This document shows positions 1-64,000 of a stretch of DNA of 64,000 nucleotides, one piece after another; within the stretch, counting starts at the first letter, position 1, and the number at the start of each line of letters is the position of its first letter. Source of the DNA: an uncultured Bacilli bacterium (GTDB lineage Bacteria; Bacillota_I; Bacilli_A; RF39; UBA660); contig CAKOOK010000002.1 in assembly GCA_934098515.1 (NCBI GenBank), positions 18,371-82,370 of the forward strand, given 5' to 3'. The notes beneath the pieces are model-generated. The model saw nothing but the letters and a program-made list of their open reading frames with translations, searched no databases and was not told the origin of the DNA. A program made the position numbers and the translations under genes.

Positions 1-2995
1 CTCTATCATCAGAAATTACTACCCCAAACCATTTATTTTTATTCATTTTAAAATTCTTAATCAAAGTAGTCTCTTCACCTGATAAAATAGAAAACAATAT
101 CCTTGACCCAAACGAAAATGACAAATTTTCATATCTTTTTACAACCTCAATAATAACATTAACAAGCTGTATAAATCTCATTCCACAAACATAAACATTA
201 TGAATATCAATACTATCATTATAAAATAAAATATCCACTTCTTCTCTATCTTGCGTATAATTACTAGGTAACATCATAGTATTACATCCAGTACCATCAG
301 CCTTATAATTAGAACACCCAAGTATCCTAAAATCACTATCCTTATTATCTTTTCTGTTTTTAACAATCAAATACCCATCTACACAATTAGGGCATTTTGA
401 TATAGACATCTTTCCACCCTTCAAATCATTAGTCACAAAACCACAAATCTCCGGATCATTTGAACATATCCATAATCTAGTAGTCTCTGCAATTCTTCTG
501 TTTCCTCTAACTTGTAAAGGATATCCACAACAAGGACACTTAATTGAAGTCCCAACTTGTTTAATTGGTGAAAGCTTATCTCCAGAAATAAGAATATTTT
601 TAAATTTATCTATAATTTCCAAAATAAACTGAGAAGGTTTATAAACCGGCGTTATTACAAACACTCTATTTTTAGTTCTAGTAAGTGCAACATAGAACAG
701 CCTTCTTTCTTCAGCATAATCAACTACTTCAGTATCCTTAATAACAAGCTTCATTACTGGATCATCAACTATTTTAGAAGGAAAACCTAATATAGCATCC
801 TTACCATTAATAATAATTACATTATCATAACCAAGTCCCTTTGAAGAATGTGCTGTCAAATAAGTAAGTTTCAAGTTAGGATACTTAACCGACCTTATAT
901 TATTATAAAAACTAAAGAACTTTTCTTGCTTACCTAATTGATATCCTTCAAATCCATATCTGCCTATCAAAAGCACACTAGAATTTTCACCACTTGTCCT
1001 AACAATTAAATCAAGTGATTTCTCTATTGCCTTACACATTCTTTCAATTGGCGTATCACTTAACTCCTTATCATATCTATCATTATAAGACATAAGAAGC
1101 ACCGGATTCTTAATCGACTTATCACTCTTCAAATCCTTCTTTAACTGCTCATCATTAGACATTACAAATCCACCAGCAATATCAATAAGCTCTTGACTAT
1201 TTCTATAAGTCTTTGTAATTCTTAAAACGTCGGCATATCCCATCATTTCCTCAAACTTAGTAAATAACTCTATCTTAGAACCACTAAACTTAAATATGGA
1301 CTGCCAATCATCACCAACTGCAACAATCTTTGCATCACTACATTTAGAAAGTCTCTCACACAAATCAAATCTTTGTAACGAAATATCTTGATACTCATCA
1401 ATAAAAATATAATCATAAGGTAACTTCTCATTATTATCTATTTTATCCTGAATAATCCCAGCAGCATTATTAATCATATCCTCAAAATCAATACACTTCT
1501 TTGCTTTAAGTTCAGTCATATAGGCCAAATAGCACTGATAACAAATACTAATAAATAACTTAGTTCTCTCATCATTAACAGTAATCTTCCACTCATCAAA
1601 CTTAGAAGCCGAAAAATTATTTGTTTTAAATCTAGATATAAATACACAAACTAACTGAACAAATTTATTAAAATACTTATCCTCTATATTTTTAACAATT
1701 GCACTATAAATCTCTTTATTATTTTTCTGCTCAAAAGATATGCCAGCTCTTTTTAATTCTTCCTTCAAATGTGTAATAGTATCCCTGCCATCCTTATACT
1801 TAGAAAACGTATAAATAAGCTTAGTCCCATGCTTCTTATGTAAAAGAATCTTATCATTAACATGCCTCTTATAAAGATCTAGTTCTTCATCAGAAAACCT
1901 TCCATTTTTGCCATCTTCAGATATTCCAAAATGTTCTATATATATTTCCTTATCATTTTGCCTTATCACAAAATCAGGGCAATATGGCTTAATTGTATCC
2001 CTAAACCCATACGGATAAACCGGCTCATATTCATAATCAATGCCATTTATAAAGAAAAAATTAGCAATCCTGCACTCTTCAGTACTACGTACCTTTTCAC
2101 TTTTTATAGTTCTTTTATTTTTCTCTTGTAACTCTTTATAATTATTAACAGTATCCACTATATCAGAACGCATTGTAGTACAATCATTTTTACTAAGCTC
2201 ATTAATCAGCAAAGAAAGGTCCCCTTCACCACGTGGCACTTCTAAATAACTCGCAAAAAATAACAAAATATTCTTTACAAAAGACTCATCATTCACATTA
2301 TTAATTAAATACTTCTTAATAACACTAAACATAACCTCACTAGAAACAACATTATACTTCTCATTATCATTATTTCTAATTATTGTATTAGCTATAGAAT
2401 GAAATGTTGATATATTAACTGGAAGTCCTAATTTCTTACACCTATCAGCAAGTTCTTTAGTAGCTTTACGAGTAAAAGACACTATAAGAATTCTTGATGG
2501 ATCTACATTTTTCTTATCAATCAAATATTTAACTTTAGCTTCAATTGTCGTAGTTTTTCCAGAACCAGCACCAGCAATAACTAAAGTATAATCTTCATCA
2601 GACAAAACAACTCTTCTTTGTTCTTCATCTAATCGTACATTAGGATCATCTTTAATTAAAACATTATCTAAATATTCTTTATCTAAAGATAGATGCTCAT
2701 TTACAAAATTAGTATTATGAAGTTTAACATTATATTCAGTACTAGCATAATAACCAAGTAATCCACATAACTCAACATAATCAGTTCGATTATTTTTACA
2801 CCACGCAAGTAAAACATTTTCATCCTTCATAAGCATCAACTTATTAAAAACTTCATTAATATCATTATAAATACCTAAATAACACTTTTTTGAAATAAAA
2901 CTATCCTCATTAAGAAGCATCTCTAACTTTCTTTTATACTCACTAAAAATAACATACTCATTAGAATCATTACTAAATCTTTTAAACAAACCCAT
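1..2995 (-). CDS. UvrD/PcrA-like superfamily-1 helicase with tandem C-terminal topoisomerase-type C4 zinc ribbons (5' part; ORF runs off window start)
   Basis: Hand translation of minus strand from ATG at 2995 gives a continuous ORF to position 1. It shows Walker A AGAGSGKTTT, motif II FIDEYQD, LTAHSSKGLGYDNVII, then CPCCGYP..RG and CPNCVDG..GCSNYK..GC zinc-ribbon motifs. No competing ORFs in the six-frame track. Confidence 0.6.
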   Translation of the reverse strand, partial: MGLFKRFSNDSNEYVIFSEYKRKLEMLLNEDSFISKKCYLGIYNDINEVFNKLMLMKDENVLLAWCKNNRTDYVELCGLLGYYASTEYNVKLHNTNFVNEHLSLDKEYLDNVLIKDDPNVRLDEEQRRVVLSDEDYTLVIAGAGSGKTTTIEAKVKYLIDKKNVDPSRILIVSFTRKATKELADRCKKLGLPVNISTFHSIANTIIRNNDNEKYNVVSSEVMFSVIKKYLINNVNDESFVKNILLFFASYLEVPRGEGDLSLLINELSKNDCTTMRSDIVDTVNNYKELQEKNKRTIKSEKVRSTEECRIANFFFINGIDYEYEPVYPYGFRDTIKPYCPDFVIRQNDKEIYIEHFGISEDGKNGRFSDEELDLYKRHVNDKILLHKKHGTKLIYTFSKYKDGRDTITHLKEELKRAGISFEQKNNKEIYSAIVKNIEDKYFNKFVQLVCVFISRFKTNNFSASKFDEWKITVNDERTKLFISICYQCYLAYMTELKAKKCIDFEDMINNAAGIIQDKIDNNEKLPYDYIFIDEYQDISLQRFDLCERLSKCSDAKIVAVGDDWQSIFKFSGSKIELFTKFEEMMGYADVLRITKTYRNSQELIDIAGGFVMSNDEQLKKDLKSDKSIKNPVLLMSYNDRYDKELSDTPIERMCKAIEKSLDLIVRTSGENSSVLLIGRYGFEGYQLGKQEKFFSFYNNIRSVKYPNLKLTYLTAHSSKGLGYDNVIIINGKDAILGFPSKIVDDPVMKLVIKDTEVVDYAEERRLFYVALTRTKNRVFVITPVYKPSQFILEIIDKFKNILISGDKLSPIKQVGTSIKCPCCGYPLQVRGNRRIAETTRLWICSNDPEICGFVTNDLKGGKMSISKCPNCVDGYLIVKNRKDNKDSDFRILGCSNYKADGTGCNTMMLPSNYTQDREEVDILFYNDSIDIHNVYVCGMRFIQLVNVIIEVVKRYENLSFSFGSRILFSILSGEETTLIKNFKMNKNKWFGVVISDDR

Positions 2996-3273
2996 AGTCA
3001 TCAACTCACTAAGATAATTCTACCAAATATTAACAAAAAAATCTGCAAATATTAAAAATTTACAGAACATCATACAATCATAATATATTTAATCAAACAT
3101 AATTTTAACAACTTATTTTTCATTTTCCAGTATAATTAGTAGAAGTAGCAAAAACATCATTTAAATTTTTGCTCTCTTCAGTTAGAAGAGACCAAATTGT
3201 GTTAAACCCTTTAAATACTGGCCTTTTTATATTAGTATAAACCCCCATTTACCGTGTTTTTTTAATATTTTTG

Positions 3274-3293
3274 TACCTAAATTGTACCTAAAA
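3274..3293. repeat. 20-bp direct repeat TACCTAAATTGTACCTAAAA, left copy (internal TACCTAAA x2); about 34 bp similar when extended
   Basis: Exact 20-mer also present at 11907-11926. Flanking bases partly conserved. Confidence 0.7.
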
Positions 3294-3322
3294 AAGACAG
3301 TAGAGTTATCTCTACTGTCCTA
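3290..3322 (-). terminator. Rho-independent terminator of res (minus strand)
   Basis: Minus-strand hairpin GGACAGTAGAG-ataa-CTCTACTGTC followed by TTTTTT, directly after the res stop codon. Confidence 0.55.
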
Positions 3323-3324
3323 AT

Positions 3325-5889
3325 TTACTGAAGCATATTTTCTAATTCACATCTAAATTTTGATTGCCCCTCTAATATTTTACCATTCTTTATGTAATCA
3401 AAAAACTCTGGGTATGCATTAGGGCTCAAAAAATGAAAGATATATTCCTCATTTTCTCCAACCTCATCAAGAATTTCATTTAAATTTTCGAAATGTTCAA
3501 TACCATATTTATATTTAGCTTTATTTTCTTCACTATCATCACCGTCTGCTTTTATTTCGACAACTAAATAATAAACTTTATTATTCTTTACAATTTTAAT
3601 AAAGAAATCAGGGTTAAATAATTGATTTTTAATTTGGTGACTATTCTTTTTCCAAGAGTATTCTATTGAATAAAATCCCATATCTCTTGATTTTATCCAT
3701 GAATCAACACAATTTGCAATTTCCTGTTTTGTCAGGTATTCAACAAAGTCGGATTCAGGTTTTCCAGTTGTAAAAACCATACTCATAGGTGTTTTAAATA
3801 AATAGGTATTTTTATTATTTAGTGATCTAACTGGTCTACTATCATCTTCTATAAAATCATTTAATATTTTTTTATCATCTTCTAATAATTCTTTATCGTA
3901 ATCATCTGTATAATATGCACGTGCCTCTTTTCTTAAACTTGAAATTGAAATAGTTTGTTTTGACATTGAATTTGTATCAATATCAAACACATTCATATTT
4001 TTTGATATTGGAATTACAGTTTTATTCTTCTTTCGTAAAAGTGTACCAAACGTTGTTAAAATATTATTTCTATTTTTTTCTGTTAAATAGTTATCAGTTA
4101 TTCCAACTTTTTTCATAGAATCAAGAATAATTTTTTTTATTATAAATCTGTCTGGAAGATTGTTTTGAGTATATTGTTCTTCTCCAAGCTTTAAAATTTT
4201 TCCTTCCCAATCTCTTGCTCTAAATTCAGTTATGATTTTATCTACTACCTCATCTACAGAATAGCATTCTCGCTTTATAATATAGTTTACTTCACTAATA
4301 TCTCTTGAATTATATAAAGACTGAAATGTAGTACCTTTTTCAATTTCTATACTTTGAGATTCTAATTTTATTCCATTATTTACTATATTTGAATAATCTA
4401 TTACAGTAGAATTTGCTTCTTTAGCTACTTCAATTTCTTCTTTTTCATAATTAATATTTTTTACAGTAAAATTAAATTTAGATCTATAACCTTCTAATAA
4501 AGGATAACCTGCTAATCTTGTTTCAACTTCCAAAACTTCAGAAACTAAATTAGAAATATTTCTACTCCATGAAACATGATTAAAAACTTTTACACTTGGA
4601 ATATTACCATAATATTCACTTGGTATCCTTAAACCTCTTCCTAAAACTTGTGATATTAACAACTTAGAATTAAATGCTCTATCTTCCCACGGAACAATTT
4701 GCATTACATTCTTAACATCCCATCCCTCAGTTAACATTGATACTGAGACAATCCATTCTATTGGACTTTCAATTTTGTCGACACTTTTTAATTTATTTTT
4801 TTCATCTGGTGAAGATTTGCTCGTGATTAATAATACTTTTTTGCTTATTTCCTCATATGATGTATTTAACTCATTTGAAAGAAATTCAATTAAATCTTCC
4901 GATAAATTTGTTGCATTTGAAATATTGGCACATACAAATATGGTAATTGGCTTAATTAAAGCATATCTTTCCTTATTCCTTATATGATTTTGATATATTT
5001 TTTGAAATTTTTCTTTTGTGGTTGTAGTATCATCTTTTATAGCATAATTTATATCTTTTACCGTTCTTTCATCTATTGCTTTTCTTAAAGAATATCTATA
5101 AATAACATCATTAAAGTATTCATTTTCGATATACGCAGTTCCTGTTAACCCTAAAATATACTTAAAGTTATAACTATCATTTAGCAAAAATTCTTTCCAC
5201 TTTTTCAAATCTTTATAAATACTCGCATTATAAATATGGTGTGCCTCGTCATTTATGACTAAAACATTGCCATGTGCATTTTTAAAGCTATCTTCAATGG
5301 ATGAACCAGTATTAGAATAAACTGCGTGAATATTCTCTATACATATATCTCCTGATTTAATTGTATAATTGCCATTAGTTAAATGAGGATTTTTTGTAAT
5401 TGCATCATCAGGAACTAAGCTTTGAATATTATTATCTGATAATAATTGCATAAACTTTTCAGTTAATCCGGCTTCTATTGTTGTAGATGGGCATAAAACT
5501 AAAACTTTATCCACTAACCCCAATCCAAGCATTATTTGTGCAACACCAAATATTATATAAGATTTACCTGTGCCAGTTGCTAAGTCAATAGTCGCAGTTA
5601 ATTTGTTTTTTAATTGTATATTATCATAGTATTCATTTATTGTATTATATTTTTCTTGTAAAACAGGATTTCTTTGATAATTTTCAAGTACTAAATCTTC
5701 AACACTACTATAATTGCCAGATCCTAAATATATAATTGCATTTTTAATTGCATCTATCTGATAATATCTATTACCACATAAACGTTCAATATATTCTTCC
5801 CATTTATCCAATGCTAATTTGTTATGATCATAATTTTTACTAACTTTAAGTGTCAAATCATCTGTTTTAAATATGTAATTATCTTTCAT
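3325..5889 (-). CDS. res: Type III restriction endonuclease Res subunit (SF2 helicase-like)
   Basis: 854 aa. GTGKS Walker A and DEAH box (LVINDEAHH). Overlaps the mod stop by 11 bp (translationally coupled mod-res). Confidence 0.85.
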   Translation of the reverse strand: MKDNYIFKTDDLTLKVSKNYDHNKLALDKWEEYIERLCGNRYYQIDAIKNAIIYLGSGNYSSVEDLVLENYQRNPVLQEKYNTINEYYDNIQLKNKLTATIDLATGTGKSYIIFGVAQIMLGLGLVDKVLVLCPSTTIEAGLTEKFMQLLSDNNIQSLVPDDAITKNPHLTNGNYTIKSGDICIENIHAVYSNTGSSIEDSFKNAHGNVLVINDEAHHIYNASIYKDLKKWKEFLLNDSYNFKYILGLTGTAYIENEYFNDVIYRYSLRKAIDERTVKDINYAIKDDTTTTKEKFQKIYQNHIRNKERYALIKPITIFVCANISNATNLSEDLIEFLSNELNTSYEEISKKVLLITSKSSPDEKNKLKSVDKIESPIEWIVSVSMLTEGWDVKNVMQIVPWEDRAFNSKLLISQVLGRGLRIPSEYYGNIPSVKVFNHVSWSRNISNLVSEVLEVETRLAGYPLLEGYRSKFNFTVKNINYEKEEIEVAKEANSTVIDYSNIVNNGIKLESQSIEIEKGTTFQSLYNSRDISEVNYIIKRECYSVDEVVDKIITEFRARDWEGKILKLGEEQYTQNNLPDRFIIKKIILDSMKKVGITDNYLTEKNRNNILTTFGTLLRKKNKTVIPISKNMNVFDIDTNSMSKQTISISSLRKEARAYYTDDYDKELLEDDKKILNDFIEDDSRPVRSLNNKNTYLFKTPMSMVFTTGKPESDFVEYLTKQEIANCVDSWIKSRDMGFYSIEYSWKKNSHQIKNQLFNPDFFIKIVKNNKVYYLVVEIKADGDDSEENKAKYKYGIEHFENLNEILDEVGENEEYIFHFLSPNAYPEFFDYIKNGKILEGQSKFRCELENMLQ

Positions 5890-7768
5890 TCAAATCACCA
5901 CTACCTTTTTTTATTTCGGTAAACTCATTACCAAAAATATCAGTATATATAATCATAACATCTAAATTACCAATTTTATTAAGATTAATTGTTATATTAT
6001 CATCTATTATTTTCAAATCATTAGCAAAATAATAATCAGTCATTAGAAAGTTTTGTCCATCATAGTTTTTATCAATAAAAATCGAAGCTAACGTTTCAAA
6101 ATTTTTATATTCATTGCCATCATTATCTACTAATGTCTTGCTATAGAATTTACTAAGAATTATTTCAATTGAACTATCATGTAGAATTATTTTGCTTTCA
6201 ACATCAGGCTGTTCAATGAAGTGAAAACCTATTGCCATATCTATATTATTGACACTATTCATGCTTTTTGATTGTTCCATTTTTTGAAATGGATATTTAT
6301 GTAATTCTTTTATTACTTGATATGGAATTTTTAAAAAATAATATCTAATTTCATTAATTTCAAAATAATCATTTAAAAAATCTACATTATTACTTGGAGC
6401 AACAATATAAATTCTGCCATTAATCCTACTTCCAATATTTTTATGTAATTCGTTTAGATAGTCTTCATCAATGCTAGAATCTTTATTTTTATTAAAGTCC
6501 CATATTTTAACATAATGATTCTTTTTAATACCATCAAAAGAAATTCCTGATATTTTCGTTTCCTTTAATTCAAATTCAAAAAGTTCAGAAACAAATTTTT
6601 TATAATCTTTCCAATCAAGTTTTAAAGTTTTTTCTAAATCATATAATCCAAGTTGGTATGTAGAAAATGTCTCGAAATCTTTCCCATATTTTTTATTTGG
6701 ATTAGTTAATGACCTGGATTTTTTAATATTTAATATTCTCTTCTGAATTGTATAAATAGATAATTTACCAATATCGCAAATAATCCACTTTCTTCCTAAT
6801 TTTTCAGCAGCAAAAGCAGTCATTCCTGATCCACCAAAGAAATCCATAACAATATCACCTTTTGATGATGCCGTTTTAATTATTTTTTCAAGCAATTTAA
6901 ACGGTTTTTCTGTTGGATATCCTGTTCTCTCAATTCCATCAATTTTTTGACGAGCAATAACTGGAATGTACCACCAATCTTCTGGAATTTTTCCTTTTTC
7001 CCTATTTTTTATCACATCTTCTTCTGAATAGTCTGCTCCAAATGCCTTTCTTAATCCTTGATTTGGATCTTTATATTCTTCTCTGATTTCATCTTCATTA
7101 AAAATCCATGTATCAGTTTTTGTATACCATAGTATAGTATCATGTTTTCTATTAAATTGTTTCATCTTTGATGATCCTGGACCAGTATATGTCCATATTA
7201 TTTCATTTCTTAAATTATTTTTACCAAATATTTCATCTAAAATCACTTTGATATAATGCGACATCCTGTAATCCAAATGAACAAATATTGAGCCATCATC
7301 TGATAAAATTTCTCTTGCTAAAATCAATCGTCTTCGCAGAAATTCTATAAATTGTGATCCTTTAACTTTGTCGCTATATGCCTTGGCCCCCTTTTTATTT
7401 TTAAATTCATCTTCCGTTGCAAATGGCGGATCGATATAAATGATTTTTACTTTGTCTTTTACTTTATCTTTAATTATAGGATCTTCATTTTCATATATAT
7501 TTTTTAATAATTGCAAATTATCTCCAAATACAAGCATATTCTCCCATTCGTTTTTATTTTTTTTAGCCCCAAACGTTTTATCTTTTTGCAAAGGAATAGA
7601 AAAAACCCCGTCAGCATCTTTTAGTATATCTTCCCTTTTCATTTTTCCAAAATATGACAATTCATATTCTTTATTTACTGTTGGAAAAAGAATTTCTTTA
7701 TATTCATCCGGAATACTATTTCCGGATGTTAACAATCTAATTAATTCATTTTTTGTTTCTTCGCTCAT
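5879..7768 (-). CDS. mod: Type III R-M Mod subunit (N6-adenine DNA methyltransferase)
   Basis: 629 aa. DPPF motif (IYIDPPFAT). Strong SD GGAGGT upstream of ATG. Immediately upstream of res. Confidence 0.85.
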   Translation of the reverse strand: MSEETKNELIRLLTSGNSIPDEYKEILFPTVNKEYELSYFGKMKREDILKDADGVFSIPLQKDKTFGAKKNKNEWENMLVFGDNLQLLKNIYENEDPIIKDKVKDKVKIIYIDPPFATEDEFKNKKGAKAYSDKVKGSQFIEFLRRRLILAREILSDDGSIFVHLDYRMSHYIKVILDEIFGKNNLRNEIIWTYTGPGSSKMKQFNRKHDTILWYTKTDTWIFNEDEIREEYKDPNQGLRKAFGADYSEEDVIKNREKGKIPEDWWYIPVIARQKIDGIERTGYPTEKPFKLLEKIIKTASSKGDIVMDFFGGSGMTAFAAEKLGRKWIICDIGKLSIYTIQKRILNIKKSRSLTNPNKKYGKDFETFSTYQLGLYDLEKTLKLDWKDYKKFVSELFEFELKETKISGISFDGIKKNHYVKIWDFNKNKDSSIDEDYLNELHKNIGSRINGRIYIVAPSNNVDFLNDYFEINEIRYYFLKIPYQVIKELHKYPFQKMEQSKSMNSVNNIDMAIGFHFIEQPDVESKIILHDSSIEIILSKFYSKTLVDNDGNEYKNFETLASIFIDKNYDGQNFLMTDYYFANDLKIIDDNITINLNKIGNLDVMIIYTDIFGNEFTEIKKGSGDLNER

Positions 7769-7905
7769 AACATTACCTCCAAAATACCAATATCCCTTGT
7801 ATAAAAATTATAACATATTTTTCGACAAAATTTGATAATTTGCGACCAATTCATACCAGAAATTACTGAATTGTACGAACAATCTTGACTAATTTTTAAT
7901 TTTAA

Positions 7906-8262
7906 GTGATTAATACAAGGAATTTGAAGAATTGTCTGATTAGAAAATGTACTAACGAGGATATTTCTGATGAAGAATTAGAGAAAGTTATAAATCCTTT
8001 TTATGATAATTATCATAAGTATATTATTACATATGTTATGACTGAAGTAATTATATTTTATATAGCCAGTTCCTTTAGTAGGAATGCTATATGGGAAGCA
8101 ACATTTTATCATCACTATAATTCAGCTAAAGATATATTTAATGTCAGTGATGATGAAAATTATGAAAGTATTAAAGCTGAGGTAATAAAGTTATTAAGAA
8201 TGAAGTATTCTTTAGAAATTATTAGTGAAAATCCATTAGATCTTAAAAAAATTAAGTATTAG
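7906..8262 (+). CDS. hypothetical protein
   Basis: 118-aa ORF with no recognisable motifs. Accessory context. Confidence 0.3.
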   Translation: MINTRNLKNCLIRKCTNEDISDEELEKVINPFYDNYHKYIITYVMTEVIIFYIASSFSRNAIWEATFYHHYNSAKDIFNVSDDENYESIKAEVIKLLRMKYSLEIISENPLDLKKIKY

Positions 8263-8322
8263 TTTTTGTTCTAATACTCTTTTTATTATACAATTTATAA
8301 CTTTCAAGCAGTATATAATAAA

Positions 8323-8966
8323 ATGACAAAGTTTCAAGTTCCTAATGAGTGTAGAAAAGAAATGGCTTATTATACTTATGATAAAATTAAAAAGTTTATT
8401 TCTTATGAAGAAGATATAAGATGAAAATGTGTATTTGAAATATTATATTATTGTGACCTTCGTAAAGGAGAACTAAAAGGTCTTACTTGGAAGGATAATT
8501 ATTTTGATAAAAAAGTATTATCTGTTAATAAACAAATAACTCAACGAAATAATCGTGTTAAGTATGAATTTTCGGATACTAAAACAAGAGATAGTAGAAG
8601 AATAGTTTTCATTATTAAAGTCTTGTTAAATGAACTTAAAATGCTCTATGAACAGGATAAAAAAGAGTATTACGAATTTAATGATGATTTCTTTGTTGTA
8701 TCTGATGCTAAACCTATAGCTGATTCTAATATATATATCTTAGAAGAACTAAACTGGCTACATTAGCTGGTTTAAAGGTTATTAGGATCCATGATTTTAG
8801 ACATACGTGTGCATCACTACTTATTAACAATGGTGCTAATGCTACATTAGTTGCAAAATATTTAGGACATACAAAAATCGAGGAAACACTAAATACATAT
8901 TCACATATGTTTAGTACTGCCCTCGACTCTGTTGTTTCTGTTATAGATAGCTTAGAAGATGACTAA
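8323..8966 (+). pseudogene. Tyrosine recombinase/phage integrase remnant (5'-truncated, in-frame TGA at 8422-8424, frameshift near 8750)
   Basis: Translation gives ..LRKGELKGLTWKD.. then, after a frame switch, ..IRIHDFRHTCASLL..LGH..TYSH.. (HxxR box and catalytic Tyr). No SAM-like N-domain. Broken reading frame. Confidence 0.7.
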
Positions 8967-9907
8967 GCTATTTTTTTATTATATGTTCTACATTCAACTG
9001 GTTGCAAATATTGTTCTTCTGGTTCAACTCCATACATATCTGCTCTAAACTCTTCTAAATTTATCAACATTTTATTTAAAAATTTATTATTTATAATATA
9101 ACTTTTATAATCATCAGATTCCTTAATTTTAACATCAAATAATTCTTTTTGCAGTTCTAAAAGTTTTTCCAATACCACCGCTTCATTTCCTTCTCCATTT
9201 AAAAACAATTGAAAATGGTAACATTCCTCTTTCATTTTATTTAACATTTCAAATAAGGGTTGATATGTATTATTATGTATTTTTGTATAAGATTTTTCCC
9301 CTGAAAAAAACTGCATATCGCCTAACATAAAACTTAATTCAATAGTGCTTTCTTTTGATATACTTATATATTGTTCATATATTTCCTTTGCTTTATTTCT
9401 TAGCTTTTCAATATGTGTATCTACACACTCACTAGCATATATTTGTATAGATGTCTTAGATACTTTTTTTGCTAATTCAGGATGATTGTTAATATATTCT
9501 TTTATAAGAATATCTTTATATTTTTTATCTCCAATAATAATTTTATCTTTACTTATCTTATTGAATTTTTCTTTCCACTTTTTATTATTTAATTCATTTA
9601 TATATGAGATAACGGTATCTTTGCTATATTCATTAAATAAAAATTGCATATTAGAAAATTTTTCAATCAATCTTCTGGTTTCCTGCCAATATTTTTCTAA
9701 CAATTGTCTCTTACTAACATTATATGCTGGAATAGCTAGTAAAAGAGCTACGCATCCACTTCCAAATAAACCTATAAATATGTTTAATAATACTTCAAAT
9801 AATTTATTATCATAGTTTAATACTAAGAGAGTAAAAATTATTATTAAAACTAAAAAAATACTACTTATAATAATCGAAGCTTTTAATGCTCTACAATTTG
9901 CTTTCAT
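8963..9907 (-). CDS. hypothetical membrane protein (2 N-terminal TM helices plus long Lys/Glu-rich, probably coiled-coil cytoplasmic domain)
   Basis: 314-aa ORF. Hydrophobic segments at residues about 10-30 and 40-60. Start overlaps the stop of the upstream Zn-ribbon ORF (ATGA). Confidence 0.5.
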   Translation of the reverse strand: MKANCRALKASIIISSIFLVLIIIFTLLVLNYDNKLFEVLLNIFIGLFGSGCVALLLAIPAYNVSKRQLLEKYWQETRRLIEKFSNMQFLFNEYSKDTVISYINELNNKKWKEKFNKISKDKIIIGDKKYKDILIKEYINNHPELAKKVSKTSIQIYASECVDTHIEKLRNKAKEIYEQYISISKESTIELSFMLGDMQFFSGEKSYTKIHNNTYQPLFEMLNKMKEECYHFQLFLNGEGNEAVVLEKLLELQKELFDVKIKESDDYKSYIINNKFLNKMLINLEEFRADMYGVEPEEQYLQPVECRTYNKKIA

Positions 9908-10125
9908 TATTTTTCACCCTGAATATTACTAATAACATATTTAGATAATTCTTCATAATCACTTATATTTCCAATTCTTTTTAAATATTCATATCCACCA
10001 TCTATTGCAACTGCACCACATGAGCATCTTTTAAAATCATTAATATCTTTTGATTCAAGAATTGAACCACACTTTTTACATTTTATCTTGTTCAATTTTA
10101 TTATTTTTATTTCTTTATTTTCCAC
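9907..10125 (-). CDS. small zinc-ribbon protein (CxxC...CxC)
   Basis: 72 aa. CKKCGS...CSCGAV. Translationally coupled to the 314-aa membrane protein. Confidence 0.45.
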   Translation of the reverse strand: MENKEIKIIKLNKIKCKKCGSILESKDINDFKRCSCGAVAIDGGYEYLKRIGNISDYEELSKYVISNIQGEK

Positions 10126-10240
10126 AAAACATCACCCAAGAAATATTATATCATAACTATGCATTATGTATATTATACCGTTCGCGATATAATATATTTT
10201 ATTCAACAAAAAAAGAACATTAATTGCTCTTTTATGAGGT

Positions 10241-10359
10241 GTTCAGTTCTGTTCGGAGCTGTTCAATGTGTTCGCTCCTGTTCAGAGCTGTTCACTTCTG
10301 TTCAGTGGTGTTCAGTTCTGTTCAGAGCTGTTCACTTCTGTTCAAAGCTGTTCAGCCAA
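10241..10359. repeat. Tandem array of 12 x 10-bp units (GTTCAnnnnn) with 40-bp higher-order periodicity
   Basis: GTTCA at 10241, 10251, 10261, 10270, 10280, ... 10350 (step 10, one 9). 20-mer GTTCAGAGCTGTTCACTTCT exact at 10280 and 10320. Confidence 0.85.
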
Positions 10360-10360
10360 A

Positions 10361-11812
10361 TTATTGTTTTATGATATATTTTCCATAAGCGTCATTCTTT
10401 GTAGTACCAGTCCATATTATTAATTCTTTTTCTATTAATCTGTTTAGCAATGCTACAGCAGTAGTTTTACTTCTACCTATTATATTACTAATTTCTTCTC
10501 TTGTTGCTCCATTGTTATTAATAATAAATTCAATTGCTTTTTGCTCAGGATATGTTAATTGATTCCAAATATTTTTTACTGTTTCATTTGATGAAGCATT
10601 GTTTACATTAGATCTATTTTCTATATCATTATCCAAAACAAGCAATACTGAATTACGATCCGGTTCAGAATAATCTGGATCTTTCAAATTATAGTCATGC
10701 ATCTCTTTATAAATTCTTTTTACACCTTCATTTAATTCTCTTACAATGCCAAACTCAACTAATGCTCTTGCAATTTGTGGATTTCTTGAATATCTTTTTA
10801 CCTTCATTGTATCTAATGTTACAAAACCGCCAAGTTTACCAGGAGAAGATATTTCCATTCTATTATTATATATTTTCACTATTATTTGTTCACCACTATT
10901 AGAATAATCTCTATGAGTTACAGCATTAACGATTCCTTCATACCATGCAAATTCCGGATATTCAGGATGTTTTTCAAAAACACCATTTGAATTTAAATAA
11001 CTAAATTCTCTTAATTGCGAATTAATAAAATCCTTGGCTTCATTTAAAATTCTATATAAATTTTTATCAAAAGTCTTTTCTTTTATTACATTCATTGAAG
11101 TTCCAATTTGAAAATCATTACCTTCAAATTTAATTACTCTTAAACGAGAGCAAGGAAAATATATTGATGGATTTTTACCAAATAAAAGCATACCTGCATT
11201 AGTAAATTTTAATTCACCCTTAATTTCTCTAATATAACCTCTTGCTTTTAATACAGAAATATCATCAGCATCTGTATCAATTTTTTTCTTAAAAATACCA
11301 ACTACTTCTGTATCAATATCATCCATGCTAGAATCCCAAACAATTTGATTTTCAAAATTAGTTTCATTTCTATCATATTCTAAACTTTTTATTTGATCAT
11401 ATGTTAGTTTAATAGATGAGTCTCCTTGTCTACAATAAACCTCATCCTTAACGTTTCTAATTACTCTATTCATAGATGGTTCTACGTGATATAAAATTAT
11501 AATATCATCTTCATCTTTAGAATTATTAATATTTATTATCTCACAATTGCAAATTGGTGTCGGCTTTAAGTATGCTGAAACTATTTTCTGTGCTTCGTTT
11601 AATTTATCTATTCCATATTTGTTAAATCCTTCTATTTTTCCATTATCTGCAACACCAAGTGCTACTATTCCTCCTTGAGCATTAGCTAGTGCCATTACCT
11701 CATTAGCAACCGTTTTCAAATCTGTTTTACCAGATTTCCTTTCAAAATATAGATTTTCAGGTTGTTGCAAATATTCTATTGTGATTTTTTTGTTTATTTT
11801 AGATAAAGACAT
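10361..11812 (-). CDS. COG2865-type ATP-binding protein (AlbA_2/Schlafen-like divergent AAA domain + HATPase-like + C-terminal wHTH)
   Basis: 483 aa. N-term FERKSG...ANAQGGIVALGV typical of AlbA_2. C-term ..ATREEISNIIGRSKTTAVALLNRLIEKELI (HTH). Confidence 0.6.
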   Translation of the reverse strand: MSLSKINKKITIEYLQQPENLYFERKSGKTDLKTVANEVMALANAQGGIVALGVADNGKIEGFNKYGIDKLNEAQKIVSAYLKPTPICNCEIININNSKDEDDIIILYHVEPSMNRVIRNVKDEVYCRQGDSSIKLTYDQIKSLEYDRNETNFENQIVWDSSMDDIDTEVVGIFKKKIDTDADDISVLKARGYIREIKGELKFTNAGMLLFGKNPSIYFPCSRLRVIKFEGNDFQIGTSMNVIKEKTFDKNLYRILNEAKDFINSQLREFSYLNSNGVFEKHPEYPEFAWYEGIVNAVTHRDYSNSGEQIIVKIYNNRMEISSPGKLGGFVTLDTMKVKRYSRNPQIARALVEFGIVRELNEGVKRIYKEMHDYNLKDPDYSEPDRNSVLLVLDNDIENRSNVNNASSNETVKNIWNQLTYPEQKAIEFIINNNGATREEISNIIGRSKTTAVALLNRLIEKELIIWTGTTKNDAYGKYIIKQ

Positions 11813-11906
11813 ATTATCACCTCATTAACATTTTATCATAAAAATGAGTTATTTATTCAATTATTAAAATATTTATACTAAATAAATTTTTAATTCTAAT
11901 TTTTTT

Positions 11907-11926
11907 TACCTAAATTGTACCTAAAA
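11907..11926. repeat. 20-bp direct repeat TACCTAAATTGTACCTAAAA, right copy
   Basis: Exact match to 3274-3293, same orientation. Confidence 0.7.
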
Positions 11927-11971
11927 TTATTTTAGCAATACTGATACCTCGTAAGCTCTTATAAAATGGGA

Positions 11972-12110
11972 CCAAAAAATGAGAGCACAGTTAAATGCTC
12001 TCTTCAGGGGGTTTTGGTTGATACACCTTAACATTGAATTCGTTAAGGTTATCAGCATGATATCTCTACCATGCTAAAATAATCATAAACGAATTTTTAA
12101 TCTTTGTCAA
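11972..12110 (-). ncRNA. candidate small RNA (sigma-A promoter + three stem-loops + intrinsic terminator)
   Basis: Minus strand: TTGACA (12109-12104) - 17 nt - TATGAT (12086-12081). Then hairpins AGCATG..CATGCT, CCTTAAC..GTTAAGG, GAGAGCA..TGCTCTC followed by ATTTTTTGG. No ORF. Confidence 0.35.
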
Positions 12111-12230
12111 TCACAATTTTTAATAATTTACAAAATGTTAATTAAAATAGTAAATTCTCTATTCTTTAAAAAACGAGAAATTAGTTTTATAATCCTTTTC
12201 TTTTCTGTCATGAAAGAAAATTAAATAAAA

Positions 12231-12833
12231 TTATTTAACTTTTTTAAGTTCTTCGTAATATAAAATAAATGTTACGTTCATATAAGGAACAAGCCAAATA
12301 TATAAAATTCCTAAAGTAAAAATTCCAAGTAATAACCAGCCAAAGAAACTTAGAACTAACATAAAATAATCCATCTTATATCCATTCATCATTTCCTTAC
12401 TTTTTCTAATGCAATCCATCGGATTCGTATTTCCATCGATCATTAATAAATTTACCATTGAGTAACTTAATGCTGCAATAATACCAGGAATAATAAGAAG
12501 TAATGCCCATAAAGTTGAAAATAGTGAAGTTAAAAACCATACTCCAAATATTGGTCCAAACATCTTGTAATATTGAAACATTCCTTTAATATCACATTCT
12601 TCACCTCTAACAAATTTCATAACATAAGCAGTAGCTCCAAAACTTAGTGGTAACGTAATAATTGTTGATAGCATTTGTGCGCTCGTACTAACATAAATAT
12701 TATCACTATTTACTCCAAAAAATGCTCCAATAAGCGAATTTATCAAAGACACAATAACAAACGGTATTACTAAATCCCACACATGGCCTTTAATCATAGC
12801 TTTAGCTTTTTCTTTTAATTCTTTTCTATTCAT
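12231..12833 (-). CDS. DUF975-family integral membrane protein
   Basis: 200 aa, multi-TM, N-terminal basic stretch. Family call from overall architecture only. Confidence 0.45.
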   Translation of the reverse strand: MNRKELKEKAKAMIKGHVWDLVIPFVIVSLINSLIGAFFGVNSDNIYVSTSAQMLSTIITLPLSFGATAYVMKFVRGEECDIKGMFQYYKMFGPIFGVWFLTSLFSTLWALLLIIPGIIAALSYSMVNLLMIDGNTNPMDCIRKSKEMMNGYKMDYFMLVLSFFGWLLLGIFTLGILYIWLVPYMNVTFILYYEELKKVK

Positions 12834-12869
12834 ATCATCACCAATATAATTATATACAATTCTAAAATT

Positions 12870-14858
12870 CTAAGCAATAGTTAAGTTCTCAAGAATTTCC
12901 TTCTGCACTTTATAATTATCTAAATTCTTATTTTTCAAAAATTCCTCAGCATCACTTTTACATTGCATTAAAATTTTATAATCTCTATTTAAATTTGCAA
13001 TTTTAAAACTCTGCTCACCACTTTGTCTAATTCCAAAAATGTCTCCTCCACCTCTTAGCTTAAAGTCCTGCTCACTAATATAAAATCCATCATTACTCTC
13101 TTCTAAAACTTTTAACCTTTCAGCATCATAATCACTTATCAAATAACAATAACTTTGCATGTCATTTCTACCAACTCTACCTCTTAACTGATGAAGTGTA
13201 GCAAGTCCAAACCTTTCTGCATTAAAGATAACCATCATCGTCGCATTTTTAACATCAACACCAACTTCGATTACCGTTGTTGAAATCAATATCTTAGTAT
13301 CACCGTTTTTAAAACTATTCATTACTTCATCTTTTTGATTAGGTTTCATTCTTCCGTGCAATAAGCCCGTAGGAACCATTCCATTAAATGCTACATCAAA
13401 CTTGTCTTTTAAGGAAGTTACATTCATCTTTTCATCCTCTTCATCATCAATAAGTGGTGCTACGACATATATTTGATGCCCTGCTTTTATTTCATCTAGC
13501 ATTTTCTCTAAAACATTTTTAAGTTCACTATTTTTAAAAATTTTAGTAATAATCTCTTTTCTGCCACCAGGTTTAGTTCTAATTTCTGTAATATCCATAT
13601 CACCATAAATAGTTAAAGCTAGTGTTCTAGGAATTGGTGTTGCACTCATATATAACACGTCAACATCTTTTCCTTTTTCTTGTAAAGTCTGTCTTTGATT
13701 AACACCAAATCTATGTTGCTCATCAGTAATAACAAGCCCAAGATTATTATAAACAAGTTCATCATTAAGTAAAGAATGCGTACCAATTAAAACTTGAGTC
13801 TCACCATTTTTTAAATTCTGTAAAATCTTATTTCTTTCACCTTTTTTAGTTGAACTTGTAAGTAACTGGATATTTAACTTATCTCCAAAAAGACTTTTCA
13901 TATTATTAAAATGTTGTATTGCTAATATTTCTGTCGGTGCCATAAGCACGCCTTGATACCCTGCTAGCATATTCATATAAAGTGCAATAAAAGAAACTAT
14001 CGTCTTACCACTACCAACATCACCTAAGATTAATCTATTCATTTTCTTCTTAGATAAAAAGTCTCCCTTAATATCACTTACTGCCTGCATTTGCCCATCA
14101 GTTAAGTTAAATGGCAAACTACTAATAAAATTATTAACCTTATCTTCATCAAAACTCTTAATGTTAAATTTGCCATCACTTGCATTCTTCTCTTTTAAAT
14201 AACTTACCTTTAACATAAAAGTAAATAGTTCTTCATATATTAAATGCAAATCTGCTTTTTTCAAACTGTTAATATCTTTAGGTTTATGCACATTAGTAAC
14301 CGCTTCTTTTTTATTTATAAAATTGTACTTTTCTATTAAATAATCTGGTACATTACTTTTAATTTCTACTGTATTATCCAAAATCTCATCAACTAATTTT
14401 TTAAAATTGCTTCTCTTTATCCCTTGATTCAAATGATAAACTGGTTCAATCACCGTTTTAGTTATTGGCGTAAGCTTTATATCACTCGCCATAAATGTAT
14501 TAGATTTTCTATTATATTTACCAATTACTGATATATAACTTTTAATTCTAATATTCGGTTTTAAATAAGCCCGATTAAAGATAGTAACATTTACTAGTTC
14601 ACTTCCAGTATTAAATGCAAAAGATAATTTATTAAGATTTTTTCTTATAAAAAATACTTTAACTGCAGACTCAACATATCCAGTAATTGTGCATGTATCG
14701 CCTTCACTAGACTCTCTTAACTTGACTGGTGTATAAACATTATATCTGTAAGGAAAATAATTAATAACATCATCTTTTGTATATAAATTAAGTGCTTTTA
14801 AAGCAAGTAAACTTTTAGGTCCAATTCCTTTTATATCTTCTAGCATTGTAATCACCAT
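12870..14858 (-). CDS. recG: ATP-dependent DNA helicase RecG
   Basis: 662 aa. Wedge domain plus GDVGSGKT Walker A, DEQHRFG, QLRGRVGR. Confidence 0.85.
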   Translation of the reverse strand: MVITMLEDIKGIGPKSLLALKALNLYTKDDVINYFPYRYNVYTPVKLRESSEGDTCTITGYVESAVKVFFIRKNLNKLSFAFNTGSELVNVTIFNRAYLKPNIRIKSYISVIGKYNRKSNTFMASDIKLTPITKTVIEPVYHLNQGIKRSNFKKLVDEILDNTVEIKSNVPDYLIEKYNFINKKEAVTNVHKPKDINSLKKADLHLIYEELFTFMLKVSYLKEKNASDGKFNIKSFDEDKVNNFISSLPFNLTDGQMQAVSDIKGDFLSKKKMNRLILGDVGSGKTIVSFIALYMNMLAGYQGVLMAPTEILAIQHFNNMKSLFGDKLNIQLLTSSTKKGERNKILQNLKNGETQVLIGTHSLLNDELVYNNLGLVITDEQHRFGVNQRQTLQEKGKDVDVLYMSATPIPRTLALTIYGDMDITEIRTKPGGRKEIITKIFKNSELKNVLEKMLDEIKAGHQIYVVAPLIDDEEDEKMNVTSLKDKFDVAFNGMVPTGLLHGRMKPNQKDEVMNSFKNGDTKILISTTVIEVGVDVKNATMMVIFNAERFGLATLHQLRGRVGRNDMQSYCYLISDYDAERLKVLEESNDGFYISEQDFKLRGGGDIFGIRQSGEQSFKIANLNRDYKILMQCKSDAEEFLKNKNLDNYKVQKEILENLTIA

Positions 14859-14885
14859 CTTTTATTATTTTTTTATTAAAAACGC

Positions 14886-15016
14886 TTGACAAAAGTGTCT
14901 CATTCGGTTAGTATATAAATCACCAATTCACTTATAGGCGAATTGGTGCTAGTATCACACTAGCCAACCCCTTTTTATTCTTTGAGGCTGCTTATTAAGC
15001 AGCCTCCATTTTTTTA
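14886..15016 (+). ncRNA. candidate small RNA (plus strand, antisense orientation to flanking genes) with C-rich single-stranded motif
   Basis: TTGACA (14886-14891) - 17 nt - TAGTAT. Hairpins CACCAATTC..GAATTGGTG, CTAGT..ACTAG. ACCCCUUUUU stretch, then GAGGCTGCTTATTAAGCAGCCTC + T7 terminator. Confidence 0.35.
14979..15013. terminator. Bidirectional intrinsic terminator (serves PFOR gene on minus strand and sRNA candidate on plus strand)
   Basis: GAGGCTGCTTATTAAGCAGCCTC flanked by A7 on one side and T7 on the other. Confidence 0.55.
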
Positions 15017-18000
15017 TTTATCTAATAATTTTTTATAATATTCATAACGCTCTTTTGCAGCGTTTTTATTTTTTTCTAATAACACATCTGCTTTTTCTTT
15101 ATCTTTTAAAATTAATGCATTATATCTTACCTCATTACGTAAGAAATCATCATACTTCTCAAAATCAGGTTCTGCACTATCAATATGAAGCTCACCATCA
15201 AAGTATCTCATAAGAGTTACATAACCACACATTACAGCAAGCTTTTCTTCATTAATAGAGTTACTCATACCACCTTTAATTCCCTGCTCAATACAAGGAC
15301 TATAAGCAAGAATAATTGATGGTCCATCATGCTCTTCAGCCTCTTTAATAGTCTTAATCGCCTGCATCATATTAGCACCTAAACTAATCTGACCAACATA
15401 CACATTAGGGTATCCCATACAAATCTTAAATAAATCTTTCTTATAAGTATCCTTACCCATATCAGCAAACTCTGCTACTGCCCCAATATGTGTACTCTTA
15501 CTAGATTGTCCACCGGTATTAGAATAAACTTCAGTATCAAGCACCATAATTCTAACCTTTTTATTACTTGAAAGCACATGATCTAAACCACCAAAACCTA
15601 TATCATAAGCCCAGCCATCTCCACCAATAGTCCATACACTCTTTGGTGTTAAATAATTAACCAAATCAGAAGATACATACTTCTTAGCTTCATCTAATAC
15701 AGCATTAATCTTTTCATAATCATTCTCATTATCTTTAACAAACTTATAAAGATTAGCAGCCGCCTTATTACTCTCAAGCTCCTTAAGTGCTCTAGCATGT
15801 AACTTATCATAAGTTCTTAACATTCCATAGCCATACTCGGCATTATCTTCAAATAAACTACTACCCCAAGAAACATTATATGGCATACTTGGGCAAGATG
15901 CCCCATATATACTAGAACATCCTGTAGCATTTGCAATAACTAATCTCTTACCAACAATCTGCGTTAATAACTTAATATAAGGTGTCTCACCACATCCAGC
16001 ACAAGCTCCAGAAAACTCAAATAATGGTTTCTTCAAAGAAACTCCTTTTATATTATTCGCACTTGTTACATCATTTTCATAATTCTTAAATAAATCATCT
16101 GCTCTTTTTTGATTCTTGTCATCAATTTCTCCCCAAGATAGACACTTAACAGGACATATATTAGAACATAAACCACAAGCCGTGCAATCCCTCTCACTTA
16201 CTGCCACAATAAACTTATTCTTCTTATCTAAGCTATCCTTTGCATCACTTGCATACTTATCATTCTTATCAATTACAAAAGGTCTAATAACAGCATGAGG
16301 ACAAACAATATTACACATACCGCACTCAATACATCTATTCTTATCCCACTTAGGAACCATACTAGCCATGCTTCTCTTCTCTAAAGCACTAGTCCCACCT
16401 CTCGTCGTTCCATCACGCATCTCATAAACATCACGCGTACTTAACTGATTACCTCTTCTAGAATTAATATAATCAAACACTGTATTACCGTACTTCATAT
16501 CATAAGAACTAGCACCATCTATCTTACACTCTTTTAAATAATACTTACTTTCCTTAATACATGAAACATTTGCTTTAACAATATCTTCACCCTTAGTAAA
16601 GAAACGTTTCTTAACATTCTTAATAAGCACTTTCTCATAATCATCAAAACCAAACAAATTTAAGATAGCACTTTCCATAATTAAACTAATCTTACCAGAA
16701 ATACCATACTTACTTGCTAGCATTCCTGCATCAATTAAATACACCTTTATATTATTATCAATTAAGTATTTCTTTACTTCATTTGGTATAAATTTATTAA
16801 ACTCTTCTTCTGTCCTATAAGTATTAACAAGTAAAGTACCGCCTGTAACTAAACCATCTAAACAATCAAACTTCTTAAAATATTCATCTTTAGAAACTAC
16901 AACTAAACTAGGGCTCGTAACATAATAAGGCGCTTTAATTAACTTTTTACTCGTTCTTAAATGAGAAATAGTTACTCCACCACTCTTCTTAGAATCATAC
17001 TCAAAATAACCTTGAACATAACTACTTTCACCAAGTATTTTAAGCATGTCTTTAGACGCACTAACAAGTCCATCAGAACCAAATCCGAATATCTTAAATT
17101 CTTTATAATTCTCTTTATAATTAAACTCGAAATGTTTTAAAGATAAATTAGTAATATCATCATCTATTCCAATAACAAAATTATTTACCAACTTTGTATC
17201 AAGCATCTTATAAACATCATAAATATAACTTGGTGTCGTATTCTTACTAGATAGTCCATATCTTCCATGAACTATCTTTATCTTTTCATCACTAAGAGCA
17301 GATAACACATCTAAATATAAAGGCTCACCAGCACTCCCACTTTCCTTAGTTCTATCTAAAACAGCAATCTTACGCACACTTTTTGGTAATACTTTCTTTA
17401 AATAATCAGCACTAAAAGGTCTATATAAATGAACCTCAATTAAACCATACTCATCATTTTTACACATATCTATTGTATTTTTAATAGTATCACAAACAGA
17501 TCCCATTGCTACAATAACCTTCTTAGCATTCTTACTACCATAATAATTAAAAGGTTTATAACTAGTGCCTGCAATCTTATTAAGCCTCTTCATATAAGTA
17601 TTAACAATATCTGGCATCTTTAAATAATCTTTATTTCTAGCTTCGGTTACTTGAAAATAAATATCCTCATTTTGCGCAGTACCCTTAGTAATCGCCTTAC
17701 CAGAATTAAGTGCTCTATTTCTAAACTCATTAACTTTTTCATAATTAATCATTGACTTAATATCTTTATCACTAATAAGCTCTATTTGGTTATACTCATG
17801 ACTTGTTCTAAAGCCATCAAAGAAATGTAAAAATGGAAGACTTCCCTCAATTGCCGATAAGTGTGCTATCATTGCTAAATTATAAGCGTCCTGCACATTG
17901 GTACTAGCTAAAATACAAAAACCAGTTGCTCTTGTTGCATAAACATCCTGATGATCGCCAAAAATACTAAGTGCATGCGTAGACAAACTTCTTGCCGCAA

Positions 18001-18319
18001 CATGAATAACTCCTGGAAGCATCTCTCCTGCCATCTTATACATATTTGGTATCATTAATAAAAGTCCTTGACTAGCCGTAAAAGTACTAGCTAACACACC
18101 AGCATTAAGTGCTCCATGCATTGCTCCTGCTGCTCCAGCTTCACTTTGCATTTCAATAACATTTACCGTATCTCCAAACACATTCTTTTGGTTCTCACTG
18201 CCCATTAAATCTATTTGACTAGCCATTGGACTAGACGGTGTTATTGGATAAATAAAACTAAGCTCACTAAAATTATAAGCCATCTTAGCACACGCAGTAC
18301 ATCCATCAACAACTTTCAT
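15014..18319 (-). CDS. nifJ: Pyruvate:ferredoxin (flavodoxin) oxidoreductase
   Basis: 1101 aa. N-term ..IYPITPSSPM.., two 4Fe-4S CxxCxxCxxxCP motifs (CIECGMCNIVCP, CTACGLCSNICP), TPP-binding GGDGW. Confidence 0.9.
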   Translation of the reverse strand: MKVVDGCTACAKMAYNFSELSFIYPITPSSPMASQIDLMGSENQKNVFGDTVNVIEMQSEAGAAGAMHGALNAGVLASTFTASQGLLLMIPNMYKMAGEMLPGVIHVAARSLSTHALSIFGDHQDVYATRATGFCILASTNVQDAYNLAMIAHLSAIEGSLPFLHFFDGFRTSHEYNQIELISDKDIKSMINYEKVNEFRNRALNSGKAITKGTAQNEDIYFQVTEARNKDYLKMPDIVNTYMKRLNKIAGTSYKPFNYYGSKNAKKVIVAMGSVCDTIKNTIDMCKNDEYGLIEVHLYRPFSADYLKKVLPKSVRKIAVLDRTKESGSAGEPLYLDVLSALSDEKIKIVHGRYGLSSKNTTPSYIYDVYKMLDTKLVNNFVIGIDDDITNLSLKHFEFNYKENYKEFKIFGFGSDGLVSASKDMLKILGESSYVQGYFEYDSKKSGGVTISHLRTSKKLIKAPYYVTSPSLVVVSKDEYFKKFDCLDGLVTGGTLLVNTYRTEEEFNKFIPNEVKKYLIDNNIKVYLIDAGMLASKYGISGKISLIMESAILNLFGFDDYEKVLIKNVKKRFFTKGEDIVKANVSCIKESKYYLKECKIDGASSYDMKYGNTVFDYINSRRGNQLSTRDVYEMRDGTTRGGTSALEKRSMASMVPKWDKNRCIECGMCNIVCPHAVIRPFVIDKNDKYASDAKDSLDKKNKFIVAVSERDCTACGLCSNICPVKCLSWGEIDDKNQKRADDLFKNYENDVTSANNIKGVSLKKPLFEFSGACAGCGETPYIKLLTQIVGKRLVIANATGCSSIYGASCPSMPYNVSWGSSLFEDNAEYGYGMLRTYDKLHARALKELESNKAAANLYKFVKDNENDYEKINAVLDEAKKYVSSDLVNYLTPKSVWTIGGDGWAYDIGFGGLDHVLSSNKKVRIMVLDTEVYSNTGGQSSKSTHIGAVAEFADMGKDTYKKDLFKICMGYPNVYVGQISLGANMMQAIKTIKEAEEHDGPSIILAYSPCIEQGIKGGMSNSINEEKLAVMCGYVTLMRYFDGELHIDSAEPDFEKYDDFLRNEVRYNALILKDKEKADVLLEKNKNAAKERYEYYKKLLDK

Positions 18320-18373
18320 ATAATCACCATTCCTATATAATAATTATATCTTAAAACCAAAGAAAAACAATAC

Positions 18374-18739
18374 TTAAATCTTTTCATAAAGTATTGTTTC
18401 ACTATTTTCATAAACATAAAATTTACAGTTTACATATTTCTCCATTATACTCTTAAATCCAGCACCAACTAAAGTAAAATCCCCTTGCTTTTTATTAAAC
18501 CACTTTCCCCTATAATAAGGCACCTTTCCACTAACAATAACTGTATCACTATCAAACAAAGAAAATGCATCTATAAACTTTATACTTACATTACTAATAA
18601 AATTAAACAAAGAATTATATAAATACACCTCACAAGGCTTTAACTTATCAAAATACAAAATATTATACTTCACCTTAAACAAACTACTAACCAAATTATT
18701 TTTAGACGTAATATTATATATAATCCTCTTTAATCTCAC
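18374..18739 (-). CDS. hypothetical protein (GTG start; ORF continues upstream without ATG)
   Basis: 121-aa ORF only; no motif recognised. Confidence 0.25.
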   Translation of the reverse strand: MRLKRIIYNITSKNNLVSSLFKVKYNILYFDKLKPCEVYLYNSLFNFISNVSIKFIDAFSLFDSDTVIVSGKVPYYRGKWFNKKQGDFTLVGAGFKSIMEKYVNCKFYVYENSETILYEKI

Positions 18740-18864
18740 ATAATCATATATATGGTTATTTACTATAACATTATCTGGTAATTCCTCTTTAATTATCCTC
18801 TTACTTTTATGAGAATAAATTAAAACATACTCATCAGTAAACTCAAAAGTATAAATAAAATCAC

Positions 18865-19500
18865 CTAAGAAAGTTCTTTAATATTCATACCATATATATT
18901 TTCTGGATTAGTATAAGTTCCATTATGTTCTACTTCAAATAAAAGCATATTACTATAAGTACTATCAATCTTATTTTCACCACTAGTCCCAATAACATCG
19001 CCTTTTTTTAAAGTATCGCCAACCATAACATTAACTTCATTTAAACTTTCATATCTTGTAATTAAGTTATTTGTATGTTTAATAGTTACTACGTTACCTA
19101 ATACTTCATCAGCTACTACATCTTCAACAGTACCATCAGCAACAACTAAAACTTCAAACTCTTCTTTAGCTCCATAAAGCACTCCTGTATTTGGCATATA
19201 AGTATTTTGATAATAAATTATAGATTGCTCTTGTGCCTTACTTTCAGCATCCTTCTCATAAAATCCTTTTACAACAGACACTTCTTCACCACCAAATGGC
19301 TTAATCACCTTTCCATCATCCGTGCTTACTACTGGAACTGTATCATCTATTAAATTTCGGTAAACATAAGACAAGTTATCATTACTATAAACTGAAGCTT
19401 TCAAAACCTTAGCAGTCAAATACAAACTTGAAATAATTGCTCCTACACTTAACAAATAAATACATACTACTACTGAACTTTTTAACTTATATCTTTTCAT
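18865..19500 (-). CDS. M23/LytM-domain membrane-anchored protein (peptidase or degenerate SpoIIQ-like)
   Basis: 211 aa. N-terminal TM helix. C-terminal LytM-like ..VGDTLKKGDVIGTSG.. motif. Adjacent to spoIID. Confidence 0.55.
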   Translation of the reverse strand: MKRYKLKSSVVVCIYLLSVGAIISSLYLTAKVLKASVYSNDNLSYVYRNLIDDTVPVVSTDDGKVIKPFGGEEVSVVKGFYEKDAESKAQEQSIIYYQNTYMPNTGVLYGAKEEFEVLVVADGTVEDVVADEVLGNVVTIKHTNNLITRYESLNEVNVMVGDTLKKGDVIGTSGENKIDSTYSNMLLFEVEHNGTYTNPENIYGMNIKELS

Positions 19501-19546
19501 CTCGCACCTTCCTAATAAAAGTGTGAGTAAAAAAATCTATTTTATA

Positions 19547-20425
19547 CTAAAAATCTTTAATAATTATATCTTTATAATAATACTTAAGTATTTCCTTATA
19601 ACTATAACCATCTTTAGCAAGCAAATTAGCTCCGTTTTGACTCATACCAACACCATGTCCATACCCCTTAGTAGTAATGTTTACTTCATCCCCATTTATT
19701 TTTATCTCAAAATCAGTAGATCTTAAATTAAGTAATTTTCTTACCTCTACTCCTTTAAAACATTTATCTTTAACACACATCTGACTAACATGATTAGTAT
19801 CATTTCTCTTAATATCAAACCCATCAAGTGAACTTACTCCTAACTTACTTAATATATCACTAAGTTTATAATTCTTACTAACCTCATAATTATTTAAATT
19901 AACCTCTAAAAGTGATGGTACACTTTCTATATCATTAGTTCCAAAAACCTCTACAGAATTTTCTGTATATCCATTACTCATTGCAAAATAAAATGTCTTC
20001 ATAATACTATCATTCTTATAAATTACCTCATTACCTGTCTCATTTACTGCATTTATTACTTTTTCATAATACTTATTAAAGTCATCACCCCATCTTTTTT
20101 TTAATTCATAAATATCCAAATAAGCCTGAGCATTCAAATTTGTACTATATAAATTATCACTATCTTTAGAACTTAATAAATAACTTCTTGCAGCAACCGA
20201 CTGTGCTTTTAAAGCCTCATCATTAAATAAAGCCGGCATTTCTGCCGCAACTACTCCAAACACATAATCATTAACATCTAAATATAAATTTCTATCTTGC
20301 AAATTTACAATTTTTGTATTTTTAGAAGTATTTTCATCAATAAAAAAAGTAGCTTTTCTTTTAAACCAAAAACTACATATACTGCATGGAATCAAAAACG
20401 TAATAACAAGTAAAAGTTTTTTCAT
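19547..20425 (-). CDS. spoIID: Stage II sporulation protein D (SpoIID/LytB family lytic transglycosylase)
   Basis: 292 aa. Signal peptide. ..EALKAQSVAARSY.. SpoIID motif. Confidence 0.7.
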   Translation of the reverse strand: MKKLLLVITFLIPCSICSFWFKRKATFFIDENTSKNTKIVNLQDRNLYLDVNDYVFGVVAAEMPALFNDEALKAQSVAARSYLLSSKDSDNLYSTNLNAQAYLDIYELKKRWGDDFNKYYEKVINAVNETGNEVIYKNDSIMKTFYFAMSNGYTENSVEVFGTNDIESVPSLLEVNLNNYEVSKNYKLSDILSKLGVSSLDGFDIKRNDTNHVSQMCVKDKCFKGVEVRKLLNLRSTDFEIKINGDEVNITTKGYGHGVGMSQNGANLLAKDGYSYKEILKYYYKDIIIKDF

Positions 20426-20433
20426 AAAATCTC

Positions 20434-20628
20434 CTATACAATTGCACTTATACTTAAAAACTCTATAATAAAACTTCCAAATAAATATCCCATAATAAAA
20501 CTAATTACAACTATAAAACATCTTGCTTCCCAAACATGATTTGCCTTAAAAAAATTATTAAAGTTAATCCCTGAAACAATAAATATGCTAAGTAAAACAG
20601 ATAAAATATAAATTACTGTCTTATACAT
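20434..20628 (-). CDS. small hypothetical membrane protein
   Basis: 64 aa, two hydrophobic segments. Confidence 0.25.
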   Translation of the reverse strand: MYKTVIYILSVLLSIFIVSGINFNNFFKANHVWEARCFIVVISFIMGYLFGSFIIEFLSISAIV

Positions 20629-21064
20629 TATATTCTCCCTTTTCTATTTTTATAATCTCTTCACATCTTCTTATGTGTCTTTCTTCATTACTAAAGCTAG
20701 TTTCTAAAAATATTTTAACCATCTCTATTGCATCAGGATTCTTTGCCCCAAAAGCCATAACATTTGCATTATTATGCATCTTACTAAGTCTAGCCTCTTG
20801 AGCATTTGTAACATGGGCACATCTAATACCCTTAACCTTATTAGCAGCTATACTCATTCCAATACCAGTTCCACATATTAAAATACCTAAATCAGCCTTA
20901 CCACTAACAACCATCTCACTTACCTTATACGCAAAATCAGGATAATCATCTAAAGGATCATTAACCGGACTACAATCAATAAACTCTGCTATATCACTTA
21001 ACTTATTAATAATTTCTTCTTTTAAAGCTGGACCATTATGGTCAGTTCCTATTGCTACTTTCAT
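20621..21064 (-). CDS. rpiB: Ribose-5-phosphate isomerase B (RpiB/LacAB family)
   Basis: 147 aa. MKVAIGTDHNG..ILICGTGIGMSIAANK. Confidence 0.8.
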   Translation of the reverse strand: MKVAIGTDHNGPALKEEIINKLSDIAEFIDCSPVNDPLDDYPDFAYKVSEMVVSGKADLGILICGTGIGMSIAANKVKGIRCAHVTNAQEARLSKMHNNANVMAFGAKNPDAIEMVKIFLETSFSNEERHIRRCEEIIKIEKGEYNV

Positions 21065-21129
21065 ACTATCACCACCATCATTATACTATCACTCTTATTT
21101 ATAAGCAAATAAAAACTAAGATATTACTC

Positions 21130-21357
21130 TTAGTCCAAATTGTATTTTTTATTAAATTTATCTACTGCACCAGTCTTCTTATGCTTTCCTTGAGCACCAG
21201 TATAGAATGGATGACAAGCATTACAAGTATCAACTGTAAATGACTCTGCCTTTAATGTAGAAACTGCTTCAAATTCATTACCACAAACACATTTAAAAGT
21301 TACCTTTTTAGTTTCTGGATGTAATCCCTTTTTCATATTCGCATCTCCTTCCGCCAT
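21130..21357 (-). CDS. rpmE: 50S ribosomal protein L31 (probable true start at 21336, MKKGLHPE)
   Basis: MKKGLHPE..CxC..CNACHPFYTG signature. Confidence 0.8.
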   Translation of the reverse strand: MAEGDANMKKGLHPETKKVTFKCVCGNEFEAVSTLKAESFTVDTCNACHPFYTGAQGKHKKTGAVDKFNKKYNLD

Positions 21358-21424
21358 GACTTTTACTAAGCCATAGAAATTCGTTTCTTATGTATTATAT
21401 CATATTTTTTCAAATATTCAACAA

Positions 21425-22681
21425 CTATTCGTCGATTATTTCGATTTTAGCTCCTACTGAAGATAACTTACCAACAATATTTTCATAACCTCTTAAAATA
21501 TGTTCAATATTTACAATCTTCGTAGTCCCTTCAGCAATCATCCCCGCAACCATCATCGCCGCTCCTGCTCTTAAATCAGTTGCTTCAACATCTCTACCTA
21601 ATAAATCAGACTTACCAAAAATAATTGCACTTTTATCAAATAACTTTATATTAGCTCCCATCGCATTTAAATACTTAATATGTCTCATCCTGTTTTCATA
21701 TATAGTCTCTTCAAATAAAGACTCACCTTCACACTGAGTAAGTAACGTACTCATTGGTTGACCTAAATCCGTTGGAAATCCCGGATAAACAAGTGTCTTA
21801 ACATTTACTGGTTTAAGTTTATCTACCTTATTAACAACTATTGTTGTCCCATCAATCTTAATATCACAACCAGCTTCCATTAATTTAGTTAAAACAGACT
21901 CTAAATGCTCTTTAATAACGCCTTCAATTACTAAATTCTTACCAAGAAGACTACCAATCATAATATAAGTTCCAGCTTCAATCCTATCTGGTATAACCTC
22001 AACAATACCATCACCTAAAGTATCAACGCCTTCTATCGTTATCTGACTAGTTCCAGCACCATAAACCTTAGCGCCCATCGTACCTAAAAATGATGCTACA
22101 TTTACTATCTCTGGCTCCTTAGCAGCATTATAAATATGTGTTACACCCTTTGCTTTAACTGCTGCAAACATAATATTAAGCGTAGCTCCTACACTAGCAA
22201 AATCTAAGAATATATCATTACCTTTAAGTTCTTTAGCATCAACAATATATTCCTTATTATCCTTAATCTTAACATTAGCACCCAACTTTTCAAATCCATT
22301 TAAATGAAAATTGATTGGCCTAGATCCTATTGAGCATCCACCAGGATAAGAAATCTCTGCATGTCCATACTTAGCAAGCAAAACTCCCATAAAATAATAT
22401 GATGCCCTTAATTTAGAAGCATATTCCTCGTCAATAACAGCATTCTTAGAATTACTATTATCAATATAAAGAGTATCCCCCTCAAATTTTATAGATGATC
22501 CTAATTTTTCCATCATCTCAATAAGTCTATGAACATCACTTATGTCTGGCACGTTATAAATAACGCATTTCCCATCAGTAAGCATCGCTGCTGGAATAAG
22601 TGCAACTACACTATTCTTAGCTCCACCTATTTTAATAGTTCCAGATAACTCATGCTTGCCTTCAATAATTAATTTCTTCAT
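21425..22681 (-). CDS. murA: UDP-N-acetylglucosamine 1-carboxyvinyltransferase
   Basis: 418 aa. Characteristic MurA N-term and active-site Cys region (PGGCSIGSRPI). Confidence 0.9.
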   Translation of the reverse strand: MKKLIIEGKHELSGTIKIGGAKNSVVALIPAAMLTDGKCVIYNVPDISDVHRLIEMMEKLGSSIKFEGDTLYIDNSNSKNAVIDEEYASKLRASYYFMGVLLAKYGHAEISYPGGCSIGSRPINFHLNGFEKLGANVKIKDNKEYIVDAKELKGNDIFLDFASVGATLNIMFAAVKAKGVTHIYNAAKEPEIVNVASFLGTMGAKVYGAGTSQITIEGVDTLGDGIVEVIPDRIEAGTYIMIGSLLGKNLVIEGVIKEHLESVLTKLMEAGCDIKIDGTTIVVNKVDKLKPVNVKTLVYPGFPTDLGQPMSTLLTQCEGESLFEETIYENRMRHIKYLNAMGANIKLFDKSAIIFGKSDLLGRDVEATDLRAGAAMMVAGMIAEGTTKIVNIEHILRGYENIVGKLSSVGAKIEIIDE

Positions 22682-22742
22682 ATCTCTTCCTCTTTACATA
22701 ATTATCCAACTTTAATATATAATGACTGACTTTTTAAATCAA

Positions 22743-23279
22743 CTAATTAAAGAATATTTTACATAAATTTACAATTGCTAAAATAAAAAGCAACACACTT
22801 CCAAAAACATTTGCTTCCTTTTTTAAACACTTCTTTGAATACTTGCCAGTCATAAGGCCAATGTAAGTTAAAGATCCAGCACATGTACTAAAAATAATTG
22901 AACTTGCAATATAATGATTTGTTATACCAGATAATCCTAATCCTACAGTTAAACTATCTATACTAACACTAAAAGCCGTAAATAAAATACTAATAAAACT
23001 CTTTAAAATAACATTATCTTCATTATTTCTAGTAACAAACATCATAATAGACAAATAAAAAAATACGGCAACCATTAAAAAACTAGGATCAAAATATAAA
23101 ATATCTCGAATAAAAAAACTAAAACTATTCCCAAGCATCGGCATTACAAAATGAAACACGGCTACACATAAAGGAAGTAAAATAAATGTTCTCTTACTTA
23201 TCTTCTGCATCCCAATACCAATCGATAATCCAAAAGCATCCATACTAAGAGCAAGACCAATAAAAAAAATACTTAACAT
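22743..23279 (-). CDS. MntP-like (DUF204) putative manganese efflux membrane protein
   Basis: 178 aa, 6 TM. N-term LALSMDAFGLSIGIG matches the MntP signature. Confidence 0.5.
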   Translation of the reverse strand: MLSIFFIGLALSMDAFGLSIGIGMQKISKRTFILLPLCVAVFHFVMPMLGNSFSFFIRDILYFDPSFLMVAVFFYLSIMMFVTRNNEDNVILKSFISILFTAFSVSIDSLTVGLGLSGITNHYIASSIIFSTCAGSLTYIGLMTGKYSKKCLKKEANVFGSVLLFILAIVNLCKIFFN

Positions 23280-23300
23280 TATGCCTCCTAGTTAAGTATA

Positions 23301-23825
23301 TTATCTAAATTTTTCAATTATGCTCTTTACAAAAAATTTATATTCAACATCGCTTGTCGTTTCATTTTCTTCCATAAGACAAAGTGGAGGAAATAGAACA
23401 CACCACCAGTTATCACCTTCTCCATCACCCAAAGTAACAACTAATGAATTATAATACCCGCCATCATACACTATACCTTTATAAGTTTTACTTGGAAAAT
23501 AATTCATTCCATAACTAACAGTAAAATTATCACTCATTAAATTCTGCTTTATTAACCCATTTATATTATCAACTTCACTTGACACAATTTTTTCTGCTTC
23601 ACCAACCGTACTAGCACTCACCACTTTATCATATAAATAATCTTCTAATTTTCTCTTTAAATTTAACTTAGTTTTAATATCACCAGGAGCATTGCTATTA
23701 CTAACTACTCTAAATCTAATTGATGAACTAGGAATAACAACTGATTCATTCTTACTTTTATTAAGTACGCCCACCGAAATAACAGCAGCTGTTATTATTA
23801 ACAATTTCTTCATAAAAAAAATCAC
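23301..23825 (-). CDS. spoIIR: Stage II sporulation protein R (SpoIIR)
   Basis: 174 aa. Signal peptide. Conserved DNWWCVLFPPLC motif. Confidence 0.7.
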   Translation of the reverse strand: MIFFMKKLLIITAAVISVGVLNKSKNESVVIPSSSIRFRVVSNSNAPGDIKTKLNLKRKLEDYLYDKVVSASTVGEAEKIVSSEVDNINGLIKQNLMSDNFTVSYGMNYFPSKTYKGIVYDGGYYNSLVVTLGDGEGDNWWCVLFPPLCLMEENETTSDVEYKFFVKSIIEKFR

Positions 23826-23859
23826 CTTTCACTTAAACAGTGGGTGACTTTCAAACTTT

Positions 23860-24594
23860 TTATTCATTTATAACAAAAATATATCTGTCTCTGCCAGTTA
23901 AATCTTTTTCTAACTTTACTTTAGCCTTAGGAAATGCTTCCTTAGCAAGTGCTTTTATTTCTTTACCATTATCTTCATCTATCTCAAGTGCTATTAAAAA
24001 CTTCTTATTTAAATATTTCTTAGCTACTCCAAAAATTACTGGATAAAACTTTAGTCCATCCTTACCACCAAACAAAGCATTATGTGGTTCAAACCTTGTC
24101 TTCTCATCTAAAACATCTGTTTCTTTTAAATAAGGAGGATTACTAATTAACACATCATAATTGTTGAAAAGTTTACACTTATTAACATCCTGCTTTATAA
24201 AAGTTATCTTACACTTATTAAGTTTAGCATTCTTTTTAGCTATCTTTAAAGCACCAATACTAATATCAGTAGCAGTAATCTCTAAGTCTTCCTTCTCTTT
24301 CTTTAAAGCAATACTTATACATCCTGAACCAGTACCTATCTCAAGCACAGAAGCCTTATTAAACTTATACTCATCAATATATTTAAGTGTCTTTTCAACA
24401 AGCGTTTCTGTTTCAAACCTTGGTATCAAAACATTCTTATTAACCATAATCTTATATCCATAAAAGTCTACATTACCAATCAAATACTGAATCGGATAAC
24501 CATTTTCAATCCTTCTAATTGGATAATCCATATTCTGATACTTCTGTTCTAAAAGACGCCAATCAGTTAAACTTATAAAATCTGGTCTTTTCAT
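23860..24594 (-). CDS. prmC: Release-factor glutamine N5-methyltransferase PrmC/HemK
   Basis: NPPY motif (ISNPPYL), SAM-binding EIGTGSG. Overlaps the prfA stop. Confidence 0.8.
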   Translation of the reverse strand: MKRPDFISLTDWRLLEQKYQNMDYPIRRIENGYPIQYLIGNVDFYGYKIMVNKNVLIPRFETETLVEKTLKYIDEYKFNKASVLEIGTGSGCISIALKKEKEDLEITATDISIGALKIAKKNAKLNKCKITFIKQDVNKCKLFNNYDVLISNPPYLKETDVLDEKTRFEPHNALFGGKDGLKFYPVIFGVAKKYLNKKFLIALEIDEDNGKEIKALAKEAFPKAKVKLEKDLTGRDRYIFVINE

Positions 24595-25649
24595 TCTGCA
24601 TTTTCCATCTTAATTCTAGTATCTTCAGCAATTAATGCCTCAATAATAGGTTCAATATTACCATCCATAACTCTATCAAGTTCCATAATACTAAAATTAA
24701 TTCTATGATCTGTAACTCTATTTTGTGGATAATTATAAGTTCTAATCTTCTCTGACCTATCTCCCGTACCAATCATACTCTTGCGAGCGCTACCAGCTGC
24801 TTTATTCTTCTCTTGTTGTTGCATATCATAAATTCTACTCTTTAAAACAACCATCGCTCTTGCCTTATTCTTAATTTGACTTCTTTCATTTTGACAAGTA
24901 ACAACAATACCAGTTGGAATATGTGTAACTCTAACAGCACTATCAGTAGTATTAACACCTTGTCCGCCCTTACCACTAGAACGATATACATCAACCCTTA
25001 CATCTTCTGGCTTAATCTCAACATCAACATCATCAACTTCAGGCATAACTAAAACAGTCGCAGTAGAAGTATGAATTCTTCCCTGTGTCTCAGTTTCTGG
25101 AACTCTTTGAACTCTATGAACTCCACTTTCAAACTTTAATTTAGAATAAACATTATCTCCCTTAACTAAAAACTCAATCTGTGAAAATCCACCACTAGTT
25201 CCTTCTTCTTCTCTAGATACTTCAATCTTCCAATTATTTTTTTCAGCGTATCTACTATACATTCTAAATAAATCTCCAGCAAAAATATTAGCTTCATCTC
25301 CACCAGCAGCACCTCTGATTTCCATAATAATATCCTTACCATCATTTTCATCCTTAGGTAAAAGAAGAATCTCAAGCTCACTATTAATCTTTTCAAGAAG
25401 AGCATGTTTCTCATCCAACTCCATGGACGCAATCTCATGCATTTCTGGGTCATTAACCAAAGACTTCAAATCTTCTATTTCTGCAGTAACTTTTTTTAGC
25501 TCATCATACTTCATTACAGAAGGCTCAATACTGCTCTTTTCCTTTGAAAGTTTCATCTGCTTAGAAAAATCACTTAACACTTCAGGATTAAGTAATTCCT
25601 CATTTAACTCCTCATATCTCTTTTTTAATAATTCCAATCTTTCTATCAT
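24591..25649 (-). CDS. prfA: Peptide chain release factor 1
   Basis: 352 aa. GGQ motif (SSGKGGQGVNTT), PET tripeptide region. Confidence 0.9.
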   Translation of the reverse strand: MIERLELLKKRYEELNEELLNPEVLSDFSKQMKLSKEKSSIEPSVMKYDELKKVTAEIEDLKSLVNDPEMHEIASMELDEKHALLEKINSELEILLLPKDENDGKDIIMEIRGAAGGDEANIFAGDLFRMYSRYAEKNNWKIEVSREEEGTSGGFSQIEFLVKGDNVYSKLKFESGVHRVQRVPETETQGRIHTSTATVLVMPEVDDVDVEIKPEDVRVDVYRSSGKGGQGVNTTDSAVRVTHIPTGIVVTCQNERSQIKNKARAMVVLKSRIYDMQQQEKNKAAGSARKSMIGTGDRSEKIRTYNYPQNRVTDHRINFSIMELDRVMDGNIEPIIEALIAEDTRIKMENAE

Positions 25650-25678
25650 ATTAACCTCTTTCTTTATATAAGAGTAGG

Positions 25679-26113
25679 CTACATTAACTCTCCATCATTC
25701 TCTTCTTCAGAATCAATAATTACTAAATCATCTAAATCATCATCACTATCTAAATCATCCATAGATTCATCATCATAGTTCTCTTCTTCAGATTCCTCTT
25801 CAGTATCCATATCTTCCTCATTCATCATTTCATACTCTTCATCGTCATCATCATCAATAATAACTTTAGTACTATGATTTATCTTCAAATCACAATATCC
25901 TTTATCTAATATAATAAATCTTTTATCTGTCGTAATAAGTTCAAAAAAGTCACCAATACCTTCTTCATATTCACTTTCAGGTAATCCCATAACTTTAATT
26001 ACTTTTTTAAATAAATCTTGTATTTTAATTTTCTTTTTTTCATCGTTTAAGATTAAATATGCTACATCATCATAAGACAAAGTTTCCTTTTCTTCATCTG
26101 TAAGTTTTACCAT
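25679..26113 (-). CDS. rpoE: RNA polymerase delta subunit (HARE-HTH N-domain + acidic tail)
   Basis: 144 aa. N-domain aligns with B. subtilis RpoE (..DGRFI.LDKG..). C-terminal about 60 aa almost entirely D/E. Confidence 0.7.
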   Translation of the reverse strand: MVKLTDEEKETLSYDDVAYLILNDEKKKIKIQDLFKKVIKVMGLPESEYEEGIGDFFELITTDKRFIILDKGYCDLKINHSTKVIIDDDDDEEYEMMNEEDMDTEEESEEENYDDESMDDLDSDDDLDDLVIIDSEEENDGELM

Positions 26114-26227
26114 AACTATATCCTCCTCTAAAAACCATTATATGTTTCACTAAAATAAATGATAATGGCTTTTTAAACAAACATAATTTTATCATATTAT
26201 ATTGCATTGTCAACAAAAAAAATATAC

Positions 26228-26545
26228 TTAATCGAAAGTTAACACAATCCTGTTGTTTATCTGTGTTTCACTTTCAATATTATAGTATATTTCTCTTCTC
26301 TTATTCCCATTATTTACACTAAGAACATCTATCTTTAAATTCAAATGATAATCCTGCTCTTTAATAATAATCTCACTAGTACTATTCTTAAAATCTAATA
26401 AATATCTAAAACTAGCATCTTCTCTAATAAGAACATCCTTATCTAAATCATAAATAATATTTCCAAAAACTAGTAATCTATCATCTATCTTACCATCAGA
26501 ACTTAATACTAAATCTCCGTCTTTATATAATTCAATTTTAATCAT
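26228..26545 (-). CDS. hypothetical small protein (possibly DUF1934/YwiB-like beta-barrel)
   Basis: 105 aa. Weak resemblance only. Confidence 0.3.
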   Translation of the reverse strand: MIKIELYKDGDLVLSSDGKIDDRLLVFGNIIYDLDKDVLIREDASFRYLLDFKNSTSEIIIKEQDYHLNLKIDVLSVNNGNKRREIYYNIESETQINNRIVLTFD

Positions 26546-26611
26546 AAAACATCACTACAACCATTCTAGCATAAAAACAAACACTTTTACCATAATAATA
26601 AACGGTGAAAC

Positions 26612-28525
26612 ATGAAAAAACTAAAATTTATATATAAATTAACTATCTTTTTGATGATAACATTTACAGTAATTATCTCTTGTCTTTACACATACGCCTA
26701 CTTCAGTCCCAAAATAACCCTAAACTCTGCAAATGCATTATCTCTATATGATAATGAAAACAATCTAATTCTGCAAACAAGTAACAACAAAAAATGGGCT
26801 AATATAAATGAAATATCTAATGACTTAATAAACGCAACAATTTCTGTTGAAGATAAAAACTTTTACCATCACTTTGGCTTTGACTATTTAAGAATCATAA
26901 AATCACTATATTTAAACGCTAAAACTAAATCTATAACAGCTGGAGCATCAACTATCTCTCAACAGTACGTTAAAAACTTATTTTTAGACTTCGATCAAAC
27001 CTGGAAAAGAAAAATTAAAGAAGCTATGCTAACTCTAAATCTAGAAGTTCACTACTCAAAAAAAGAAATACTAGAAGGCTATCTTAATACAATAAATTAT
27101 GGTCAAGGAAACTTTGGTATCGAAAATGCTAGTAACTATTACTTTAATAAAAAAAGTAGTGAACTTACCCTAGAAGAGGCAATTATCCTCGCCGGTATAC
27201 CTAAAAGTCCAGAAAACTATAACCCAGTAAGTAACTATGACGCCTCCATTAAAAGAGCAAAAATCGTTGCTAAAGCAATGTACAAAAATAAAAAAATTGA
27301 TGAAGAAACTTACAAAAATCTATTTTCTAAAAAAATTAATATTTACGGTCAAAGAAAAACAAATAACATGCAAACCTTAATGTATTATTATGATGCTGTC
27401 TTAAATGAACTAAATAGTATTCCAAATATTCCCAAAGACTTAATTAAATCAAAAGGTCTAAAAGTATATACAAACCTCGATATAAATGCTCAGCAAAAAC
27501 TAGATAATACTTTTAAAGAAAATGAAAATAAAGATAACATTGAACTTGCAGCAATAATGGCTGAACCATCTACTGGAAAAATATTCGCTCTTGCTGGTGG
27601 TCTAAACTACTCTAAAAGTCAGTTTAATCGTGCAATCTTTGCTAAAAGACAAGTCGGTTCAACTATTAAACCATTTCTCTACTACGCAGCATTAAACAAT
27701 AACATGACCGAAGCAAGTACATTTAAAAGTGAAGAAACAAGTTTCGTCTTTGCAGAAAATAAAAAATATACACCCAAAAACTACAGTAACATCTACGCAG
27801 ATAAAAACATTACTATGGCAGCCGCTCTAGCCTATTCAGACAATATTTATGCCGTAAAAACCCATTTATTCATCGGAACAGAAGAATTAGTAAACACTTT
27901 AAAAGAAGCTGGCCTAAAAAAAGAAATAGATGCATTCCCAGCCTTAGCTCTTGGTGCAGTTGAACTAAACTTATTAGATTACGTCGAAACATATAACACC
28001 CTAGCAAACTATGGCACATATAAAGACTTATACTTCATCGAAAAAGTCGAAGACTATGAAGGTAACCTTATATATAAGCATAAAAATGAAACAAAAGACG
28101 TACTAAACAAAGATAACGTATTCATTATAAACGAAATGCTTACAAACACGTATAATGCCTCTTTTATTGACTACCAATCACCAACAATAATTTCACTAAA
28201 TAGTAGACTAACTAAAAAATACGCCATCAAAAGTGGTACAACAGATAACGACTATCTAGTTATTGGCTATAACCCTGACGTTTTAATGTTCGTATGGGCA
28301 GGCTCTGATTACAATGGAACAGTACCTAAAGCATATTCATCTAAAATAAAAAATATTTGGTGCGATAACGTCGAAGAATATCTTAAAGATAAAGAATCAA
28401 TATGGTATACTCCTAGTGATAATATAATTGCAGTTCCTCTAGACCCAATAAGCGGTAAAGCAGCAGAATCTAACAAAAACATTCTATATTATTTCAAACG
28501 TGGTACAGAACCAATAACTAACTAA
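26612..28525 (+). CDS. Class A penicillin-binding protein (glycosyltransferase + transpeptidase)
   Basis: 637 aa. N-terminal TM. GT51 motifs (SVEDKNFYHHFG). TP motifs STIKP, YSDN, KSGTT. Confidence 0.8.
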   Translation: MKKLKFIYKLTIFLMITFTVIISCLYTYAYFSPKITLNSANALSLYDNENNLILQTSNNKKWANINEISNDLINATISVEDKNFYHHFGFDYLRIIKSLYLNAKTKSITAGASTISQQYVKNLFLDFDQTWKRKIKEAMLTLNLEVHYSKKEILEGYLNTINYGQGNFGIENASNYYFNKKSSELTLEEAIILAGIPKSPENYNPVSNYDASIKRAKIVAKAMYKNKKIDEETYKNLFSKKINIYGQRKTNNMQTLMYYYDAVLNELNSIPNIPKDLIKSKGLKVYTNLDINAQQKLDNTFKENENKDNIELAAIMAEPSTGKIFALAGGLNYSKSQFNRAIFAKRQVGSTIKPFLYYAALNNNMTEASTFKSEETSFVFAENKKYTPKNYSNIYADKNITMAAALAYSDNIYAVKTHLFIGTEELVNTLKEAGLKKEIDAFPALALGAVELNLLDYVETYNTLANYGTYKDLYFIEKVEDYEGNLIYKHKNETKDVLNKDNVFIINEMLTNTYNASFIDYQSPTIISLNSRLTKKYAIKSGTTDNDYLVIGYNPDVLMFVWAGSDYNGTVPKAYSSKIKNIWCDNVEEYLKDKESIWYTPSDNIIAVPLDPISGKAAESNKNILYYFKRGTEPITN

Positions 28526-28535
28526 AAAAGCAAGC

Positions 28536-29774
28536 CTACTCAGCTTGTTTTTCTATCTTTATAATCATCTGATACAAATCTTCAAAATCAAAATCTTCAC
28601 TAGAAACATTATATCCTGCTTCCTTTAATTCGTTAACAAAATCATTATAAGCCTCTTTAACAGAATCTAAATTATTTTCTAAAATTCTCTTCTTTGGAGG
28701 TTCTACCGGTTTTTCTTCTTCTTTTTTAACTTCTTCAAGTGGAACATCAAGACTTTCTAATGGTACATCTTTACTAATAGTACTACTACTATTAAATGGA
28801 TTAAACTCTTCCAATCTATCCATAGGCTCCATATTCATATTAGTAACTTCATCCTCTAAAGATGGATACTCTGGAGTATTATTACTAAAATTAAATAAAT
28901 TAAATCCTGGACTTGGTTGTGTTTTTTCTTTTTTAACATCTGATTCATTTATAGGATCTTCTGCCATTAAATCAAGAGTTTCCGTTTTCTCTTCTTTTGC
29001 TGGTTCAGAATTAAATATATTATCAGAATTATCAAATATATTGGTAGATTCATCAACTTTAGGAGCATTATCTAACACGCTTAAATTTTCAACTGGAGTA
29101 CTAACATCACCTAAATCTTCATAAGCAGGTGCCTCACTTATAACTGGTTCACTTACTAAATTACTTTCCTTCTTTATCTCATCATCTAACTGTCTAACAG
29201 TAAGTCTTTCAGAAATAACCTTATTTAATAAAGCCTTCTGCTTCTCAGGATCAGTTACACTAAGTAAACTTCTCGCATGTCTTTCACTAATTTTATCATT
29301 CATGAGTGCATCTTGCGCTTCACTAGTTAAATTCAATAATCTTAACTTATTTGCAATCGTTGACTGTGAAACTCCAATTTTCTTAGCAAGTTCATCTTGC
29401 GTTAAACCTTCCTTATCAAGAATCTTCTTATAACTCTTAGCTTCCTCTAGTGAATTTAAATTTCTTCTTTGAACATTTTCAACTAAAGCAATTTCAGCAC
29501 TCTTATTATCATCAATATTAGAAATTATTGCTGGAACTTCAGTTAACCCAGCAAGTTGTGCAGCCTTATAACGTCTTTCACCTGCAATTATCTCATATTT
29601 ATCCCCAAGTCTTCTTAATACAAGTGGCTGAATAATACCATGCTCTTTAATTGATGAAGCAAGCTCATTTAAAGACTTCTCATCAAAAGTAAGTCTAGGC
29701 TGAAACCTATTTGGAATAATATAATCTATATTAACATTTTGTATTAACGGCTCTCTATTCATAAAACAACCCAT
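28536..29774 (-). CDS. ParB/Spo0J/Noc-family protein with about 200-aa acidic low-complexity C-terminal extension; no adjacent parA
   Basis: ParB N-domain (..IIPNRFQPR.., IQPLVLRR..YEIIAGERRYKAA), HTH (LTQDELAKKIGVSQSTIANKLRLL). Sits next to rsmG as noc does in Bacillus. Confidence 0.75.
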   Translation of the reverse strand: MGCFMNREPLIQNVNIDYIIPNRFQPRLTFDEKSLNELASSIKEHGIIQPLVLRRLGDKYEIIAGERRYKAAQLAGLTEVPAIISNIDDNKSAEIALVENVQRRNLNSLEEAKSYKKILDKEGLTQDELAKKIGVSQSTIANKLRLLNLTSEAQDALMNDKISERHARSLLSVTDPEKQKALLNKVISERLTVRQLDDEIKKESNLVSEPVISEAPAYEDLGDVSTPVENLSVLDNAPKVDESTNIFDNSDNIFNSEPAKEEKTETLDLMAEDPINESDVKKEKTQPSPGFNLFNFSNNTPEYPSLEDEVTNMNMEPMDRLEEFNPFNSSSTISKDVPLESLDVPLEEVKKEEEKPVEPPKKRILENNLDSVKEAYNDFVNELKEAGYNVSSEDFDFEDLYQMIIKIEKQAE

Positions 29775-29792
29775 CCTATTCTAAATATAATA

Positions 29793-30509
29793 TTACTTTA
29801 TTTTTCTAATTTTTGCAATAGGAGATTTACGTATTTTATCATAAACTCTAGGATAACCATTCGGTGTATCACTAACCTTTTCAACTTTAACTAGTGTTCT
29901 TTCACCAGCATCATTAAGTAAAGAAAATTCCTCTTTCTCACTAATTTTTCCGCCTAAGAACTCGATAGCATAATTAGCACTATCAATTTCCTCTGTATTT
30001 TTACCCTTCATAGCAATAAAATAACCACCAACTTTACAAAAAGGAATTGCAAGTTCACTAAGAATACTCATATCAGCAACTGCCCTCGAAACAACAACAT
30101 CAAATCTTTCACCAGATAAATAATACTTTTCTGCTCTATCATTAATAACCGTAGCATCTATTCCTAACTTACCTAAAACATACTTTAAAAAAGTAGTTTT
30201 TTTATTATTACTATCTAAAAGCGTCAACTTAATATCAGGAAACATAATTTTCAAAACAATTCCCGGAAATCCAGCACCAGTACCAATATCAAGTACACTT
30301 TCATTACTAAAACTATAAACCTTATAAATAGTCAAACTATCATAAAAATGCTTTAAATAAACTTCATCAATATTACGAATAGCCGTCAAATTAGTATGTT
30401 CATTATAAGAAAGAAGTTCACTAGCATACACCCTAAATTTATTTATCTGCTCATCACTAATACTTAAACCTAAATTTTCTAAAGAACTTATAAACTCACT
30501 TTCACTCAT
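29793..30509 (-). CDS. rsmG: 16S rRNA (guanine527-N7)-methyltransferase RsmG (GidB)
   Basis: 238 aa. SAM motif DIGTGAGFPG. Conserved position after mnmG. Confidence 0.85.
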   Translation of the reverse strand: MSESEFISSLENLGLSISDEQINKFRVYASELLSYNEHTNLTAIRNIDEVYLKHFYDSLTIYKVYSFSNESVLDIGTGAGFPGIVLKIMFPDIKLTLLDSNNKKTTFLKYVLGKLGIDATVINDRAEKYYLSGERFDVVVSRAVADMSILSELAIPFCKVGGYFIAMKGKNTEEIDSANYAIEFLGGKISEKEEFSLLNDAGERTLVKVEKVSDTPNGYPRVYDKIRKSPIAKIRKIK

Positions 30510-32386
30510 TTGTTATACTCCTTCTTCAAATAAACAGCAAGTACTGAAATATCTACCGGATTAACTCCACTAATTCTAGACGCCTGTGCTAAAGTAAGCG
30601 GTCTAACTAATTTAAGTTTTTGTCTAGCCTCGCTTGCTAAATTCTTAATCTTATCATAATCAATATCAGCAGGAATCTCTTTTTCCTCAAGTTTTAATAA
30701 CTTATTAGCTTCCTGATATTCTTTATTAATATAACCTTCATACTTAACAAAAAACTCAGCCTGCTCCAGTACATCCTTATCATATTCTTTAATTAAATTG
30801 CCTCTTAAATAATCTATAATTTTAACCTCTGGTCTCTTTAATAAATCATAAAGACTATAACCTGTTGATAAATTATCCTTTAAATAACTTAAAGCCTCCG
30901 GAAGTGTATTTTTACTAACCCTAGCATTTTTAAGTTCATCAAGAAGTGTATTAATCGCCTTTTCCTTAATAAGAAGTTTACTATATCTTTCTTCATCAAT
31001 TAATCCAGCCTCATATCCATACTTTCTAAGTCTCAAATCGGCATTATCATGACGAAGTATTAACCTGAATTCAGCCCTAGAAGTTAGTAATCTATAAGGT
31101 TCTTTAGTACCCTTAGTAACTAAATCATCAACTAAAACTCCAATATAAGATTCATTTCTTTTAAGTATTAATGGTTTCTCACCTTTTAACATCAATCCCG
31201 CATTAATTCCAGCAATAATACCTTGACCAGCAGCCTCTTCATAACCACTAGTACCATTTATCTGCCCAGCAGTAAATAAATTCTTTAATACCTTAGTTTC
31301 CAAAGAAGGATTTAATTGTAACGGATTAATCGCATCATACTCAATAGCATAAGCATACTTCTTAATAACCGCATGCTCCAACCCTACCAAACTATGTACC
31401 ATCTCTTCTTGAACATCAACTGGCATACTCGTTGAAAATCCCTGTAAATACAAATCATCATAATATAAACTTTCTGGCTCTAAAAATAACTGATGACGCT
31501 CTCTATCTGCAAATCTAACAACCTTATCCTCAATTGAAGGACAATATCTTGGACCAATACCTTCTGCATAACCACCATACATAGCAGATCTAGACAAATT
31601 ATCTCTTATAATCTTATGTGTATCTTGATTAGTATAAACTATATAACACTTTTCCTGCTTATCTTTATCATAAAATGGTCCATTATCAAAACTAAAAGTC
31701 CAATAACAATCATCACCACACTCTTCACTAAGCTTAGAAAAATCAACACTACTTCTCTCAATTCTTTGAGGTGTACCAGTCTTTAATCTTTGAATTTCAA
31801 ATCCATAATCAGCGAGCTTTCTACTTAAATTATTACTTCTTCTCTCTCCATGAGGTCCTTCATATTTAAAAGTATCACCAACTAATATCTTACTATTTAA
31901 ATAAGTACCAGTAGTTAAAATAACCGCTTTAGAATTTATTGTATTTCCATTTTCTAATATTACACCGGTTACAGTATTATCATTAACAATTAAATCTTCA
32001 ACCATAGCTTCCATAATTGTTAAATTAGGAGTATTTTCCAACTTTTCAAGCATAACTCTAGGATAAGTAATCTTATCAGCTTGCGCTCTTAAAGATCTAA
32101 CAGCCGGACCCTTAGCATTATTAAGCATCTTAATTTGAATATGGGTTTCATCTGCAACCTTACCCATTAAACCACCTAAAGCATCTATCTCTCTAACAAC
32201 AATACCCTTAGCAGTTCCACCAATAGATGGATTACATGGCATATCCGCAATATTCTTCTTATTAGCAGAAATTAAAAGCGTTTTTAACCCCATAACCGCA
32301 GTAGCATGCGCAGCTTCACATCCAGCATGACCACCACCAACAACTATAACATTATAATTCATAAATTCACCTACTTTCCTAAACAA
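30506..32386 (-). CDS. mnmG: tRNA uridine 5-carboxymethylaminomethyl modification enzyme MnmG (GidA)
   Basis: 626 aa. FAD-binding VIVVGGGHAGCEAA. Confidence 0.9.
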   Translation of the reverse strand: MFRKVGEFMNYNVIVVGGGHAGCEAAHATAVMGLKTLLISANKKNIADMPCNPSIGGTAKGIVVREIDALGGLMGKVADETHIQIKMLNNAKGPAVRSLRAQADKITYPRVMLEKLENTPNLTIMEAMVEDLIVNDNTVTGVILENGNTINSKAVILTTGTYLNSKILVGDTFKYEGPHGERRSNNLSRKLADYGFEIQRLKTGTPQRIERSSVDFSKLSEECGDDCYWTFSFDNGPFYDKDKQEKCYIVYTNQDTHKIIRDNLSRSAMYGGYAEGIGPRYCPSIEDKVVRFADRERHQLFLEPESLYYDDLYLQGFSTSMPVDVQEEMVHSLVGLEHAVIKKYAYAIEYDAINPLQLNPSLETKVLKNLFTAGQINGTSGYEEAAGQGIIAGINAGLMLKGEKPLILKRNESYIGVLVDDLVTKGTKEPYRLLTSRAEFRLILRHDNADLRLRKYGYEAGLIDEERYSKLLIKEKAINTLLDELKNARVSKNTLPEALSYLKDNLSTGYSLYDLLKRPEVKIIDYLRGNLIKEYDKDVLEQAEFFVKYEGYINKEYQEANKLLKLEEKEIPADIDYDKIKNLASEARQKLKLVRPLTLAQASRISGVNPVDISVLAVYLKKEYNK

Positions 32387-33726
32387 AACCTAGAAAATAA
32401 CTCATCTAATAAATCATCATCATAAGTTTTACCAATAACTTTACCTAATAAATCATAAGCATCTTTAATATCAATCGTATACATATCAATTGGTACTCCA
32501 GTATAAGTATTATTTACTGCTCCATTTATACTAGCAAGAGCTAGCTTAACCAAAGAAATCTGTCTTGCATTAGATAAAAATGAATAATCACTAGTCTCTA
32601 ACTCGTTAATCTTAAATAACTCTATAATTTTATTTTTCAAAGATTCTAATCCGGAAGACTCAATAGTATTTCCATAAACTAAAATATCTTTATCAATACC
32701 ATCATAATTATTACTACTATCTAAATCATTCTTATTGACAAAAACTAACTTTTTATCTTTTAAAGATTTTATAAATTCTAAAGTTTCATTATCTAACTTT
32801 TCACTATTATCTAAAACATAAATTCTCAAATCAGCATTTTCTGCACTTTCTAAACTCTTTTGTACACCTATCTTTTCAACCACATCATCGGTTTCTCTAA
32901 TACCAGCAGTATCAATAAAATTTAACACAATACCATCTAAAATAACTTTGCCTTCAATAACATCTCTAGTAGTTCCTGGAATATTTGTTACAATTGCTTT
33001 ATTTTCTTCTAGTAAACCATTTAAAATACTACTCTTTCCAGCATTAGGTTTACCTATTAAAGCAATATTAATTCCATTTTTAATCATCTTACCATTACTA
33101 GAATTACGTACTAACTCATCTAATTCTGCACTTATTTTTTCAAGTTTTGGTCTTATAGTAGACTCGGTATACTCCTCAGCCTCCTCATACTCTGGAAAAT
33201 CTATATTAACTTCAATCTCTGCTTGCAAAGAAAGTAATTCCTTTCTAATACCATCAATTTTAGGAGTTAACTTACCACTAATTTGATTAATTGCAAGCTT
33301 TCTAGCTTTCTCACTTTCTGCTTCAATAATGTCTTCAACCCCTTCAGCCTGAGTTAAATCTATTCTGCCATTTAAAAAAGCTCTCTTAGTAAACTCACCA
33401 GGCTCTGCTAATCTGCACCCATTATTTAAAAGAAGCTCAAGCACTCTATCAGTAGTTGTAATTCCTCCATGAACATTAATCTCTACAACATCTTCACACG
33501 TAAAAGTTTTAGGAGCTCTCATTACAGATACTAACACCTCATCTATAACTTCATCACCAGACACAATATGACCATAAGAAATAGTATGAGAATTCACTTT
33601 CTCCAAATCCTTACCCTTAAATATTGAATTAACTATTTTAATTGCATCTACTCCACTACATCTTACAATAGAAATAGCCCCAGTTCCAACAGCAGTAGAC
33701 ACTGCACAAATTGTAGAATTATCCAT
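32371..33726 (-). CDS. mnmE: tRNA modification GTPase MnmE (TrmE)
   Basis: 451 aa. G-domain GKPNAGKSS, DTAG. C-terminal CLGK. Confidence 0.9.
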   Translation of the reverse strand: MDNSTICAVSTAVGTGAISIVRCSGVDAIKIVNSIFKGKDLEKVNSHTISYGHIVSGDEVIDEVLVSVMRAPKTFTCEDVVEINVHGGITTTDRVLELLLNNGCRLAEPGEFTKRAFLNGRIDLTQAEGVEDIIEAESEKARKLAINQISGKLTPKIDGIRKELLSLQAEIEVNIDFPEYEEAEEYTESTIRPKLEKISAELDELVRNSSNGKMIKNGINIALIGKPNAGKSSILNGLLEENKAIVTNIPGTTRDVIEGKVILDGIVLNFIDTAGIRETDDVVEKIGVQKSLESAENADLRIYVLDNSEKLDNETLEFIKSLKDKKLVFVNKNDLDSSNNYDGIDKDILVYGNTIESSGLESLKNKIIELFKINELETSDYSFLSNARQISLVKLALASINGAVNNTYTGVPIDMYTIDIKDAYDLLGKVIGKTYDDDLLDELFSRFCLGK

Positions 33727-33791
33727 GACAAAAACTCCTCTTCTAGTGCGTATTATAGCACAATTCTCTTAAAAATAAAAAAAGACTATTT

Positions 33792-34403
33792 CTAATCTTT
33801 TTTTGGCTTTACAATAATATGTCTATTAGGTTCTTCACCTTCACTAATTGTCGTTACTCCCTTAAAATCAGTAAGAACATTATGAACAATACGTCTTTCA
33901 TAAGAATTCATATTATCCATAACAACTTCTCTACCAGTATTTCTAACTTCACGTGCAATATTCTTAGCAAGTCTTTCTAAATGACTAACTTGCTTATCCT
34001 TATAATCAGAAGCATCTAAATTTAAATAAGGATATACACCAATTTTTGCAAAAACAGCAGCTTTACAAACAGCAGTTAGTGCAGTAAGTGTCTGTCCATT
34101 CTTTCCAATTAATATAGGATTATTATTTGAATACATCTTAATATTAATTTGTTTATCTCTAATATTAGATTCAAACTTAACCTCAAGACCCATCTCAGTT
34201 AATAAAGTATTTAAATACTCTTTAATAAAATCTAAGATATCTGTATTTAAATAAACATGATATTTAGTAGTTCCAGCCTTAAAAAGTTTACCCTTTACTT
34301 CTTCTTTTTTATAAACAAAATCATTCTCAGTAACATTTAAATCTTCTAAAACTTTCTTTATTACAACCTCTTGGTCTTTTCCCTCATAAACATACTCTTT
34401 CAT
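33792..34403 (-). CDS. jag: Jag/KhpB-like RNA-binding protein (KH + R3H)
   Basis: 203 aa. Conserved position between yidC and mnmE. R3H-like C-terminus. Confidence 0.7.
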   Translation of the reverse strand: MKEYVYEGKDQEVVIKKVLEDLNVTENDFVYKKEEVKGKLFKAGTTKYHVYLNTDILDFIKEYLNTLLTEMGLEVKFESNIRDKQINIKMYSNNNPILIGKNGQTLTALTAVCKAAVFAKIGVYPYLNLDASDYKDKQVSHLERLAKNIAREVRNTGREVVMDNMNSYERRIVHNVLTDFKGVTTISEGEEPNRHIIVKPKKD

Positions 34404-34404
34404 A

Positions 34405-35364
34405 TTAACTTCTCCTTTTACTTACAATATAATTTTGAATTACACTAAATCCATTAGTAACAATCCAATATAGTGCAATTGCTGTTGGTAAACTAAATGA
34501 AGCAATTGAGATAAACACTATCATAAATCCAGTCATAAACTTCATCTGTTGTTGTTGCTCAGTGCTACCTGCACTCTTCATATTAAATGATAAAGACAAA
34601 TAAGTAGTTAATATAATAAGCAAAATCAAAATAATATAATAATAATTACCACTCTTTAAAGCAACTAAAGGTGTTGTACCTAATTGGAATGCTCCAAGAT
34701 ACTCTTCAAATATTGCAGGAATTCTGTTAATTGCTTCTAAAAACGCAAAGAATATAGGAAGCTGAATAAAACTCATTAAACAACTACCAACCGGACTAAT
34801 ATTATACTTCTTATAAATAGCAAGCATCTCCTGACTCTTCTGCATCATTGCATCATTATCAGTTCTATTTTTATACTTTTCTTCAAGTCTATTTAGATCT
34901 TTTTGAGCCTTTTGCATATTTTGACTTTGCTTAGTAGCTTTAATTGAAAATGGCATCAAAATTAATCTAATAAGTAATCCAACAATCATTACAGATACAC
35001 CATAACTTTTAACAAGTGTACCTAATTTAACAATTATCCAAGCAAGAGGCATAACAAAGAATTGAACCCATAATCCATTATAATTTTTACTATCATAAAT
35101 CTTAATATCTTCACACTTAGGTAAATTATCCAAATTAACATCTAAATTGTCTTTATATTTTTCATAAATACTAGCTAAATCATCATCACTAGGCTTACAT
35201 AAAATATTTGATGGTAAACTCTGTCCAGTGACTTCATACACAACACGTTTTTTGTTATCATCTGCAATATATTTAGTACAACCACCAAGTAACATAATCA
35301 TTGCACATAACAATATCATCTTCTTTTTCATTATTTCACCTTTTTTATTAAATTTAAGAAACAA
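34405..35364 (-). CDS. yidC: Membrane protein insertase YidC/SpoIIIJ/OxaA
   Basis: 319 aa, lipoprotein-like N-term, 5 TM. Conserved position after rnpA. Confidence 0.8.
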   Translation of the reverse strand: MFLKFNKKGEIMKKKMILLCAMIMLLGGCTKYIADDNKKRVVYEVTGQSLPSNILCKPSDDDLASIYEKYKDNLDVNLDNLPKCEDIKIYDSKNYNGLWVQFFVMPLAWIIVKLGTLVKSYGVSVMIVGLLIRLILMPFSIKATKQSQNMQKAQKDLNRLEEKYKNRTDNDAMMQKSQEMLAIYKKYNISPVGSCLMSFIQLPIFFAFLEAINRIPAIFEEYLGAFQLGTTPLVALKSGNYYYIILILLIILTTYLSLSFNMKSAGSTEQQQQMKFMTGFMIVFISIASFSLPTAIALYWIVTNGFSVIQNYIVSKRRS

Positions 35365-35657
35365 TCTTCCATTTCTCTATAATCTATTGTATCACAACTT
35401 TTCCTAATTAAAAGCACATAATCATAGTTTTGATTAAATTTATCATAATTGTTCCTTATTATATTACGTAACCTTCTCTTATATAAATTTCTCTTATAAG
35501 CTTTTCCAAACTTATTACCAATAGCAATCCCAATTCTTACATTATCAAGTTTCTTTTCCTTTTTATATAATACAAAAAAATTGTTACTTATTCCTTTAGA
35601 ATTCTTAAAAAAATCATCAAATTCTAACTTACTCTTTATTCTAATTTCTTCTTTCAT
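35331..35657 (-). CDS. rnpA: Ribonuclease P protein component
   Basis: 108 aa, basic. RNR-like motif (KAYKRNLYKRRLR). Downstream of rpmH. Confidence 0.75.
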   Translation of the reverse strand: MKEEIRIKSKLEFDDFFKNSKGISNNFFVLYKKEKKLDNVRIGIAIGNKFGKAYKRNLYKRRLRNIIRNNYDKFNQNYDYVLLIRKSCDTIDYREMEDCFLNLIKKVK

Positions 35658-35694
35658 AACTCACCCATATAGAATAAAAACCACTGTACGTGGC

Positions 35695-35817
35695 TTATTT
35701 ACATAAAACTTTGCGTCCTTTTGCTCTACGTCTATTTAAAATATTACTAGCTTTTCTTGCAAAAAAACCAAACTTTTTCTTCATTTTACGATTATTAGGT
35801 TGAAAAGTTCTCTTCAT
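35695..35817 (-). CDS. rpmH: 50S ribosomal protein L34 (below track size cut-off)
   Basis: Hand translation [40 protein letters not shown]. Confidence 0.8.
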
Positions 35818-35829
35818 AAAAAATTGCAC

Positions 35830-36203
35830 CTCCACATCAAATTTAGCGTTTTTATTATATTATATTAAAGGCTGCAAGTCAATAAAAAGTTAACCTTCAA
35901 TTTATTAAAAAAATATCAAATAAAAAAATCTAACAAAAAATATAATTTTTAAATTTATAAAAAAGCAAAATTAGTAAATCCTAAATTATCAAAAAGTGGA
36001 AAATGTTTATATCTTTTTTTATTGTTAATTGTAATTTGTGGATATTGTTGAAAACTCACTCTAGACTATATAAATAAAAGGTTTGCATGTTGATAAAATG
36101 TTGAAAAAATTGTCGAATTTAATTTTTTTCATTTTCTCTCTTTATTTTTCCACAGACTTGATTTAAAATAGAACTATCAAAAACGAAGGACCGGGGTGAG
36201 GTA
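35830..36203. promoter_or_regulatory. oriC (rpmH-dnaA part): AT-rich unwinding region with DnaA-box-like 9-mers
   Basis: TGTGGATAT (about 36039), TTTTCCACA (36147-36155), AGTGGAAAA (about 35994). Further box-like TGTGGAGAA in the dnaA-dnaN spacer (about 37606). Confidence 0.6.
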
Positions 36204-37556
36204 ATGAAACATAATGTAAATTGGAATGATATTCTAGAAGTAATACAAAGCAAACTAAATCCATTATCTTATGATACCTGGTTCAAAGAAACTAAACTAA
36301 TTGGCATTAAAAACAATACCATACAAATAGAAGTTCCAATGGAATTTCATAAAAAAATTCTTAATCAAACATATTATGATTTAATCGAAGAAATAGTAAG
36401 TACAGTAACCGGAACATCTTATGACATTGAATTCTTATCATCAGAAGAAATAAAACCTCTTGAAATCCTTGAATTAGATAAAGTAGAAGAGCCAGAAAAT
36501 GAGAATTTAAATTCAAACCTTAAACCAGAATACACATTCGAAAATTTTGTAATAGGGGATAGTAATAGATTTGCTCAACTAGCAGCACTAGCCGTAGCAG
36601 AACAACCAGGAAAAATCTATAACCCATTATTTATATACGGTAAAAGTGGCCTAGGAAAAACCCACTTAATGCATGCAATCGGTAACTATATAGTACAAAA
36701 ATCAAATAAAAAAGTTCTATACGTTACAAGTGAAGAATTCATATCAGACTTCATTGGAATTAATAAAAAAGACGAAAACAACTACGATATAGTAAGTCAA
36801 TTTAAAGAAAAATATCGAAACATAGATATCTTAATGATAGATGACATCCAGTTCCTTGGTGGAGCAGCTAAAACTCAGCAAGAATTCTTCCATACATTTA
36901 CAAATCTCTATGACTCAAATAAACAAATTATTATTAGTTCAGACCGTTCCCCAGACGACTTAAAACTTCTTGAAGAGAGGTTACTAACAAGATTTAGATG
37001 GGGGCTAACAGCTAACATCGAACCACCAGATTTTGAACTTAGATGTAAAATTCTTAAAGATAAAATGACTGGACACGAAGTTGCTAAAATGGTTCCAAAT
37101 GAAGTAATAGAGTACATTGCAACAAACTGTGAAAACGATGTTAGACACTTAGAAGGTGCTATAACAAGACTATATGCTTATGCAGCAATGATGGGCCCTA
37201 AAGAAATTAACCTTGAATTTGCCGTAGATGCCCTTAAAGATTACATTGGTAAATCAATATATATAACCAACGACATTCAAAAAATTCAAAAAGCCGTCGC
37301 TGATTACTATCACATAACAATTGAAGATTTAAAAAGTAAAAAAAGAACATCAAACATCAATTATCCAAGACAAATTGCTATGTATCTGTGCCGAATGACA
37401 ACATCTGAAACAATCATAAAAATAGGACTAGAATTTGGTAATCGTGATCATTCGACAGTTTTACACTCATATGATAAAATAAATAATGAAATTCAAAATG
37501 ATGAAAACAACATAAGACAAGTAATAGAGGATATAAAAAACAAAATTGTTAATTAA
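36204..37556 (+). CDS. dnaA: Chromosomal replication initiator DnaA
   Basis: 450 aa. AAA+ GKSGLGKTHL. C-terminal DNA-binding domain. Confidence 0.95.
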   Translation: MKHNVNWNDILEVIQSKLNPLSYDTWFKETKLIGIKNNTIQIEVPMEFHKKILNQTYYDLIEEIVSTVTGTSYDIEFLSSEEIKPLEILELDKVEEPENENLNSNLKPEYTFENFVIGDSNRFAQLAALAVAEQPGKIYNPLFIYGKSGLGKTHLMHAIGNYIVQKSNKKVLYVTSEEFISDFIGINKKDENNYDIVSQFKEKYRNIDILMIDDIQFLGGAAKTQQEFFHTFTNLYDSNKQIIISSDRSPDDLKLLEERLLTRFRWGLTANIEPPDFELRCKILKDKMTGHEVAKMVPNEVIEYIATNCENDVRHLEGAITRLYAYAAMMGPKEINLEFAVDALKDYIGKSIYITNDIQKIQKAVADYYHITIEDLKSKKRTSNINYPRQIAMYLCRMTTSETIIKIGLEFGNRDHSTVLHSYDKINNEIQNDENNIRQVIEDIKNKIVN

Positions 37557-37669
37557 AAAAGTTTTGCACAAACAATACACATCAAATTTTTCCCATAATT
37601 GTGGAGAAAAAAAGACTTATTAACATTTTCAACAGCAATAATAATAAAAAAAAGAAAGAAGGAATAAAA

Positions 37670-38785
37670 ATGAAATTATTGATTGAAAAAAATATTATTT
37701 TAGAAAGCTTAAGTAACGTAATGAGAGCTATCTCACCAAGAAATATAATTCCAATATTAAACGGAGTATTATTTGAACTAACAGAAGAAGGGCTATACCT
37801 AACTGCAAGTGATAGTGATTTAGTTATTAAAAACTTTATTCCTAAAGAAAACATTAAAAACATCACAGAAACTGGAAAAACAGTAATTCAAAGTAAATAC
37901 TTACTAGACATCATCAGAAAAATGCCTAATACAGATATTAATATTGAAGTACTAGAAGACTTAAAAGTAATAATTAGTACAGAAAACACTATGTATAATT
38001 TAAATTGTTTAAATATAGAAGATTATCCACAAATAAATCTAGAAGAAACCAAAAATCCCATTATTATAGAAAGCGATGTACTAAAAAAGATTATTTCCCA
38101 AACAATATTTGCAATCTCAACACAAGAATCAAGACCATTACTTACAGGTTTAAACTTCAAAATAACTGGTAATGTACTAGAATGTATTGCTACTGATTCT
38201 TATCGTCTAGCTAAAAAAACTATAATTTTAGATAAAGAATATGATTCATGCAACATAGTAATCCCTGGTAAAAACATTAATGAATTTGATAAACTACTTA
38301 CTACAAACGAAAATGTGGAAATACATACATTTAGTAACAAAATTTTATTTAAATATAATGGATATTTATTTCAATCAAGCTTATTAAATGGAACTTATCC
38401 AAATACTTCTAACTTAATACCAAATGAATTTAGCATTATTTTAACAACATCTTTAGATAAATACTTCAGTGCTATAGATAGAGCAGCACTTCTTACTCAA
38501 AGTAAAGAAAAAAACATTGTAAAAATGGAAACAAGAAATAATGAATTAATCGTTTCTTCATACGCCAGTGAAATTGGAAAATCTGAAGAAAGCGTAGAAG
38601 TAGACAAAAACACATCAGAAGACATATCTATCTCATTTAGTTCAAAATACATGTTAGAAGCCCTAAGAACATTTGAAGAGGAAGAATTACTAATATTCCT
38701 AAACTCAGATTCTAAGCCAATAGTACTTAAATCTGTTAAAGATGAATCATTAATTCAATTAATATTACCAATTAAAACGTACTAA
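37670..38785 (+). CDS. dnaN: DNA polymerase III beta sliding clamp (start taken at internal ATG MKLLIEK)
   Basis: Three-domain clamp, about 372 aa from this start. Follows dnaA. Confidence 0.9.
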   Translation: MKLLIEKNIILESLSNVMRAISPRNIIPILNGVLFELTEEGLYLTASDSDLVIKNFIPKENIKNITETGKTVIQSKYLLDIIRKMPNTDINIEVLEDLKVIISTENTMYNLNCLNIEDYPQINLEETKNPIIIESDVLKKIISQTIFAISTQESRPLLTGLNFKITGNVLECIATDSYRLAKKTIILDKEYDSCNIVIPGKNINEFDKLLTTNENVEIHTFSNKILFKYNGYLFQSSLLNGTYPNTSNLIPNEFSIILTTSLDKYFSAIDRAALLTQSKEKNIVKMETRNNELIVSSYASEIGKSEESVEVDKNTSEDISISFSSKYMLEALRTFEEEELLIFLNSDSKPIVLKSVKDESLIQLILPIKTY

Positions 38786-38816
38786 AAGTGGGAAAAATCT
38801 CACTTTTTATTTTTTT
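38786..38816 (+). terminator. Probable intrinsic terminator after dnaN
   Basis: AAGTGGGAaaaaTCTCACTT followed by TTTTATTTTTTT. Confidence 0.45.
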
Positions 38817-38824
38817 GTGCATAA

Positions 38825-38851
38825 TTCGACATTTTTCGACAAATTTCGACA
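38825..38851. promoter_or_regulatory. Three direct TTCGACA repeats (= Spo0A-box TGTCGAA on the opposite strand) at exactly 10-bp phasing
   Basis: TTCGACA at 38825, 38835, 38845. Located 40-70 bp upstream of the comK-like start. Confidence 0.5.
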
Positions 38852-38891
38852 AACCACCTGTGCTATAACTAAAAGCAAGGGGGTGAAGTAC

Positions 38892-39335
38892 ATGAAAGAT
38901 TACAATATTAATAAAAACACACTTGCACTAATGCCATATGGTAAAAACAAATCATTAGTTTTTGAAAAACACAAATATTATATAGTTAACCAAAAAGTAA
39001 ATAAACTAATGGATGAAAGTTGTCGTTATAACGGAAGCACCATTGAAGGAAGAGCTAAAGGAACAGAATCGTTAACAGGAATTTCTTATAAAGCTCCAAT
39101 TATTGTTAAAGAAGAAGAGAATATTATATTTTTTCCAACGTGCTCACCAAGGCTAAAAGAATGTTCTTGGATTAATGCAGGTAATATCAGTAATATCTAT
39201 AAGAAAAAAGACCGATGTTTAGTTGAATTTTATAACAAAGAAACTTTAGAATTTGATATATCTTATAACATTATGAATAATCAATTAAGCAAATCACTAT
39301 TATTAGAAAAAAAGTTTAAAAAAAGAGGCAAATAA
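38892..39335 (+). CDS. ComK-like competence transcription factor homologue
   Basis: Aligns with B. subtilis ComK core (..DESCRYNGSTIEGRAKGTE..KAPIIV....IFFPTCSPRLKECSWIN..). Strong SD AAGGGGGTG. Confidence 0.55.
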   Translation: MKDYNINKNTLALMPYGKNKSLVFEKHKYYIVNQKVNKLMDESCRYNGSTIEGRAKGTESLTGISYKAPIIVKEEENIIFFPTCSPRLKECSWINAGNISNIYKKKDRCLVEFYNKETLEFDISYNIMNNQLSKSLLLEKKFKKRGK

Positions 39336-39443
39336 CGCCTTTTTTTATTTTATAACCCATTAAATTATGATATAATATTAACTGTATATAGGAGTACGCA
39401 TAAACCTATTTTGTTAAAAATTTGTTCTAAAAGAGGGTTAAAA

Positions 39444-42450
<3,007 letters not shown>

Positions 42451-42460
42451 GAGGTATAAA

Positions 42461-44914
42461 ATGGATCATAGTAGAGACAGATTAGAAGAAAATAACATAG
42501 TAAATGAAGTAAAAACATCCTTCTTAGAATACTCAATGAGCGTCATAGTATCACGTGCGCTTCCAGACTTAAGAGATGGTTTAAAACCAGTTCATAGAAG
42601 AATTCTTTACTCAATGTACGAATCAGGTTACACTCCAGATAAACCGCATAAAAAGAGTGCAAGAATTGTCGGAGACGTAATGGGAAAATACCATCCACAT
42701 GGAGACTCAAGTATATATGAAGCAATGGTAAGAATGGCCCAAGATTTCAGCTACAGATACATGCTAGTTGATGGACACGGAAACTTTGGTAATATCGAAG
42801 GATATGGCGCAGCAGCAATGCGTTACACCGAATCAAGACTCTCAAAAATATCCCTAGAATTATTAAGAGATATCAAAAAAGATACAGTTAATTTTACACC
42901 GAACTTCGATGAAAGTGAAAAAGAACCAACAGTTTTACCATCAAGATTCCCAAATATCCTAGTAAATGGAACAATGGGTATCGCAGTAGGTATGGCCACA
43001 AATATTCCACCTCATAACTTAGGTGAAGTAATCGACGGCTGTATAGCATATATAGATAACCCAGACATCGACGTTCTAGGTCTAATGAATCATATTAAAG
43101 GCCCAGACTTTCCTACAGGAGGCATAATACTAGGTAATAGTGGAATCAAACAGGCATATGAAACAGGAAAAGGCACTATAACAATTAGAAGTAAAGCCCA
43201 AATTGAAGAAAAAAATGGCAAACATTACATAATTATTGATGAAGTTCCATATGGAGTTAATACCTCAGAACTTAAAAATAAAGTCGCCGAATTAGTTCAT
43301 AATAAGACAATTGAAGGCATTGCAGACTATCATACAGACCTAAAAGAAGGTATTAAAATAACAATAACTCTAAAAAAAGATGCTAATGCCCAAGTTGTTC
43401 TAAATAAACTATTTAAGCATACACAATTTCAAACAAATTACGGAATAAGCTTCTTAATGTTGGATAATGGCGTGCCAAAAACCCTTGGACTAAAAGAAAT
43501 AATTGAAAAATATATTAATTATCAAAAAGAAATAATCGTAAGAAGAACCAAATTTGACTTAGATAAGGCCGAAAAACAAGTACATATCTTAGAAGGCTTA
43601 AAGATTGCATTAGACAACATAGATGCTGTAATAAAGACTATTAAAGAATCAAAAAGCGATGATGTAGCAAAAGAAGCCTTAATGAAACGCTTTGGCTTAA
43701 CATTAATTCAATCAGAAGCAATTTTAGAGATGAAACTACGTAGATTAACAGGCTTAGAAAGAGACAAAATAGAAGCAGATCTTAACGAATTACATAAATT
43801 AATAGCTGAATTAAAATCAATTTTAGAAAGCGAAGCAAAAGTGCTACAAATTATTAAAGATGAGTTAATCGAAATCAAGAATAAATATGGTGATGAAAGA
43901 AAGACATCTATTGATATGACTGCTATAGACTATATTGAGGATGAGTCACTAATTCCTGAAGAAAACATCATAGTTACAGTAACAAAGAACGGTTATATTA
44001 AGAGATGTACGTCTGACACTTATAAAATTCAAAATCGTGGTGGCGTAGGTGTAAAGGGAATGTCAACCAATGACGAAGATTTTGTGGAATACTTACTAAA
44101 TCTATCAACTCATGACTATATACTGATATTTACCAATAAAGGTAAAGTATATAGATTAAAAGGATATGAAATACCTGAATTTAGTAGACAATCAAAAGGA
44201 TTACCAATAATTAACGTATTACCTGTGGAAAAAGATGAGAAAATAAGTAGTATAATAAAATTAAATGTGGAAAACCAAGAAAAATACTTAATTCTAGCTA
44301 CAAAACAAGGCTTAATCAAACGTACAAACCTAGAAGAATTTGAAAATATTAGAACAACCGGAAAAATTTGTATAAAACTAAAAGAAAACGACGAACTAAT
44401 AGGTGTTAAAAAAACAAATGGTGAATCCAATATCCTATTAGCATCTTCTGAAGGTAGAATGAATGTCTTTGATGAAAATGAAATCAGAGTTATGGGAAGA
44501 ACAGCTTCCGGTGTTAAAGGTATCAATCTAGGAAGTGCTGAATGTGTAAGCATAGAAAATGTAAAAGACGATGATAATATAGTAATAGTAACCGAAAATG
44601 GTTATGGTAAAAAAACATTAATTTCTGAATACAGAAAGACAAAACGAGGAAGCAAAGGTGTAAAAGCTCTAAATATTACTGAAAAGAATGGAAATATAGC
44701 AAGTATTAAAAAGGTTATTGATGATTCAGACATCATGATTATTACAAATCAAGGAATAATCATTAGATTACCATTAGAACAAGTATCACAATTAGGTAGA
44801 GTTACCCAAGGTACAAGACTGATTAATCTAAAATCAGGACAAAAAGTATCATCTGTAAGTATTGTTCAGAAAGAGAAAGAACAAGAAGAAGAAATTTTTG
44901 AAAAAAACGAATAG
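42461..44914 (+). CDS. gyrA: DNA gyrase subunit A
   Basis: 817 aa. Catalytic-Tyr region [24 protein letters not shown]-terminal beta-pinwheel repeats. Confidence 0.95.
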
Positions 44915-44936
44915 TTTAACTATTCGTTTTTTTATG
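44907..44936 (+). terminator. Intrinsic terminator of gyrA
   Basis: ACGAATAGTTtaaCTATTCGT + T7, overlapping the gyrA stop. Confidence 0.6.
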
Positions 44937-45277
44937 TTTCACGTGAAACATAAAAAGTAAAGAGATAGCACTTATGAACAATGTTTCACGTGAAACTTTT
45001 TAATCGAAGCCTTTAAAACTATATATAAAATAGTAAATATAATTAAATATTTTAAAGATATCAACATTCAGATGTTTCACGTGAAACATCTGAATGTTCA
45101 CTTTAAATAGAATTAACAGTCATCAACATAATTATGAAAAACTGAATTTTAGATTAAAAGATATAAACATAGTTTCACGTGAAACCTTTAAAACATTGCG
45201 TAATTAATCCAATAACAACAATAATAAAAAAATCAACAATTAATATTTATCAACAATGTTTCACGTGAAACATTGTT
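44934..45277. repeat. Five dispersed copies of palindrome GTTTCACGTGAAAC (extended to 18, 26 and 36 bp in three copies)
   Basis: Cores at 44936, 44983, 45075, 45172, 45259. 36-bp perfect palindrome at 45063-45098, 26-bp at 45252-45277. Confidence 0.85.
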
Positions 45278-45326
45278 TAATAACAATATAAGTTGCATCA
45301 AAGATATAAGTATGATAACATTTAAT

Positions 45327-45406
45327 TGTGCAATATTTATGCAATAAACTGGTCAGATTCGGAAGAAAGCAGCCACATTTGCCTCTAAATATGTGCACTT
45401 TTTTTA
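45327..45406 (+). ncRNA. ffs: Small SRP RNA (ffs/scr), short 4.5S-like form; boundaries approximate
   Basis: GGTCAGATTCGGAAGAAAGCAGCCA matches the universal domain IV motif. Closing helix GTGCAATATTTA/TAAATATGTGCAC, then T7. Confidence 0.55.
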
Positions 45407-45416
45407 AGGAAAAATT

Positions 45417-45848
45417 ATGGAAGAAAAATATATCGATGAATTAATAAAATTAAGTCAAAAATCATTAAAGAAAAGTGAAGTACCAATAGCAGCTTTAATA
45501 ATAGATGAAAATGGTAAAATTATTTCAAAAACTCATAATTCAAGAAATATTAAACAACAAACGATTAATCACGCTGAAATTCTAGCTATCATTAAAGCAA
45601 ATAAAAAACTTAAAAGTTGGAGATTGAACAAATGTACGCTATATGTAACCGTCGAACCATGCGACATGTGCAAGTCAGTAATAAAAGAGAGTAGAATACA
45701 AAATGTATTTTATTTATTACCAAGATTACCAGAAAAAAATCAATATAACAAAACCATATTTAATAAATTAAAAGACATGAACGAAAAAGAAGATAAATAT
45801 CAAGAAATTATCAATAAATTCTGGAAAAATAAGCGTAAAATGATATAA
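45417..45848 (+). CDS. tadA: tRNA-specific adenosine deaminase TadA-like (CDA fold)
   Basis: HAEILAI and VEPCDMC zinc ligands. Conserved position before dnaX. Confidence 0.7.
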   Translation: MEEKYIDELIKLSQKSLKKSEVPIAALIIDENGKIISKTHNSRNIKQQTINHAEILAIIKANKKLKSWRLNKCTLYVTVEPCDMCKSVIKESRIQNVFYLLPRLPEKNQYNKTIFNKLKDMNEKEDKYQEIINKFWKNKRKMI

Positions 45849-45866
45849 TAAATATAGGAGGTTTAA

Positions 45867-47525
45867 ATGGCATATAAAGTACTTTACAGAAAATATAGAC
45901 CACAAAACTTTAATGATTTATATGGTCAAGATTCAATAAAAGAAATACTTAAAGATTCTATAATAAACAATAAATTAGCACATGCTTACTGCTTTAACGG
46001 CCCAAGAGGAACCGGAAAAACCTCAACAGCAAAACTATTTGCAAAAGCAATTAACTGTGAAAATGCTAAAGATGGAATTGCATGTGGTGAATGCAACTCA
46101 TGTAAAAATTTTAATGAGAACCCAGATATAATTGAAATAGATGCTGCATCAAATAATGGTGTAGAAGAAATAAGAGAACTTCGCGATAACGTAAAAATTC
46201 TTCCTTCAAATTCAAAATATAAAATATATATAATTGATGAAGTACACATGCTATCACAAAGTGCGTGGAACGCCTTTCTAAAAACTTTAGAAGAACCACC
46301 AAAGCATGTCATATTCATTTTAGCAACTACTGAAATTCAAAAGGTTCCAATAACTGTTTTATCTAGATGTCAAAGATTTACCTTTAGAAAAATACCTAAA
46401 AATATAATATGCGAAAGAATCTTATCAATTGCTAAAGAAGAAAATATTGAAATTGACGAATCAGCTGCCGAATATATTGCAGACCTAGCAGACGGTGGAA
46501 TGAGAGATGCTTTAGGATACTTAGACCAATTATCAAAAGAAAATAAAAAAATAACAACCGAGATTATTCAAAACTGTTTTGGTGTCATAGGCGATTCAAC
46601 AATAGAAGAAATATTTTTAACAGCAAAAGAGGAAAATCTAGAAAATTTGCAAAATATATTTAATGACATATCTAATCAGGGACTTGAAGTGAATTTATTA
46701 ATTTCAAAAATATTAAATTATCTATATAATGAAGAGATAAAAATACTTCAAAACAAAGTTTCAGTATTTAATAATCTACAAACGATTAAAGAACTAGCTT
46801 TTGAAATATCGAACTGTTACTTAAAAAAAGATGCTCTTACTTTAATAAAAATAGTTATATTAAGTAAAATAAAAACTCAAAATGGAATAGAAACAATTAA
46901 AAATACAGATAAAATTATTTCCCGGGAAATAATTTCTAAAGAAATAAACAACAAAATGTCTCCTAAAACAAATACTATTATAGAAATTCAAAGTAATAAA
47001 GCACAATCAAAAGAAATTACAAAGCCTTCAAAGACGGTAGTAATAACTTCACGTAGTGATGAAGAAATAAATAGATTAAAAATAATAAGAATAAATAATG
47101 TATTTATAACTGCCAGTAAAATTAATAAAGAGACTTTTAATACAAACTGGGATGATTTAAAAAAAGATATTAAATATAAAAATAGCGATTTATATTCAAA
47201 AATTGAAGATGCAGAAGTAGAAATAGTTTCAGACGATATTGCAGTATTATCACTAAATACAGAAACTGCAGTATATTTATTTAATTCAAATCTTGAAACT
47301 ATTGAAGAAGAATATAATATGAAATTTAATAAAAAATATAAAATAATTTGCCTACTAAAGCAAGAATGTACTAACGCAAAAAAAGAATATATCAAAAATA
47401 AAAGTAAAAAATATATTTATATGGAAGAAAACTTAGCAGAACCAGCATCAAAAGAAAACACTACTGAAGAAAATAACAATAGTGCACTTGAAATATTTGG
47501 CAAAGATTTAATAGAAATAAAATAG
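45867..47525 (+). CDS. dnaX: DNA polymerase III subunits gamma/tau
   Basis: GPRGTGKTS Walker A, zinc module CGECNSC, SRC motif. Confidence 0.9.
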   Translation: MAYKVLYRKYRPQNFNDLYGQDSIKEILKDSIINNKLAHAYCFNGPRGTGKTSTAKLFAKAINCENAKDGIACGECNSCKNFNENPDIIEIDAASNNGVEEIRELRDNVKILPSNSKYKIYIIDEVHMLSQSAWNAFLKTLEEPPKHVIFILATTEIQKVPITVLSRCQRFTFRKIPKNIICERILSIAKEENIEIDESAAEYIADLADGGMRDALGYLDQLSKENKKITTEIIQNCFGVIGDSTIEEIFLTAKEENLENLQNIFNDISNQGLEVNLLISKILNYLYNEEIKILQNKVSVFNNLQTIKELAFEISNCYLKKDALTLIKIVILSKIKTQNGIETIKNTDKIISREIISKEINNKMSPKTNTIIEIQSNKAQSKEITKPSKTVVITSRSDEEINRLKIIRINNVFITASKINKETFNTNWDDLKKDIKYKNSDLYSKIEDAEVEIVSDDIAVLSLNTETAVYLFNSNLETIEEEYNMKFNKKYKIICLLKQECTNAKKEYIKNKSKKYIYMEENLAEPASKENTTEENNNSALEIFGKDLIEIK

Positions 47526-47545
47526 AAAGAAAAAGGTGAAAGATA

Positions 47546-47845
47546 ATGAACATGCAAAATTTAATGGCACAAGCTCAAAAAATTCAAAATGATATTCAAA
47601 AAAAACAAAGTGAAATTAATTCAACTATATACAGCACACAAAACGAATTCTTAAGTGTAGAAATGTATGGTAGTAAGAAAATTCATAAAATAAACATTAA
47701 TAAAGAAATCGTAAAAGACCAAGAAGATTTAGAAACTCTAGAAGATATGATTATGGTAGCTATTAATGAGACAGTAACTAAAATAGATAAAGACAAAGAA
47801 CAAAAGCTTGGGGCATACACTAATGGACTAAACGGGTTACTATAA
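47546..47845 (+). CDS. ybaB: Nucleoid-associated protein YbaB/EbfC
   Basis: 99 aa. Conserved dnaX-ybaB-recR order. Confidence 0.8.
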   Translation: MNMQNLMAQAQKIQNDIQKKQSEINSTIYSTQNEFLSVEMYGSKKIHKININKEIVKDQEDLETLEDMIMVAINETVTKIDKDKEQKLGAYTNGLNGLL

Positions 47846-48444
47846 TGATCTATCCTAAAGTTTTAGAAGAATTAATTGAAAATTTTAAAATACTTCCAGG
47901 AATAGGAGATAAATCTGCTGAAAGAATGGCACTATCAATTCTAAATAAGGAAGAAAGTGAAATACAAGGATTTGCTTCATCATTAATAATTGCTAAAAGC
48001 AAACTTCATCCTTGTCCAGTGTGTGGATTTATAACAGACCAAGAGATATGCAACATATGTGACAATCCTGTAAGAAATAAAAATAGCATTTGTGTAGTAG
48101 AAGATTATAAAAGTGTATTTATGTTTGAGAAAATGGGAAAGTACCATGGCGTATATCATGTGCTTGATGGTTTAATCTCCCCAATCGATGGCATAGGACC
48201 AGACGATATAAATATTGATAACTTAATTAAAAGATGTAACGCCTCAAAAGAAAAAACTGAATTAATTATAGCCCTAAAACCAACCATCGAAGGAGAAACA
48301 ACTTTACAATACATAAATAAGTTATTAAAAAATAAAAATGTTGAAATATCTAGATTATCTTACGGAATACCAGTTGGAACAGAAATAGATTATCTAGATG
48401 CATTGACATTAGAAAGAGCATTTGAAGACAGACGAAATTTATAG
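47845..48444 (+). CDS. recR: Recombination protein RecR
   Basis: HhH N-term, C4 zinc finger CPVCG..CNIC, Toprim. Confidence 0.9.
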   Translation: MIYPKVLEELIENFKILPGIGDKSAERMALSILNKEESEIQGFASSLIIAKSKLHPCPVCGFITDQEICNICDNPVRNKNSICVVEDYKSVFMFEKMGKYHGVYHVLDGLISPIDGIGPDDINIDNLIKRCNASKEKTELIIALKPTIEGETTLQYINKLLKNKNVEISRLSYGIPVGTEIDYLDALTLERAFEDRRNL

Positions 48445-48486
48445 CATAACTACAAAACTTTATACATATATATTATTGGTGAAAAA

Positions 48487-48666
48487 ATGATAACTAGACT
48501 TGTAAAAAAGATAGTATTTTCAATTTTATTAATTTACGGTTTCGATTTAATAATGCAAGGATTTAATATTTTAATTCCTCTTAATTACTTTAATATATTA
48601 GTTATTGTTATGTTAGGTTTTCCAGGGCTTATAGCACTGGCAATAAGTTTCTTCTTCTTCATATAG
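48487..48666 (+). CDS. bofA: BofA-like small membrane protein (pro-sigma-K processing inhibitor family); 59 aa, below track cut-off
   Basis: ..ILIPLNYFNILVIVMLGFPGLIALAI.. resembles BofA ..HVPINLVTTAISGILGIPGIAALVV. Conserved position after recR. Confidence 0.45.
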   Translation: MITRLVKKIVFSILLIYGFDLIMQGFNILIPLNYFNILVIVMLGFPGLIALAISFFFFI

Positions 48667-48674
48667 AGGATAGT

Positions 48675-49391
48675 ATGAAACAAGATTTTATAGAATACTT
48701 AGAATTATGTATACGTGAGAAAAAACTATCTCATGCTTTTTTGGTTGAAACAAATAATCAAGAAGAACTACTAAATAATATATACAACTTTCTTAAAAAT
48801 GAAAATCTTGTAGCAAAACTAAAAATAGAAAATAATACAGATATAGTTGTAATAGAGCCGGAAAATAATATTATTGATAAAGAAAAAATTTTAAATATTC
48901 AAAACAAATTTTTAACAATGTCTTTTAACAATACATTAAAAGTTTATTTCATTAAATCAGCAGAAAAAATGAATTTATCAGCTAGTAACAAATTATTAAA
49001 ATTTCTCGAAGAACCAAACGATAATATAATAGGTATTCTTTTTACATCAGATATTAACATGATTTTGCCAACAATAAGAAGTAGATGTGAAATATTTAAT
49101 ACTCAAAAAGCAAATATCAACGACCCTGAAATACAAGAAATAACTGATAACTTAAAAAAACAAGTAAACAATTACAGATATGATATAATGTTATACATGA
49201 GGACTTATAAAACTTTAGAAAAAGAAAAACTATCTAAAGCATTAGAATCATTAATAAATCAAATTGACGAAATTCAATTAGACGACAAATATAATAGAAT
49301 GCTAGAAATAAATAAAGCAATATTATGGTTAAATAGTTCTGTTAATATTGAATTAGTCTTAGCAAAAATTGCTAAAGCACTAGGGAGGTAA
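48675..49391 (+). CDS. holB: DNA polymerase III delta' subunit
   Basis: 238 aa, AAA+-like lacking intact Walker A. SRC motif (RSRCE). Conserved position. Confidence 0.7.
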   Translation: MKQDFIEYLELCIREKKLSHAFLVETNNQEELLNNIYNFLKNENLVAKLKIENNTDIVVIEPENNIIDKEKILNIQNKFLTMSFNNTLKVYFIKSAEKMNLSASNKLLKFLEEPNDNIIGILFTSDINMILPTIRSRCEIFNTQKANINDPEIQEITDNLKKQVNNYRYDIMLYMRTYKTLEKEKLSKALESLINQIDEIQLDDKYNRMLEINKAILWLNSSVNIELVLAKIAKALGR

Positions 49392-49393
49392 AT

Positions 49394-50161
49394 ATGAAAG
49401 TATGTGGAGTAATATTTAAAGAAAACAGTAAAGTATATAATTTTGATCCAAAAGATTTACCAATCGAAAAAGGAAAATATGTTATAGTAATTACTGAAAG
49501 AGGAGAGCAAATTGGTAAAATCGCAACAATAGACGATAAAGATGTCAAAAACACATTAAAAGAAGTTGTAAGAATGGCTACAGATAAAGATTATAATCAA
49601 TACTTAATTAACTTAAGAGACGCTCAAGAAGCTTTAAAAGACGCTAAGGCCGAAGCAACACATTTAAATTTAAAAATGCAATTAGTGGACTCAGAATTTA
49701 CATTTGATAGAAAGCAACTTTTTATAAACTTTGTTGCAGACGAAAGAGTAGATTTTAGAGAACTAGTTAAGTTTCTTGCTGGAAAATATAAAACTAGAAT
49801 TGAACTACATCAAATGGGAGCAAGGGATAAAGCTAAAAAAATTGGTGGAATAGGAATCTGTGGAAGAAAATTATGCTGTGCTAAATACCTAAATAAAATG
49901 GATACTATTTCTATAAACATGGCAAAAAATCAAAATATAGCATTAACACCATCAAAAATAAATGGATGCTGTGGAAGATTACTATGTTGTTTAGCATATG
50001 AAGATGAAACTTACAAAGAAAACAAGGAAAAATTGCCTAAAATAGGTAGTAAGATTAAAATAGATGATAAAATCGGTACAGTTTTATCCATAAATGTTCT
50101 AAGCAAAAAATATAAAGTTTCTTTTGACGACGAAGTAAAGGAATACAAAATTGATGAATAA
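49394..50161 (+). CDS. ricT: PSP1-domain protein YaaT/RicT
   Basis: 255 aa. Cys-rich cluster GICGRKLCC..CCGRLLCC. Follows holB as in Bacillus. Confidence 0.7.
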   Translation: MKVCGVIFKENSKVYNFDPKDLPIEKGKYVIVITERGEQIGKIATIDDKDVKNTLKEVVRMATDKDYNQYLINLRDAQEALKDAKAEATHLNLKMQLVDSEFTFDRKQLFINFVADERVDFRELVKFLAGKYKTRIELHQMGARDKAKKIGGIGICGRKLCCAKYLNKMDTISINMAKNQNIALTPSKINGCCGRLLCCLAYEDETYKENKEKLPKIGSKIKIDDKIGTVLSINVLSKKYKVSFDDEVKEYKIDE

Positions 50162-50837
50162 AAATACAACAGTTCTAAACGATTTATATGATACAGGATT
50201 TAAAATTTATCAAAATGATGAATATTTTAAATTTTCTTTAGATTCATTGCTTCTAGCAAAATTTGTAAATCCAGATTATAAAGATAAAAAAATCCTAGAC
50301 CTTTGCACTGGTAATGCTCCAATTCCTATAATTTTATCATCAAATAAGAATTTTGAAATAACTGGAATTGAAATACAAAAAGAAATTTATCATTTAGCAG
50401 TTGAATCTATAAAAATTAATAATATAAAAAATGTGAATATTATAAACGATGACCTAAAAAAGCTTAAAAATTATTTCCCGGGAAATAATTTTGATATAAT
50501 TACCTGCAATCCACCATACTTTAAAGTGGAAAAAGAGTCATTATTAAACAAAAATGAAATTAAATCAATAGCAAGACATGAAATACATATAACGTTAGAA
50601 GAAATTATAAAAATCTCACATAGTATGCTAAAAGACAAAGGTAAACTATATATAATTCATAGAACAGATAGAATGATTGAATTAATAAACCTTCTAACAA
50701 AATATAAATTTGGTATTAAAAGAATGCAAATTATATATCCAAACGAACATAGTAATGGTTCTATGATAATTTTTGAAGCTAAAAAAGATTGCAAACATGA
50801 TGTCAAAATATTGTCACCTATATTTACAAACATATAG
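50151..50837 (+). CDS. SAM-dependent methyltransferase, YabB/TrmN6-like
   Basis: LDLCTGN and CNPPYF motifs. Confidence 0.65.
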   Translation: MMNKNTTVLNDLYDTGFKIYQNDEYFKFSLDSLLLAKFVNPDYKDKKILDLCTGNAPIPIILSSNKNFEITGIEIQKEIYHLAVESIKINNIKNVNIINDDLKKLKNYFPGNNFDIITCNPPYFKVEKESLLNKNEIKSIARHEIHITLEEIIKISHSMLKDKGKLYIIHRTDRMIELINLLTKYKFGIKRMQIIYPNEHSNGSMIIFEAKKDCKHDVKILSPIFTNI

Positions 50838-50849
50838 TAGGAGGAAGTT

Positions 50850-51395
50850 ATGAAATTAATAGTTGGATTAGGAAATCCAGGAAAAGAATATACTAATACA
50901 CGTCATAATATTGGATTTATGGCTCTTGATAATTATCTAAAAAATCCTGATTGGAAAGAAAATAGTTATGCATATTATGTTAATTATAAAACAGATAAAG
51001 ATAATATTCTATTCATTAAACCTAAAACATACATGAACCTATCTGGAAATGCCGTAAATTATTTTGTTAACTATTACAAAATAAACAAAAATGATATTCT
51101 TGTTATTCAAGATGACCTAGATTTAGAACTTGGTAAAATTAAATTAAAATTTAATAGTTCATCAGGCGGTCATAATGGAATCAAATCTATAATTGAAAAT
51201 TTACATACTCAGGAATTCTTAAGATTGAAAGTAGGTATATCAAAACCAGAAAACAACATAATAAACTATGTACTAGACAAGTTCTCTAAATCAGAATTAG
51301 ATAAACTAAACAACAGTCAAGAAATTATTAATAATATTTTAAATGACTTTATTGATGGAACTACCAATGATAAGTTAATGAATAAATACAATTAA
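50850..51395 (+). CDS. pth: Peptidyl-tRNA hydrolase
   Basis: LIVGLGNPG..TRHNIGF signature. Confidence 0.85.
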   Translation: MKLIVGLGNPGKEYTNTRHNIGFMALDNYLKNPDWKENSYAYYVNYKTDKDNILFIKPKTYMNLSGNAVNYFVNYYKINKNDILVIQDDLDLELGKIKLKFNSSSGGHNGIKSIIENLHTQEFLRLKVGISKPENNIINYVLDKFSKSELDKLNNSQEIINNILNDFIDGTTNDKLMNKYN

Positions 51396-51557
51396 GAGTC
51401 TAACACATAATGTGACTGTAAAACCATAATTATAAATACACAATGTGGAATTATTATACGACTAATTGTATAATAACTCAAAAATATAAATAGAAAGGGA
51501 TTAATAAATAATAGAAATTAACTAATATTTCTATAAGATTGATTATACGAGTAAATT

Positions 51558-54500
51558 ATGGAAATATCTAAAAAATATGCAGATATTTTAAATAATTCAG
51601 ACATATCTGGTTTATCAGATGAATTAAAAATACAATATATAAAATATCAATATGAAAATAATGAAAATGACACAATAGTCTTATGTAATTCTTTATATGA
51701 AGCAACTACAATTTACAACAACTTAAGAACGTATATTGACAACGTTCTTCTTTTTCCAATGGATGATTTTTTAACAACTATGGCCCTTGCTGTATCTCCA
51801 GAACTTAAGGTTAAAAGACTTGAAACTCTAAATGCTCTTCAAAACGAAAGCAAAAAACTTATAATAACCAATCTAATGGGCTATTTAAAATTTGTTCCTA
51901 ATAAATCTGTTCTTCAAAAAATGAACATCATACTTAATAAAAATGACAAAATTAATCGTGAATCATTCGAAGAACTTATTGATAAATATGGATACACCAA
52001 AACTTCAATTGTAACATCAACAGGTGAATACTCATTAAGAGGATTCATTATAGATATTTTTCCATATAACTATGATAACCCAGTAAGAATAGAACTCTTC
52101 GGTAATCAAATAGAAAGCATAAAAATCTTTGATGGCGAAAGTCAAAGAACAATAAATGAAATTGAAACAGCTGAAATCTCCCCATATAAAGAACTAATTA
52201 GTAACAATCATACCTCAATTTTAAATTTATTAAATAACCCAAATTTAATATATTATGATAAAGAATTAATCTTGCAAGGTTATAAAACTCTCGCGGATCA
52301 AATACTTGAATATAAAGAAAATAACGATATAAAAGATAAATTAATGTTTACACTAGAAGAACTAAAACCAACAACCGAAAAAAATCTTTATGCATTCTCA
52401 AAAACAGGTGTTTTAAACATAACCAGTGAGAATATTGAAAATTTTAATGGTAACTACGAACTTCTTATAAATTTTATTAAAAATAAAGAAGACAATCACA
52501 ATATTTATATTTATGCAACAAATAAAATAATATTAGATTTTCTAAAAACCGCCTTATCAAACAGTAACTCACAAAATATCCATATAATAAAAGAAAAATT
52601 AAATAAAGGATTCATAATTAACGATAATATTTTTATTTCTGAAAACGATATTGAAAAAACAAGCCAAACAAAAAATTACCACAACCCCGTAAAAATAGGC
52701 CGCAAAATTAAAGATTTCAGCGATATTAAGCCAGGAGATTACGTTGTACACAGCGTTCATGGGATCGGCATTTATGGTGGTATAATTACTCTAGAAAAAA
52801 AAGGCTTTAAAAAAGATTACATTCTAATAAACTATGCAGAAAATGACAAAGTATATATTCCGGTCGAAAAAATAACCACAATTTATAAATACTCAGATGC
52901 TGAAGGGACCGCACCAAAAATAAACAAACTAAATTCAACATCATGGATAAAAACAAAAAACTCGGTCAAAAAAAGAATCAAAGACATTTCAGCCGAACTT
53001 TTAAAACTATATGCAGAAAGAGCAACATTAAAATCTCCAAAATATAATCACTTTGTTGAAGAAGAAGTATTTGCTAGTGAATTCAAATATACACCGACTA
53101 AAGATCAAATAAAATGTTCAGAAGATATTTTATTTGATCTAAAAAAGTCAATTCCAATGGATCGTTTACTATGCGGAGACGTAGGCTTTGGTAAAACAGA
53201 AGTAGCATTTAGAGCAATTTTTAATACGATCTTGAACGGTTATCAAGTGGCCTACTTATGTCCAACAACAATATTATCAAAACAACAATATGATAGTGCC
53301 CTAGAAAGGTTTAAACAATTTCCAATAAGTATAGCTATTGTCAATCGTTTCACAACAGCAAAAGAATTTAATAAGATATTAGAAGGTTTAAAAGAAGGTA
53401 AAATTGATTTAGTATTTGGCACTCATAAGCTATTTAACGCAAAAATTGAATATAAATCACTTGGCCTACTTGTAATCGACGAAGAACAAAGATTTGGTGT
53501 ATCACAAAAAGAAAAAATTAAAGAAATGAAAAAAAATGTTAACATATTAACACTATCTGCAACGCCAATTCCAAGAACACTAAAAATGGCAATGTCCGGA
53601 TTAAAAGACTTATCAGTACTAGATACGGCACCTTCCGACAGATATCCAGTTCAAACCTATGTCGTCGAAAAAAACGATATGTTAACTAAAGAGTCCATAT
53701 ATAAAGAACTATCTCGTAACGGCCAAATATTTTACTTATACAATAATGTTAAAGGTATCGAAAATGAAGCAACCCATATATCAAAACTAGTGCCAGAAGC
53801 ACGGGTTTGCTATGCACATGGTCAAATGTCAAAAACAGAACTAGAAAAAATAATTGAAGACTTTGTTGAATATCAATATGATATTCTCGTATGTACAACT
53901 ATAATTGAAACCGGCATAGACATACCAAACGTAAACACATTAATAATATCAGACGCTCAAAACTATGGGCTAAGTCAGTTATACCAGTTAAGAGGACGTG
54001 TTGGTAGAAGTAATAAAATAGCTTATGCCTATCTAACATATACTCCAGGAAAAACCCTAACAGACACTGCAGTTAAGAGACTTAAAGCAATAAAAGAATT
54101 CACGGAATTAGGTAGTGGATATAAAATAGCAATGAGAGACCTTGCAATAAGAGGAGCAGGTGATTTACTAGGTGGCGAGCAAGCTGGCTTCATCGATAGT
54201 GTCGGTATAGACCTATACACAAAACTTTTAGAAGAAGCTATTAACGAGTTAAAAGGAATCAAAACAGAAGATGAAGAAGATGATAGATCATCACTACTTG
54301 ATGTAGATACACATATAAAAACTGATTATGTAAACGAGGAAAGCGTTAGAATCGAAATACATAAATTAATAAACACAATAGATAATAAAGAAACTCTCGA
54401 AAAAGTAAAATCAGAACTTGAAGATCGATTTGGTAAAATAGATGAAGACATGCTTATATATATGTATGAAGAGTGGTTTGAAAAACTAGCGAATAAACTA

Positions 54501-54737
54501 GAAATAAATCACGTAATTCAAACAAAAAATCAGATAGAGATTCAAATTCCAGAAAAATATTCAAACAAAATTAACGGCGAAAAACTATTCTTAAAAATGT
54601 ATAACATTAATCCTAAATTTAAAATAAGATACCAATTTAAAAAAATTATCATATCACTACCGATAATCAATCAACCTAAGCATTATATTTATTACATTAC
54701 TGAACTTTTACAAGAAATTATAAACGATATAGAATAA
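51558..54737 (+). CDS. mfd: Transcription-repair coupling factor
   Basis: 1059 aa. GDVGFGKTEVA, DEEQRFGV, QLRGRVGRS. TRG and D7 regions. Confidence 0.9.
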   Translation: MEISKKYADILNNSDISGLSDELKIQYIKYQYENNENDTIVLCNSLYEATTIYNNLRTYIDNVLLFPMDDFLTTMALAVSPELKVKRLETLNALQNESKKLIITNLMGYLKFVPNKSVLQKMNIILNKNDKINRESFEELIDKYGYTKTSIVTSTGEYSLRGFIIDIFPYNYDNPVRIELFGNQIESIKIFDGESQRTINEIETAEISPYKELISNNHTSILNLLNNPNLIYYDKELILQGYKTLADQILEYKENNDIKDKLMFTLEELKPTTEKNLYAFSKTGVLNITSENIENFNGNYELLINFIKNKEDNHNIYIYATNKIILDFLKTALSNSNSQNIHIIKEKLNKGFIINDNIFISENDIEKTSQTKNYHNPVKIGRKIKDFSDIKPGDYVVHSVHGIGIYGGIITLEKKGFKKDYILINYAENDKVYIPVEKITTIYKYSDAEGTAPKINKLNSTSWIKTKNSVKKRIKDISAELLKLYAERATLKSPKYNHFVEEEVFASEFKYTPTKDQIKCSEDILFDLKKSIPMDRLLCGDVGFGKTEVAFRAIFNTILNGYQVAYLCPTTILSKQQYDSALERFKQFPISIAIVNRFTTAKEFNKILEGLKEGKIDLVFGTHKLFNAKIEYKSLGLLVIDEEQRFGVSQKEKIKEMKKNVNILTLSATPIPRTLKMAMSGLKDLSVLDTAPSDRYPVQTYVVEKNDMLTKESIYKELSRNGQIFYLYNNVKGIENEATHISKLVPEARVCYAHGQMSKTELEKIIEDFVEYQYDILVCTTIIETGIDIPNVNTLIISDAQNYGLSQLYQLRGRVGRSNKIAYAYLTYTPGKTLTDTAVKRLKAIKEFTELGSGYKIAMRDLAIRGAGDLLGGEQAGFIDSVGIDLYTKLLEEAINELKGIKTEDEEDDRSSLLDVDTHIKTDYVNEESVRIEIHKLINTIDNKETLEKVKSELEDRFGKIDEDMLIYMYEEWFEKLANKLEINHVIQTKNQIEIQIPEKYSNKINGEKLFLKMYNINPKFKIRYQFKKIIISLPIINQPKHYIYYITELLQEIINDIE

Positions 54738-54773
54738 AAAAAAATAAATGTATCAAAATAAAATAGTGATAAT

Positions 54774-55193
54774 ATGAACGGAATTACTTTTATAAGAAAA
54801 ATAGATGATCTAGGAAGAATAGTTATTCCTAAAGAACTACGTGGAAAACTAAAACTATCTGAAAATGAAAACATCCTTCTAAAACTAACTGATAACAAAA
54901 TAGAAATTCAAAAATATTCGTACATTAACAACTATCAATTATTGATAAATGGAATAATAAATGTATTCTATGAAATATACAAACTTCCAATTAGATTGTG
55001 TGATAATGATAAAATAATTATAGAAGCAGGGCCCACTAATGAAACCATGGAAATAATTAGTGAAAACATCCATTTTAACTCTACAATAATTGGTACATTA
55101 ACAATATATTCAGCCCCCGAAAATCATCAAGATGCGAAAAAACTCTGTAAATTATTATCAAAAATTATTGAAACTTCCATAACAAGCAGTTGA
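54774..55193 (+). CDS. AbrB/SpoVT-family regulator (SpoVT-like, short)
   Basis: N-term ..IDDLGRIVIPKELR.. swapped-hairpin domain. Follows mfd as spoVT does in Bacillus. Confidence 0.6.
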   Translation: MNGITFIRKIDDLGRIVIPKELRGKLKLSENENILLKLTDNKIEIQKYSYINNYQLLINGIINVFYEIYKLPIRLCDNDKIIIEAGPTNETMEIISENIHFNSTIIGTLTIYSAPENHQDAKKLCKLLSKIIETSITSS

Positions 55194-55214
55194 TTTTCTT
55201 CAAATATTATGTTA

Positions 55215-55430
55215 GATTAACATTATTAAACAAAGAAGGAAAGAGTAATAATTAAAAACTAACAGAGAATTCTTGGTTGGTGAAAAAGAATTAGATTTTT
55301 AATTATGAACATGGCTCCAGAGTTTAAACGTTAATCGCGTTAAAGATATAAGAGCATGATAAAATCATGAATTAAGGTGGTACCGCGGAAAACTTCGTCC
55401 TTAATTTGTGATTTTTTATTTGTTTAAAAA
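55215..55430 (+). promoter_or_regulatory. T-box riboswitch leader of metG (probable Met specifier)
   Basis: Conserved T-box AATTAAGGTGGTACCGCGG at 55370-55388. Downstream hairpin + T-tract. AUG in a candidate specifier loop (..UUAUGAAC..). Confidence 0.75.
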
Positions 55431-55448
55431 AAGAAAAGAGGAAGAAAA

Positions 55449-56990
55449 ATGGAAAAATATTATATTTCAACAGCAATTGCCTACACATCTGCAAAGCCAC
55501 ATTTAGGAAATACTTATGAAATCGTTTTAGCAGATGCTATTGCCCGTTTCAAAAGACTACAAGGCTATGACGTATATTTTCAGACTGGCACAGACGAACA
55601 TGGTGAAAAAATTGAAGGAAAAGCTTTAGAAGCAAACGAGACACCACAAGAATATGTAGACAACATTGCCGCTCAAATAAAAGACATTTGGGATGTAGTA
55701 AACACAAGCTATGACAAATTTGTAAGAACAACAAATAAAGAGCATGAAGAAATTGTTCAAAAAATATTCAAAAAATTTTATGATAATGGAGACATTTACA
55801 AAGGAGAATACAAAGGACTTTACTGCACACCATGTGAATCATTCTGGACATCTTCACAACTAGTTGATGGCAAGTGCCCAGATTGTGGTAGAGAGGTATA
55901 CGAGAAAAACGAAGAAGCTTACTTCTTTAAAATGAGTAAATACTCAAAATGGCTTGAAGATTATATAAATGAGCACCCAGATTTTATTATGCCAGAAGCA
56001 AGAAAAAATGAAATCATTAATAACTTTATTAAGCCAGGACTTCAAGACCTATGTGTATCAAGGACAAGCTTTAAATGGGGAATTCCAGTAACATTTGATG
56101 AGAATCACGTTATCTACGTATGGATCGATGCTTTATCTAATTACATAACATTCCTAGGATATAATCCAGACGGAGAATCAAGTGAGAACTTCAAAAAATA
56201 CTGGCCTGCAAATGTGCATTTAATAGGAAAAGATATTTTAAGATTTCACACAATTTACTGGCCAATTATGCTTCACTGTCTAGGATTAGAAATGCCAAAA
56301 CATATCTTCGGACACCCATGGCTACTATTTGCATCAGACAAAATGAGTAAAAGTAAAGGCAATATCGTATATGCCGACGATTTAGTAGAAAAATATGGAG
56401 TAGATGCTGTAAGATACTATTTACTTCACGAAATACCTTTTGCAAGTGATGGTAACTTCACAATCGAACTACTAGAAAATTCAATAAATAGTGACTTAGC
56501 AAACGTTCTAGGGAACCTCGTTAACCGAACAATTGGCATGATCAACAAATACTTTGACGGAGAAGTTGAAAACACACATATCACGGAAGATATAGATGAC
56601 GACTTAAAAAGTACAATCGCAAACAGCATTACAGCTATCACCAATAAAATGGACGAATTCAAAATAGCGGACGCATTAGATGAACTATTTAATATTTTTA
56701 GAAGATGCAATAAATATATTGACGAAACAACTCCTTGGATTTTAGCAAAAGATCCTGAAAAACAGGCAAGATTAAAGACTGTTCTATACAATCTAATCGA
56801 AAGCATTAGAATAGGTGCTGTACTATTACAAGCATTTTTACCAGAAACAGCAGCATCAATTTTCAAACAAATTAATACAGACAAAACTACAATTGACTCA
56901 ATCAAAACATTTGGAAAGTACGATAGTAAAAAAGTTGGTACACCAGTAGTATTATTTCAAAGGATTGAAAATGATAAAACTAACAGATAG
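55449..56990 (+). CDS. metG: Methionyl-tRNA synthetase (short form)
   Basis: HLGN (HIGH-class), KMSKS, zinc knuckle CTPCESF..CPDCG. Confidence 0.9.
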   Translation: MEKYYISTAIAYTSAKPHLGNTYEIVLADAIARFKRLQGYDVYFQTGTDEHGEKIEGKALEANETPQEYVDNIAAQIKDIWDVVNTSYDKFVRTTNKEHEEIVQKIFKKFYDNGDIYKGEYKGLYCTPCESFWTSSQLVDGKCPDCGREVYEKNEEAYFFKMSKYSKWLEDYINEHPDFIMPEARKNEIINNFIKPGLQDLCVSRTSFKWGIPVTFDENHVIYVWIDALSNYITFLGYNPDGESSENFKKYWPANVHLIGKDILRFHTIYWPIMLHCLGLEMPKHIFGHPWLLFASDKMSKSKGNIVYADDLVEKYGVDAVRYYLLHEIPFASDGNFTIELLENSINSDLANVLGNLVNRTIGMINKYFDGEVENTHITEDIDDDLKSTIANSITAITNKMDEFKIADALDELFNIFRRCNKYIDETTPWILAKDPEKQARLKTVLYNLIESIRIGAVLLQAFLPETAASIFKQINTDKTTIDSIKTFGKYDSKKVGTPVVLFQRIENDKTNR

Positions 56991-57732
56991 TCACACTCAT
57001 ATTCTCCCAACAGATGTTCCAAACTATCAAGAAATACTTGAAAACTTAAAACAAGATAATATTAAAAGAATCATTATAAATGGATATAACGACAAAACAA
57101 ATAAAGAAGTTCTAGAACTAGTAAGTAAATATGAAAATGTTTATGGAGCCCTTGGCTTTCATCCAGATAACATCAATGAACTAACTGAAGATTCTCTAGC
57201 GTTTATCGAAGAAAATCTAAATAATCCTAAAATAATTGCCGTTGGTGAAATAGGACTTGACTACTATCATAATAAAGAAAACAAAGAAGACCAAATAAAA
57301 CTGCTAGAAAAGTTTCTAGAATTATCAACTAAAACAAACAAACCAGTAATTATCCATAATAGAGAAGCAACGGGTGATTTAATTACAACCTTAAAAAAAT
57401 ATAAAACAAAAGGAATAATTCACTGCTTTAATGGAAGCAAAGAAACCGCAAACATCTTTCTAAAACTTGGATATAAACTTGGTATAGGTGGTGTAATAAC
57501 CTTTAAAAATTGCAAATTAAAAGAAGAAATAAAAGGCTTTTCTCCAGATAGTTTTCTACTAGAAACTGACGCCCCATACCTAACTCCAGAGCCTTATAGA
57601 GGAAAGCCAAACGAACCAAAATATATGATTTACACCTTAAGAGCACTATCTAGCGCTTTAAACATAAATGAAGAAGAACTATCTAACATCTTAGAAAACA
57701 ATTTTCAAGAGCTTTTTGACATTAAAGAATAA
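56965..57732 (+). CDS. tatD: TatD-family metal-dependent DNase (YabD)
   Basis: HTHI.., GEIGLDY, HCF motifs. Confidence 0.8.
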   Translation: MKMIKLTDSHTHILPTDVPNYQEILENLKQDNIKRIIINGYNDKTNKEVLELVSKYENVYGALGFHPDNINELTEDSLAFIEENLNNPKIIAVGEIGLDYYHNKENKEDQIKLLEKFLELSTKTNKPVIIHNREATGDLITTLKKYKTKGIIHCFNGSKETANIFLKLGYKLGIGGVITFKNCKLKEEIKGFSPDSFLLETDAPYLTPEPYRGKPNEPKYMIYTLRALSSALNINEEELSNILENNFQELFDIKE

Positions 57733-57764
57733 TTATGCTAAAATCAAAAATAGGTGAAGCCTAG

Positions 57765-58292
57765 ATGAAAATAAGAAACATTTTTAAAACAGCGAAAATT
57801 CTAATAATCCTAGTTGTAATAGCAGTCTGTGGTCAAACAGGGATCATAGAGCAAGAAGTAAAAACCAGAAACAACAATTTAAATAAAACCCTTGATTTAA
57901 CTGCGATGGCCTTAAAAATAGACGAAATTAATCATAATGATTTATATTATCCACTAGACACTTACAATGGAGTACTAACTGGGTATGCAGCAAATTGTCC
58001 TCTATGTGGTGGAACCCTTGGATGTACGGGTCAAAATGTTCTAGATGGAACAACAACATACCAAGATAAAGATTATGGTAATGTAAAAATAGTAGCTTCA
58101 TCAAAAAGTCTTCCATGTGGATCTATAGTAAATTTTAGTTTAAATAATGAAAATATAACAGCAATAGTTCTAGATAGAGGCGTAACCGGAACAGCTCTAG
58201 ATTTACTAGTTGAAAGCGAAGCCTATGCATTATCAAATGTAGGTAGAAAAAACATATCATATCAAATTTTAAGATTTGGTTATAACAGGTAG
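57765..58292 (+). CDS. 3D-domain protein (short YabE-like)
   Basis: Signal/TM N-term. C-terminal 3D-like domain (..VASSKSLPCGS.., ..AIVLDRG..). Confidence 0.45.
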   Translation: MKIRNIFKTAKILIILVVIAVCGQTGIIEQEVKTRNNNLNKTLDLTAMALKIDEINHNDLYYPLDTYNGVLTGYAANCPLCGGTLGCTGQNVLDGTTTYQDKDYGNVKIVASSKSLPCGSIVNFSLNNENITAIVLDRGVTGTALDLLVESEAYALSNVGRKNISYQILRFGYNR

Positions 58293-58337
58293 TTTGAAAC
58301 TATCTGTTTTTATGTTATCATATACCTGTGATGAACT

Positions 58338-59114
58338 ATGGAAAAAATTAATTACAAAAAAAAATATGGTCAAAACTTTCTATATGATGAAAACATTCTT
58401 GAAAAAATAATTAAAAACACAAGCATTAATGAAGATGACCTCATAATCGAAATAGGGCCAGGAAGTGGCAATCTCACAAAAAAACTGCAAACATTTAATG
58501 CACAAATAATCGCTTTTGAGATTGATGAAACTCTTTCAAAGCAACTGGACCTTATTAAAAATGATAAAACAAAAATTATTTTCAAAGATTTCCTGGAAGT
58601 GGATTTAACAGAAGAGTTAAAAAATATCAAATATAAAAATATTTATATCATTGCAAACATCCCATATTACATAACAACTCCAATAATAACCAAAATTATA
58701 AATAGTAAAATAAATCCACGTGAAATTATTTTAATGGTTCAAGAAGAAGTGGCCGACAGACTTTCAGCAAAGCCAAATAGCAAAGAATATGGATACATAA
58801 CCGTATATATCCAAAGTTTTTATAACGTCTCTAAATTATTTAAAGTTGGTAGAAATTGTTTTTTTCCTGTACCTAACGTTGATAGTGCAATAATCAAATT
58901 AACTCCAACAACTAAAGAAATAAATAACTTAGATAAATACAACAAATTAATCGAAGACGCTTTCAAATTTAAAAGAAAAACTCTTAAAAACAACTTAAAA
59001 AATTATGATTATGAACAAATAAATACTATCCTTGAATCTCACGGCTTTTCTATGCAAAATAGAGCAGAGCAAATTCCAATAGACATTTTTATCGAAATTT
59101 CTAATCAAATTTAG
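58338..59114 (+). CDS. rsmA: 16S rRNA (adenine1518/1519-N6)-dimethyltransferase RsmA/KsgA
   Basis: KKYGQNFL, EIGPGSGNLT, NIPY. Confidence 0.85.
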   Translation: MEKINYKKKYGQNFLYDENILEKIIKNTSINEDDLIIEIGPGSGNLTKKLQTFNAQIIAFEIDETLSKQLDLIKNDKTKIIFKDFLEVDLTEELKNIKYKNIYIIANIPYYITTPIITKIINSKINPREIILMVQEEVADRLSAKPNSKEYGYITVYIQSFYNVSKLFKVGRNCFFPVPNVDSAIIKLTPTTKEINNLDKYNKLIEDAFKFKRKTLKNNLKNYDYEQINTILESHGFSMQNRAEQIPIDIFIEISNQI

Positions 59115-59148
59115 AAATTTTTTTTAATTTAAGCATATACTTTTTTAG

Positions 59149-59931
59149 GTGAATCATATGAATTTTCAAAAAGGAGACTTTGTAACCCGAAAAAGTTATA
59201 ATAATGATACAATATTTAAAATACTAAATATTAAAGAAAATATATGCTACTTAAAAGGAATAGACGTCAGACTATATGCAGATGCCGAAAAAACTGATTT
59301 AGTTTTAGTAAATAAAAAAAGTGAAGATAAATTTGGCGAAAACATTGAAGACTTCAAAGCTCTAGATCGCAGCAATTACTTTTACATGCCACCCAAAATA
59401 ATGCAAATAGATGGAGACAAAGACTATCTCACACGTTGTTTAAACTTTTATAAGAAATATAATTTACAAGCAATAGGTAAAGTATTACAAGAAGAAGAAC
59501 TACCATTAAAAATAGAAGAATTATTAAAAGAATACACACCAGACATAATAATCATAACCGGCCATGACGCATACTATTCAAAAAAAGGAAACAAAAACGA
59601 TATAAATAACTATCGTAACTCCAAATATTTTTGTGAGGCGGTTAAAAAAGCAAGAAAATACGAAAAAGATAACAATAAACTAATCATAATAGCTGGTGCT
59701 TGTCAAAGTGATTATGAAGAACTTTTAAAATGTGGGGCAAATTTTGCATCAAGTCCAAAAAGAATAAATATTCATGCGCTAGACCCAGCAATAATTGCAA
59801 CATCAATAGCTCTAACCGAAAAAGGAGAAGTAATAGATTTACTATCAGTACTAAATAAAACAAAATATGGAGCAGACGGCATAGGGGGAATTAAATGTAA
59901 TGGCTTAATGTTCGTGGGGTATCCAAGATGA
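59149..59931 (+). CDS. yabG: Sporulation-specific protease YabG
   Basis: N-term ..GDFVTRKSYNNDT.F.I.. and ..IITGHDAY.. match the YabG family. Confidence 0.7.
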   Translation: MNHMNFQKGDFVTRKSYNNDTIFKILNIKENICYLKGIDVRLYADAEKTDLVLVNKKSEDKFGENIEDFKALDRSNYFYMPPKIMQIDGDKDYLTRCLNFYKKYNLQAIGKVLQEEELPLKIEELLKEYTPDIIIITGHDAYYSKKGNKNDINNYRNSKYFCEAVKKARKYEKDNNKLIIIAGACQSDYEELLKCGANFASSPKRINIHALDPAIIATSIALTEKGEVIDLLSVLNKTKYGADGIGGIKCNGLMFVGYPR

Positions 59932-60137
59932 TAGAATCAATTAAAAATCAAATCCTAAACCATTTAAACAAAGAAGTAAAAGTCGTATCCAAAGAAAACC
60001 GAAATAAAACTGATATCTTTTATGGCAATATTACAGAAATATACTCACATGTATTTATAGTCGATAATGGCATTGAAAAAAGAAGTTACTCATATTCAGA
60101 CATTTTAAGCAACGACATTTTTATGACTTTTTTATAA
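59928..60137 (+). CDS. veg: Veg protein
   Basis: 69 aa. ..RSYSYSDIL.. matches the Veg signature (..RVSYSYADIL..). Confidence 0.7.
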   Translation: MIESIKNQILNHLNKEVKVVSKENRNKTDIFYGNITEIYSHVFIVDNGIEKRSYSYSDILSNDIFMTFL

Positions 60138-60208
60138 AAAACATTGCAATTTAAAATATAATGGGTTAAAATTAAATTAGGTTAAAGATCTTAGAAGGAG
60201 TGAATGTT

Positions 60209-60466
60209 ATGCAAATTACATCTGTAACTGTACGTAAAATTGAAAAAGAGGGTTCAAGAATGAAAGGTATAGCTTCTGTATTATTAGATGATGCATTCGC
60301 TGTACATGACATTAGAATCATTGAAGGTGACAACGGATTATTTATTGCTATGCCTAGTAGAAAAACTGCTACAGGCGGATACAGAGATATAGCACATCCA
60401 ATCAACCCAGACGTACGCAAACAATTTGAAGATGCTATTATTGACGAATACAATAAGGCTGAATAA
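60209..60466 (+). CDS. spoVG: Septation protein SpoVG (start at ATG MQITSV; SD GAAGGAG 8 nt upstream)
   Basis: ..[44 protein letters not shown].. is near-identical to the SpoVG core. Confidence 0.85.
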
Positions 60467-60522
60467 TGCTAAGAAATTAGCATTTTTTTTATTTAAAATA
60501 ATATACTTAAGCAGGAGGCAAT

Positions 60523-60804
60523 ATGGATAAAATAATAGACGTACCTGCATTAAACCACATAATTAAACTTACAGATCGCAAAAACATTATTATAAGTGGT
60601 ATAAAAAAAATAAACAGCTTTGATGAAAAAGAATTTGACCTAGACAGTATAATGGGAAATATTATAATTAAAGGCTCAAATTTAGAAATGATAAAACTAG
60701 ATACAATTGAAGGAAACGTATCAATAAAAGGTCAGATTAACAGCTTCACTTACAGTGATACAAATGATAAAGAATCTTCTATTTTAGCCAAACTATTTAA
60801 ATGA
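60523..60804 (+). CDS. yabP: Sporulation protein YabP
   Basis: 93 aa. Conserved yabP-yabQ-divIC arrangement. YabP-like beta-rich sequence. Confidence 0.55.
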   Translation: MDKIIDVPALNHIIKLTDRKNIIISGIKKINSFDEKEFDLDSIMGNIIIKGSNLEMIKLDTIEGNVSIKGQINSFTYSDTNDKESSILAKLFK

Positions 60805-61046
60805 AACAACTAATACCAATCATATACACAATAATCTATTCATTAGTATTCAGCTTAATATTACATAGTATCAAAAAACATAAACCACTTTTCTCTAGCA
60901 TAACATTAATACTCTCAACAACATATATAATCCTTTTATATCATATTAATAATGGTAATTTTCCACTTTTACTTCAATTAATCTTCTTAATAAACATAAT
61001 TCTTTGTCCAAATTATGTAAAATTTATAAAAAAACATAAAAAATAA
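60801..61046 (+). CDS. YabQ-like small membrane protein
   Basis: 81 aa, 3 TM. Start overlaps the yabP stop. Confidence 0.4.
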   Translation: MKQLIPIIYTIIYSLVFSLILHSIKKHKPLFSSITLILSTTYIILLYHINNGNFPLLLQLIFLINIILCPNYVKFIKKHKK

Positions 61047-61102
61047 ACTTCTAATAATTCAAAAAAATCAAAATAATGCTAAAATAAAAATAGGAGACTA
61101 AG

Positions 61103-61387
61103 ATGGCAAAGAAAAAGACAAAAAGAAGATTACTAGTTTATTCATTATTTATCTTGGCGGCTATATCATATATTGCTGTTTTTGGCATTGATCAATGGGG
61201 CAAAATATTAAACAACCGTAAAGAAACAAAAGAATTAGAACAAAAATATAAGTCTCTATTAGAAAAAGAAGAAGAACTAAATTCTGAAGTTACTAAACTT
61301 CAAGATGACGAATACGTAGCTAAATATGCTAGAGAAAAATATATGTACTCTAAAGATGGAGAATATATTATAAAAATAGCGGACTAA
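61103..61387 (+). CDS. divIC: Septum formation initiator DivIC/FtsB
   Basis: 94 aa. N-terminal TM, coiled coil. C-terminal ..EKYAREKYMY.. DivIC/FtsL signature. Confidence 0.6.
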   Translation: MAKKKTKRRLLVYSLFILAAISYIAVFGIDQWGKILNNRKETKELEQKYKSLLEKEEELNSEVTKLQDDEYVAKYAREKYMYSKDGEYIIKIAD

Positions 61388-61427
61388 TTGACTAATCTTA
61401 AATAATTTGCTATGATTATATTCATTC

Positions 61428-61779
61428 GGGGTCGTATGGTTTCGACAGAATATATATTTATATATTTGCAAGTGGTATGCTATGCCTAAAATAGCAACAC
61501 AGTTAAAATAACTGACAAAACTAATTATAATACTGCTTTAGCATTTGCCTAGTTGCAATTAAAGCGCTACCTATCAATCTTATTTCTGCGGAGACAATAG
61601 GTGGTTCATATTAGCAGAATATACTTTAGTATTTCTTCAATACTAGAAAGAATCCCTAGAAGATATTCAATATAACTTTGTTAGTTTGCAGATATTGAAA
61701 AATTAATAAACTGACTAAACTTGTAGAAGGTATATAAATAGTATTTTGGACAGTGGTTCAAATCCGCTCGGCTCCACCA
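61428..61779 (+). ncRNA. ssrA: tmRNA (ssrA); candidate tag reading frame ..(A)DKTNYNTALAFA*
   Basis: 5' GGGGTCGTATGGTTTCGACAG (tRNA-like acceptor/D region). 3' GGACAGTGGTTCAAATCCGCTCGGCTCCACCA (T-arm + CCA). Internal ORF ending GCT TTA GCA TTT GCC TAG. Confidence 0.85.
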
Positions 61780-61869
61780 AATAGAAATATTCAACCATTA
61801 TGGTTGTTTTTTTAAATAAAATATTGAAAATTGCTAATAAAAAAGATAAAATACTAATAGGAGGTAAAT

Positions 61870-62703
61870 ATGAGTAGAACATTAAGAAGCTGGATTATCG
61901 CAATTGTTATTATAATAATTCTATTAATTCCAATTTATGTTGACTACTACAAAAATAGCCGTATAGGAACTATTAAAAGTTACAACAGTTATACAGAACT
62001 AGTAAATAAAAATAGTTTTGCAGTTATTTATGTAGGAAAAGATGTTGATACAAAGGTTGATACTTTAAAGAATCTTAAAAAAGAATTCAATACTAGTGAA
62101 ACTTCTGCTGATTTTAAAACAATTAATGTAGAAAATATTAGTGATGCTGATAAAGAATCATTTAAAAAAGAAAACATTGACTTAACAAAGACAGCATGGG
62201 TTTTCCTAAATGAAAAAGAAGTAGTATACACATCTTCAGAAGATTTAAACGAAAAACAACTAGAAACTCAAATTAACAAATACTTAAACAATATAATCCC
62301 TGAAGAAGAAGTAGCATATAAAACAGTATCAACATATGACGAATACATGAAAGTAATTAAAAGTAAAAAAGTTATAATGACAGTCTTTGGTAGAAATTCA
62401 TGTTATTGGTGTAATAAATTTAAACCAATTTACAATGAAGTTGCAAAAGAACAAGGCGCAGATATTTACTACATAGATTCTGATTCATTTGATAAAGATG
62501 AATATAACAAGATTCTAAACTCAGGATTAAATATCCCAGCTAAGTGTACAGAAAGCAAAGAAAAAGACTTACCACTTTCATCAGGCTTCGGGACACCACT
62601 TACAATCTTTACTAAAAAAGGTAAAGAAGTTGATTGTATTGGTGGATACGTTAATAAGGCAAGCCTTGAAAGTAAATTAAAAACAGTTGGAATGATTAAG
62701 TAA
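61870..62703 (+). CDS. Membrane-anchored tandem thioredoxin-fold protein (CYWC active site in second domain)
   Basis: N-terminal TM. ..GRNSCYWCNKFKP.. CxxC motif. Confidence 0.5.
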   Translation: MSRTLRSWIIAIVIIIILLIPIYVDYYKNSRIGTIKSYNSYTELVNKNSFAVIYVGKDVDTKVDTLKNLKKEFNTSETSADFKTINVENISDADKESFKKENIDLTKTAWVFLNEKEVVYTSSEDLNEKQLETQINKYLNNIIPEEEVAYKTVSTYDEYMKVIKSKKVIMTVFGRNSCYWCNKFKPIYNEVAKEQGADIYYIDSDSFDKDEYNKILNSGLNIPAKCTESKEKDLPLSSGFGTPLTIFTKKGKEVDCIGGYVNKASLESKLKTVGMIK

Positions 62704-62713
62704 GGAGAAAAAT

Positions 62714-63142
62714 ATGGCTAGTACTTATGATTATGTTAGAGAATTTAAAAAGAAATATCCAGCAACAATAAATTGGTGGAGAACAAAAAAACACGCAGAT
62801 TTAGTTGATAAAAATTTAAACCCAGGTGAATCTGTTATTTATGCATTTGCTGCTCAAAACAATAATGATCACGGAAGCATTTTTGACACAGCAGTTCTTG
62901 CATTGACAACGCAAAGAATTATTGTAGCTCAAGATAGATTGATTGTTGGTTATAAAGTGAATTCTATAACTCCAGAACTATATAATGATATGCAAATTAA
63001 TGCTGGTATCATTTGGGGAACAATAACTATTGATACAATGAAAGAAGTAGTTCATTTCTCAAACATATCAAAAAAAGCACTTACTGAAATTCAAACAACA
63101 ATAAACTCTTATATGTTAGAGGAAAAGAAAAAGAACTCATAA
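62714..63142 (+). CDS. hypothetical protein, possibly bacterial PH-domain (YokE-like)
   Basis: 142 aa. Weak pattern similarity only. Confidence 0.3.
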   Translation: MASTYDYVREFKKKYPATINWWRTKKHADLVDKNLNPGESVIYAFAAQNNNDHGSIFDTAVLALTTQRIIVAQDRLIVGYKVNSITPELYNDMQINAGIIWGTITIDTMKEVVHFSNISKKALTEIQTTINSYMLEEKKKNS

Positions 63143-63169
63143 CGAGTTCTTTTTTCAAAAGAGGTACCT

Positions 63170-64000
63170 ATGAAAAAGATTATAATACTTATTTTAATAA
63201 TAATTATTCCATTTGCCATATTCATTATAGTTTCAAATACTCCAAGAAATTATGAGACAAAATACACCATAGATGAATTAGAAGTAAACGAACAATATAA
63301 TAAAGATAACCAAACATATTTATTTGTAGTAAAGAAAGATAAAGTAGAAATTCCGTATCTAATTACTCACGAATATACTAAAAAAAGAAAACTTATAACA
63401 AATATAAAAATTGAAGAAAACTGCTATACAATAAACGTTTTTGAAAACGATTATAAATTGTGTGTTAATGACGGTTTAATTGAAATAGACACAACCACAA
63501 ATGATGAACCTCCAATAAACAGTGAAGGTAATATCAAAATATATAAAAACAGCGAAGAAATCTATATTTGGAATTATAAAGGATATTACAAAGTAGAAAA
63601 TGCTAAATTAAAAAATATATCAATCTTAAAAAATGATAATTACGAAAATAAATTATCTGCTTCTAATGATAAATACTTAATAACCGCTAACTATGATGAA
63701 AAATATGAATTTACAAAATTCTATATAATTAACAAAGAAAATAATAAAATTAGTGATCTTACATTAGAAAAACCGATTTCTTCAAACGCATACTTTCTAG
63801 GAACACATAATAATAAATTATATTTATTAGATCCTAAATATAAATATGAATATGAAATAGATCCAAATAAAAACAAAATAACTATAATAAGCAAAGATGG
63901 AAATGGCATCTACTATGACAAAGAAGAGGTAAAAATATCAATAAACAAGCTAATCAAAGAAAAACTAACTTTTCCAGAAAATAATCCATATAATTATAAT
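63170..64000 (+). CDS. hypothetical membrane-anchored/secreted protein (5' part; ORF continues beyond window end)
   Basis: ATG at 63170 with MKKIIILILIIIIPFAIFIIV signal/anchor. Open to end of window. Confidence 0.4.
   Translation, partial: MKKIIILILIIIIPFAIFIIVSNTPRNYETKYTIDELEVNEQYNKDNQTYLFVVKKDKVEIPYLITHEYTKKRKLITNIKIEENCYTINVFENDYKLCVNDGLIEIDTTTNDEPPINSEGNIKIYKNSEEIYIWNYKGYYKVENAKLKNISILKNDNYENKLSASNDKYLITANYDEKYEFTKFYIINKENNKISDLTLEKPISSNAYFLGTHNNKLYLLDPKYKYEYEIDPNKNKITIISKDGNGIYYDKEEVKISINKLIKEKLTFPENNPYNYN

Follow-up and report, generated by a model that had tools for sequence, protein, structure and literature searches.

The window, a stretch of 64,000 nucleotides (~27% G+C) from an uncultured Bacilli bacterium, holds an accessory segment flanked on the left by a UvrD-type helicase gene and on the right by DUF975, recG and PFOR (Table 1). 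Pfam, PADLOC and a tandem repeat finder return the gene content that the original prediction had described, namely a mod/res pair, a hypothetical gene, a 10-bp array and an ATPase between these flanks. Cargo block 1 comprises an SLFN/AlbA_2-HATPase_c_4-wHTH protein, a TGAACAG array, a DUF7695 gene and a 314-aa protein for which neither Pfam nor PADLOC gives a family match. Cargo block 2 is a Type III-like restriction-modification (R-M) pair. As in Type III R-M systems, mod and res adjoin and overlap, the former matching N6_N4 methyltransferase and Type III methyltransferase models and the latter the ResIII/SF2 helicase; unlike in those systems, the window res has no REase match in PADLOC and only a weak match to Cas3. 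The reading frames of the R-M pair, the Schlafen/AlbA_2 ATPase, the DUF7695 gene and the 314-aa protein are intact, and this cargo is presumably what the island retains.

The exact 20-mer TACCTAAATTGTACCTAAAA occurs at 3274–3293 and 11907–11926, both times on the plus strand. A search allowing 3 mismatches finds no third copy in the window, which confirms the prediction that these are the only two; the partly conserved neighbouring bases, described as a ~34-bp imperfect repeat, are also real and amount to 31 nt at 93.5% identity. Read on the minus strand, the 20-mer consists of two tandem 11-bp units of TTTAGGTACAA (3271–3281 and 3282–3292; 11904–11914, with 1 mismatch, and 11915–11925). Coincidence in AT-rich, low-complexity intergenic DNA might be suspected from the base composition and from the many weak AT-rich repeat pairs listed in the window, but its probability is practically negligible: 0.03 copies are expected by chance, two or more copies arise in 0 of 100 shuffles, and the exact 20-mer recurs in other genomes in conserved contexts.

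Table 1 Features of the island and its flank in the window. The left arm has the higher coordinates.
Feature	Position	Strand	Remarks
Remainder of right arm	3170..3270	-	~95% conserved between species
Right-arm 2 x 11-bp repeat	3271..3293	-	TTTAGGTACAA twice; includes 20-mer; candidate arm-type integrase binding site
res terminator hairpin	3296-3320		abuts 20-mer
Cargo block 2, Type III-like R-M pair	3325..7768	-	between conserved module and right arm
res	3325-5889	-	Pfam ResIII 2e-19; ResIII/SWI2_SNF2
mod	5879-7768	-	Pfam N6_N4_Mtase 2e-50; PADLOC Type III MTase 5e-55
Remnant of conserved module's inner edge	7791..8284	+	88-90% nucleotide identity to L130/L131
118-aa ORF	7906-8262		in module remnant; 108 aa in relatives
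Junction of single ~3.7-kb deletion	8284..8292		mapped against intact relatives L130/L131
Tyrosine-integrase pseudogene	8292..8966	+	codons ~147-369 left; frameshift ~8733-8739
Cargo block 1	8963..11812	-	between left arm and integrase; Pfam, PADLOC
314-aa protein	8963-9907	-	cargo block 1
DUF7695 gene	9907-10125	-	cargo block 1
10-bp-phased TGAACAG array	10236-10355		tandem repeat finder
SLFN/AlbA_2-HATPase_c_4-wHTH protein	10361-11812	-	Pfam, PADLOC
Left-arm 2 x 11-bp repeat	11904..11926	-	TTTAGGTACAA, then TTTAGGTAAAA; includes 20-mer; candidate arm-type integrase site
Outer left arm	11927..12001	-	replacement sRNA terminator (~11974-12001), then ~45-nt conserved spacer
Unannotated ~100-nt small RNA gene	11974..12075	-	chromosomal integration target, downstream of DUF975/recG
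attL core CCCCCTGAAG	12002..12011	-	crossover region, 3' end of sRNA gene
sRNA promoter, -10 TATGAT	12082-12087		spacer 17 nt
sRNA promoter, -35 TTGACA	12105-12110

A truncated integrase and a 3.7-kb deletion

The predicted tyrosine-integrase pseudogene is real. Mapping by tblastn with six intact 368/369-aa integrases aligns residues 149–369 of the 369-aa protein at 89–97% amino-acid identity, split over two frames (8299–8739, residues 149–295; 8733–8963, residues 293–369). Intact family integrases combine Arm-DNA-bind_4 (24.9 bits, cutoff 22.3) with Phage_integrase, and it is the arm-DNA-binding N-terminal domain that is deleted from the window copy. By blastn, window 8292–8975 corresponds to 10439–11119 of the intact relative L130 (90.8%), and window 7791–8284 to 6248–6731 of L130/L131, with the junction of a single deletion in between. 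The genes lost, taken as those between the mapped coordinates in L130–L132, are an HNH gene, a 142-aa gene, the replisome organiser, an 87-aa gene and the Cro-like and cI-like regulators, together with integrase codons 1–146. The remnant of the module left beside the junction has no match in Pfam or PADLOC. Because of this deletion, the frameshift in what remains of the integrase and the loss of the attR core described below, the window island, as judged from its sequence, cannot move.

Island ends, attachment core and target RNA

The exact 20-mer is present in 111 stretches from ~94 GTDB species-representative genomes, at 1–3 copies per genome, and almost every copy falls into one of two fixed contexts. 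Left-arm copies (class A) follow the order core, replacement terminator, ~75 nt, 20-mer, and the left-arm repeat of the window has this same context; right-arm copies (class B) follow the order 20-mer, ~107 nt, core. With the consensus of 67 left-arm copies the outer left arm of the window shares ~90% identity; in the species concerned, RecG identity is only ~50%. Variable cargo stops exactly at the 20-mer in 37 other right-arm copies, and inward of the repeat no sequence of the right arm is conserved. The usual layout is recG, sRNA, left arm, 1–3 cargo genes, integrase, cI, cro, replisome organiser, HNH, cargo and right arm, with 4.4–16.3 kb between the arms of intact relatives and a core at both ends of intact members, as in L046 and L078 on one contig. 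The genes between the conserved arms differ from member to member: the block-1 position is taken in relatives by other defence or toxin genes (Fic, DUF3800, an HTH-M78 protein, a PemK-like toxin), and the block-2 position by Type I R-M, OLD/AAA-type ATPases and other genes.

The core lies in the 3′ end of a small RNA gene in which two hairpins, a C-rich tail UCAACCAAAACCCCCUGAAG and a terminator can be read. The arrangement of promoter, two hairpins and C-rich tail recurs downstream of recG in ~30 further species, the second hairpin has compensatory changes at 6 of its 6 predicted pairs, and the gene matches no Rfam family. It lies downstream of recG at 26 of the 75 class-A loci, with RecG adjacent in 20. 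In the window, the core CCCCCTGAAG has a single match, also when 1 mismatch is allowed, and a matching attR core is absent. On the left arm, the replacement terminator reads GAGAGCA-TTTAACTG-TGCTCTC followed by a T-run; compared with the consensus and with L008, ~100 nt of conserved inner arm, including a hairpin terminator, are missing. At the end of the right arm stands the hairpin GGTCTCTTC-TAACT-GAAGAGAGC(A). The arm of relatives goes on with GG-CCCCCCTGAAG and the native sRNA terminator, while the window arm is cut off after GAGAGCA at 3170, so that the attR core is lost; another strain with the same island (L122) retains more of attR. The 12-mer TGCTCTCTTCAG, at 3170–3181 and 11996–12007, is part of the right-arm end structure.

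Other occupants of the site define the same boundary. At least 10 other elements abut this core, each with its own tandem ~11-mer pair ~125 nt away. In L003, of the same species as the window (identical DUF975 protein), the sRNA is followed directly by another element, whose 400-aa integrase is live, and homology with the window stops at CCCCCTGAAG, 76 nt outside the right-hand 20-mer. In L121 and L124 this second element stands in tandem with the window island, inserted exactly at the core, its right end (...CCCCCTGAAG) being followed by the island's own terminator and 20-mer. Both arms of the second element contain one directly oriented copy of a 25-nt repeat of its own, TTAGGTGCTATTTATGTGCTAAAAT, at 58 and 112 nt from the core; this, too, is a 2x11-bp repeat but differs in sequence from that of the window island. 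The geometry of the repeats is the same in both elements; their integrases are 50% identical and both carry an Arm-DNA-bind_4 domain. The second element encodes a Mob_Pre relaxase and a DnaB_C/AAA_25 protein, not a phage-type organiser.

In copies from other species (67 left-arm, 37 right-arm) the conserved stretch extends on each side from the core through the 20-mer, so that the 20-mers are internal to the element; the true core is CCCCCTGAAG at the end of the sRNA gene, and the island extends from about 3170 to 12001 rather than from 3274 to 11926. The original prediction of an attL/attR-bounded island thus stands as regards an integrated and decayed element with the repeat at its ends, and falls as regards the 20-mers as crossover, since homology breaks at CCCCCTGAAG. 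Recombination between the 20-mers themselves would suit their exactness, their direct orientation, their enclosing of all accessory genes and the halt of right-arm cargo right at the repeat, but it is very unlikely. The 75 nt outside the left and ~107 nt outside the right 20-mer are ~90–95% conserved across species with RecG ~50% identical, and therefore belong to the element and not to the chromosome; moreover, at this locus the junction of an independent element is CCCCCTGAAG, intact members have a copy of the core at either end (L046/L078), and a hybrid of left-upstream and right-downstream flanks, the scar expected from 20-mer recombination, is seen in 0 of 121 copies. The island is present on every contig read with the SLFN/AlbA_2 protein and on every DUF975 contig reaching past the sRNA, L003-type contigs being resolved only up to the tandem element. 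As no empty site turned up in the same species, we infer insertion from the family rather than from direct sight of it; a circular or excised form was likewise not found.

The repeats as candidate arm-type sites and relation to known elements

The segment, in our view, is probably a decayed and no longer mobile representative of a tyrosine-integrase island family that is widespread, and the 20-mers are probably arm-type integrase sites. Intact members would recombine site-specifically into CCCCCTGAAG(AGAGC), the 3′ end of the conserved small RNA gene, and would supply the target RNA with a substitute terminator. A conserved module of ~4.7 kb (integrase, cI-like repressor, Cro-like regulator, replisome organiser, HNH) is flanked on both sides, inside the two att arms, by variable cargo, mostly of putative defence function. 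Each arm presents one 11-bp tandem pair in direct orientation, ~75 nt (left) or ~107 nt (right) from the core, to which the N-terminal arm-DNA-binding domain of the integrase may bind so that the recombination complex assembles. The two 11-bp units, the second element's own two-arm repeat and the arm-DNA-binding domain, hence architecture and Pfam domain together, suggest this role.

A different end-linked function of the tandem 11-mers, as sites for a directionality factor or repressor, replication iterons or a satellite packaging signal, is unlikely. Such repeats could be bound by the cI-like, Cro-like, 87-aa and replisome-organiser proteins of the family, but the second element shows the same two-arm arrangement with its own repeat and no phage-type organiser, and the placement, one site per arm with lambda-like spacing to the core, suits arm sites better than an origin or pac. 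It is highly improbable that the 20-mer is an operator common to the minus-strand helicase and SLFN/AlbA_2 promoters, the alternative raised in the original prediction. Each copy does have a minus-strand gene downstream, and two 8-mers one helical turn apart resemble a dimer site. Against this, some ~280 bp separate the copy at 3274, which directly follows the res terminator, from the helicase start; a helicase homologue follows the motif at 2 of 40 class-B loci, both at 31–37% identity; and the SLFN/AlbA_2 gene starts ~95 nt from the motif in the window and ~190 nt from it in L008, the intervening sequences being unrelated. Across ~94 genomes the arm context is constant whatever gene adjoins, and the motif occurs only 1–3 times per genome, never at an unrelated promoter.

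Arm-type sites are known from lambda-type (heterobivalent) tyrosine integrase systems such as lambda, P2, HP1, L5 and Tn916. Like these, the family has an integrase with an N-terminal arm-DNA-binding and a catalytic domain, a short core common to attL and attR, and tandem ~10–11-bp direct repeats in both arms, tens to ~100 bp from the core; here as there, the repeat sequence differs with the integrase. Unlike them, the family has a single, directly oriented repeat pair per arm, with integrase binding predicted, and from the window copy both the N-domain of the integrase and the attR core are missing. When an island or prophage integrates into the 3′ end of a tRNA, tmRNA or small RNA gene, it restores the end of that gene. 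Similarly, the element family targets an RNA gene that is structured and has a promoter, at its 3′ end and terminator stem; the element brings a substitute terminator, and several unrelated elements stack in tandem at one site; the difference from tRNA and tmRNA islands is that the target is a ~100-nt sRNA with a C-rich tail and without an Rfam match.

In gene content within 10 kb of the integrase, from which the label is taken, the family resembles phage satellites and PICI-like islands (PMC9122126, PMC10085698, PMC13376191). It shares with them an integrase, a cI/Cro-type switch and a replication organiser, an arm-to-arm size in the same range, and the absence of a capsid or terminase match up to 10 kb from the integrase, with part of the middle of the 16-kb members read. 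As in satellite defence hotspots, variable anti-phage cargo (R-M, Fic, toxin-antitoxin, OLD-type ATPases) occupies fixed positions. The family may thus be mobilised in the manner of satellites; unlike for these, no helper phage, packaging gene, packaging signal or induction evidence was found for it. It further differs from satellites in its uncultured, small-genome Bacilli hosts and its cargo hotspots at both ends, and the window copy in having lost the entire core module. The element family and its target RNA appear undescribed, though the kind of element is ordinary.

The hosts are small-genome gut Bacilli, with MAG labels of Bacilli, Tenericutes, Mycoplasma sp. CAG and Erysipelotrichaceae. 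Sequence comparison indicates horizontal spread of the family, since the window pseudogene shares 89–97% amino-acid identity with integrases of species in which RecG identity is ~50%, and in L076 (RecG 59%) the SLFN/AlbA_2 gene is 99% identical, with the same arm junction. Only one IMG/VR contig contains the 20-mer. The few copies outside the two arm contexts lie after tRNA genes (L032, L082) or on contigs binned with Duncaniella and Christensenella.

Repeat pair, attachment core and island ends

The 20-mer TACCTAAATTGTACCTAAAA occurs twice in the window, both times on the plus strand, with no third copy there even when three mismatches are allowed. Only 0.03 copies are expected by chance, and two copies were found in 0/100 shuffles. 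Read on the minus strand, the 20-mer consists of two 11-bp units in tandem, TTTAGGTACAA TTTAGGTACAA (3271–3292), and the other 2 x 11-bp copy (11904–11925) carries one mismatch. The original prediction took this pair for the attL/attR-like junction of an integrated, decayed island carrying a dead tyrosine integrase. Its observation is confirmed, since the repeats are real and the genes listed between them are present, and its interpretation is partly supported: the decayed island stands, backed by intact integrases in relatives, a mapped deletion and a frameshift, whereas the 20-mers as crossover junction do not, because the core lies farther out and the 20-mer is an internal arm motif. Domains of mod and helicase domains of res were found in adjoining genes of a putative Type III restriction-modification system, and no REase model matched res.

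Features of the window at and around the island
Feature	Coordinates	Strand	Position or remark
UvrD-type helicase, 1045 aa	1–2995		left flank
20-mer	3274–3293	+
res	3325–5889		between 20-mers
mod	5879–7768		between 20-mers
118-aa ORF	7906–8262		between 20-mers
Integrase remnant			between 20-mers
314-aa protein, no family match			between 20-mers
DUF7695 gene			between 20-mers
10-bp array	10236–10355	−	between 20-mers
SLFN/AlbA_2 and HATPase_c_4 protein	10361–11812		between 20-mers
20-mer	11907–11926	+
sRNA, ~100 nt	~11974–12075	−	unannotated, read from sequence
Core CCCCCTGAAG	12002–12011		single copy in window
TATGAT of sRNA promoter	12082–12087		predicted, sigma-70
TTGACA of sRNA promoter	12105–12110		predicted, sigma-70
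DUF975, recG, PFOR			right flank, outside 20-mers

The exact DUF975 protein was looked up in public assemblies. The window is collinear with most of the contigs recovered. In a type that differs, L003, DUF975 is followed directly by a different element, which encodes a live 400-aa integrase as well as a Mob_Pre relaxase and a replication protein. The window and L003 are 99.98% identical as far as window position 11997 and diverge beyond it. Their final unambiguous common block is ...AACCAAAACCCCCTGAAG, and the homology break lies 76 nt outside the 20-mer. A second lookup, with the SLFN/AlbA_2 protein, revealed two contigs (L121 and L124) in which an element with the L003-type arm repeat sits in tandem between the sRNA and a window-type island. 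As L003 and L121 do not overlap, this tandem element and that of L003 could belong to a single long element or be two related ones. In L121 the right end of the tandem element reads ...TATTAGGTGCTATTTATGTGCTAAAAT, 112 nt, CCCCCTGAAG, followed directly by the terminator and 20-mer of the window island. The L003 homology break and the L121/L124 tandem junction together identify CCCCCTGAAG as a working attachment core in this species; for the L003-type element, the window is the empty site and L121/L124 the occupied one.

The right arm of the island is truncated in the window, ending after GAGAGCA at 3170, and the attR core has therefore been lost. An identical core at both ends is thus absent from the window copy but present in relatives, where most right-arm copies terminate in CCCCCCTGAAG and a native terminator; both core-bearing ends occur on one contig (loci L046 and L078), and the tandem element in L121 likewise has the core. 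Same-family elements in tandem (L041, L057, L069) give the same junction as the attP form. The island boundaries are accordingly placed at about 3170–12001 in place of 3274–11926. The 12-mer TGCTCTCTTCAG (3170–3181 and 11996–12007), first guessed to be the att core, is contradicted by the relatives, comparison with which reveals that its right-hand copy overlaps the true core and its left-hand one falls within a conserved hairpin immediately inward of the attR core, a core that the window is missing.

No empty site for the window island was found in this species, and the search through four helicase homologues (P0002, P0003, P0005 and P0022; 88, 82, 72 and 69% identity) gave no clean sRNA–helicase junction; instead, either other islands were present or the helicase had different neighbours. 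Helicase homologues 57–99% identical occur in many related species in differing, often defence-rich neighbourhoods (L006, L008, L055, L125, L126); in L126 the gene lies between an L31 gene and rpiB.

Two arm contexts of the 20-mer across species

Scanning one genome per species among GTDB representatives recovered 111 stretches with the exact 20-mer, which come from about 94 assemblies and amount to one to three copies per genome. The carriers are labelled uncultured Bacilli, Tenericutes, Mycoplasma sp. CAG:877, Acholeplasma sp. CAG:878, Firmicutes CAG:321 and Erysipelotrichaceae. Two contexts recur. In the left-arm context (class A), the sRNA tail is followed by CCCCCTGAAG, a terminator (GAGAGCA-TTTAACCG-TGCTCTC and a T-run), ~45 conserved nt and the 20-mer, and inward of it by ~100 further conserved nt that include a second hairpin terminator. 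In the right-arm context (class B), variable cargo ends in a terminator abutting the 20-mer, and outward of it ~107 nt of ~95% identity end in GGTCTCTTC-TAACT-GAAGAGAGC-AGG-CCCCCCTGAAG, beyond which lies a species-specific native terminator. Sequence is therefore conserved from core through 20-mer on both sides. Between species the arm stretches are about 90–95% identical while the RecG proteins are only about 50% identical, and by this comparison the arms are mobile-element sequence and not chromosome. Both arms, when found on the same contig, are 4.4–16.3 kb apart, with several pairs near 16 kb; the 4.4-kb case (L028) has fragmentary ORFs in a long-read MAG and is uninformative for gene content.

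These contexts bear on two other explanations of the repeat. Were the 20-mers themselves the crossover sites, recombination between them would leave class-A upstream joined to class-B downstream sequence; 0/121 copies have this hybrid form, and the homology break at the core and the conserved sequence outside both 20-mers likewise contradict that explanation. The second, which the original prediction offered as its alternative, holds that the 20-mer is an operator at the promoters of neighbouring genes. It fails, since the arm context is kept whatever gene adjoins, and the distance from 20-mer to SLFN/AlbA_2 start is 95 nt in the window against ~190 nt in L008, a sister-species locus, with unrelated intervening sequence. 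Nor did the search across genomes find the 20-mer recurring at other promoters: all copies are in arm context except those in L032, L082, L034/L084 and L096. In the first two, MAG contigs both, it comes after tRNA genes, at their 3′ ends; in the others, contigs binned as Duncaniella and Christensenella (L034, L084; L096), its surroundings look unrelated. All of these could be relatives with other core specificity, or binning contamination.

Probable arm-type sites at the 3′ end of a small RNA

The core lies at the 3′ end of an sRNA that is kept downstream of recG in about 30 species. Downstream of its conserved, predicted promoter, which has a 17-nt spacer, come two hairpins, a C-rich tail predicted to be single-stranded (UCAACCAAAACCCCCUGAAG) and a terminator. 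Alignment with MAFFT/RNAalifold supported only the second hairpin, which covaries, and put the length-variable first hairpin out of register. No credible Rfam match was obtained for the whole window at the gathering threshold or for 11700–12300 at E<=10, the top match, PrrF, reaching 28 bits where the gathering score is 90; the C-rich sRNA family, without an Rfam family, is apparently undescribed. In L008 (123–587), an IS200/IS605-type Y1 transposase gene lies directly upstream of the left arm, at the sRNA's expected place.

The 3′ end of this sRNA is rewritten by each incoming element. The L003-type element carries one copy per arm, in direct orientation, of a 25-nt repeat (TTAGGTGCTATTTATGTGCTAAAAT) made of two ~11-bp units, 58 and 112 nt from the core. 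Each of at least 10 further elements abutting the same core in other genomes has a tandem ~11-mer pair of its own, about 125 nt off. The sRNA 3′ end is a multi-element hotspot with tandem build-up. Such elements lie upstream of the core in L010, L016, L019, L020, L023, L026, L033, L035, L065, L071 and L114; GGTACCCATTTAGGTACTCAA and TTTTACCTATACTTTTACCTATAC are example pairs of their ~11-bp repeats. The 369-aa integrase of the window island's family is 50% identical to the L003 integrase, and both have an Arm-DNA-bind_4 domain (PF14657) ahead of the catalytic domain, scoring 24.9 bits (cutoff 22.3) in the intact family protein and 32.2 bits in that of L003; the catalytic domain of the relatives matches Phage_integrase at 4e-28.

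From this architecture and from knowledge of lambda-type integrases, we infer that the 20-mer repeats are probably arm-type integrase sites, because the tandem units are one helical turn apart, each arm has one pair, whose distance from the core is lambda-like, and the repeat sequence varies with integrase lineage. The integrase N-domain would be the candidate binder of these 2 x 11-bp repeats, which stand in both arms and whose sequence is element-specific. Another end-linked role (site of a directionality factor, iterons or a packaging signal) would be a poorer fit: the L003-type element, which bears a relaxase, has the same layout, and integrase type is the common factor. Nothing at this locus calls for a new mechanism, the locus serving as a probable example, open to test, of arm-site-dependent integration, island build-up and decay.

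Island family, cargo and decay of the window copy

In other species, members of the family usually have this gene order: recG, sRNA, left arm, one to three cargo genes, integrase, cI-like repressor (HTH and S24 peptidase), Cro-like HTH, an 87-aa protein, replisome organiser (Phage_rep_org_N and Phg_2220_C), a 142-aa protein, HNH, a 108-aa ORF, more cargo and right arm. Left-side cargo in relatives includes Fic, DUF3800, an HTH-M78 protein, a PemK-like toxin and DUF7695, and right-side cargo includes Type I R-M with a shufflon recombinase, OLD/AAA-type ATPases, PIN and a D12 methylase. The integrase, repressor/Cro switch and replication module of the relatives resemble those of phage satellites with defence hotspots (PMC9122126, PMC10085698, PMC13376191). 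Within 10 kb of the integrase, Pfam gave neither a capsid nor a terminase match, the middle of 16-kb members being only partly read. Unlike in such satellites, neither a helper phage nor a packaging function was identified, and scanning IMG/VR for the 20-mer returned a single contig. The family is widespread and apparently undescribed, and the element itself is of an ordinary kind, a decayed integrase island at the 3′ end of an RNA gene. We lean slightly towards a two-part proposal, in which the conserved sRNA of uncultured small-genome gut Bacilli, in most cases downstream of recG, is a common landing pad for many integrase lineages, each bringing a 2 x 11-bp arm code and a replacement terminator of its own, and the 20-mer family is a new, cross-order group of minimal defence carriers that resemble phage satellites and have a cargo hotspot at either end. 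The exact 22-bp motif together with CCCCCTGAAG provides a sequence handle on this defence-gene hotspot in about 94 uncultured gut Bacilli species.

Comparison with relatives helps to explain the state of the window copy. Window 7791–8284 aligns with 6248–6731 of loci L130/L131 (88–90% identity) and 8292–8975 with L130 10439–11119 (90.8%), and one deletion of about 3.7 kb therefore separates them. It took HNH, the replisome organiser, both regulators (Cro-like and cI-like) and, with integrase codons 1–146, the arm-binding domain, leaving a pseudogene of residues ~147–369 with a frameshift near 8733–8739. On its inner side the left arm lacks ~100 nt, and the SLFN/AlbA_2 promoter region stands in their place. 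With the attR core gone as well, the annotation is corrected to a fixed island in which the repeat is an internal arm motif; further additions to the original prediction are the core itself, its sRNA target, a history of one single deletion and the proposed arm-site role. The island is present in every contig with the SLFN/AlbA_2 protein and in every DUF975 contig extending beyond the sRNA, which fits fixation after loss of mobility. In a strain with the same island, L122 (18500–21452) has a fuller right end (…GAGAGCAGGACCTCTGAAGAAGTCGAAAGG…) flanked by a 305-aa gene, guanylate kinase and SMC in place of the helicase, which is a rearrangement or a further element.

The pseudogene is 89–97% identical in protein sequence to intact integrases of distant species. 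L076 (CAKONF010000001.1, 1–8000) has a 99% identical SLFN/AlbA_2 gene with the left-arm junction of the window, in a host whose RecG is 59% identical, which indicates recent transfer between species. Acquisition and decay are, from these two comparisons, apparently recent, and identities of 89–99% across hosts with RecG 50–59% identical suggest spread between species.

Directly after the stop of the SLFN/AlbA_2–HATPase_c_4–wHTH gene, the minus strand of the window carries twelve TGAACAG heptamers at a 10-bp phase. An analogous 10-bp array, CAACTGCAAA x5, follows the SLFN/AlbA_2 gene of L008 directly (2440–2500), and the two genes are only 23% identical. These arrays may be binding arrays for the wHTH domain of the SLFN/AlbA_2 protein.

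Follow-up and report, generated by a model that had tools for sequence, protein, structure and literature searches.

Three adjacent genes on the reverse strand of a 64,000-nucleotide stretch of DNA from an uncultured Bacilli bacterium (hereafter the window) raise the question of whether they form one anti-phage system or just share a mobile element. A sequence-only reading of this DNA had proposed a three-gene defence module, in which a small metal-binding sensor and a membrane effector are encoded next to a Schlafen-like ATPase. The three open reading frames, encoding proteins of 314, 72 and 483 amino acids, are present as described there (Table 1). The defence context is supported, the sensor-plus-effector module is not, and that interpretation as a whole is partly supported. 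We find that the Schlafen gene, the gene of the 72-aa protein (Pfam family DUF7695) and the 314-aa gene share a small mobile defence island as separate passengers, not as a three-gene system. Our overall reading, which we hold with moderate confidence, is that of a decayed integrative defence island carrying an autonomous 314-aa protein, a generic DUF7695 protein and an independent Schlafen protein.

Table 1. Features of the island, with window coordinates.
Feature	Position	Strand	Basis or remark
att-like core, right copy	3268..3293	-	direct-repeat search
Type III R-M, cargo on the integrase's other side	3325..7768	-	Mod 5879-7768, Res 3325-5889
118-aa ORF upstream of the integrase	7906..8262	+	same position as the S24-like gene of related islands
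Pseudogene of a tyrosine integrase, forming the slot's right flank	8296..8957	+	tblastn vs L016 integrase
Terminator-like hairpin between the convergent 314-aa gene and integrase pseudogene	8945..8973	+	
314-aa cargo gene, unannotated family	8963..9907	-	predicted N-terminal 2-TM hairpin and cytoplasmic helical domain
72-aa Zn-ribbon protein (Pfam DUF7695)	9907..10125	-	conserved left-flank 'leader' gene of the slot
Promoter-like site of the DUF7695/314-aa operon	10145..10172	-	TATACA-16-TATAAT with TG
Weak hairpin and T-run after the array, resembling a terminator that closes the Schlafen transcription unit	10207..10230	-	read from the sequence
Tandem array, ~12 units of 10 bp	10236..10355	-	TRF; CTGAACAGNN on the coding strand
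483-aa prokaryotic Schlafen (COG2865)	10361..11812	-	SLFN_AlbA_2, HATPase_c_4 and putative C-terminal wHTH
att-like core, left copy	11901..11926	-	direct-repeat search; TTTTAGGTACAATTTAGGTA... as read on the - strand

The three genes lie on one side of an integrative defence island of ~8.6 kb (window ~3268-11926), which is delimited by a 26-nt direct repeat. The 19-nt core of this att-like repeat occurs exactly twice in the window (0.01 copies expected); it is found ~190 bp upstream of the DUF7695 gene in all related islands, and a second core is found at the far end of islands L001, L024 and L027. The ~100-bp arm beside the right copy shares 84-94% identity with the island ends of L001, L012 and L024. 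Nucleotide identity is 95% with L017 (window 9716-12166), 97% with L027 (8622-12033) and 98.5% with L028 (10285-12010), whereas the flanking RecG region is merely 66-68% identical between the same genomes, indicating horizontal transfer of the island.

On the reverse strand, the att core is followed by the Schlafen gene, the repeat array, the DUF7695 gene and the 314-aa gene, then by the integrase pseudogene (forward strand), the 118-aa ORF, Mod, Res and the other att core. The three genes had been placed between the Type III restriction-modification (R-M) system and the integrase; instead, the integrase pseudogene separates them from the R-M genes. The description of this integrase as dead holds. 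The remnant aligns with residues 148-367 of the intact L016 homologue (Phage_integrase, 1.1e-27) at 78-83% identity (tblastn), it is spread over two frames with a frameshift and internal stops, and its N-terminal 147 residues are gone. As the integrase has decayed, the island is now immobilised. Mod (Pfam N6_N4_Mtase, 2.2e-50; PADLOC MTase_III, 5.3e-55) and Res (Pfam ResIII, 2.1e-19; the PADLOC REase_III match is weak, 0.011) are encoded by adjacent genes, a Type III R-M gene pair. No family match was found for the 118-aa ORF in Pfam or PADLOC. The att repeats, the integrase pseudogene, the Type III R-M genes and the 95-98% identity in unrelated backbones bear out the proposal that the cargo resides in a mobile defence island.

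Members of the island family occur in metagenome assemblies and MAGs of gut Firmicutes. Two short blocks of DNA are kept across the family and bracket a slot of interchangeable, unrelated defence cargo. The tyrosine-integrase gene makes up one of them; the other contains the DUF7695 gene together with the att core, a hairpin terminator and a promoter bearing a palindrome. When the window, L001, L019, L025, L089 and L091 are compared pairwise by blastn, only two blocks are common to all, that of DUF7695 (81-95%) and that of the integrase (87-91%). The exchange of cargo is visible as sharp identity breakpoints. All slot cargos checked are known or candidate defence modules, and the PADLOC matches comprise AbiLi (1.9e-76) with AbiLii (3.4e-16), PD-Lambda-2_B (5.8e-32), PDC-S01 (3.3e-121) with PDC-S19 (1.3e-102), and capH (1.7e-11) with capP (7.5e-28), the latter fused to Fic. 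In the window, the slot is occupied by the 314-aa gene; a Schlafen gene, which has a 3' repeat array of its own, is inserted upstream of the DUF7695 gene.

In the P2/P4-type defence hotspots of integrative elements, conserved genes next to the integrase bracket the cargo. The slot described here is similar in that it has two conserved flanks, one of which is the integrase, between which unrelated anti-phage modules swap. However, the element is of another type, found in gut Firmicute/Bacilli assemblies, its left flank consists of the att core and the DUF7695 Zn-ribbon gene, and R-M cargo is also present beyond the integrase, which is often degraded. The slot between DUF7695 and the integrase provides a simple anchor for mining more defence genes in gut Firmicute metagenomes.

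The 72-aa protein matches DUF7695 (PF24749) over profile positions 2-57 of 58 (E = 7e-25, 87 bits, cutoff 25). The CxxC...CxC motif of the predicted Zn ribbon noticed earlier stands, and all four cysteines (C16-x2-C19 and C34-x-C36) are invariant among 31 homologues; the label of an uncharacterised protein has to be qualified, as DUF7695 is an existing Pfam family, without functional annotation. The GTG start agrees with the N-termini of the homologues. The family includes at least 239 clusters (~70% identity) of proteins of 63-76 aa, all-beta Zn ribbons with no HTH or WYL domain. It is detected in 55 IMG/VR viral contigs, is also encoded by isolate phages and corresponds to phrog_7042. DUF7695 is ~70% identical between islands whose downstream cargo differs completely, and the gap from its gene to the cargo is 46-145 bp ahead of four unrelated known or candidate defence modules. 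The promoter-like site of the operon overlaps a palindrome that is conserved in other islands (TACCGCAAACGGTA) and degenerate in the window.

DUF7695 would not be a sensor specific to the 314-aa protein; it would be a cargo-independent Zn ribbon, most likely a nucleic-acid-binding regulator of the operon behind it. One possibility is that it serves as a cargo-agnostic gatekeeper of the hotspot, copied by phages in order to silence the hotspot. CapH/CapP and the BrxR/CapW-type WYL repressors are regulator genes found ahead of many different defence systems. Like them, DUF7695 is encoded by a small conserved gene at the 5' end of exchangeable defence operons, and the promoter ahead of it bears a conserved palindrome; unlike them, it is a Zn ribbon without HTH or WYL domain and is common in phage contigs. 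In L091-L098, DUF7695 stands ahead of a CapH/CapP-type pair, and because both occur together it is no replacement for these regulators. Mu Com and P2 Ogr are small phage Zn-finger regulators that DUF7695 resembles in size (~60-72 aa), in its four cysteines and in the position of its gene just upstream of a potentially harmful gene, which it overlaps in the window. No Zn_ribbon_Com or Ogr_Delta match is listed for the 72-aa protein in Pfam (E <= 0.1), and Foldseek retrieved just generic Zn ribbons (E > 1).

The 314-aa protein has no recognisable family or enzymatic motif, as the sequence-only reading had stated. There is no match to its family in Pfam, PADLOC v2, NCBIfam or PHROGs, no fold match to the protein in PDB or BFVD, and nothing significant in PADLOC-DB v2, where the best match is DpdC (E = 0.058). 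The two N-terminal transmembrane (TM) segments of the earlier description are retained: hydrophobic segments are located at residues ~9-31 and 38-60, and beyond residue 70 no 19-residue window exceeds a Kyte-Doolittle value of 0.61. The coiled coil is not, as the AF2 model (mean pLDDT 89.9) is an all-helical bundle with a small three-stranded sheet and no obvious coiled coil. Both termini are predicted to lie inside (N-in/C-in), the predicted outer loop has 6 residues, and TM2 contains many small residues (IGLFGSG). A profile search recovered at least 531 clusters at 50% identity, nearly all of ~300 aa. Y62 is the sole residue that is invariant throughout this broad family, in which there is no evident motif of a pore or an enzyme. 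The dN/dS values against distant homologues (0.16-0.34 for the 314-aa gene, 0.16-0.41 for the 72-aa gene) indicate that both are real genes. The 314-aa gene has decayed in some islands: in L001-L004 it is cut short by a premature stop, and in L017 a stump of 125 aa is left.

Defence effectors with an N-terminal TM hairpin include SLATT-type 2TM proteins, the TM effectors of CBASS, Pycsar and retrons, and RexB-like proteins. The 314-aa protein shares with them the TM hairpin followed by a cytoplasmic domain, the location in a defence island and the lack of an enzymatic motif, but its family has no sequence match in Pfam or PADLOC and no fold match in PDB or BFVD, and its gene comes without a signal-producing enzyme or other conserved partner. 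Pfam SLATT_1-5/DUF4231 are not among the families listed for the protein of the window or for 10 further members. Among 92 diverse members, four scattered PADLOC matches were obtained, each with E >= 1e-4; the single SLATT-related match is to RTasSLATT and is marginal (6.8e-4). SLATT is absent among the Pfam families listed for these 92 members (25 of 43 matched).

Across the genomic contexts compared, the 314-aa family has no conserved neighbour. DUF7695 is missing in 11 of 13 distinct contexts (HMM search of the fetched flanks), with homologues at 22-67% identity, and it precedes other cargos elsewhere, at odds with a sensor-effector pair. In L016, a 314 homologue (52%) is found between a 258-aa gene next to the att core and an intact integrase ~80% identical to the remnant in the window. 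The homologue in L104 sits inside a BREX operon, in the order PglX (6.8e-93), 314 homologue, PglZ (7.6e-238) and BrxL (E = 0). Other neighbours include Mrr-like proteins, AbiO/Nhi-like and MkoA/C-like helicases, PDC-S36, nSTAND3 and Type I R-M. Recognised defence neighbours are absent in L005 and L015, where the homologue is downstream of secA, in L033 (near YaaC-like and ORF6N) and in L099 (a Mob_Pre/serine-recombinase element with a deaminase). In all contexts examined the family is located in variable or mobile regions, and neither homology to a housekeeping family nor a non-mobile context was found. The defence assignment rests on position (guilt by association), and the family is a credible candidate for single-gene defence.

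The family may represent a new stand-alone anti-phage membrane effector, in which a single polypeptide would unite a cytoplasmic sensor with a 2-TM module for killing or exclusion. The 314-aa protein would act alone, as a single-gene phage-resistance determinant: its ~250-residue cytoplasmic helical domain would detect a phage cue, upon which the TM hairpin would oligomerise and membrane integrity would collapse (abortive infection). In a less likely variant, the protein would act at the membrane's inner face to block DNA entry. If the family does protect against phage, it is a widespread single-gene system missed by current defence-annotation libraries.

Prophages often carry Sie-type membrane proteins beside their integrase. 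In both the window and L016 the 314-aa gene is a neighbour of the integrase; this position, the homologue in the mobilisable element L099, and the membrane anchoring without enzymatic motif would all suit a superinfection-exclusion (Sie-like) or element-maintenance protein that blocks phage DNA entry or serves the mobile island itself, with no cell killing. We consider this unlikely. Just ~6 residues face outside, so that surface contact with an incoming phage is improbable; moreover, searches of phage, viral-contig and plasmid collections did not find the family, and one member lies within a BREX operon on a chromosome. This last member also argues against a role outside defence, for example as a stress- or envelope-related membrane scaffold hitch-hiking in variable regions, as do the sporadic occurrence of the close family (4 loci among 185,579 species genomes), its confinement to variable or mobile regions, the sharing of a slot with AbiL, PD-Lambda-2 and CapHP-Fic, and the purifying selection on the gene. 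We regard such a role as slightly less probable still, even though the protein has no functional motif, its gene decays in some islands and the four loci L005, L015, L033 and L099 have no recognised defence genes around them.

The least probable of the alternatives, in our view, is a dedicated two-gene Abi or toxin-antitoxin pair made up of the 314-aa protein and DUF7695, perhaps joined by the Schlafen ATPase as a third partner, in which the Zn ribbon is a sensor or antitoxin translationally coupled to a membrane toxin. A 1-nt overlap of the two genes does exist in the window, L027 and L028. In the window it reads TAATG (stop TAA); the ATGA claimed previously is present in the L017 variant alone. 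In addition, L001, L012 and L018 have a 3' remnant of DUF7695 directly upstream of the 314-aa gene, so that the two genes were ancestrally neighbours in this lineage, and 2 kb upstream they keep another DUF7695 that is intact; three different Schlafen paralogues are found just upstream of 314-family genes (window, L012 and L007). However, the loci with an adjacent pair all belong to the same 90-98%-identical element and are therefore not independent observations. DUF7695 is absent from most of the distinct contexts (11 of 13), is paired with at least four other cargos, stays ~70% identical while the cargo changes, and is encoded by phages; in L012 the 312-aa gene is still intact although the DUF7695 in front of it is destroyed. 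Co-occurrence of the pair over independent lineages, as for a type II toxin-antitoxin or two-gene Abi system, was not observed, and the earlier suggestion to look for the pair in other islands yielded one near-identical element. The Schlafen gene is replaced by a 22%-identical paralogue in the closest relatives, or is missing entirely, which does not support a three-gene module. Given the overlap in the lineage of the window and the remnants in L001, L012 and L018, a lineage-specific functional coupling is conceivable.

The separate-passenger reading leaves the Schlafen protein to be considered by itself. Two of the domains assigned to it earlier are confirmed by Pfam, SLFN_AlbA_2 (PF04326; 7.6e-17, 62.4 bits, cutoff 25.3) and HATPase_c_4 (2.7e-19, 69.4 bits, cutoff 26), while the C-terminal HTH is represented by weak matches at residues 419-469 (MarR_2, 1.4e-3; TrmB, 5e-3; HTH_24, 0.02), all below gathering scores. 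The protein also matches phrog_12156 (1.7e-92). The catalytic motif of prokaryotic Schlafen proteins has been defined as Ex4(E/D)xK (PMC13056530); E19-NLYF-E24-R-K26 is an intact Ex4ExK, also present in five homologues. By its sequence, the 483-aa protein is a prokaryotic Schlafen (pSlfn) of the HisKinase-HTH class of that study, sharing SLFN_AlbA_2 with Ex4ExK and a His-kinase-like ATPase, with a putative C-terminal HTH. In that study (Nat Microbiol 2026, PMC13056530), defence was demonstrated just for the DUF262 and Ig-like Schlafen fusions and not for the HisKinase-HTH architecture. The gene in the window lies in a defence island, and its product would be an independent Schlafen-type RNase defence protein.

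The tandem array begins 5 nt past the Schlafen stop codon (TRF: period 10, 12.1 copies) and contains eight of the ten exact TGAACAG sites in the window. Its copy number is 6.9-11.7 among islands with a Schlafen protein 99.2-99.8% identical to that of the window. Several homologues of this HisKinase-HTH Schlafen gene are each trailed, directly past the stop codon, by an analogous array of 10-12 bp units, with a motif differing from gene to gene. The term 'tandem repeat' is absent from the main text of PMC13056530, and the 3' array therefore appears undescribed there. The array could be a functional cis element, a phased DNA landing pad for the HTH of the Schlafen protein itself; alternatively, by analogy with type III antitoxins, a transcribed repeat RNA could silence the RNase. 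If functional, the arrays would be a first clue to the control of the commonest bacterial Schlafen architectures, a question left by the 2026 paper (PMC13056530). That the locus holds two undescribed defence features, a stand-alone 314-aa membrane effector and functional 3' Schlafen arrays, is a possibility that we advance tentatively and consider doubtful. The weak hairpin after the array was not picked up by the terminator scan, having too few G-C pairs; its equivalent in L012 has a perfect stem of 7 bp and then a T-run.

The three open reading frames (ORFs) of the gene set were recovered where the sequence-only reading had placed them, all on the minus strand, although the 314-aa and 72-aa ORFs overlap at 9907 as TAATG rather than as the ATGA that had been described. 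A 26-nt direct repeat encloses ~8.6 kb, and the window contains two copies of its 19-nt core versus 0.01 expected. Window positions 9716-12166 are 95% identical to L017 (a Bacilli MAG) and positions 8622-12033 are 97% identical to the locus L027; the RecG region adjoining the island reaches only 66-68% identity. Judged from sequence, the setting is an integrative island acquired by horizontal transfer. It contains a frameshifted and N-terminally truncated tyrosine integrase copy, with 78-83% amino-acid identity to the intact integrase of L016. As this dead integrase separates the gene set from the Type III R-M system, the genes do not lie between those two, as had been proposed.

Positions of the genes, repeats and other elements in the window and in compared loci
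Feature	Sequence	Position	Strand	Remarks
Large gene	window	1-2994	-	runs off window start
Direct repeat, 26 nt	window	3268-3293; 11901-11926		
Integrase copy	window	8296-8957	+	
314-aa ORF	window	8963-9907	-	ATG start
72-aa ORF	window	9907-10125	-	GTG start
Palindrome site, mutated	window	~10176-10189		
Tandem array	window	10236-10355	-	period 10 bp, 12 units, starts 5 nt past Schlafen stop codon
483-aa ORF	window	10361-11812	-	SLFN_AlbA_2 + HATPase_c_4 + weak wHTH
Candidate small RNA	window	11972-12076	-	
Its candidate promoter	window	12082-12110		TTGACA-17-TATGAT, 11/12 matches
tmRNA gene	window	61428-61779	+	
Decayed 314-aa gene	L001	7818-8798		
314-aa gene stump	L017	10001-10378		125 aa, N-terminal
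226-aa ORF	L025/L026	7702-8388	-	
Insertion sequence	L028	8360-9609		119-aa and 273-aa ORFs on - strand
Tandem array	L012	2010-2122		
Tandem array	L106	5518-5556		
Tandem array	L107	5420-5575		
Tandem array	L108	5432-5631		
Tandem array	L114	3700-3784		
DUF7695-like gene	Geobacillus virus E3	56490-56618		
DUF7695-like gene	Erythrobacter phage XM05	141654-141764		

In all islands examined, the att core lies ~190 bp upstream of the gene for the 72-aa protein (DUF7695); after the core come a hairpin terminator and then a promoter with the palindrome TACCGCAAACGGTA. Pairwise blastn showed that six islands have only the DUF7695 block (81-95%) and the integrase block (87-91%) in common, the intervening DNA being unrelated. 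This slot holds the 314-aa gene in the window and, in related islands, AbiLi with AbiLii, PD-Lambda-2_B with a PemK-like protein, PDC-S01 with PDC-S19, or CapH with CapP-Fic. The islands thus defined have a common architecture with an exchangeable slot, and DUF7695 is very probably the conserved flank of a defence hotspot.

In all islands the palindrome directly adjoins a TATAAT-like element of the DUF7695 promoter region; it lies ~60-75 bp upstream of DUF7695 in four of them (L019, L025, L089 and L091), and the window's site is mutated to ATCGCGAACGGTA. In canonical islands, the stretch from the att core to the promoter contains a further inverted repeat (ATACGGA-N14-TCCGTAT) together with a long hairpin terminator. 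The island is also a mosaic: its Schlafen part (10285-12010) is 98.5% identical to L028 and its DUF7695/314/integrase part (8292-10236) only 91%, and the repeat array marks the breakpoint. In L028, an IS3-type insertion sequence (family judged by eye) separates this array from the DUF7695 promoter and has a near-identical ~14-nt duplication, 'ATAAAAGAGCAATT', on both sides.

The 72-aa protein clearly belongs to Pfam DUF7695 (7e-25). The CxxC...CxC pattern noted earlier holds as CxxC-14-CxC, with all four cysteines invariant among homologues. The family comprises at least 239 clusters (~70% identity), and is encoded on 55 IMG/VR contigs, in some cases as part of larger fusion proteins, as well as by isolate phages. 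AlphaFold2 (AF2) models the 72-aa protein as an all-beta Zn ribbon, for which Foldseek returned generic Zn ribbons only (E>1), and a literature search on DUF7695 found no papers. Most simply, DUF7695 would bind nucleic acids and regulate the operon that it heads. A role as excisionase was ruled out, since members are encoded on phage contigs of large size and in a giant-virus MAG, and the island's att core is absent from all of these viral loci. The viral DUF7695-like ribbons (L034-L088), on contigs that include some of 100-216 kb and the giant-virus MAG, stand alone (57-78 aa) or are fused (99-223 aa), amid small genes of unassigned function.

Homologues of the 314-aa protein occur in thirteen genomic contexts, across which we looked for the proposed dedicated pair. 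The pair is present in context i and a remnant of it in context ii, and the DUF7695 HMM has no match in the flanking DNA covered for the others; elsewhere DUF7695 precedes unrelated cargo. No conserved partner was found among the neighbours of the distant homologues, and in the other contexts the neighbours are not homologous to one another. The DUF7695 3' remnant of context ii, directly before the 314-aa gene, indicates that the adjacency was ancestral in that one lineage; the intact 312-aa ORF of L012 shows it to be dispensable. We therefore consider it likely that DUF7695 and the 314-aa protein are not a dedicated pair; the 314 family is sizeable, unannotated and behaves as a solo gene.

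Genomic contexts of the 314 family (identities are to the window's 314-aa protein; Schlafen-B is the window's 483-aa type, Schlafen-A a 22%-identical paralogue)
Context	Loci	Identity	Arrangement or neighbours
i	window, L017, L027, L028	90-96% (60% over 125-aa L017 stump)	Schlafen-B - array - DUF7695 - 314
ii	L001-4, L012-14, L018	82-89%	DUF7695 - Schlafen-A - array - DUF7695 remnant - 314
iii	L007	51%	Schlafen-C - Mrr - 314 - 261 aa - Mrr/ZorD-like
iv	L009	49%	MkoA/C-like helicase, PDC-S36, NUDIX, MazG
v	L016	52%	att - 258 aa - 314 - intact integrase
vi, vii	L005, L015	66-67%	downstream of secA
viii, ix	L029, L105	43%	downstream of recG; L105 also nSTAND3, HsdM fragment, integrase fragment
x	L030	40%	PemK-like protein upstream
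xi	L033	35%	YaaC-like upstream, ORF6N downstream
xii	L099-103	39%	Mob_Pre / serine-recombinase element with deaminase
xiii	L104	22% (E=5.7e-19 to profile A1)	PglX - 314 homologue - PglZ - BrxL

The gene has decayed in some islands. A premature stop near codon 33 in L001-L004 explains the 266-aa product P0013, and in L017 only the stump remains, followed by different cargo. In L104, the ORF upstream of the 314 homologue was considered as a tandem paralogue and ruled out (hhalign probability 1%); it is the PglX C-terminus.

A word-indexed search recovered 44 clusters of the 314 family, and a full profile search 531 at E<=1e-3 and 269 at E<=1e-10, nearly all of ~300 aa; a second search with the broad alignment A2 added few. 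The two N-terminal TM helices described earlier are borne out by hydrophobic helices at ~9-31 and ~38-60, with none after residue 70. Basic residues flank this hairpin on both sides, so the predicted topology is N-in/C-in with a 6-residue outer loop. In the broad alignment Y62 is the sole invariant residue, S50 and F200 are nearly invariant, and the consensus motifs are IxxGxFGS (in TM2), EYxxxKRxxLE, HFxLYxxGxGN and LExFRxKIY. Values of dN/dS of 0.16-0.41 against diverged homologues show that the 72-aa and 314-aa ORFs are functional genes under purifying selection.

Structure prediction, suggested for both proteins by the sequence-only reading, gave a confident helical model of the 314-aa protein and the Zn ribbon, but no informative fold match. 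In the former (34 homologues, pLDDT 89.9), TM2 extends as a long helix that leads to a bundle of helices and a small sheet; Foldseek found no match in PDB or BFVD at E<=1e-3. Matches to bestrophin and designed helical bundles were meaningless (TM-scores 0.1-0.2), and the only matches of the profile to PDB sequences, GCN4 coiled coils, were spurious. Searches of Pfam, NCBIfam, PHROGs and PADLOC gave only noise, also with 10 and 92 diverse relatives, and searches of IMG/VR, GenBank phages and PLSDB plasmids recovered no member of the family.

Three members are longer (P0214, 543 aa; P0293, 535 aa; P0287, 539 aa): one has a ~270-residue C-terminal extension (no Pfam match), one has extra TM segments, and the third reads through into the C-terminus of a Type I HsdR and is probably a gene-call artefact reflecting R-M adjacency. 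Just past the AbiL cargo of L025/L026, an ORF with a weak match to the 314 profile (8.7e-5) may be a remote or partial relative. Compared with L027, the 314-aa protein is 96% identical versus 99.8% and 98.6% for its neighbours, and thus diverges faster (dN/dS ~0.87 on few changes).

We give about even chances to a defence function of the 314-aa protein by membrane action. It would be a one-gene resistance determinant, whose cytoplasmic domain may sense infection and whose small-residue-rich TM hairpin may then oligomerise, compromising the membrane (Abi). The main mechanistic alternative is a Sie-like block of DNA entry by the same protein. As for the overall reading, a hotspot with a solo 314-aa membrane effector and a DUF7695 regulator, we lean slightly in its favour. 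Defence hotspots and TM effectors are kinds already known; the 314 family, the DUF7695-integrase hotspot and the Schlafen arrays appear to be undescribed.

The 483-aa protein has the Ex4ExK motif (E19...E24-x-K26) and, with its weakly matching wHTH, the architecture of the 'HisKinase-HTH' class, which accounts for 19.2% of 5,930 prokaryotic Schlafens in PMC13056530; in that study only other Schlafen architectures were shown to confer phage defence, and the share of prokaryotic Schlafen genes within 10 kb of known defence genes is given there as 69.6%. It had been regarded as a component of the module. Its replacement by the 22%-identical paralogue in context ii leads us to treat it as an independent cargo gene. 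A pattern scan of IMG/VR did not find the window's Schlafen protein.

Arrays of 10-12-bp units lie directly 3' of the stop codon, or of the homologous part, of COG2865 HisKinase-HTH genes. The copy number is 6.9, 8.7 or 11.7 in islands that share 99.2-99.8% Schlafen protein identity with the window. Homologous Schlafen genes have their own arrays at the same place, with a different unit for each gene: AAACAACTGC (x5-11) for Schlafen-A, TTTATTGTAG (x15.6, perfect) in S. respiraculi (Schlafen identity 42%), TAGGATACAG (x20, perfect) in S. dysgalactiae (43%), an 11-bp unit (x3.6) in F. vincentii (44%) and a 12-bp unit (x7.1, perfect) in Legionella (49% to Schlafen-A). They are absent behind more distant homologues in Gordonia and Mycobacterium phages, Vibrio, Bacteroides and L007, and no other period-10 array with at least 5 copies was found in ~1 Mb of other DNA compared. 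The term 'tandem repeat' does not occur in the main text of PMC13056530. The arrays may be binding sites, repeat RNA or slippage tracts.

Rfam gave no relevant match on 7000-13500. A candidate small RNA of ~100 nt lies a short way beyond the att core, still within the transferred block, with three hairpins, one of them a terminator, an MFE z-score of -6.6 and no Rfam match; the whole element is carried by L017 only. The large gene abutting the right end of the island may be defence-related: its translation, read by eye, shows a GSGKTT Walker A as is usual in superfamily-1 (UvrD-like) helicases and, towards its end, Cys-rich segments resembling Zn ribbons. Unrelated to these findings, the window also encodes a tmRNA with the tag peptide DKTNYNTALAFA.

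Follow-up and report, generated by a model that had tools for sequence, protein, structure and literature searches.

Results

Organization of the locus

The window, i.e., the whole 64-kb stretch of DNA that was analyzed, contains a tandem array flanked on one side by a prokaryotic Schlafen (pSlfn) gene and on the other by two further genes, all three of which are encoded on the minus strand. The Schlafen gene (10361-11812, COG2865) codes for a 483-residue protein composed of an SLFN/AlbA_2 nuclease domain, a GHKL ATPase domain and a C-terminal winged helix-turn-helix (wHTH) domain. The genes beyond the array encode a DUF7695 Zn-ribbon protein of 72 residues (9907-10125; Pfam PF24749, E=7e-25) and a protein of 314 residues with two N-terminal hydrophobic segments (8963-9907), designated here the 2-TM protein. 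The latter had no family match in Pfam or PADLOC, and PADLOC assigned neither of the two proteins to a system. Together, the pSlfn gene, the array and the DUF7695 and 2-TM genes form a horizontally mobile module of ~3.3 kb (8781-12016), which is 96-98% identical across unrelated genomic contexts and adjoins a tyrosine recombinase gene. In the window, the locus is chromosomal and lies ~25 kb from dnaA. It recurs in many chromosomal contexts, and a protein-based scan of viral contigs revealed no relatives.

The array occupies positions 10240-10354 and is built of 12 units, each consisting of TGTTC(A/G) and a 4-nt spacer on the plus strand; on the gene-sense minus strand it reads (T/C)GAACA. The step is 10 bp throughout, except for a single 9-bp step from 10260 to 10269. 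Ten units start with TGTTCA (at 10240, 10260, 10279, 10289, 10299, 10309, 10319, 10329, 10339 and 10349) and two with TGTTCG (at 10250 and 10269). The 12-unit, 10-bp array described in the initial annotation is present in the sequence, although the core that it gave for every unit, GTTCA, holds for 10 of them and is GTTCG in the other two. The exact repeat that it had placed 40 bp apart was also seen: both 10280 and 10320 have the 20-mer GTTCAGAGCTGTTCACTTCT, and the full extent of the identity is 27 bp (10278-10304 and 10318-10344). Super-periods of 20 and 40 bp are superimposed on the basic unit. Tandem Repeats Finder detected 12.1 copies at period 10 (score 86), a higher score at period 20 (106) and 2.5 copies with 86% matches at period 40, whose score of 145 is the top score of the 64-kb window.

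Across the whole window, TGTTCA is not enriched (37 copies found versus 40.6 expected); within the 115 bp of the array there are 10 same-strand copies versus 0.02 expected (Poisson P ~2.5e-24). Outside the array, one chance pair at 33875 was the only phased pair of GAACA in the 64-kb window. With a GC content of 0.46 versus ~0.25 in its surroundings, the array is locally the most GC-rich stretch, and it contains no phased A-tracts (4-6 bp), the units holding only the AA inside GAACA. The intrinsic curvature that was initially suggested is not supported. A plus-strand ORF across it (10159-10374) does exist and, as initially noted, is merely the repeat in translation.

The placement of the array relative to its neighbors also agrees with the earlier description. 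A gap of 6 nt separates it from the COG2865 stop codon (10361-10363), and it lies 68 bp upstream of the -35 element of a putative promoter for the Zn-ribbon and 2-TM genes (TATACA, 16 nt, TGATATAAT; 10145-10172, minus strand). This site, a consensus match only, agrees with the consensus at 10 of 12 positions and has an extended -10 element (TG-n-TATAAT). Its -35 element is overlapped by a palindrome with 12-bp arms (TATATTATACCG-TTCG-CGATATAATATA on the plus strand; 10169-10196), whose arm complementarity is kept in relatives and which is a separate, conventional operator-like site. An inverted extra unit, AGAACA on the plus strand (10214-10219), is located 20 nt past the promoter-proximal end of the array; the P0070 lineage has a comparable layout of three direct units and one inverted unit. 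In the gap that separates array and promoter, the minus strand holds an AT-rich, weakly terminator-like hairpin (AAAAGAGCA-AUUAA-UGUUCUUUU; 10208-10233), which leads into a run of U and has a predicted fold of -7 kcal/mol (z=-2.3). A consensus terminator scan of 9700-10700 yielded no match and likewise missed this hairpin. Placed between the stop codon and the weak hairpin, the array is probably transcribed. In the window, the region that would hold the promoter of the Schlafen gene itself has no copy of the motif, and classical autorepression is therefore not evident.

The Schlafen-GHKL-wHTH protein

Pfam searches placed SLFN/AlbA_2 (PF04326, E=7.6e-17) at residues 19-136 of the Schlafen protein and the GHKL/HisKinase-like ATPase domain (PF13749, E=2.7e-19) at residues 307-389, and the SLFN-pAgo model of PADLOC matched the protein with E=6.7e-51. 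An AF2 model matched 3LMM over the full length, and its N-terminal nuclease domain matched human SLFN14/11/13/5 in Foldseek. The segment E19-N-L-Y-F-E24-R-K26 (codons 11735-11758, minus strand) fits the Schlafen catalytic motif Ex4(E/D)xK as set out in PMC13056530. E19, R25 and K26 are invariant among 61 homologs; at position 24, where the window protein has E, at least 90% of them have D. The protein thus has the nuclease domain, catalytic motif, GHKL domain and C-terminal HTH of the class defined as 'pSlfn-HisKinase-HTH' or 'Schlatpase-HTH' (PMC13056530; preprint 10.64898/2026.05.29.728809). Judged by its sequence, the gene at 10361-11812 is a prokaryotic Schlafen RNase of the HisKinase(GHKL)-HTH class, with a predicted immune function. 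Many of its homologs carry the PGAP label 'RNA-binding domain-containing protein'.

For the C-terminus (residues 421-483; codons 10364-10552, minus strand), modelling gave a canonical wHTH fold similar to that of MarR-type regulators in complex with DNA. In the AF2 model, helices at 421-432, 438-445 and 449-461 are followed by strands at 465-467 and 479-481, with pLDDT values of ~77-88. Foldseek returned MarR/ArsR-type matches with a probability of 0.98-1.00, yet with E values of 0.03-0.08, and these included the DNA-bound structures of MepR, HpaR, ZitR and SlyA; Pfam MarR_2 and TrmB matches to the C-terminus were sub-threshold only. The predicted recognition helix of the AF2 model corresponds to residues 449-461 (KTTAVALLNRLIE; codons 10430-10468, minus strand). 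Among 59 distinct C-termini, its positions 1 and 2 are the most variable of the wHTH (3.30 and 2.96 bits), and L456 and L459 are fixed.

Linkage of arrays to Schlafen-wHTH genes

Homologs of the Schlafen protein were analyzed for phased repeats, i.e., at least three exact 6-mers at consecutive spacings of 10, 11, 20, 21 or 22 bp and no more than 350 nt past the stop codon. Such repeats were found 3' of the gene in 40 of 54 non-redundant wHTH types, which are 40-64% identical and come from metagenomes and from Streptococcus respiraculi, S. dysgalactiae and Fusobacterium vincentii. Two further types have phased repeats upstream of the gene, and the remaining 12 have fewer than three exact phased units, most of them showing 2-unit clusters. 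The corresponding figures for controls were 2 of 204 downstream regions of other ORFs (Fisher P=1.7e-32) and 2 of 706 tiles (P=3.7e-52). Long arrays, the longest of which have about 33 units, show periods of 10, 11, 20, 21 or 22 only, with one exception at 15, and none of the control arrays had any of these five periods. No arrays were detected at two HTH-less Schlatpases, nor at nine distant (22-27% identical) Schlatpase-HTH loci.

The genes that follow the arrays are diverse. Homologs that are 40-89% identical have their own arrays beside hsdS, integrase, UvrB, MazG-like, ASCH/EVE and SEC-C genes, and the next gene is co-directional at 34 of 65 loci and convergent at the other 31. Relatives with 70-79% identity have arrays and lack DUF7695. 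Beside other pSlfn-wHTH genes, DUF7695 recurs in different arrangements: in L086 and L258 it is convergent, whereas in L322/L329 it lies upstream. The P0153 sub-lineage, with an identity of at least 90%, has lost both the 2-TM gene and the promoter of DUF7695, and what is left of DUF7695 itself is an uncalled remnant with 82% identity; the Schlafen gene is intact, and a 5-unit array has been kept despite the decay of the downstream operon. The orientation of the array with respect to the gene also varies: L032, L050, L254, L359 and L366 have it inverted, and L086 and L363 have it as in the window. Such flips between relatives point to a site in duplex DNA rather than in RNA. Among the matches listed by a scan of the genome and viral contigs for four consecutive GAACA-N5 units, most were (GAACA)n pentanucleotide microsatellites, and L032, L050 and L086 were the informative ones.

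Taken together, these comparisons show that the array travels with the adjacent Schlafen-wHTH gene across the whole protein clade, whichever gene lies downstream and irrespective of its own orientation. The initial proposal that it serves the Zn-ribbon/2-TM operon as an upstream element is not supported, as the link of the array is with the 3' end of the Schlafen gene, whatever follows.

Repeat motifs and recognition helices

In 104 units from 11 distinct related arrays, the GAACA core is invariant; the flanking T has 1.43 bits, the following G has 1.13 bits, and the spacer positions have 0.5-0.8 bits. The same holds family-wide, with an invariant core of 5-7 nt and variable spacers. In the window lineage, the invariant GAACA amid varying spacers points to selection on the core. 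The motifs are specific for individual lineages, which span several phyla and GC contents from 25% to more than 60%, and each motif is paired with a particular recognition helix. KTTAVALL or KTTAVKLL is found with GAACA/GTTCA, KTSAINLL with GCGA(A/C)CAC, and KTSTINLL with GGCGACCA (L360 lineage). Helix RRTASRVL occurs with TGTCGCA, TVTTRMYL with CTAGTAAC, and RPY(T/S)LKIL with TTAT(A/T)G, the L296 lineage having RPYTLKIL and TTATAGCAGT.

Motif similarity correlated better with identity of the helix (Spearman 0.36, partial 0.33) than with that of residues 1-400 (0.25, partial 0.20), the P values of the helix-motif correlation being inflated because locus pairs are phylogenetically non-independent. 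Part of this correlation could reflect co-inheritance. The pairings show the repeat motif to be lineage-specific and to follow the recognition helix.

Copy number of the units

The array of 12 units recurs without any change in 13 contigs, which come from at least 10 samples. Copy-number classes of 5, 9, 12 and 13 units occur in the window lineage, each constant within its sub-lineage; in other sub-lineages, the 5-unit class is constant in 10 contigs and a 12-unit class in eight. L363-L365, which share one identical protein, have 7 versus 13 units, and L296/L301/L302 have 6-18. These values are those of consensus assemblies, with low-level population variation outside their reach. The copy-number comparison that had been suggested thus reveals differences between sub-lineages and constancy inside each of them. 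As a consequence of this constancy, hypervariable switching of the array is not supported, and neither is the earlier idea of heritable expression switching by slipped-strand events. In addition, the changes involve whole 10-bp units at a distance of at least 68 bp from the -35 element, and they therefore leave reading frame and promoter spacing unchanged. A link of 5-unit arrays to a split Schlafen gene (L002, L003 and L008) was considered and dropped, as intact genes with 5 units also occur.

Discussion

A proposed docking array for the adjacent Schlafen protein

We assign a probability of roughly 0.6 to the possibility that the array is a cis-linked docking array, with one site per helical turn, for the adjacent Schlafen-wHTH protein. 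We infer that the protein that reads the repeats would be the Schlafen protein itself, through its own wHTH. Since the array travels with the Schlafen gene, it is most likely the docking row of this protein and not a switch of the next operon. The initial suggestion of a cooperatively binding regulator or iteron-type protein is retained in its general form, given the restricted period, the invariant core and the adjoining wHTH gene, but not as a regulator of the operon.

Each 10-bp unit would show one core, T-GAACA-G, per helical turn, and with this spacing up to 12 wHTH domains could dock head-to-tail on one face of the duplex. The binding unit may be a pair or a tetramer, as suggested by the super-periods of 20 and 40 bp. 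Both 10-bp and 11-bp periods occur in the family, and a rigid protein filament would need flexibility for both. Docking may keep several copies of a potentially toxic tRNase ordered and inactive beside their own gene, and/or it may autoregulate or insulate the locus; the enzyme would be released upon infection. The model of an inactive assembly, with sequestration and release, is argued by analogy to SLFN-pAgo, in which a homologous Schlafen-GHKL module is locked inactive in a filament and becomes active through disassembly and ATP-driven tetramerization (preprint 10.64898/2026.05.29.728809). If the Zn-ribbon/2-TM promoter is affected at all, we would regard this as a side-effect local to the window lineage.

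A bolder version, which we regard as doubtful, is that the gene and the array constitute a two-part system for immunity or addiction, with duplex DNA in the role of the antitoxin: newly made Schlafen tRNase would be caught immediately by the neighboring phased array, which would keep it inactive in an ordered multimer. Three tetramers would then occupy the 12 units, fitting the 40-bp super-repeat. The enzyme would be set free, and translation shut down, when a phage damages or degrades the host DNA, when DNA-binding proteins of the phage displace it or when the locus is lost. Pairs of helix and motif that differ between lineages would prevent co-resident systems from neutralizing each other.

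Alternative explanations

The case for an activating, repressing or curved upstream element of the DUF7695/2-TM operon, bound by some regulator, lies in the window itself, where 68 bp separate the array from the -35 element and the pSlfn gene, array, DUF7695 and 2-TM genes move together as a 3.3-kb unit; DUF7695 genes also adjoin pSlfn-wHTH genes in four lineages. However, arrays are found behind the Schlafen gene in ~75% of homolog types regardless of the next gene, which is convergent at 31 of 65 loci. In L086 and L258, the convergent gene is DUF7695-like itself, so that the array lies at its 3' end. Together with the array-bearing relatives that lack DUF7695, the array kept in the P0153 lineage after loss of the promoter and decay of DUF7695, and the 12-bp-arm palindrome that the DUF7695 promoter has of its own, this makes such an element quite improbable. 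A contingency locus, in which slipped-strand changes in unit number turn neighboring genes on and off heritably, would account for the variation between sub-lineages (5, 9, 12 and 13; 7 versus 13; 6-18 units), but it is extremely unlikely in view of the constancy inside sub-lineages (13, 10 and 8 contigs, as consensus assemblies), a 10-bp unit that keeps phase, and a tract that is neither inside an ORF nor between -35 and -10 elements and that in other lineages often lies between convergent genes. A different reader, e.g., a host nucleoid protein or DUF7695, or a neutral, slippage-prone by-product at the gene 3' end is rather unlikely. Many arrays are near-perfect, which is consistent with recent slippage expansion, but neither possibility fits well with periods limited to one or two helical turns, a core that is invariant while spacers drift, lineage-specific motifs across phyla and GC contents, HTH-less homologs without arrays, and the absence of DUF7695 from most loci.

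Tandem direct repeats of 10 or 20 bp adjoin the gene for a DNA-binding protein in sopC, parC, tubC and P1 incA, and the layout of the window locus is similar. Iterons, a partition centromere or recombinase arm sites of a mobile element carrying the module would also suit the mobility of the module, its tyrosine recombinase neighbor, and the position of the array between Schlafen and integrase genes in S. respiraculi and L296/L301. These readings were rejected for missing partner genes, as the module has no Rep, ParA, ParM or TubZ gene, and they are very unlikely also in light of the chromosomal location ~25 kb from dnaA, the lack of a nearby integrase at most array-bearing loci and a motif that follows the Schlafen wHTH across contexts. 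An RNA element, i.e., a 3' UTR structure of the Schlafen mRNA, a protein-binding repeat RNA or a small-RNA precursor, could be imagined from the lack of a terminator between stop codon and array, the weak hairpin after it, the PGAP label of many homologs and the better folding of the isolated array compared with shuffled sequences (z=-3.3 sense, -7.8 antisense). These z-scores are moderate, and RNA folding was rejected as an explanation since the orientation flips between close relatives, which would turn the RNA into its complement. Moreover, a search of positions 8000-13000 on both strands against Rfam 15 gave zero matches at E values up to 1, the partial self-complementarity comes from the spacers of the window lineage and is absent in the arrays of other lineages, and the array is upstream of the gene in one lineage. 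We therefore consider an RNA element highly improbable.

Significance and comparison with known systems

Schlafen-GHKL-HTH proteins are among the commonest bacterial Schlafens and are linked to BREX and restriction-modification islands; they account for 19% of pSlfns in one survey, and more than 90% of the C-terminal tails of Schlatpases are HTH in another (PMC13056530; preprint 10.64898/2026.05.29.728809). No description of arrays such as the one discussed here was found in the literature searched, the coverage of which was incomplete, so that an earlier description elsewhere is possible. The conserved, co-evolving array is a concrete candidate ligand for the HTH of this class, and it opens a way to test directly how an ancient immune nuclease, a homolog of human SLFN11/13/14, is regulated. 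In addition, a 10/11-bp array right behind the stop codon offers a simple genomic signature for annotating Schlafen-wHTH systems.

In the OmpR/PhoB family, wHTH domains bind direct repeats spaced 10-11 bp center to center, head-to-tail and on one DNA face, and the functional unit of 20-22 bp (pho boxes, OmpR F/C boxes) consists of two half-sites, several of which may occur in tandem. The proposed reading of direct repeats at ~10-bp spacing by a wHTH resembles what is generally known of this family. In contrast, the Schlafen protein has no receiver domain, its wHTH forms part of a fusion with Schlafen nuclease and GHKL ATPase domains, the linked arrays have up to about 33 units rather than 2-8, and the array is located at the 3' end of the putative reader's own gene rather than at target promoters.

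Similarly, in parC/ParR (R1, pSK41), tubC/TubR and sopC/SopB, tandem repeats adjoin the gene for a DNA-binding protein. Partition centromeres consist of 10-12-bp or 20-bp repeats that are cooperatively coated, and they are lineage-specific and co-evolve with their binder. Unlike these systems, the module and related loci have no motor NTPase (ParM, TubZ or ParA), the setting is a chromosomal defence island, and the putative binder carries an immune nuclease. Iterons are direct repeats bound by winged-helix domains, and they include control arrays downstream of rep genes, such as P1 incA. The window array shares with them a super-period of about two helical turns and a position directly behind the gene of the putative binder, but there is no Rep-family protein or origin context, and the unit is 10-11 bp in most lineages rather than 17-22 bp.

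Like phase-variable simple-sequence-repeat loci, the array is an intergenic tandem tract whose unit number differs between lineages; unlike them, its unit is a whole helical turn, it lies outside ORF and core promoter, and it is stable within sub-lineages. The effector of SLFN-pAgo (RzAgo) is a homologous module (PADLOC, E=6.7e-51) in which a nucleic-acid-binding sensor controls an ordered, inactive multimer and an ATP-driven tetramer is the active tRNase (preprint 10.64898/2026.05.29.728809). Here, the sensor would be a wHTH instead of an Argonaute core, and the proposed scaffold would be a genomic duplex array instead of a guide RNA. If this is true, helically phased arrays would have a new use beyond origins, centromeres and promoters.

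Structure of the array and the adjacent Schlafen gene

Twelve head-to-tail units, each composed of TGTTC(A/G) and a four-base spacer, occupy positions 10240-10354 of the window. The core is TGTTCA in ten units and TGTTCG in two, the unit-to-unit step is 10 bp throughout, save one of 9 bp, and a 27-bp sequence at 10278-10304 recurs exactly 40 bp further on. Tandem Repeats Finder gave this region the highest score in the window (86, 106 and 145 for periods of 10, 20 and 40, respectively). TGTTCA is not over-represented window-wide (37 observed, 40.6 expected), and the Poisson probability of ten same-strand copies in 115 bp is approximately 2.5e-24. The 10-bp phased, 12-unit array with a 40-bp super-repeat that was proposed in the initial annotation is therefore real by unit positions, repeat scores and chance expectation. 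It is also a GC-rich island (GC 0.46 vs about 0.25 around it).

The array begins 6 nt past the stop codon of a minus-strand Schlafen gene (10361-11812), and 68 bp separate its far end from the -35 element of a promoter-like site that serves a minus-strand Zn-ribbon gene (9907-10125). Directly after the array, before this promoter, lies a weak AT-rich hairpin with a U-run (10208-10233, minus strand), which contains a single repeat unit in inverted orientation (10214-10219). A similar layout, three direct units and then one inverted unit, is found in the P0070 lineage (L366).

The Schlafen gene codes for a protein of 483 amino acids with three parts: a Schlafen/AlbA_2 domain (Pfam E=7.6e-17), a GHKL-type ATPase (HATPase_c_4, E=2.7e-19) and a C-terminal region with weak Pfam matches to MarR and TrmB. 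The Schlafen catalytic motif, Ex4(E/D)xK, is present as E19-NLYF-E24-R-K26. In an AlphaFold2 model (61-sequence alignment, mean pLDDT 78.6), residues 421-481 form a canonical winged helix-turn-helix (wHTH). In Foldseek searches the protein matched 3LMM over its full length; its N-terminal domain matched human SLFN14/11/13/5, and MarR-type regulators with DNA-bound structures matched its C-terminus. This protein belongs to the class designated pSlfn-HisKinase-HTH by Perez Taboada et al. (PMC13056530), or, equivalently, Schlatpase-HTH by Kuzmenko et al. (10.64898/2026.05.29.728809). No copies of the motif were found in the gene's own promoter in the window, so simple autorepression is not obvious.

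Arrays beside homologous Schlafen genes

A genome pattern scan was dominated by (GAACA)n microsatellites, pentanucleotide repeats that are common in genome and viral collections alike. Among the matches listed, at least three were TGAACAG-type 10-bp arrays, each directly 3' of a Schlafen homolog (47-61% identical), in one Bacilli, one Tenericutes and one Clostridia MAG. Two other 10-bp arrays, TGAACAAGAG on a viral contig (L248 78-223, at least 13 units) and TGAACACTTT in a Thiomargarita MAG (L080 3726-3831, 11 units), had no Schlafen homolog in the stretches fetched around them.

We then considered 80 metagenome loci (40-64% identical), three cultured examples and closer relatives (70-79% identical). 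Most of these loci carry a tandem array 0-70 nt from the stop codon, with units that differ between lineages: TTTATTGTAG in Streptococcus respiraculi (16 copies), GGATACAGTA in S. dysgalactiae (about 21), TTATAGCAGT in L296 and L301 (12-18), AGTAGGTAAG in L305 (12-13), TGTCGCA plus 4 nt, an 11-bp unit, in L281 and L300 (6-7), clustered CTAGTAACTTT in Fusobacterium, a GGCGACCA-type unit in L360, GCGA(A/C)CACTT in L363 and mixed units in L359 (79% identical; about 33 copies in about 330 bp). The last array (L359 3949-4290), in which GGTGTTCAAT and GGTGACCAGA units are intermixed, is the longest seen. The lineage of L306-L311 and L317 is without a downstream array and instead has three 21-bp units (GGTTCGCGAGGGGTAGAGCAG) near the promoter, approximately 70-130 nt upstream of the Schlafen start codon.

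An array was scored when at least three exact 6-mers occurred with consecutive spacing of 10, 11, 20, 21 or 22 bp no more than 350 nt past the stop. By this test, 40 of 54 non-redundant wHTH types have a downstream array, although the metagenomic loci are not phylogenetically independent, compared with 2 of the 204 regions that follow other ORFs at the same loci (Fisher P=1.7e-32) and 2 of 706 tiles (P=3.7e-52). Two further types, such as the L306 group, have qualifying repeats just upstream of the start. A stricter self-similarity test detected long arrays in 33 of 77 downstream regions, all with periods of 10, 11, 20, 21 or 22 except for one of 15. None of the ten control arrays found by the same test had any of these five periods; the repeat period is thus restricted to one or two B-DNA helical turns.

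Arrays were absent on both sides of two genes for HTH-less Schlafen-GHKL proteins, which belong to BREX and type I restriction-modification operons; nine distantly related Schlafen-GHKL-HTH loci (22-27% identical), whose HTHs are of other types, also had none. Arrays of this kind are therefore the mark of a single clade, whose C-terminal signature is LxWxG(T/S)..D...Y. Downstream of an HTH-less Schlafen-GHKL gene on a Citrobacter IncC plasmid (L335 2703-2858), TGCTTGA occurs as two pairs with 11-bp spacing, approximately 80 bp apart, which is below the array threshold.

Repeat motif and recognition helix

The observations that follow, and the lack of arrays beside the HTH-less and distant loci, support a site in duplex DNA that the adjacent wHTH would read. 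GAACA is invariant across 11 distinct arrays (104 units) of the window's motif group, and information content is 1.4 bits for the flanking T, 1.1 bits for the flanking G and 0.5-0.8 bits for spacers. TGAACAG runs in the sense direction relative to the gene in the window, L086 and L363, and is inverted in L032, L050, L254, L359 and L366. The gene that follows the array varies (hsdS, integrase, uvrB, ORF6N, XRE, MazG-like, ASCH/EVE and a SEC-C protein); it runs in the same direction at 34 loci and converges at 31.

Within the wHTH, packing residues are fixed (L456, L459, W467, G469, D474 and Y479), and positions 1 and 2 of the recognition helix are the most variable of the domain. The repeat motif follows this helix: KTTAV(A/K)LL is found with GAACA, KTSAINLL with GCGA(A/C)CAC, and KTSTINLL with GGCGACCA; unrelated helices pair with unrelated motifs. 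The partial rank correlation of motif similarity was 0.33 with helix identity vs 0.20 with identity of residues 1-400. Since the locus pairs are not independent, this correlation is supportive only.

Downstream genes and copy number

Beyond the array are the Zn-ribbon gene, of the DUF7695 family, and a gene for a 314-aa protein whose N-terminus contains two hydrophobic segments (2-TM; 8963-9907, minus strand); this protein had no family or PADLOC match. The identical DUF7695 protein is present in hundreds of metagenome contigs. A segment of about 3.3 kb comprising the Schlafen gene, array, DUF7695 and 2-TM genes (approximately 8781-12016, equal to L004 3110-6345) is 96-98% identical across contigs whose flanking recG genes share only about 66% identity, and elsewhere it adjoins wholly different genes (gatB, fic, tnpV, a sigma factor, merR). 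Its left edge is sharp and its right edge ragged. The module adjoins a tyrosine-recombinase gene. In the window this is a pseudogene (8362-8963, plus strand), interrupted by an in-frame stop and by a frameshift; it converges on the 2-TM gene and is 87-95% identical to the intact 200-aa gene in L009. The 3.3-kb segment is a horizontally mobile cassette that heads variable restriction-modification cargo. After the module, the window has a type III system (3325-7768; mod 5879-7768, res 3325-5889). In related contigs this place is taken by DpnII-type systems or by type I systems that include an invertase along with several hsdS genes. Approximately 25 kb separate the module from dnaA in the chromosomal origin region (28536-44914), where a parB-like gene, mnmG and mnmE are on the minus strand and, beyond a change of strand near 35.4-36.2 kb, dnaA, dnaN, recF, gyrB and gyrA are on the plus strand.

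The initial annotation viewed the array as an element of the Zn-ribbon/2-TM operon, prone to slipped-strand switching. In the P0153 sub-lineage (Schlafen protein 90% or more identical to that of the window), the DUF7695 promoter region and 2-TM gene are absent and DUF7695 is an uncalled 175-bp remnant (82% identity). Still intact there, between cold-shock and hibernation-factor genes, are a 5-unit array and the Schlafen gene, at 94% nucleotide identity. The array is therefore kept together with the Schlafen gene and not with the operon. A palindrome with 12-bp arms (10169-10196; TATATTATACCG-TTCG-CGATATAATATA) overlaps the -35 element of the DUF7695 promoter-like site; its arms remain complementary in relatives through paired changes, and it is probably a separate, conventional operator-like site for a dimeric regulator. 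DUF7695 genes occur beside Schlafen-wHTH genes in four lineages (window 9907-10125, L086 3920-4114, L258 about 4620-4751, L322/L329 2797-2967) and three arrangements (downstream co-directional, downstream convergent, directly upstream), which suggests a functional partnership independent of array position.

Regarding switching, copy number does differ between sub-lineages of the 90% cluster (5, 9, 12 and 13 units), and another lineage has 7 vs 13 units beside an identical protein; arrays therefore do grow and shrink as lineages evolve, and only whole units are gained or lost. Inside each sub-lineage, however, the number is constant in consensus assemblies, which may miss minor population variants: the identical 12-unit array is found in 13 contigs, which come from at least 10 samples, and ten contigs have one 5-unit array in common. 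The array has little resemblance to a hypermutable switch.

Proposed function and comparison with known systems

A clade-wide, cis-linked, helically phased and lineage-specific array adjoins a gene that ends in a DNA-binding-type wHTH. On direct repeats, winged helices of the OmpR/PhoB type line up head-to-tail along a single face of the DNA. We infer that the product's own wHTH would bind in the same manner, with one core per turn; super-periods of 20 and 40 bp hint at dimers or tetramers as binding units. In SLFN-pAgo, a homologous Schlafen-GHKL module is inactive in filaments organized by a nucleic acid-binding domain, and becomes an active tRNase after filament disassembly and ATP-driven tetramerization (10.64898/2026.05.29.728809). 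By analogy, we speculate that the array may hold the nuclease ordered and inactive beside its own gene and/or insulate or autoregulate the locus.

Repeat arrays are not mentioned in PMC13056530, PMC12839542 or the SLFN-pAgo preprint (10.64898/2026.05.29.728809), and a full-text search, with incomplete literature coverage, found no description of them. The element lacks the features that define a contingency locus. We class it as a candidate tandem array of wHTH sites that is joined to the gene for an immune nuclease. Its mode of action would resemble that of iterons, partition centromeres and pho-box arrays, yet it differs from each: from iterons in that the locus is without Rep, from partition centromeres in that it is without a motor NTPase, and from pho-box arrays in that the system is without a receiver domain.

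Follow-up and report, generated by a model that had tools for sequence, protein, structure and literature searches.

Functional ComK binds K-boxes of the type AAAA-N5-TTTT, including those of its own promoter in a positive autoregulation, activates the DNA-uptake genes comG, comE and comF, and is restrained by MecA/ClpCP. Direct control of comK by Spo0A is, to our knowledge, described only for Bacillus subtilis, whose comK has weak sites within a complex promoter. In this organism, Spo0A~P binds directly to PcomK at five sites (Mirouze et al. 2012, PMC3297582). The sites are dispersed and imperfect (one to two mismatches), comprise activating and repressing sets, and include one that overlaps the -35 region. 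Expression is gated by the level of Spo0A~P, with ComK boxes as well as Rok, CodY and AbrB adding further inputs. Two other Spo0A targets, spoIIG and spoIIE, possess sigma-A promoters that lack a properly spaced -35 element and carry 0A boxes over positions -35 to -55. At spoIIG, a -35-like element is found 22 bp from the -10 hexamer, and the boxes are weak and require high levels of Spo0A~P. The spoIIG promoter is cited as Spo0A-activated (PMC2731898, PMC12090719).

The core of the 0A box is TGTCGAA, and two such boxes 3 bp apart give one Spo0A footprint of 25-30 bp (PMC2731898). Spo0A of B. subtilis and that of Clostridioides difficile recognise the same sequence, for which the G and the CG within the core are important, the CG being contacted specifically; binding can be predicted from a perfect box (PMC3485338). 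TGTCGAA heptamers separated by 3 bp are found at abrB, at promoters of the phages phi29 and Nf, and upstream of spo0A (PMC2731898). These arrays mostly mediate repression or autoregulation and are located downstream of, or well upstream of, the transcription start.

The window analysed here, i.e. the whole stretch of 64,000 nucleotides from an uncultured Bacilli bacterium, contains a locus that can be set beside these systems. As at PcomK, a ComK-family gene is associated with Spo0A-type sites, and gating by the Spo0A~P level is proposed here as well. In contrast to the dispersed imperfect sites of B. subtilis, three perfect boxes form a single head-to-tail array that replaces the -35 element, no K-box is recognisable, and the gene resides in the slot between dnaN and recF instead of the B. 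subtilis comK locus. The reading that we favour, if with some reserve, is that a Spo0A~P-dependent sigma-A promoter, probably activated, drives the ComK homologue.

The gene occupies positions 38892-39335 of the + strand (147 aa, coordinates including the stop codon), with an ATG at 38892 and a TAA at 39333-39335. An earlier note on this DNA had assigned the ORF to the ComK family and recommended a profile-HMM search, which bears out the assignment: the protein matches Pfam PF06338 (ComK) with E=2.1e-40 and 138.4 bits, the curated cut-off being 22.3 bits, over profile positions 2-150 of 152, that is, at full length. The alignment with the ComK core and the strong Shine-Dalgarno sequence that had been reported are likewise confirmed by direct reading, as both DESCRYNGSTIEGRAKGT and FFPTCSPRLKECSWIN are found in the ORF and GGGGGTGA is present at 38879-38886 (+ strand), 5 nt 5' of the ATG, where it is kept in related loci. 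All 85 homologues from a database search carry PF06338; those that are named are annotated as 'competence protein ComK' and originate from metagenome-assembled genomes (MAGs) of uncultured 'Bacilli bacterium'. Identity to residues 9-157 of B. subtilis ComK amounts to 36% over 149 residues, and the protein described here has no counterpart to the C-terminal ~35 residues of the latter. NCBIfam returned no model and no equivalog match, and no solved structure related by sequence was found. An AlphaFold2 model of the protein (pLDDT 93.9) had its best structural matches among LytTR DNA-binding domains, for example those of AgrA and ComE. This likeness of ComK to LytTR domains has already been remarked upon in a 2026 preprint (PMC13232269).

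The ComK-like gene is flanked by dnaN (37670-38785) and recF (39444-40541), just as the earlier note had it, within the order rpmH-rnpA (leftwards), then dnaA, dnaN, the ComK-like gene, recF, gyrB and gyrA. The sign of the GC skew changes at 36-38 kb, at dnaA, which indicates the origin region. The Bacillus-type origin is arranged as dnaA-dnaN-yaaA(rlbA)-recF-remB-gyrB-gyrA, in which yaaA encodes an S4-domain protein. Both regions thus share the arrangement rnpA | dnaA-dnaN-X-recF-gyrB-gyrA, but X is yaaA in the Bacillus type and here a ComK-family gene with a promoter and terminators of its own; in addition, remB is located between recF and gyrB in the former and is absent from the latter. 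The earlier note had pointed to the small S4-like gene that fills this slot in the Bacillus-type order; here, no S4-like ORF was found in the dnaN-recF interval, the only one there being the ComK-like ORF.

A further claim, namely that the gene is part of the replication operon, does not hold as judged by sequence criteria. A terminator-like hairpin at 38784-38807 (+ strand) with a 10-pair stem and a subsequent T-run is predicted to end the dnaN transcript, and hairpins of other sequence occur at the same place after dnaN in relatives. A second terminator-like hairpin at 39320-39346 (+ strand), which overlaps the stop codon of the ComK-like gene, is predicted to end the comK-like transcript, and a promoter-like site for recF (TTTATA-16-TGnTATAAT) follows at 39349-39376. 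Since the ComK-like gene is bracketed by terminator-like hairpins and has promoter-like elements separate from those of recF, it is placed outside the operon and is predicted to be a monocistronic transcription unit of its own. An Rfam scan of 35500-40000 gave no match to a structured RNA.

The proposed control region lies between the first hairpin and the gene. The heptamer TTCGACA, which reads TGTCGAA on the other strand, is present on the + strand at 38825-38831 (box 1), 38835-38841 (box 2) and 38845-38851 (box 3). The earlier note had given these positions exactly, and its equation of TGTCGAA with the 0A-box consensus agrees with the published core (PMC2731898, PMC3485338). Each of the three boxes matches TGTCGAA at 7/7 positions, and their phasing is exactly 10 bp, with 3-bp spacers. 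Downstream, an extended -10 element, TGcTATAAC, is located at 38861-38869 (+ strand; TG at 38861-38862, hexamer at 38864-38869), from which transcription would start near 38876. Relative to this predicted start, the boxes cover approximately -51 to -45, -41 to -35 and -31 to -25, respectively; the TCGACA of box 2 is 22 nt from the -10 hexamer, and box 3 ends 12 nt before it. For the ComK-like gene, a consensus promoter scan gave no -35/-10 pair, and the sequences at the -35 position for spacings of 16-18 nt (AAATTT, CAAATT or ACAAAT) do not constitute a -35 element. Immediately upstream, the DnaA-box-like 9-mer TGTGCATAA (38816-38824, + strand), with one mismatch to TGTGGATAA, abuts box 1.

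On both strands of the window taken together, TTCGACA occurs in 8 copies compared with 3.5 expected. The phased triple is unique in the window and did not arise in any of 100 shuffles, even with 3 mismatches allowed. The other copies are found within the res gene of a type III restriction system (3556), within dnaA (37451), within the tmRNA gene (61441), on the opposite strand 93 nt upstream of dnaA (36111), and ~55 nt upstream of mod. The last of these had been put forward as a further single box at 7824-7830; its actual position is 7821-7827, and it does not exceed chance expectation.

How general this arrangement is can be judged from a protein-similarity scan with one genome per species, which gave 35 loci. 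The order rnpA | dnaA-dnaN-comK-like-recF-gyrB-gyrA is found in 34 of them, Macrococcus being the sole exception, and identity across the conserved-order loci ranges down to 49% for DnaA and 41% for the ComK-like protein. The upstream regions align free of gaps, from the dnaN stop codon through the hairpin, the T-run and the three boxes, each 3 nt from the next, to 8-9 nt, TG, 1 nt, the -10 hexamer, ~20 nt, GGGGGTGA and the start codon. This register of boxes and -10 element is kept down to 41% ComK identity. Of 32 lineages, 25 have 11 nt between box 3 and the -10 hexamer and a further 4 have 12 nt; TGn precedes the -10 hexamer in 27 of the 32. The spacers vary (TTT, AAT, AAA, TAA, ATA, TAT), whereas the boxes do not; even with the spacers CCG and CGA of locus L121, the boxes are still perfect. 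Among the 26 lineages that were ascertained solely through the protein, 5 retain all 21 box positions, 12 retain at least 19, and 7 retain at most 15; about one quarter of the lineages ascertained in this way have degenerate boxes. Phased double boxes with no more than one mismatch number 48 in ~500 kb of protein-ascertained sequence, and every one of them is located at the ComK-like promoter and points in the direction of the gene. Scanning of metagenomes for the triple pattern yielded further dnaN-boxes-comK-like-recF loci with ComK-like identities of 29-43%. As these were found via the motif itself, they document breadth, not independent conservation. Many other matches of the same scan were TTCGACATGG-type tandem repeats on non-Firmicute contigs and were discarded. 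Given its conservation across the whole clade, the layout very likely represents a real regulatory switch.

Which protein operates this switch may be approached via the variable base of the heptamer. In 29 lineages, N is G in 49 of the 59 TTCNACA heptamers upstream of comK-like genes, and each of these 49 lies on the coding strand. In the 300 nt upstream of dnaA, by contrast, the heptamers occupy both strands, with C or A as N in 66 of 68 and G in only 1. This difference bears on the idea that the repeats are DnaA boxes, in which case a DnaA cluster past dnaN would couple the regulator to replication status. The locus indeed has features that speak for such a cluster, as TTTTCGACA is a single base away from the DnaA-type box of the clade (TTTTCCACA/TTTTCAACA), the 9-mer TGTGCATAA that adjoins box 1 has a perfect counterpart, TGTGGATAA, at the same place in loci L013 and L163, the GC-skew switch is 2.6 kb away, and either box type can take the place of the other at homologous positions before dnaA. 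However, the opposite constraint on N (G versus C or A) is not expected from one protein, and the DnaA reading is therefore rejected as highly unlikely. Furthermore, the CG core of the boxes corresponds to the two bases that are specifically contacted by Spo0A (PMC3485338), and an identical array is present before spo0A in unrelated Clostridia. The boxes carry two mismatches to TTATCCACA and do not qualify as a DnaA-box cluster if at most one mismatch to TTATCCACA or to the TTWTCMACA of the clade is allowed.

The occurrence of the array at other genes also helps to identify its binder. The triple array is found ~130 nt upstream of spo0A in loci L040 and L149, both on high-GC contigs of gut Clostridia, although its orientation to the gene is opposite to that in the comK-like case. 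It is also present before spoVS, short orphan histidine kinases and soj/parA on other Firmicute contigs and, judged from these contexts, is not tied to ComK. Direct repeats of this kind could in principle serve another protein, either the ComK homologue itself in an autoregulatory loop or a response regulator yet to be named; binding to phased direct repeats is common among response regulators, and the searches made retrieved no Spo0A that could be assigned to this organism (see below). B. subtilis ComK also activates its own promoter (PMC3297582). Against such a binder, all three copies of the heptamer match the 0A consensus at 7/7 positions and bear no resemblance to AAAA-N5-TTTT, and the genes downstream of the array in high-GC Clostridia (spo0A, spoVS and orphan kinases) are no ComK homologues. 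Near the ComK-like gene, no type-I K-box (AAAA-N5-TTTT) was found, this consensus possibly not being that of the clade, and the single match in the window, which does not exceed chance, is located within coding sequence. Another binder thus appears very improbable, and it is likely, on the evidence of motif and context, that the three candidate boxes are bound by Spo0A.

A prerequisite for this assignment is the presence of Spo0A in the organism. Six sporulation genes, all intact, are represented in the window by Pfam matches for SpoIID, SpoIIR, YabG, YabP, BofA and an AbrB/SpoVT-type protein encoded after mfd, beside an intact gene for an M23 peptidase that adjoins spoIID. These matches agree with the genes that had previously been listed from the sequence (spoIID, spoIIR, yabG, yabP, bofA-like and spoVT-like). 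DivIC and a class A PBP are also encoded in the window. The recognition helix of Spo0A is SRVERAIRHAIEVAW-like. When B. subtilis Spo0A was used as a tblastn query for the window and every fetched locus, matches were obtained only in unrelated Clostridia contigs, and a word-indexed search with the same query gave only Bacillus matches. An exhaustive search of representatives resulted in 1699 matches at E<1e-30; among the 150 of these that were listed, there were three low-GC candidates, none of which could be linked to the clade. The most AT-rich candidates among the listed matches were then used as a profile. Two candidates, P0319 and P0270, were dismissed for want of any tie to the clade, P0270 being located in a phage-like context. 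In the literature, three orders of uncultured Bacilli, RF39, RFN20 and ML615J-28, have been compared, and predicted sporulators that encode spo0A are found within related uncultured orders; RF39 is predicted to be spore-forming and possesses spoIID and yabG, as does the window (PMC10868615). The supplementary table of that study names neither the MAGs of the clade nor spo0A. Based on the sporulation genes in the window and the literature on related Bacilli orders (PMC10868615), we infer that Spo0A is encoded by the genome.

If Spo0A~P is the input, the switch could work as follows. Spo0A~P would bind the three boxes cooperatively, as tandem units, and since the sites are perfect consensus sequences, binding would already take place at low levels of Spo0A~P. 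The bound protein may then recruit or reposition RNA polymerase on the -35-less promoter, as at spoIIG and spoIIE, so that expression of the ComK homologue would begin as the cell enters its stationary or sporulation programme. Compared with spoIIG, the 22-nt spacing recurs here in the TCGACA of box 2, but the boxes are weak there and perfect here, where the third one reaches into the spacer. No lineage has a -35 element, and the boxes (~-51 to -25) fill the -35 region head-to-tail. The rigid distance between boxes and -10 element and the uniform orientation suggest a stereospecific contact with RNA polymerase as opposed to mere occlusion. Provided that Spo0A binds, activation is moderately preferred over repression in view of the missing -35 elements across lineages, the rigid geometry and the likeness to spoIIG.

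The converse is also conceivable, i. e. that the extended -10 promoter is active during growth, aided by origin-proximal gene dosage, and that Spo0A~P represses by covering -51 to -25, which would silence the ComK homologue once sporulation begins. A -35 element can be dispensable for extended -10 promoters, and the boxes overlap the core promoter, with box 3 placed between the -35 and -10 positions. Precedents are provided by phage promoters, which Spo0A represses via core-overlapping 0A boxes (PMC2731898), and by PcomK of B. subtilis, whose site R1 overlaps the -35 region and closes the competence window (PMC3297582). Occlusion, however, requires neither the rigid 11-12 nt spacing nor the single orientation seen nearly throughout, and the absence of a -35 element across lineages is typical of activator-dependent promoters. 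Moreover, the same geometry of box 3, 11-12 nt and -10 element is found before other genes, including spoVS, on several low-GC contigs. Repression is considered a real if rather unlikely alternative, and activation by Spo0A~P remains the preferred reading.

Among the degenerate promoters, one sub-lineage deserves separate consideration. In loci L011, L013, L014 and L163, the CG cores are lost, and the same positions are occupied by the DnaA-type TT(A/T)TCAACA of the clade; the perfect TGTGGATAA mentioned above belongs to two of these loci, one of which, L163, has retained bofA. Rather than decay, this pattern may reflect a change of regulatory input. A simple correlation of box loss with loss of sporulation was examined with bofA, the sole sporulation marker that could be reached for the comparison, and was dropped, since bofA is still present both in L163 (degenerate boxes) and in L164 (one box). 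On a wider and decidedly improbable view, the triple box and the extended -10 element would constitute an ancient, rigid 'Spo0A-only' module, the ComK regulator would be the most sensitive direct Spo0A target, and the input of the sub-lineage would have been switched to DnaA by single-base changes. If this were true, the regulator of the sub-lineage would answer to the replication initiator and no longer to the sporulation phosphorelay, and the gut clade in which the most sensitive target sits would consist of minimal spore-formers (~1.1 Mb).

Concerning the organism itself, contig URHW01000001.1 of the human-gut MAG UMGS1021 encodes an identical ComK-like protein, and the neighbouring proteins are 95-100% identical. 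The exact ComK-like protein is present in 6797 blocks of public assemblies, 13 of them with contigs of 1.09-1.15 Mb. The organism is very common in the gut, and its genome size is probably near 1.1 Mb. The link from Spo0A to comK as such is already known from B. subtilis (PMC3297582); what is new is the architecture, in which three perfect boxes replace the -35 element, the position in the dnaN-recF slot, and the depth of its conservation in an uncultured, genome-reduced clade of low-GC gut Bacilli. Our literature search found no paper on UMGS1021, on ComK in the dnaN-recF slot or on ComK in RF39.

Taken together, the connection between Spo0A and ComK would, if the proposed control is true, be older and more widespread than B. 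subtilis alone suggests. An uncultured gut lineage of very high prevalence and tiny genome would then possess a hard-wired version of it, reduced to the essentials. As the specificity of Spo0A is shared from Bacillus to Clostridioides (PMC3485338), existing Spo0A domains and B. subtilis as a reporter host could be used to study it. The rigid geometry of boxes and -10 element may further be used to predict, from sequence, which promoters in metagenomes depend on Spo0A. For the uncultured organism, the locus would offer a handle on the programme that is launched at the onset of Spo0A activity, be it DNA uptake or a K-state-like response.

The confident AlphaFold2 (AF2) model of the ComK homologue encoded at 38892-39335 (model m0bb91bb8e42c) most closely matches LytTR DNA-binding domains in Foldseek, namely a B. 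cereus LytTr domain, AgrA and ComE, with probabilities close to 1 and TM-scores of 0.37-0.56. A similarity between the ComK, LytTR, RemA and SwrD folds has already been mentioned in a 2026 preprint (PMC13232269). The host of this gene is very prevalent: an exact copy of the 147-aa protein was found in 6797 blocks of public assemblies, mostly from the human gut (including loci L166-L175). Thirteen of these blocks lie on contigs of 1.09-1.15 Mb, and the host genome probably comprises about 1.1 Mb. Sporulation genes are retained despite this probable small size.

The arrangement of three phased 0A-type boxes is also encountered at other genes. On contigs of high-GC gut Clostridia, three TGTCGAA heptamers with 3-nt spacers are located about 130 nt upstream of spo0A (L040 1031-1057; L149 773-799 and 6139-6165), and the sequence flanking this array is shared by L049, L081, L096, L106 and L107. 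Other Firmicute metagenome contigs carry the same triple box ahead of spoVS (L073 8286-8549), two short orphan histidine kinases (L063 1374-2156 and L082 6605-7423) and a soj/parA gene (L043 617-1411). An identical triple box (3830-3856) precedes a gene for a 303-aa protein (2876-3787) on L089, a contig of 28% GC. Here, box 3 is followed after 11 nt by TGtTATTAG, and the ribosome-binding site GGGGGTGAG is the same as at the comK-like gene. A Pfam search of the 303-aa protein gave no match. In a related organism, this gene may represent the second member of the regulon to which the comK-like gene belongs. Many further metagenome matches to the triple pattern were discarded as an unrelated repeat family, in which TTCGACATGG or TTCGACACCC tandem repeats stand beside AGCTCACCAACCG repeats; these are mid-GC contigs including L046, L047, L050, L057, L062, L085, L095, L112, L118 and L127. 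A full-length Spo0A homologue, P0270 (L162 10001-10822, contig CATJZA010000243.1), ends a phage-like gene run encoding an SSB, a primase-like zinc ribbon, a PAPS reductase and an N6 methylase, and may be phage-borne.

Within the window, TTCGACA occurs eight times, one copy being part of the tmRNA gene (61428-61779; tag peptide DKTNYNTALAFA). The earlier note had pointed to a single box upstream of mod, which forms a type III restriction-modification pair with res on the minus strand (3325-7768; res 3325-5889, mod 5879-7768). TTCGACA is indeed present there, at 7821-7827, but this lone copy stays within chance expectation.

The dnaA promoter/oriC region contains a perfect TGTCGAA (36111-36117), which lies 93 nt ahead of the start of dnaA. 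At the homologous position, the relatives compared (L006-L008) carry the DnaA-type box TGTGGAAAA instead, and in the dnaA-upstream region L008 reads TTTTCGACA where others read TTTTCCACA. 0A-type and DnaA-type boxes are interconverted by one base at homologous positions upstream of dnaA. Downstream of dnaA, the longest mechanical dnaN ORF opens at GTG 37601; the start is likely ATG 37670 (MKLLIEKN...), just preceded by GAAGGA. This would leave a dnaA-dnaN spacer of about 113 nt, short compared with a Bacillus-type unwinding region and containing only a single DnaA-like box, TTCTCCACA.

Both box types likewise meet at the comK-like promoter, where the DnaA-box-like TGTGCATAA (38816-38824) adjoins box 1. 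In the sub-lineage L011/L013/L014/L163, the 0A boxes no longer have their CG cores and the middle box reads TT(A/T)TCAACA, matching the DnaA-type box of the clade; L013 and L163 additionally harbor a perfect TGTGGATAA upstream of the comK-like gene. Conceivably, the input to this gene may have switched from Spo0A to DnaA in this sub-lineage.
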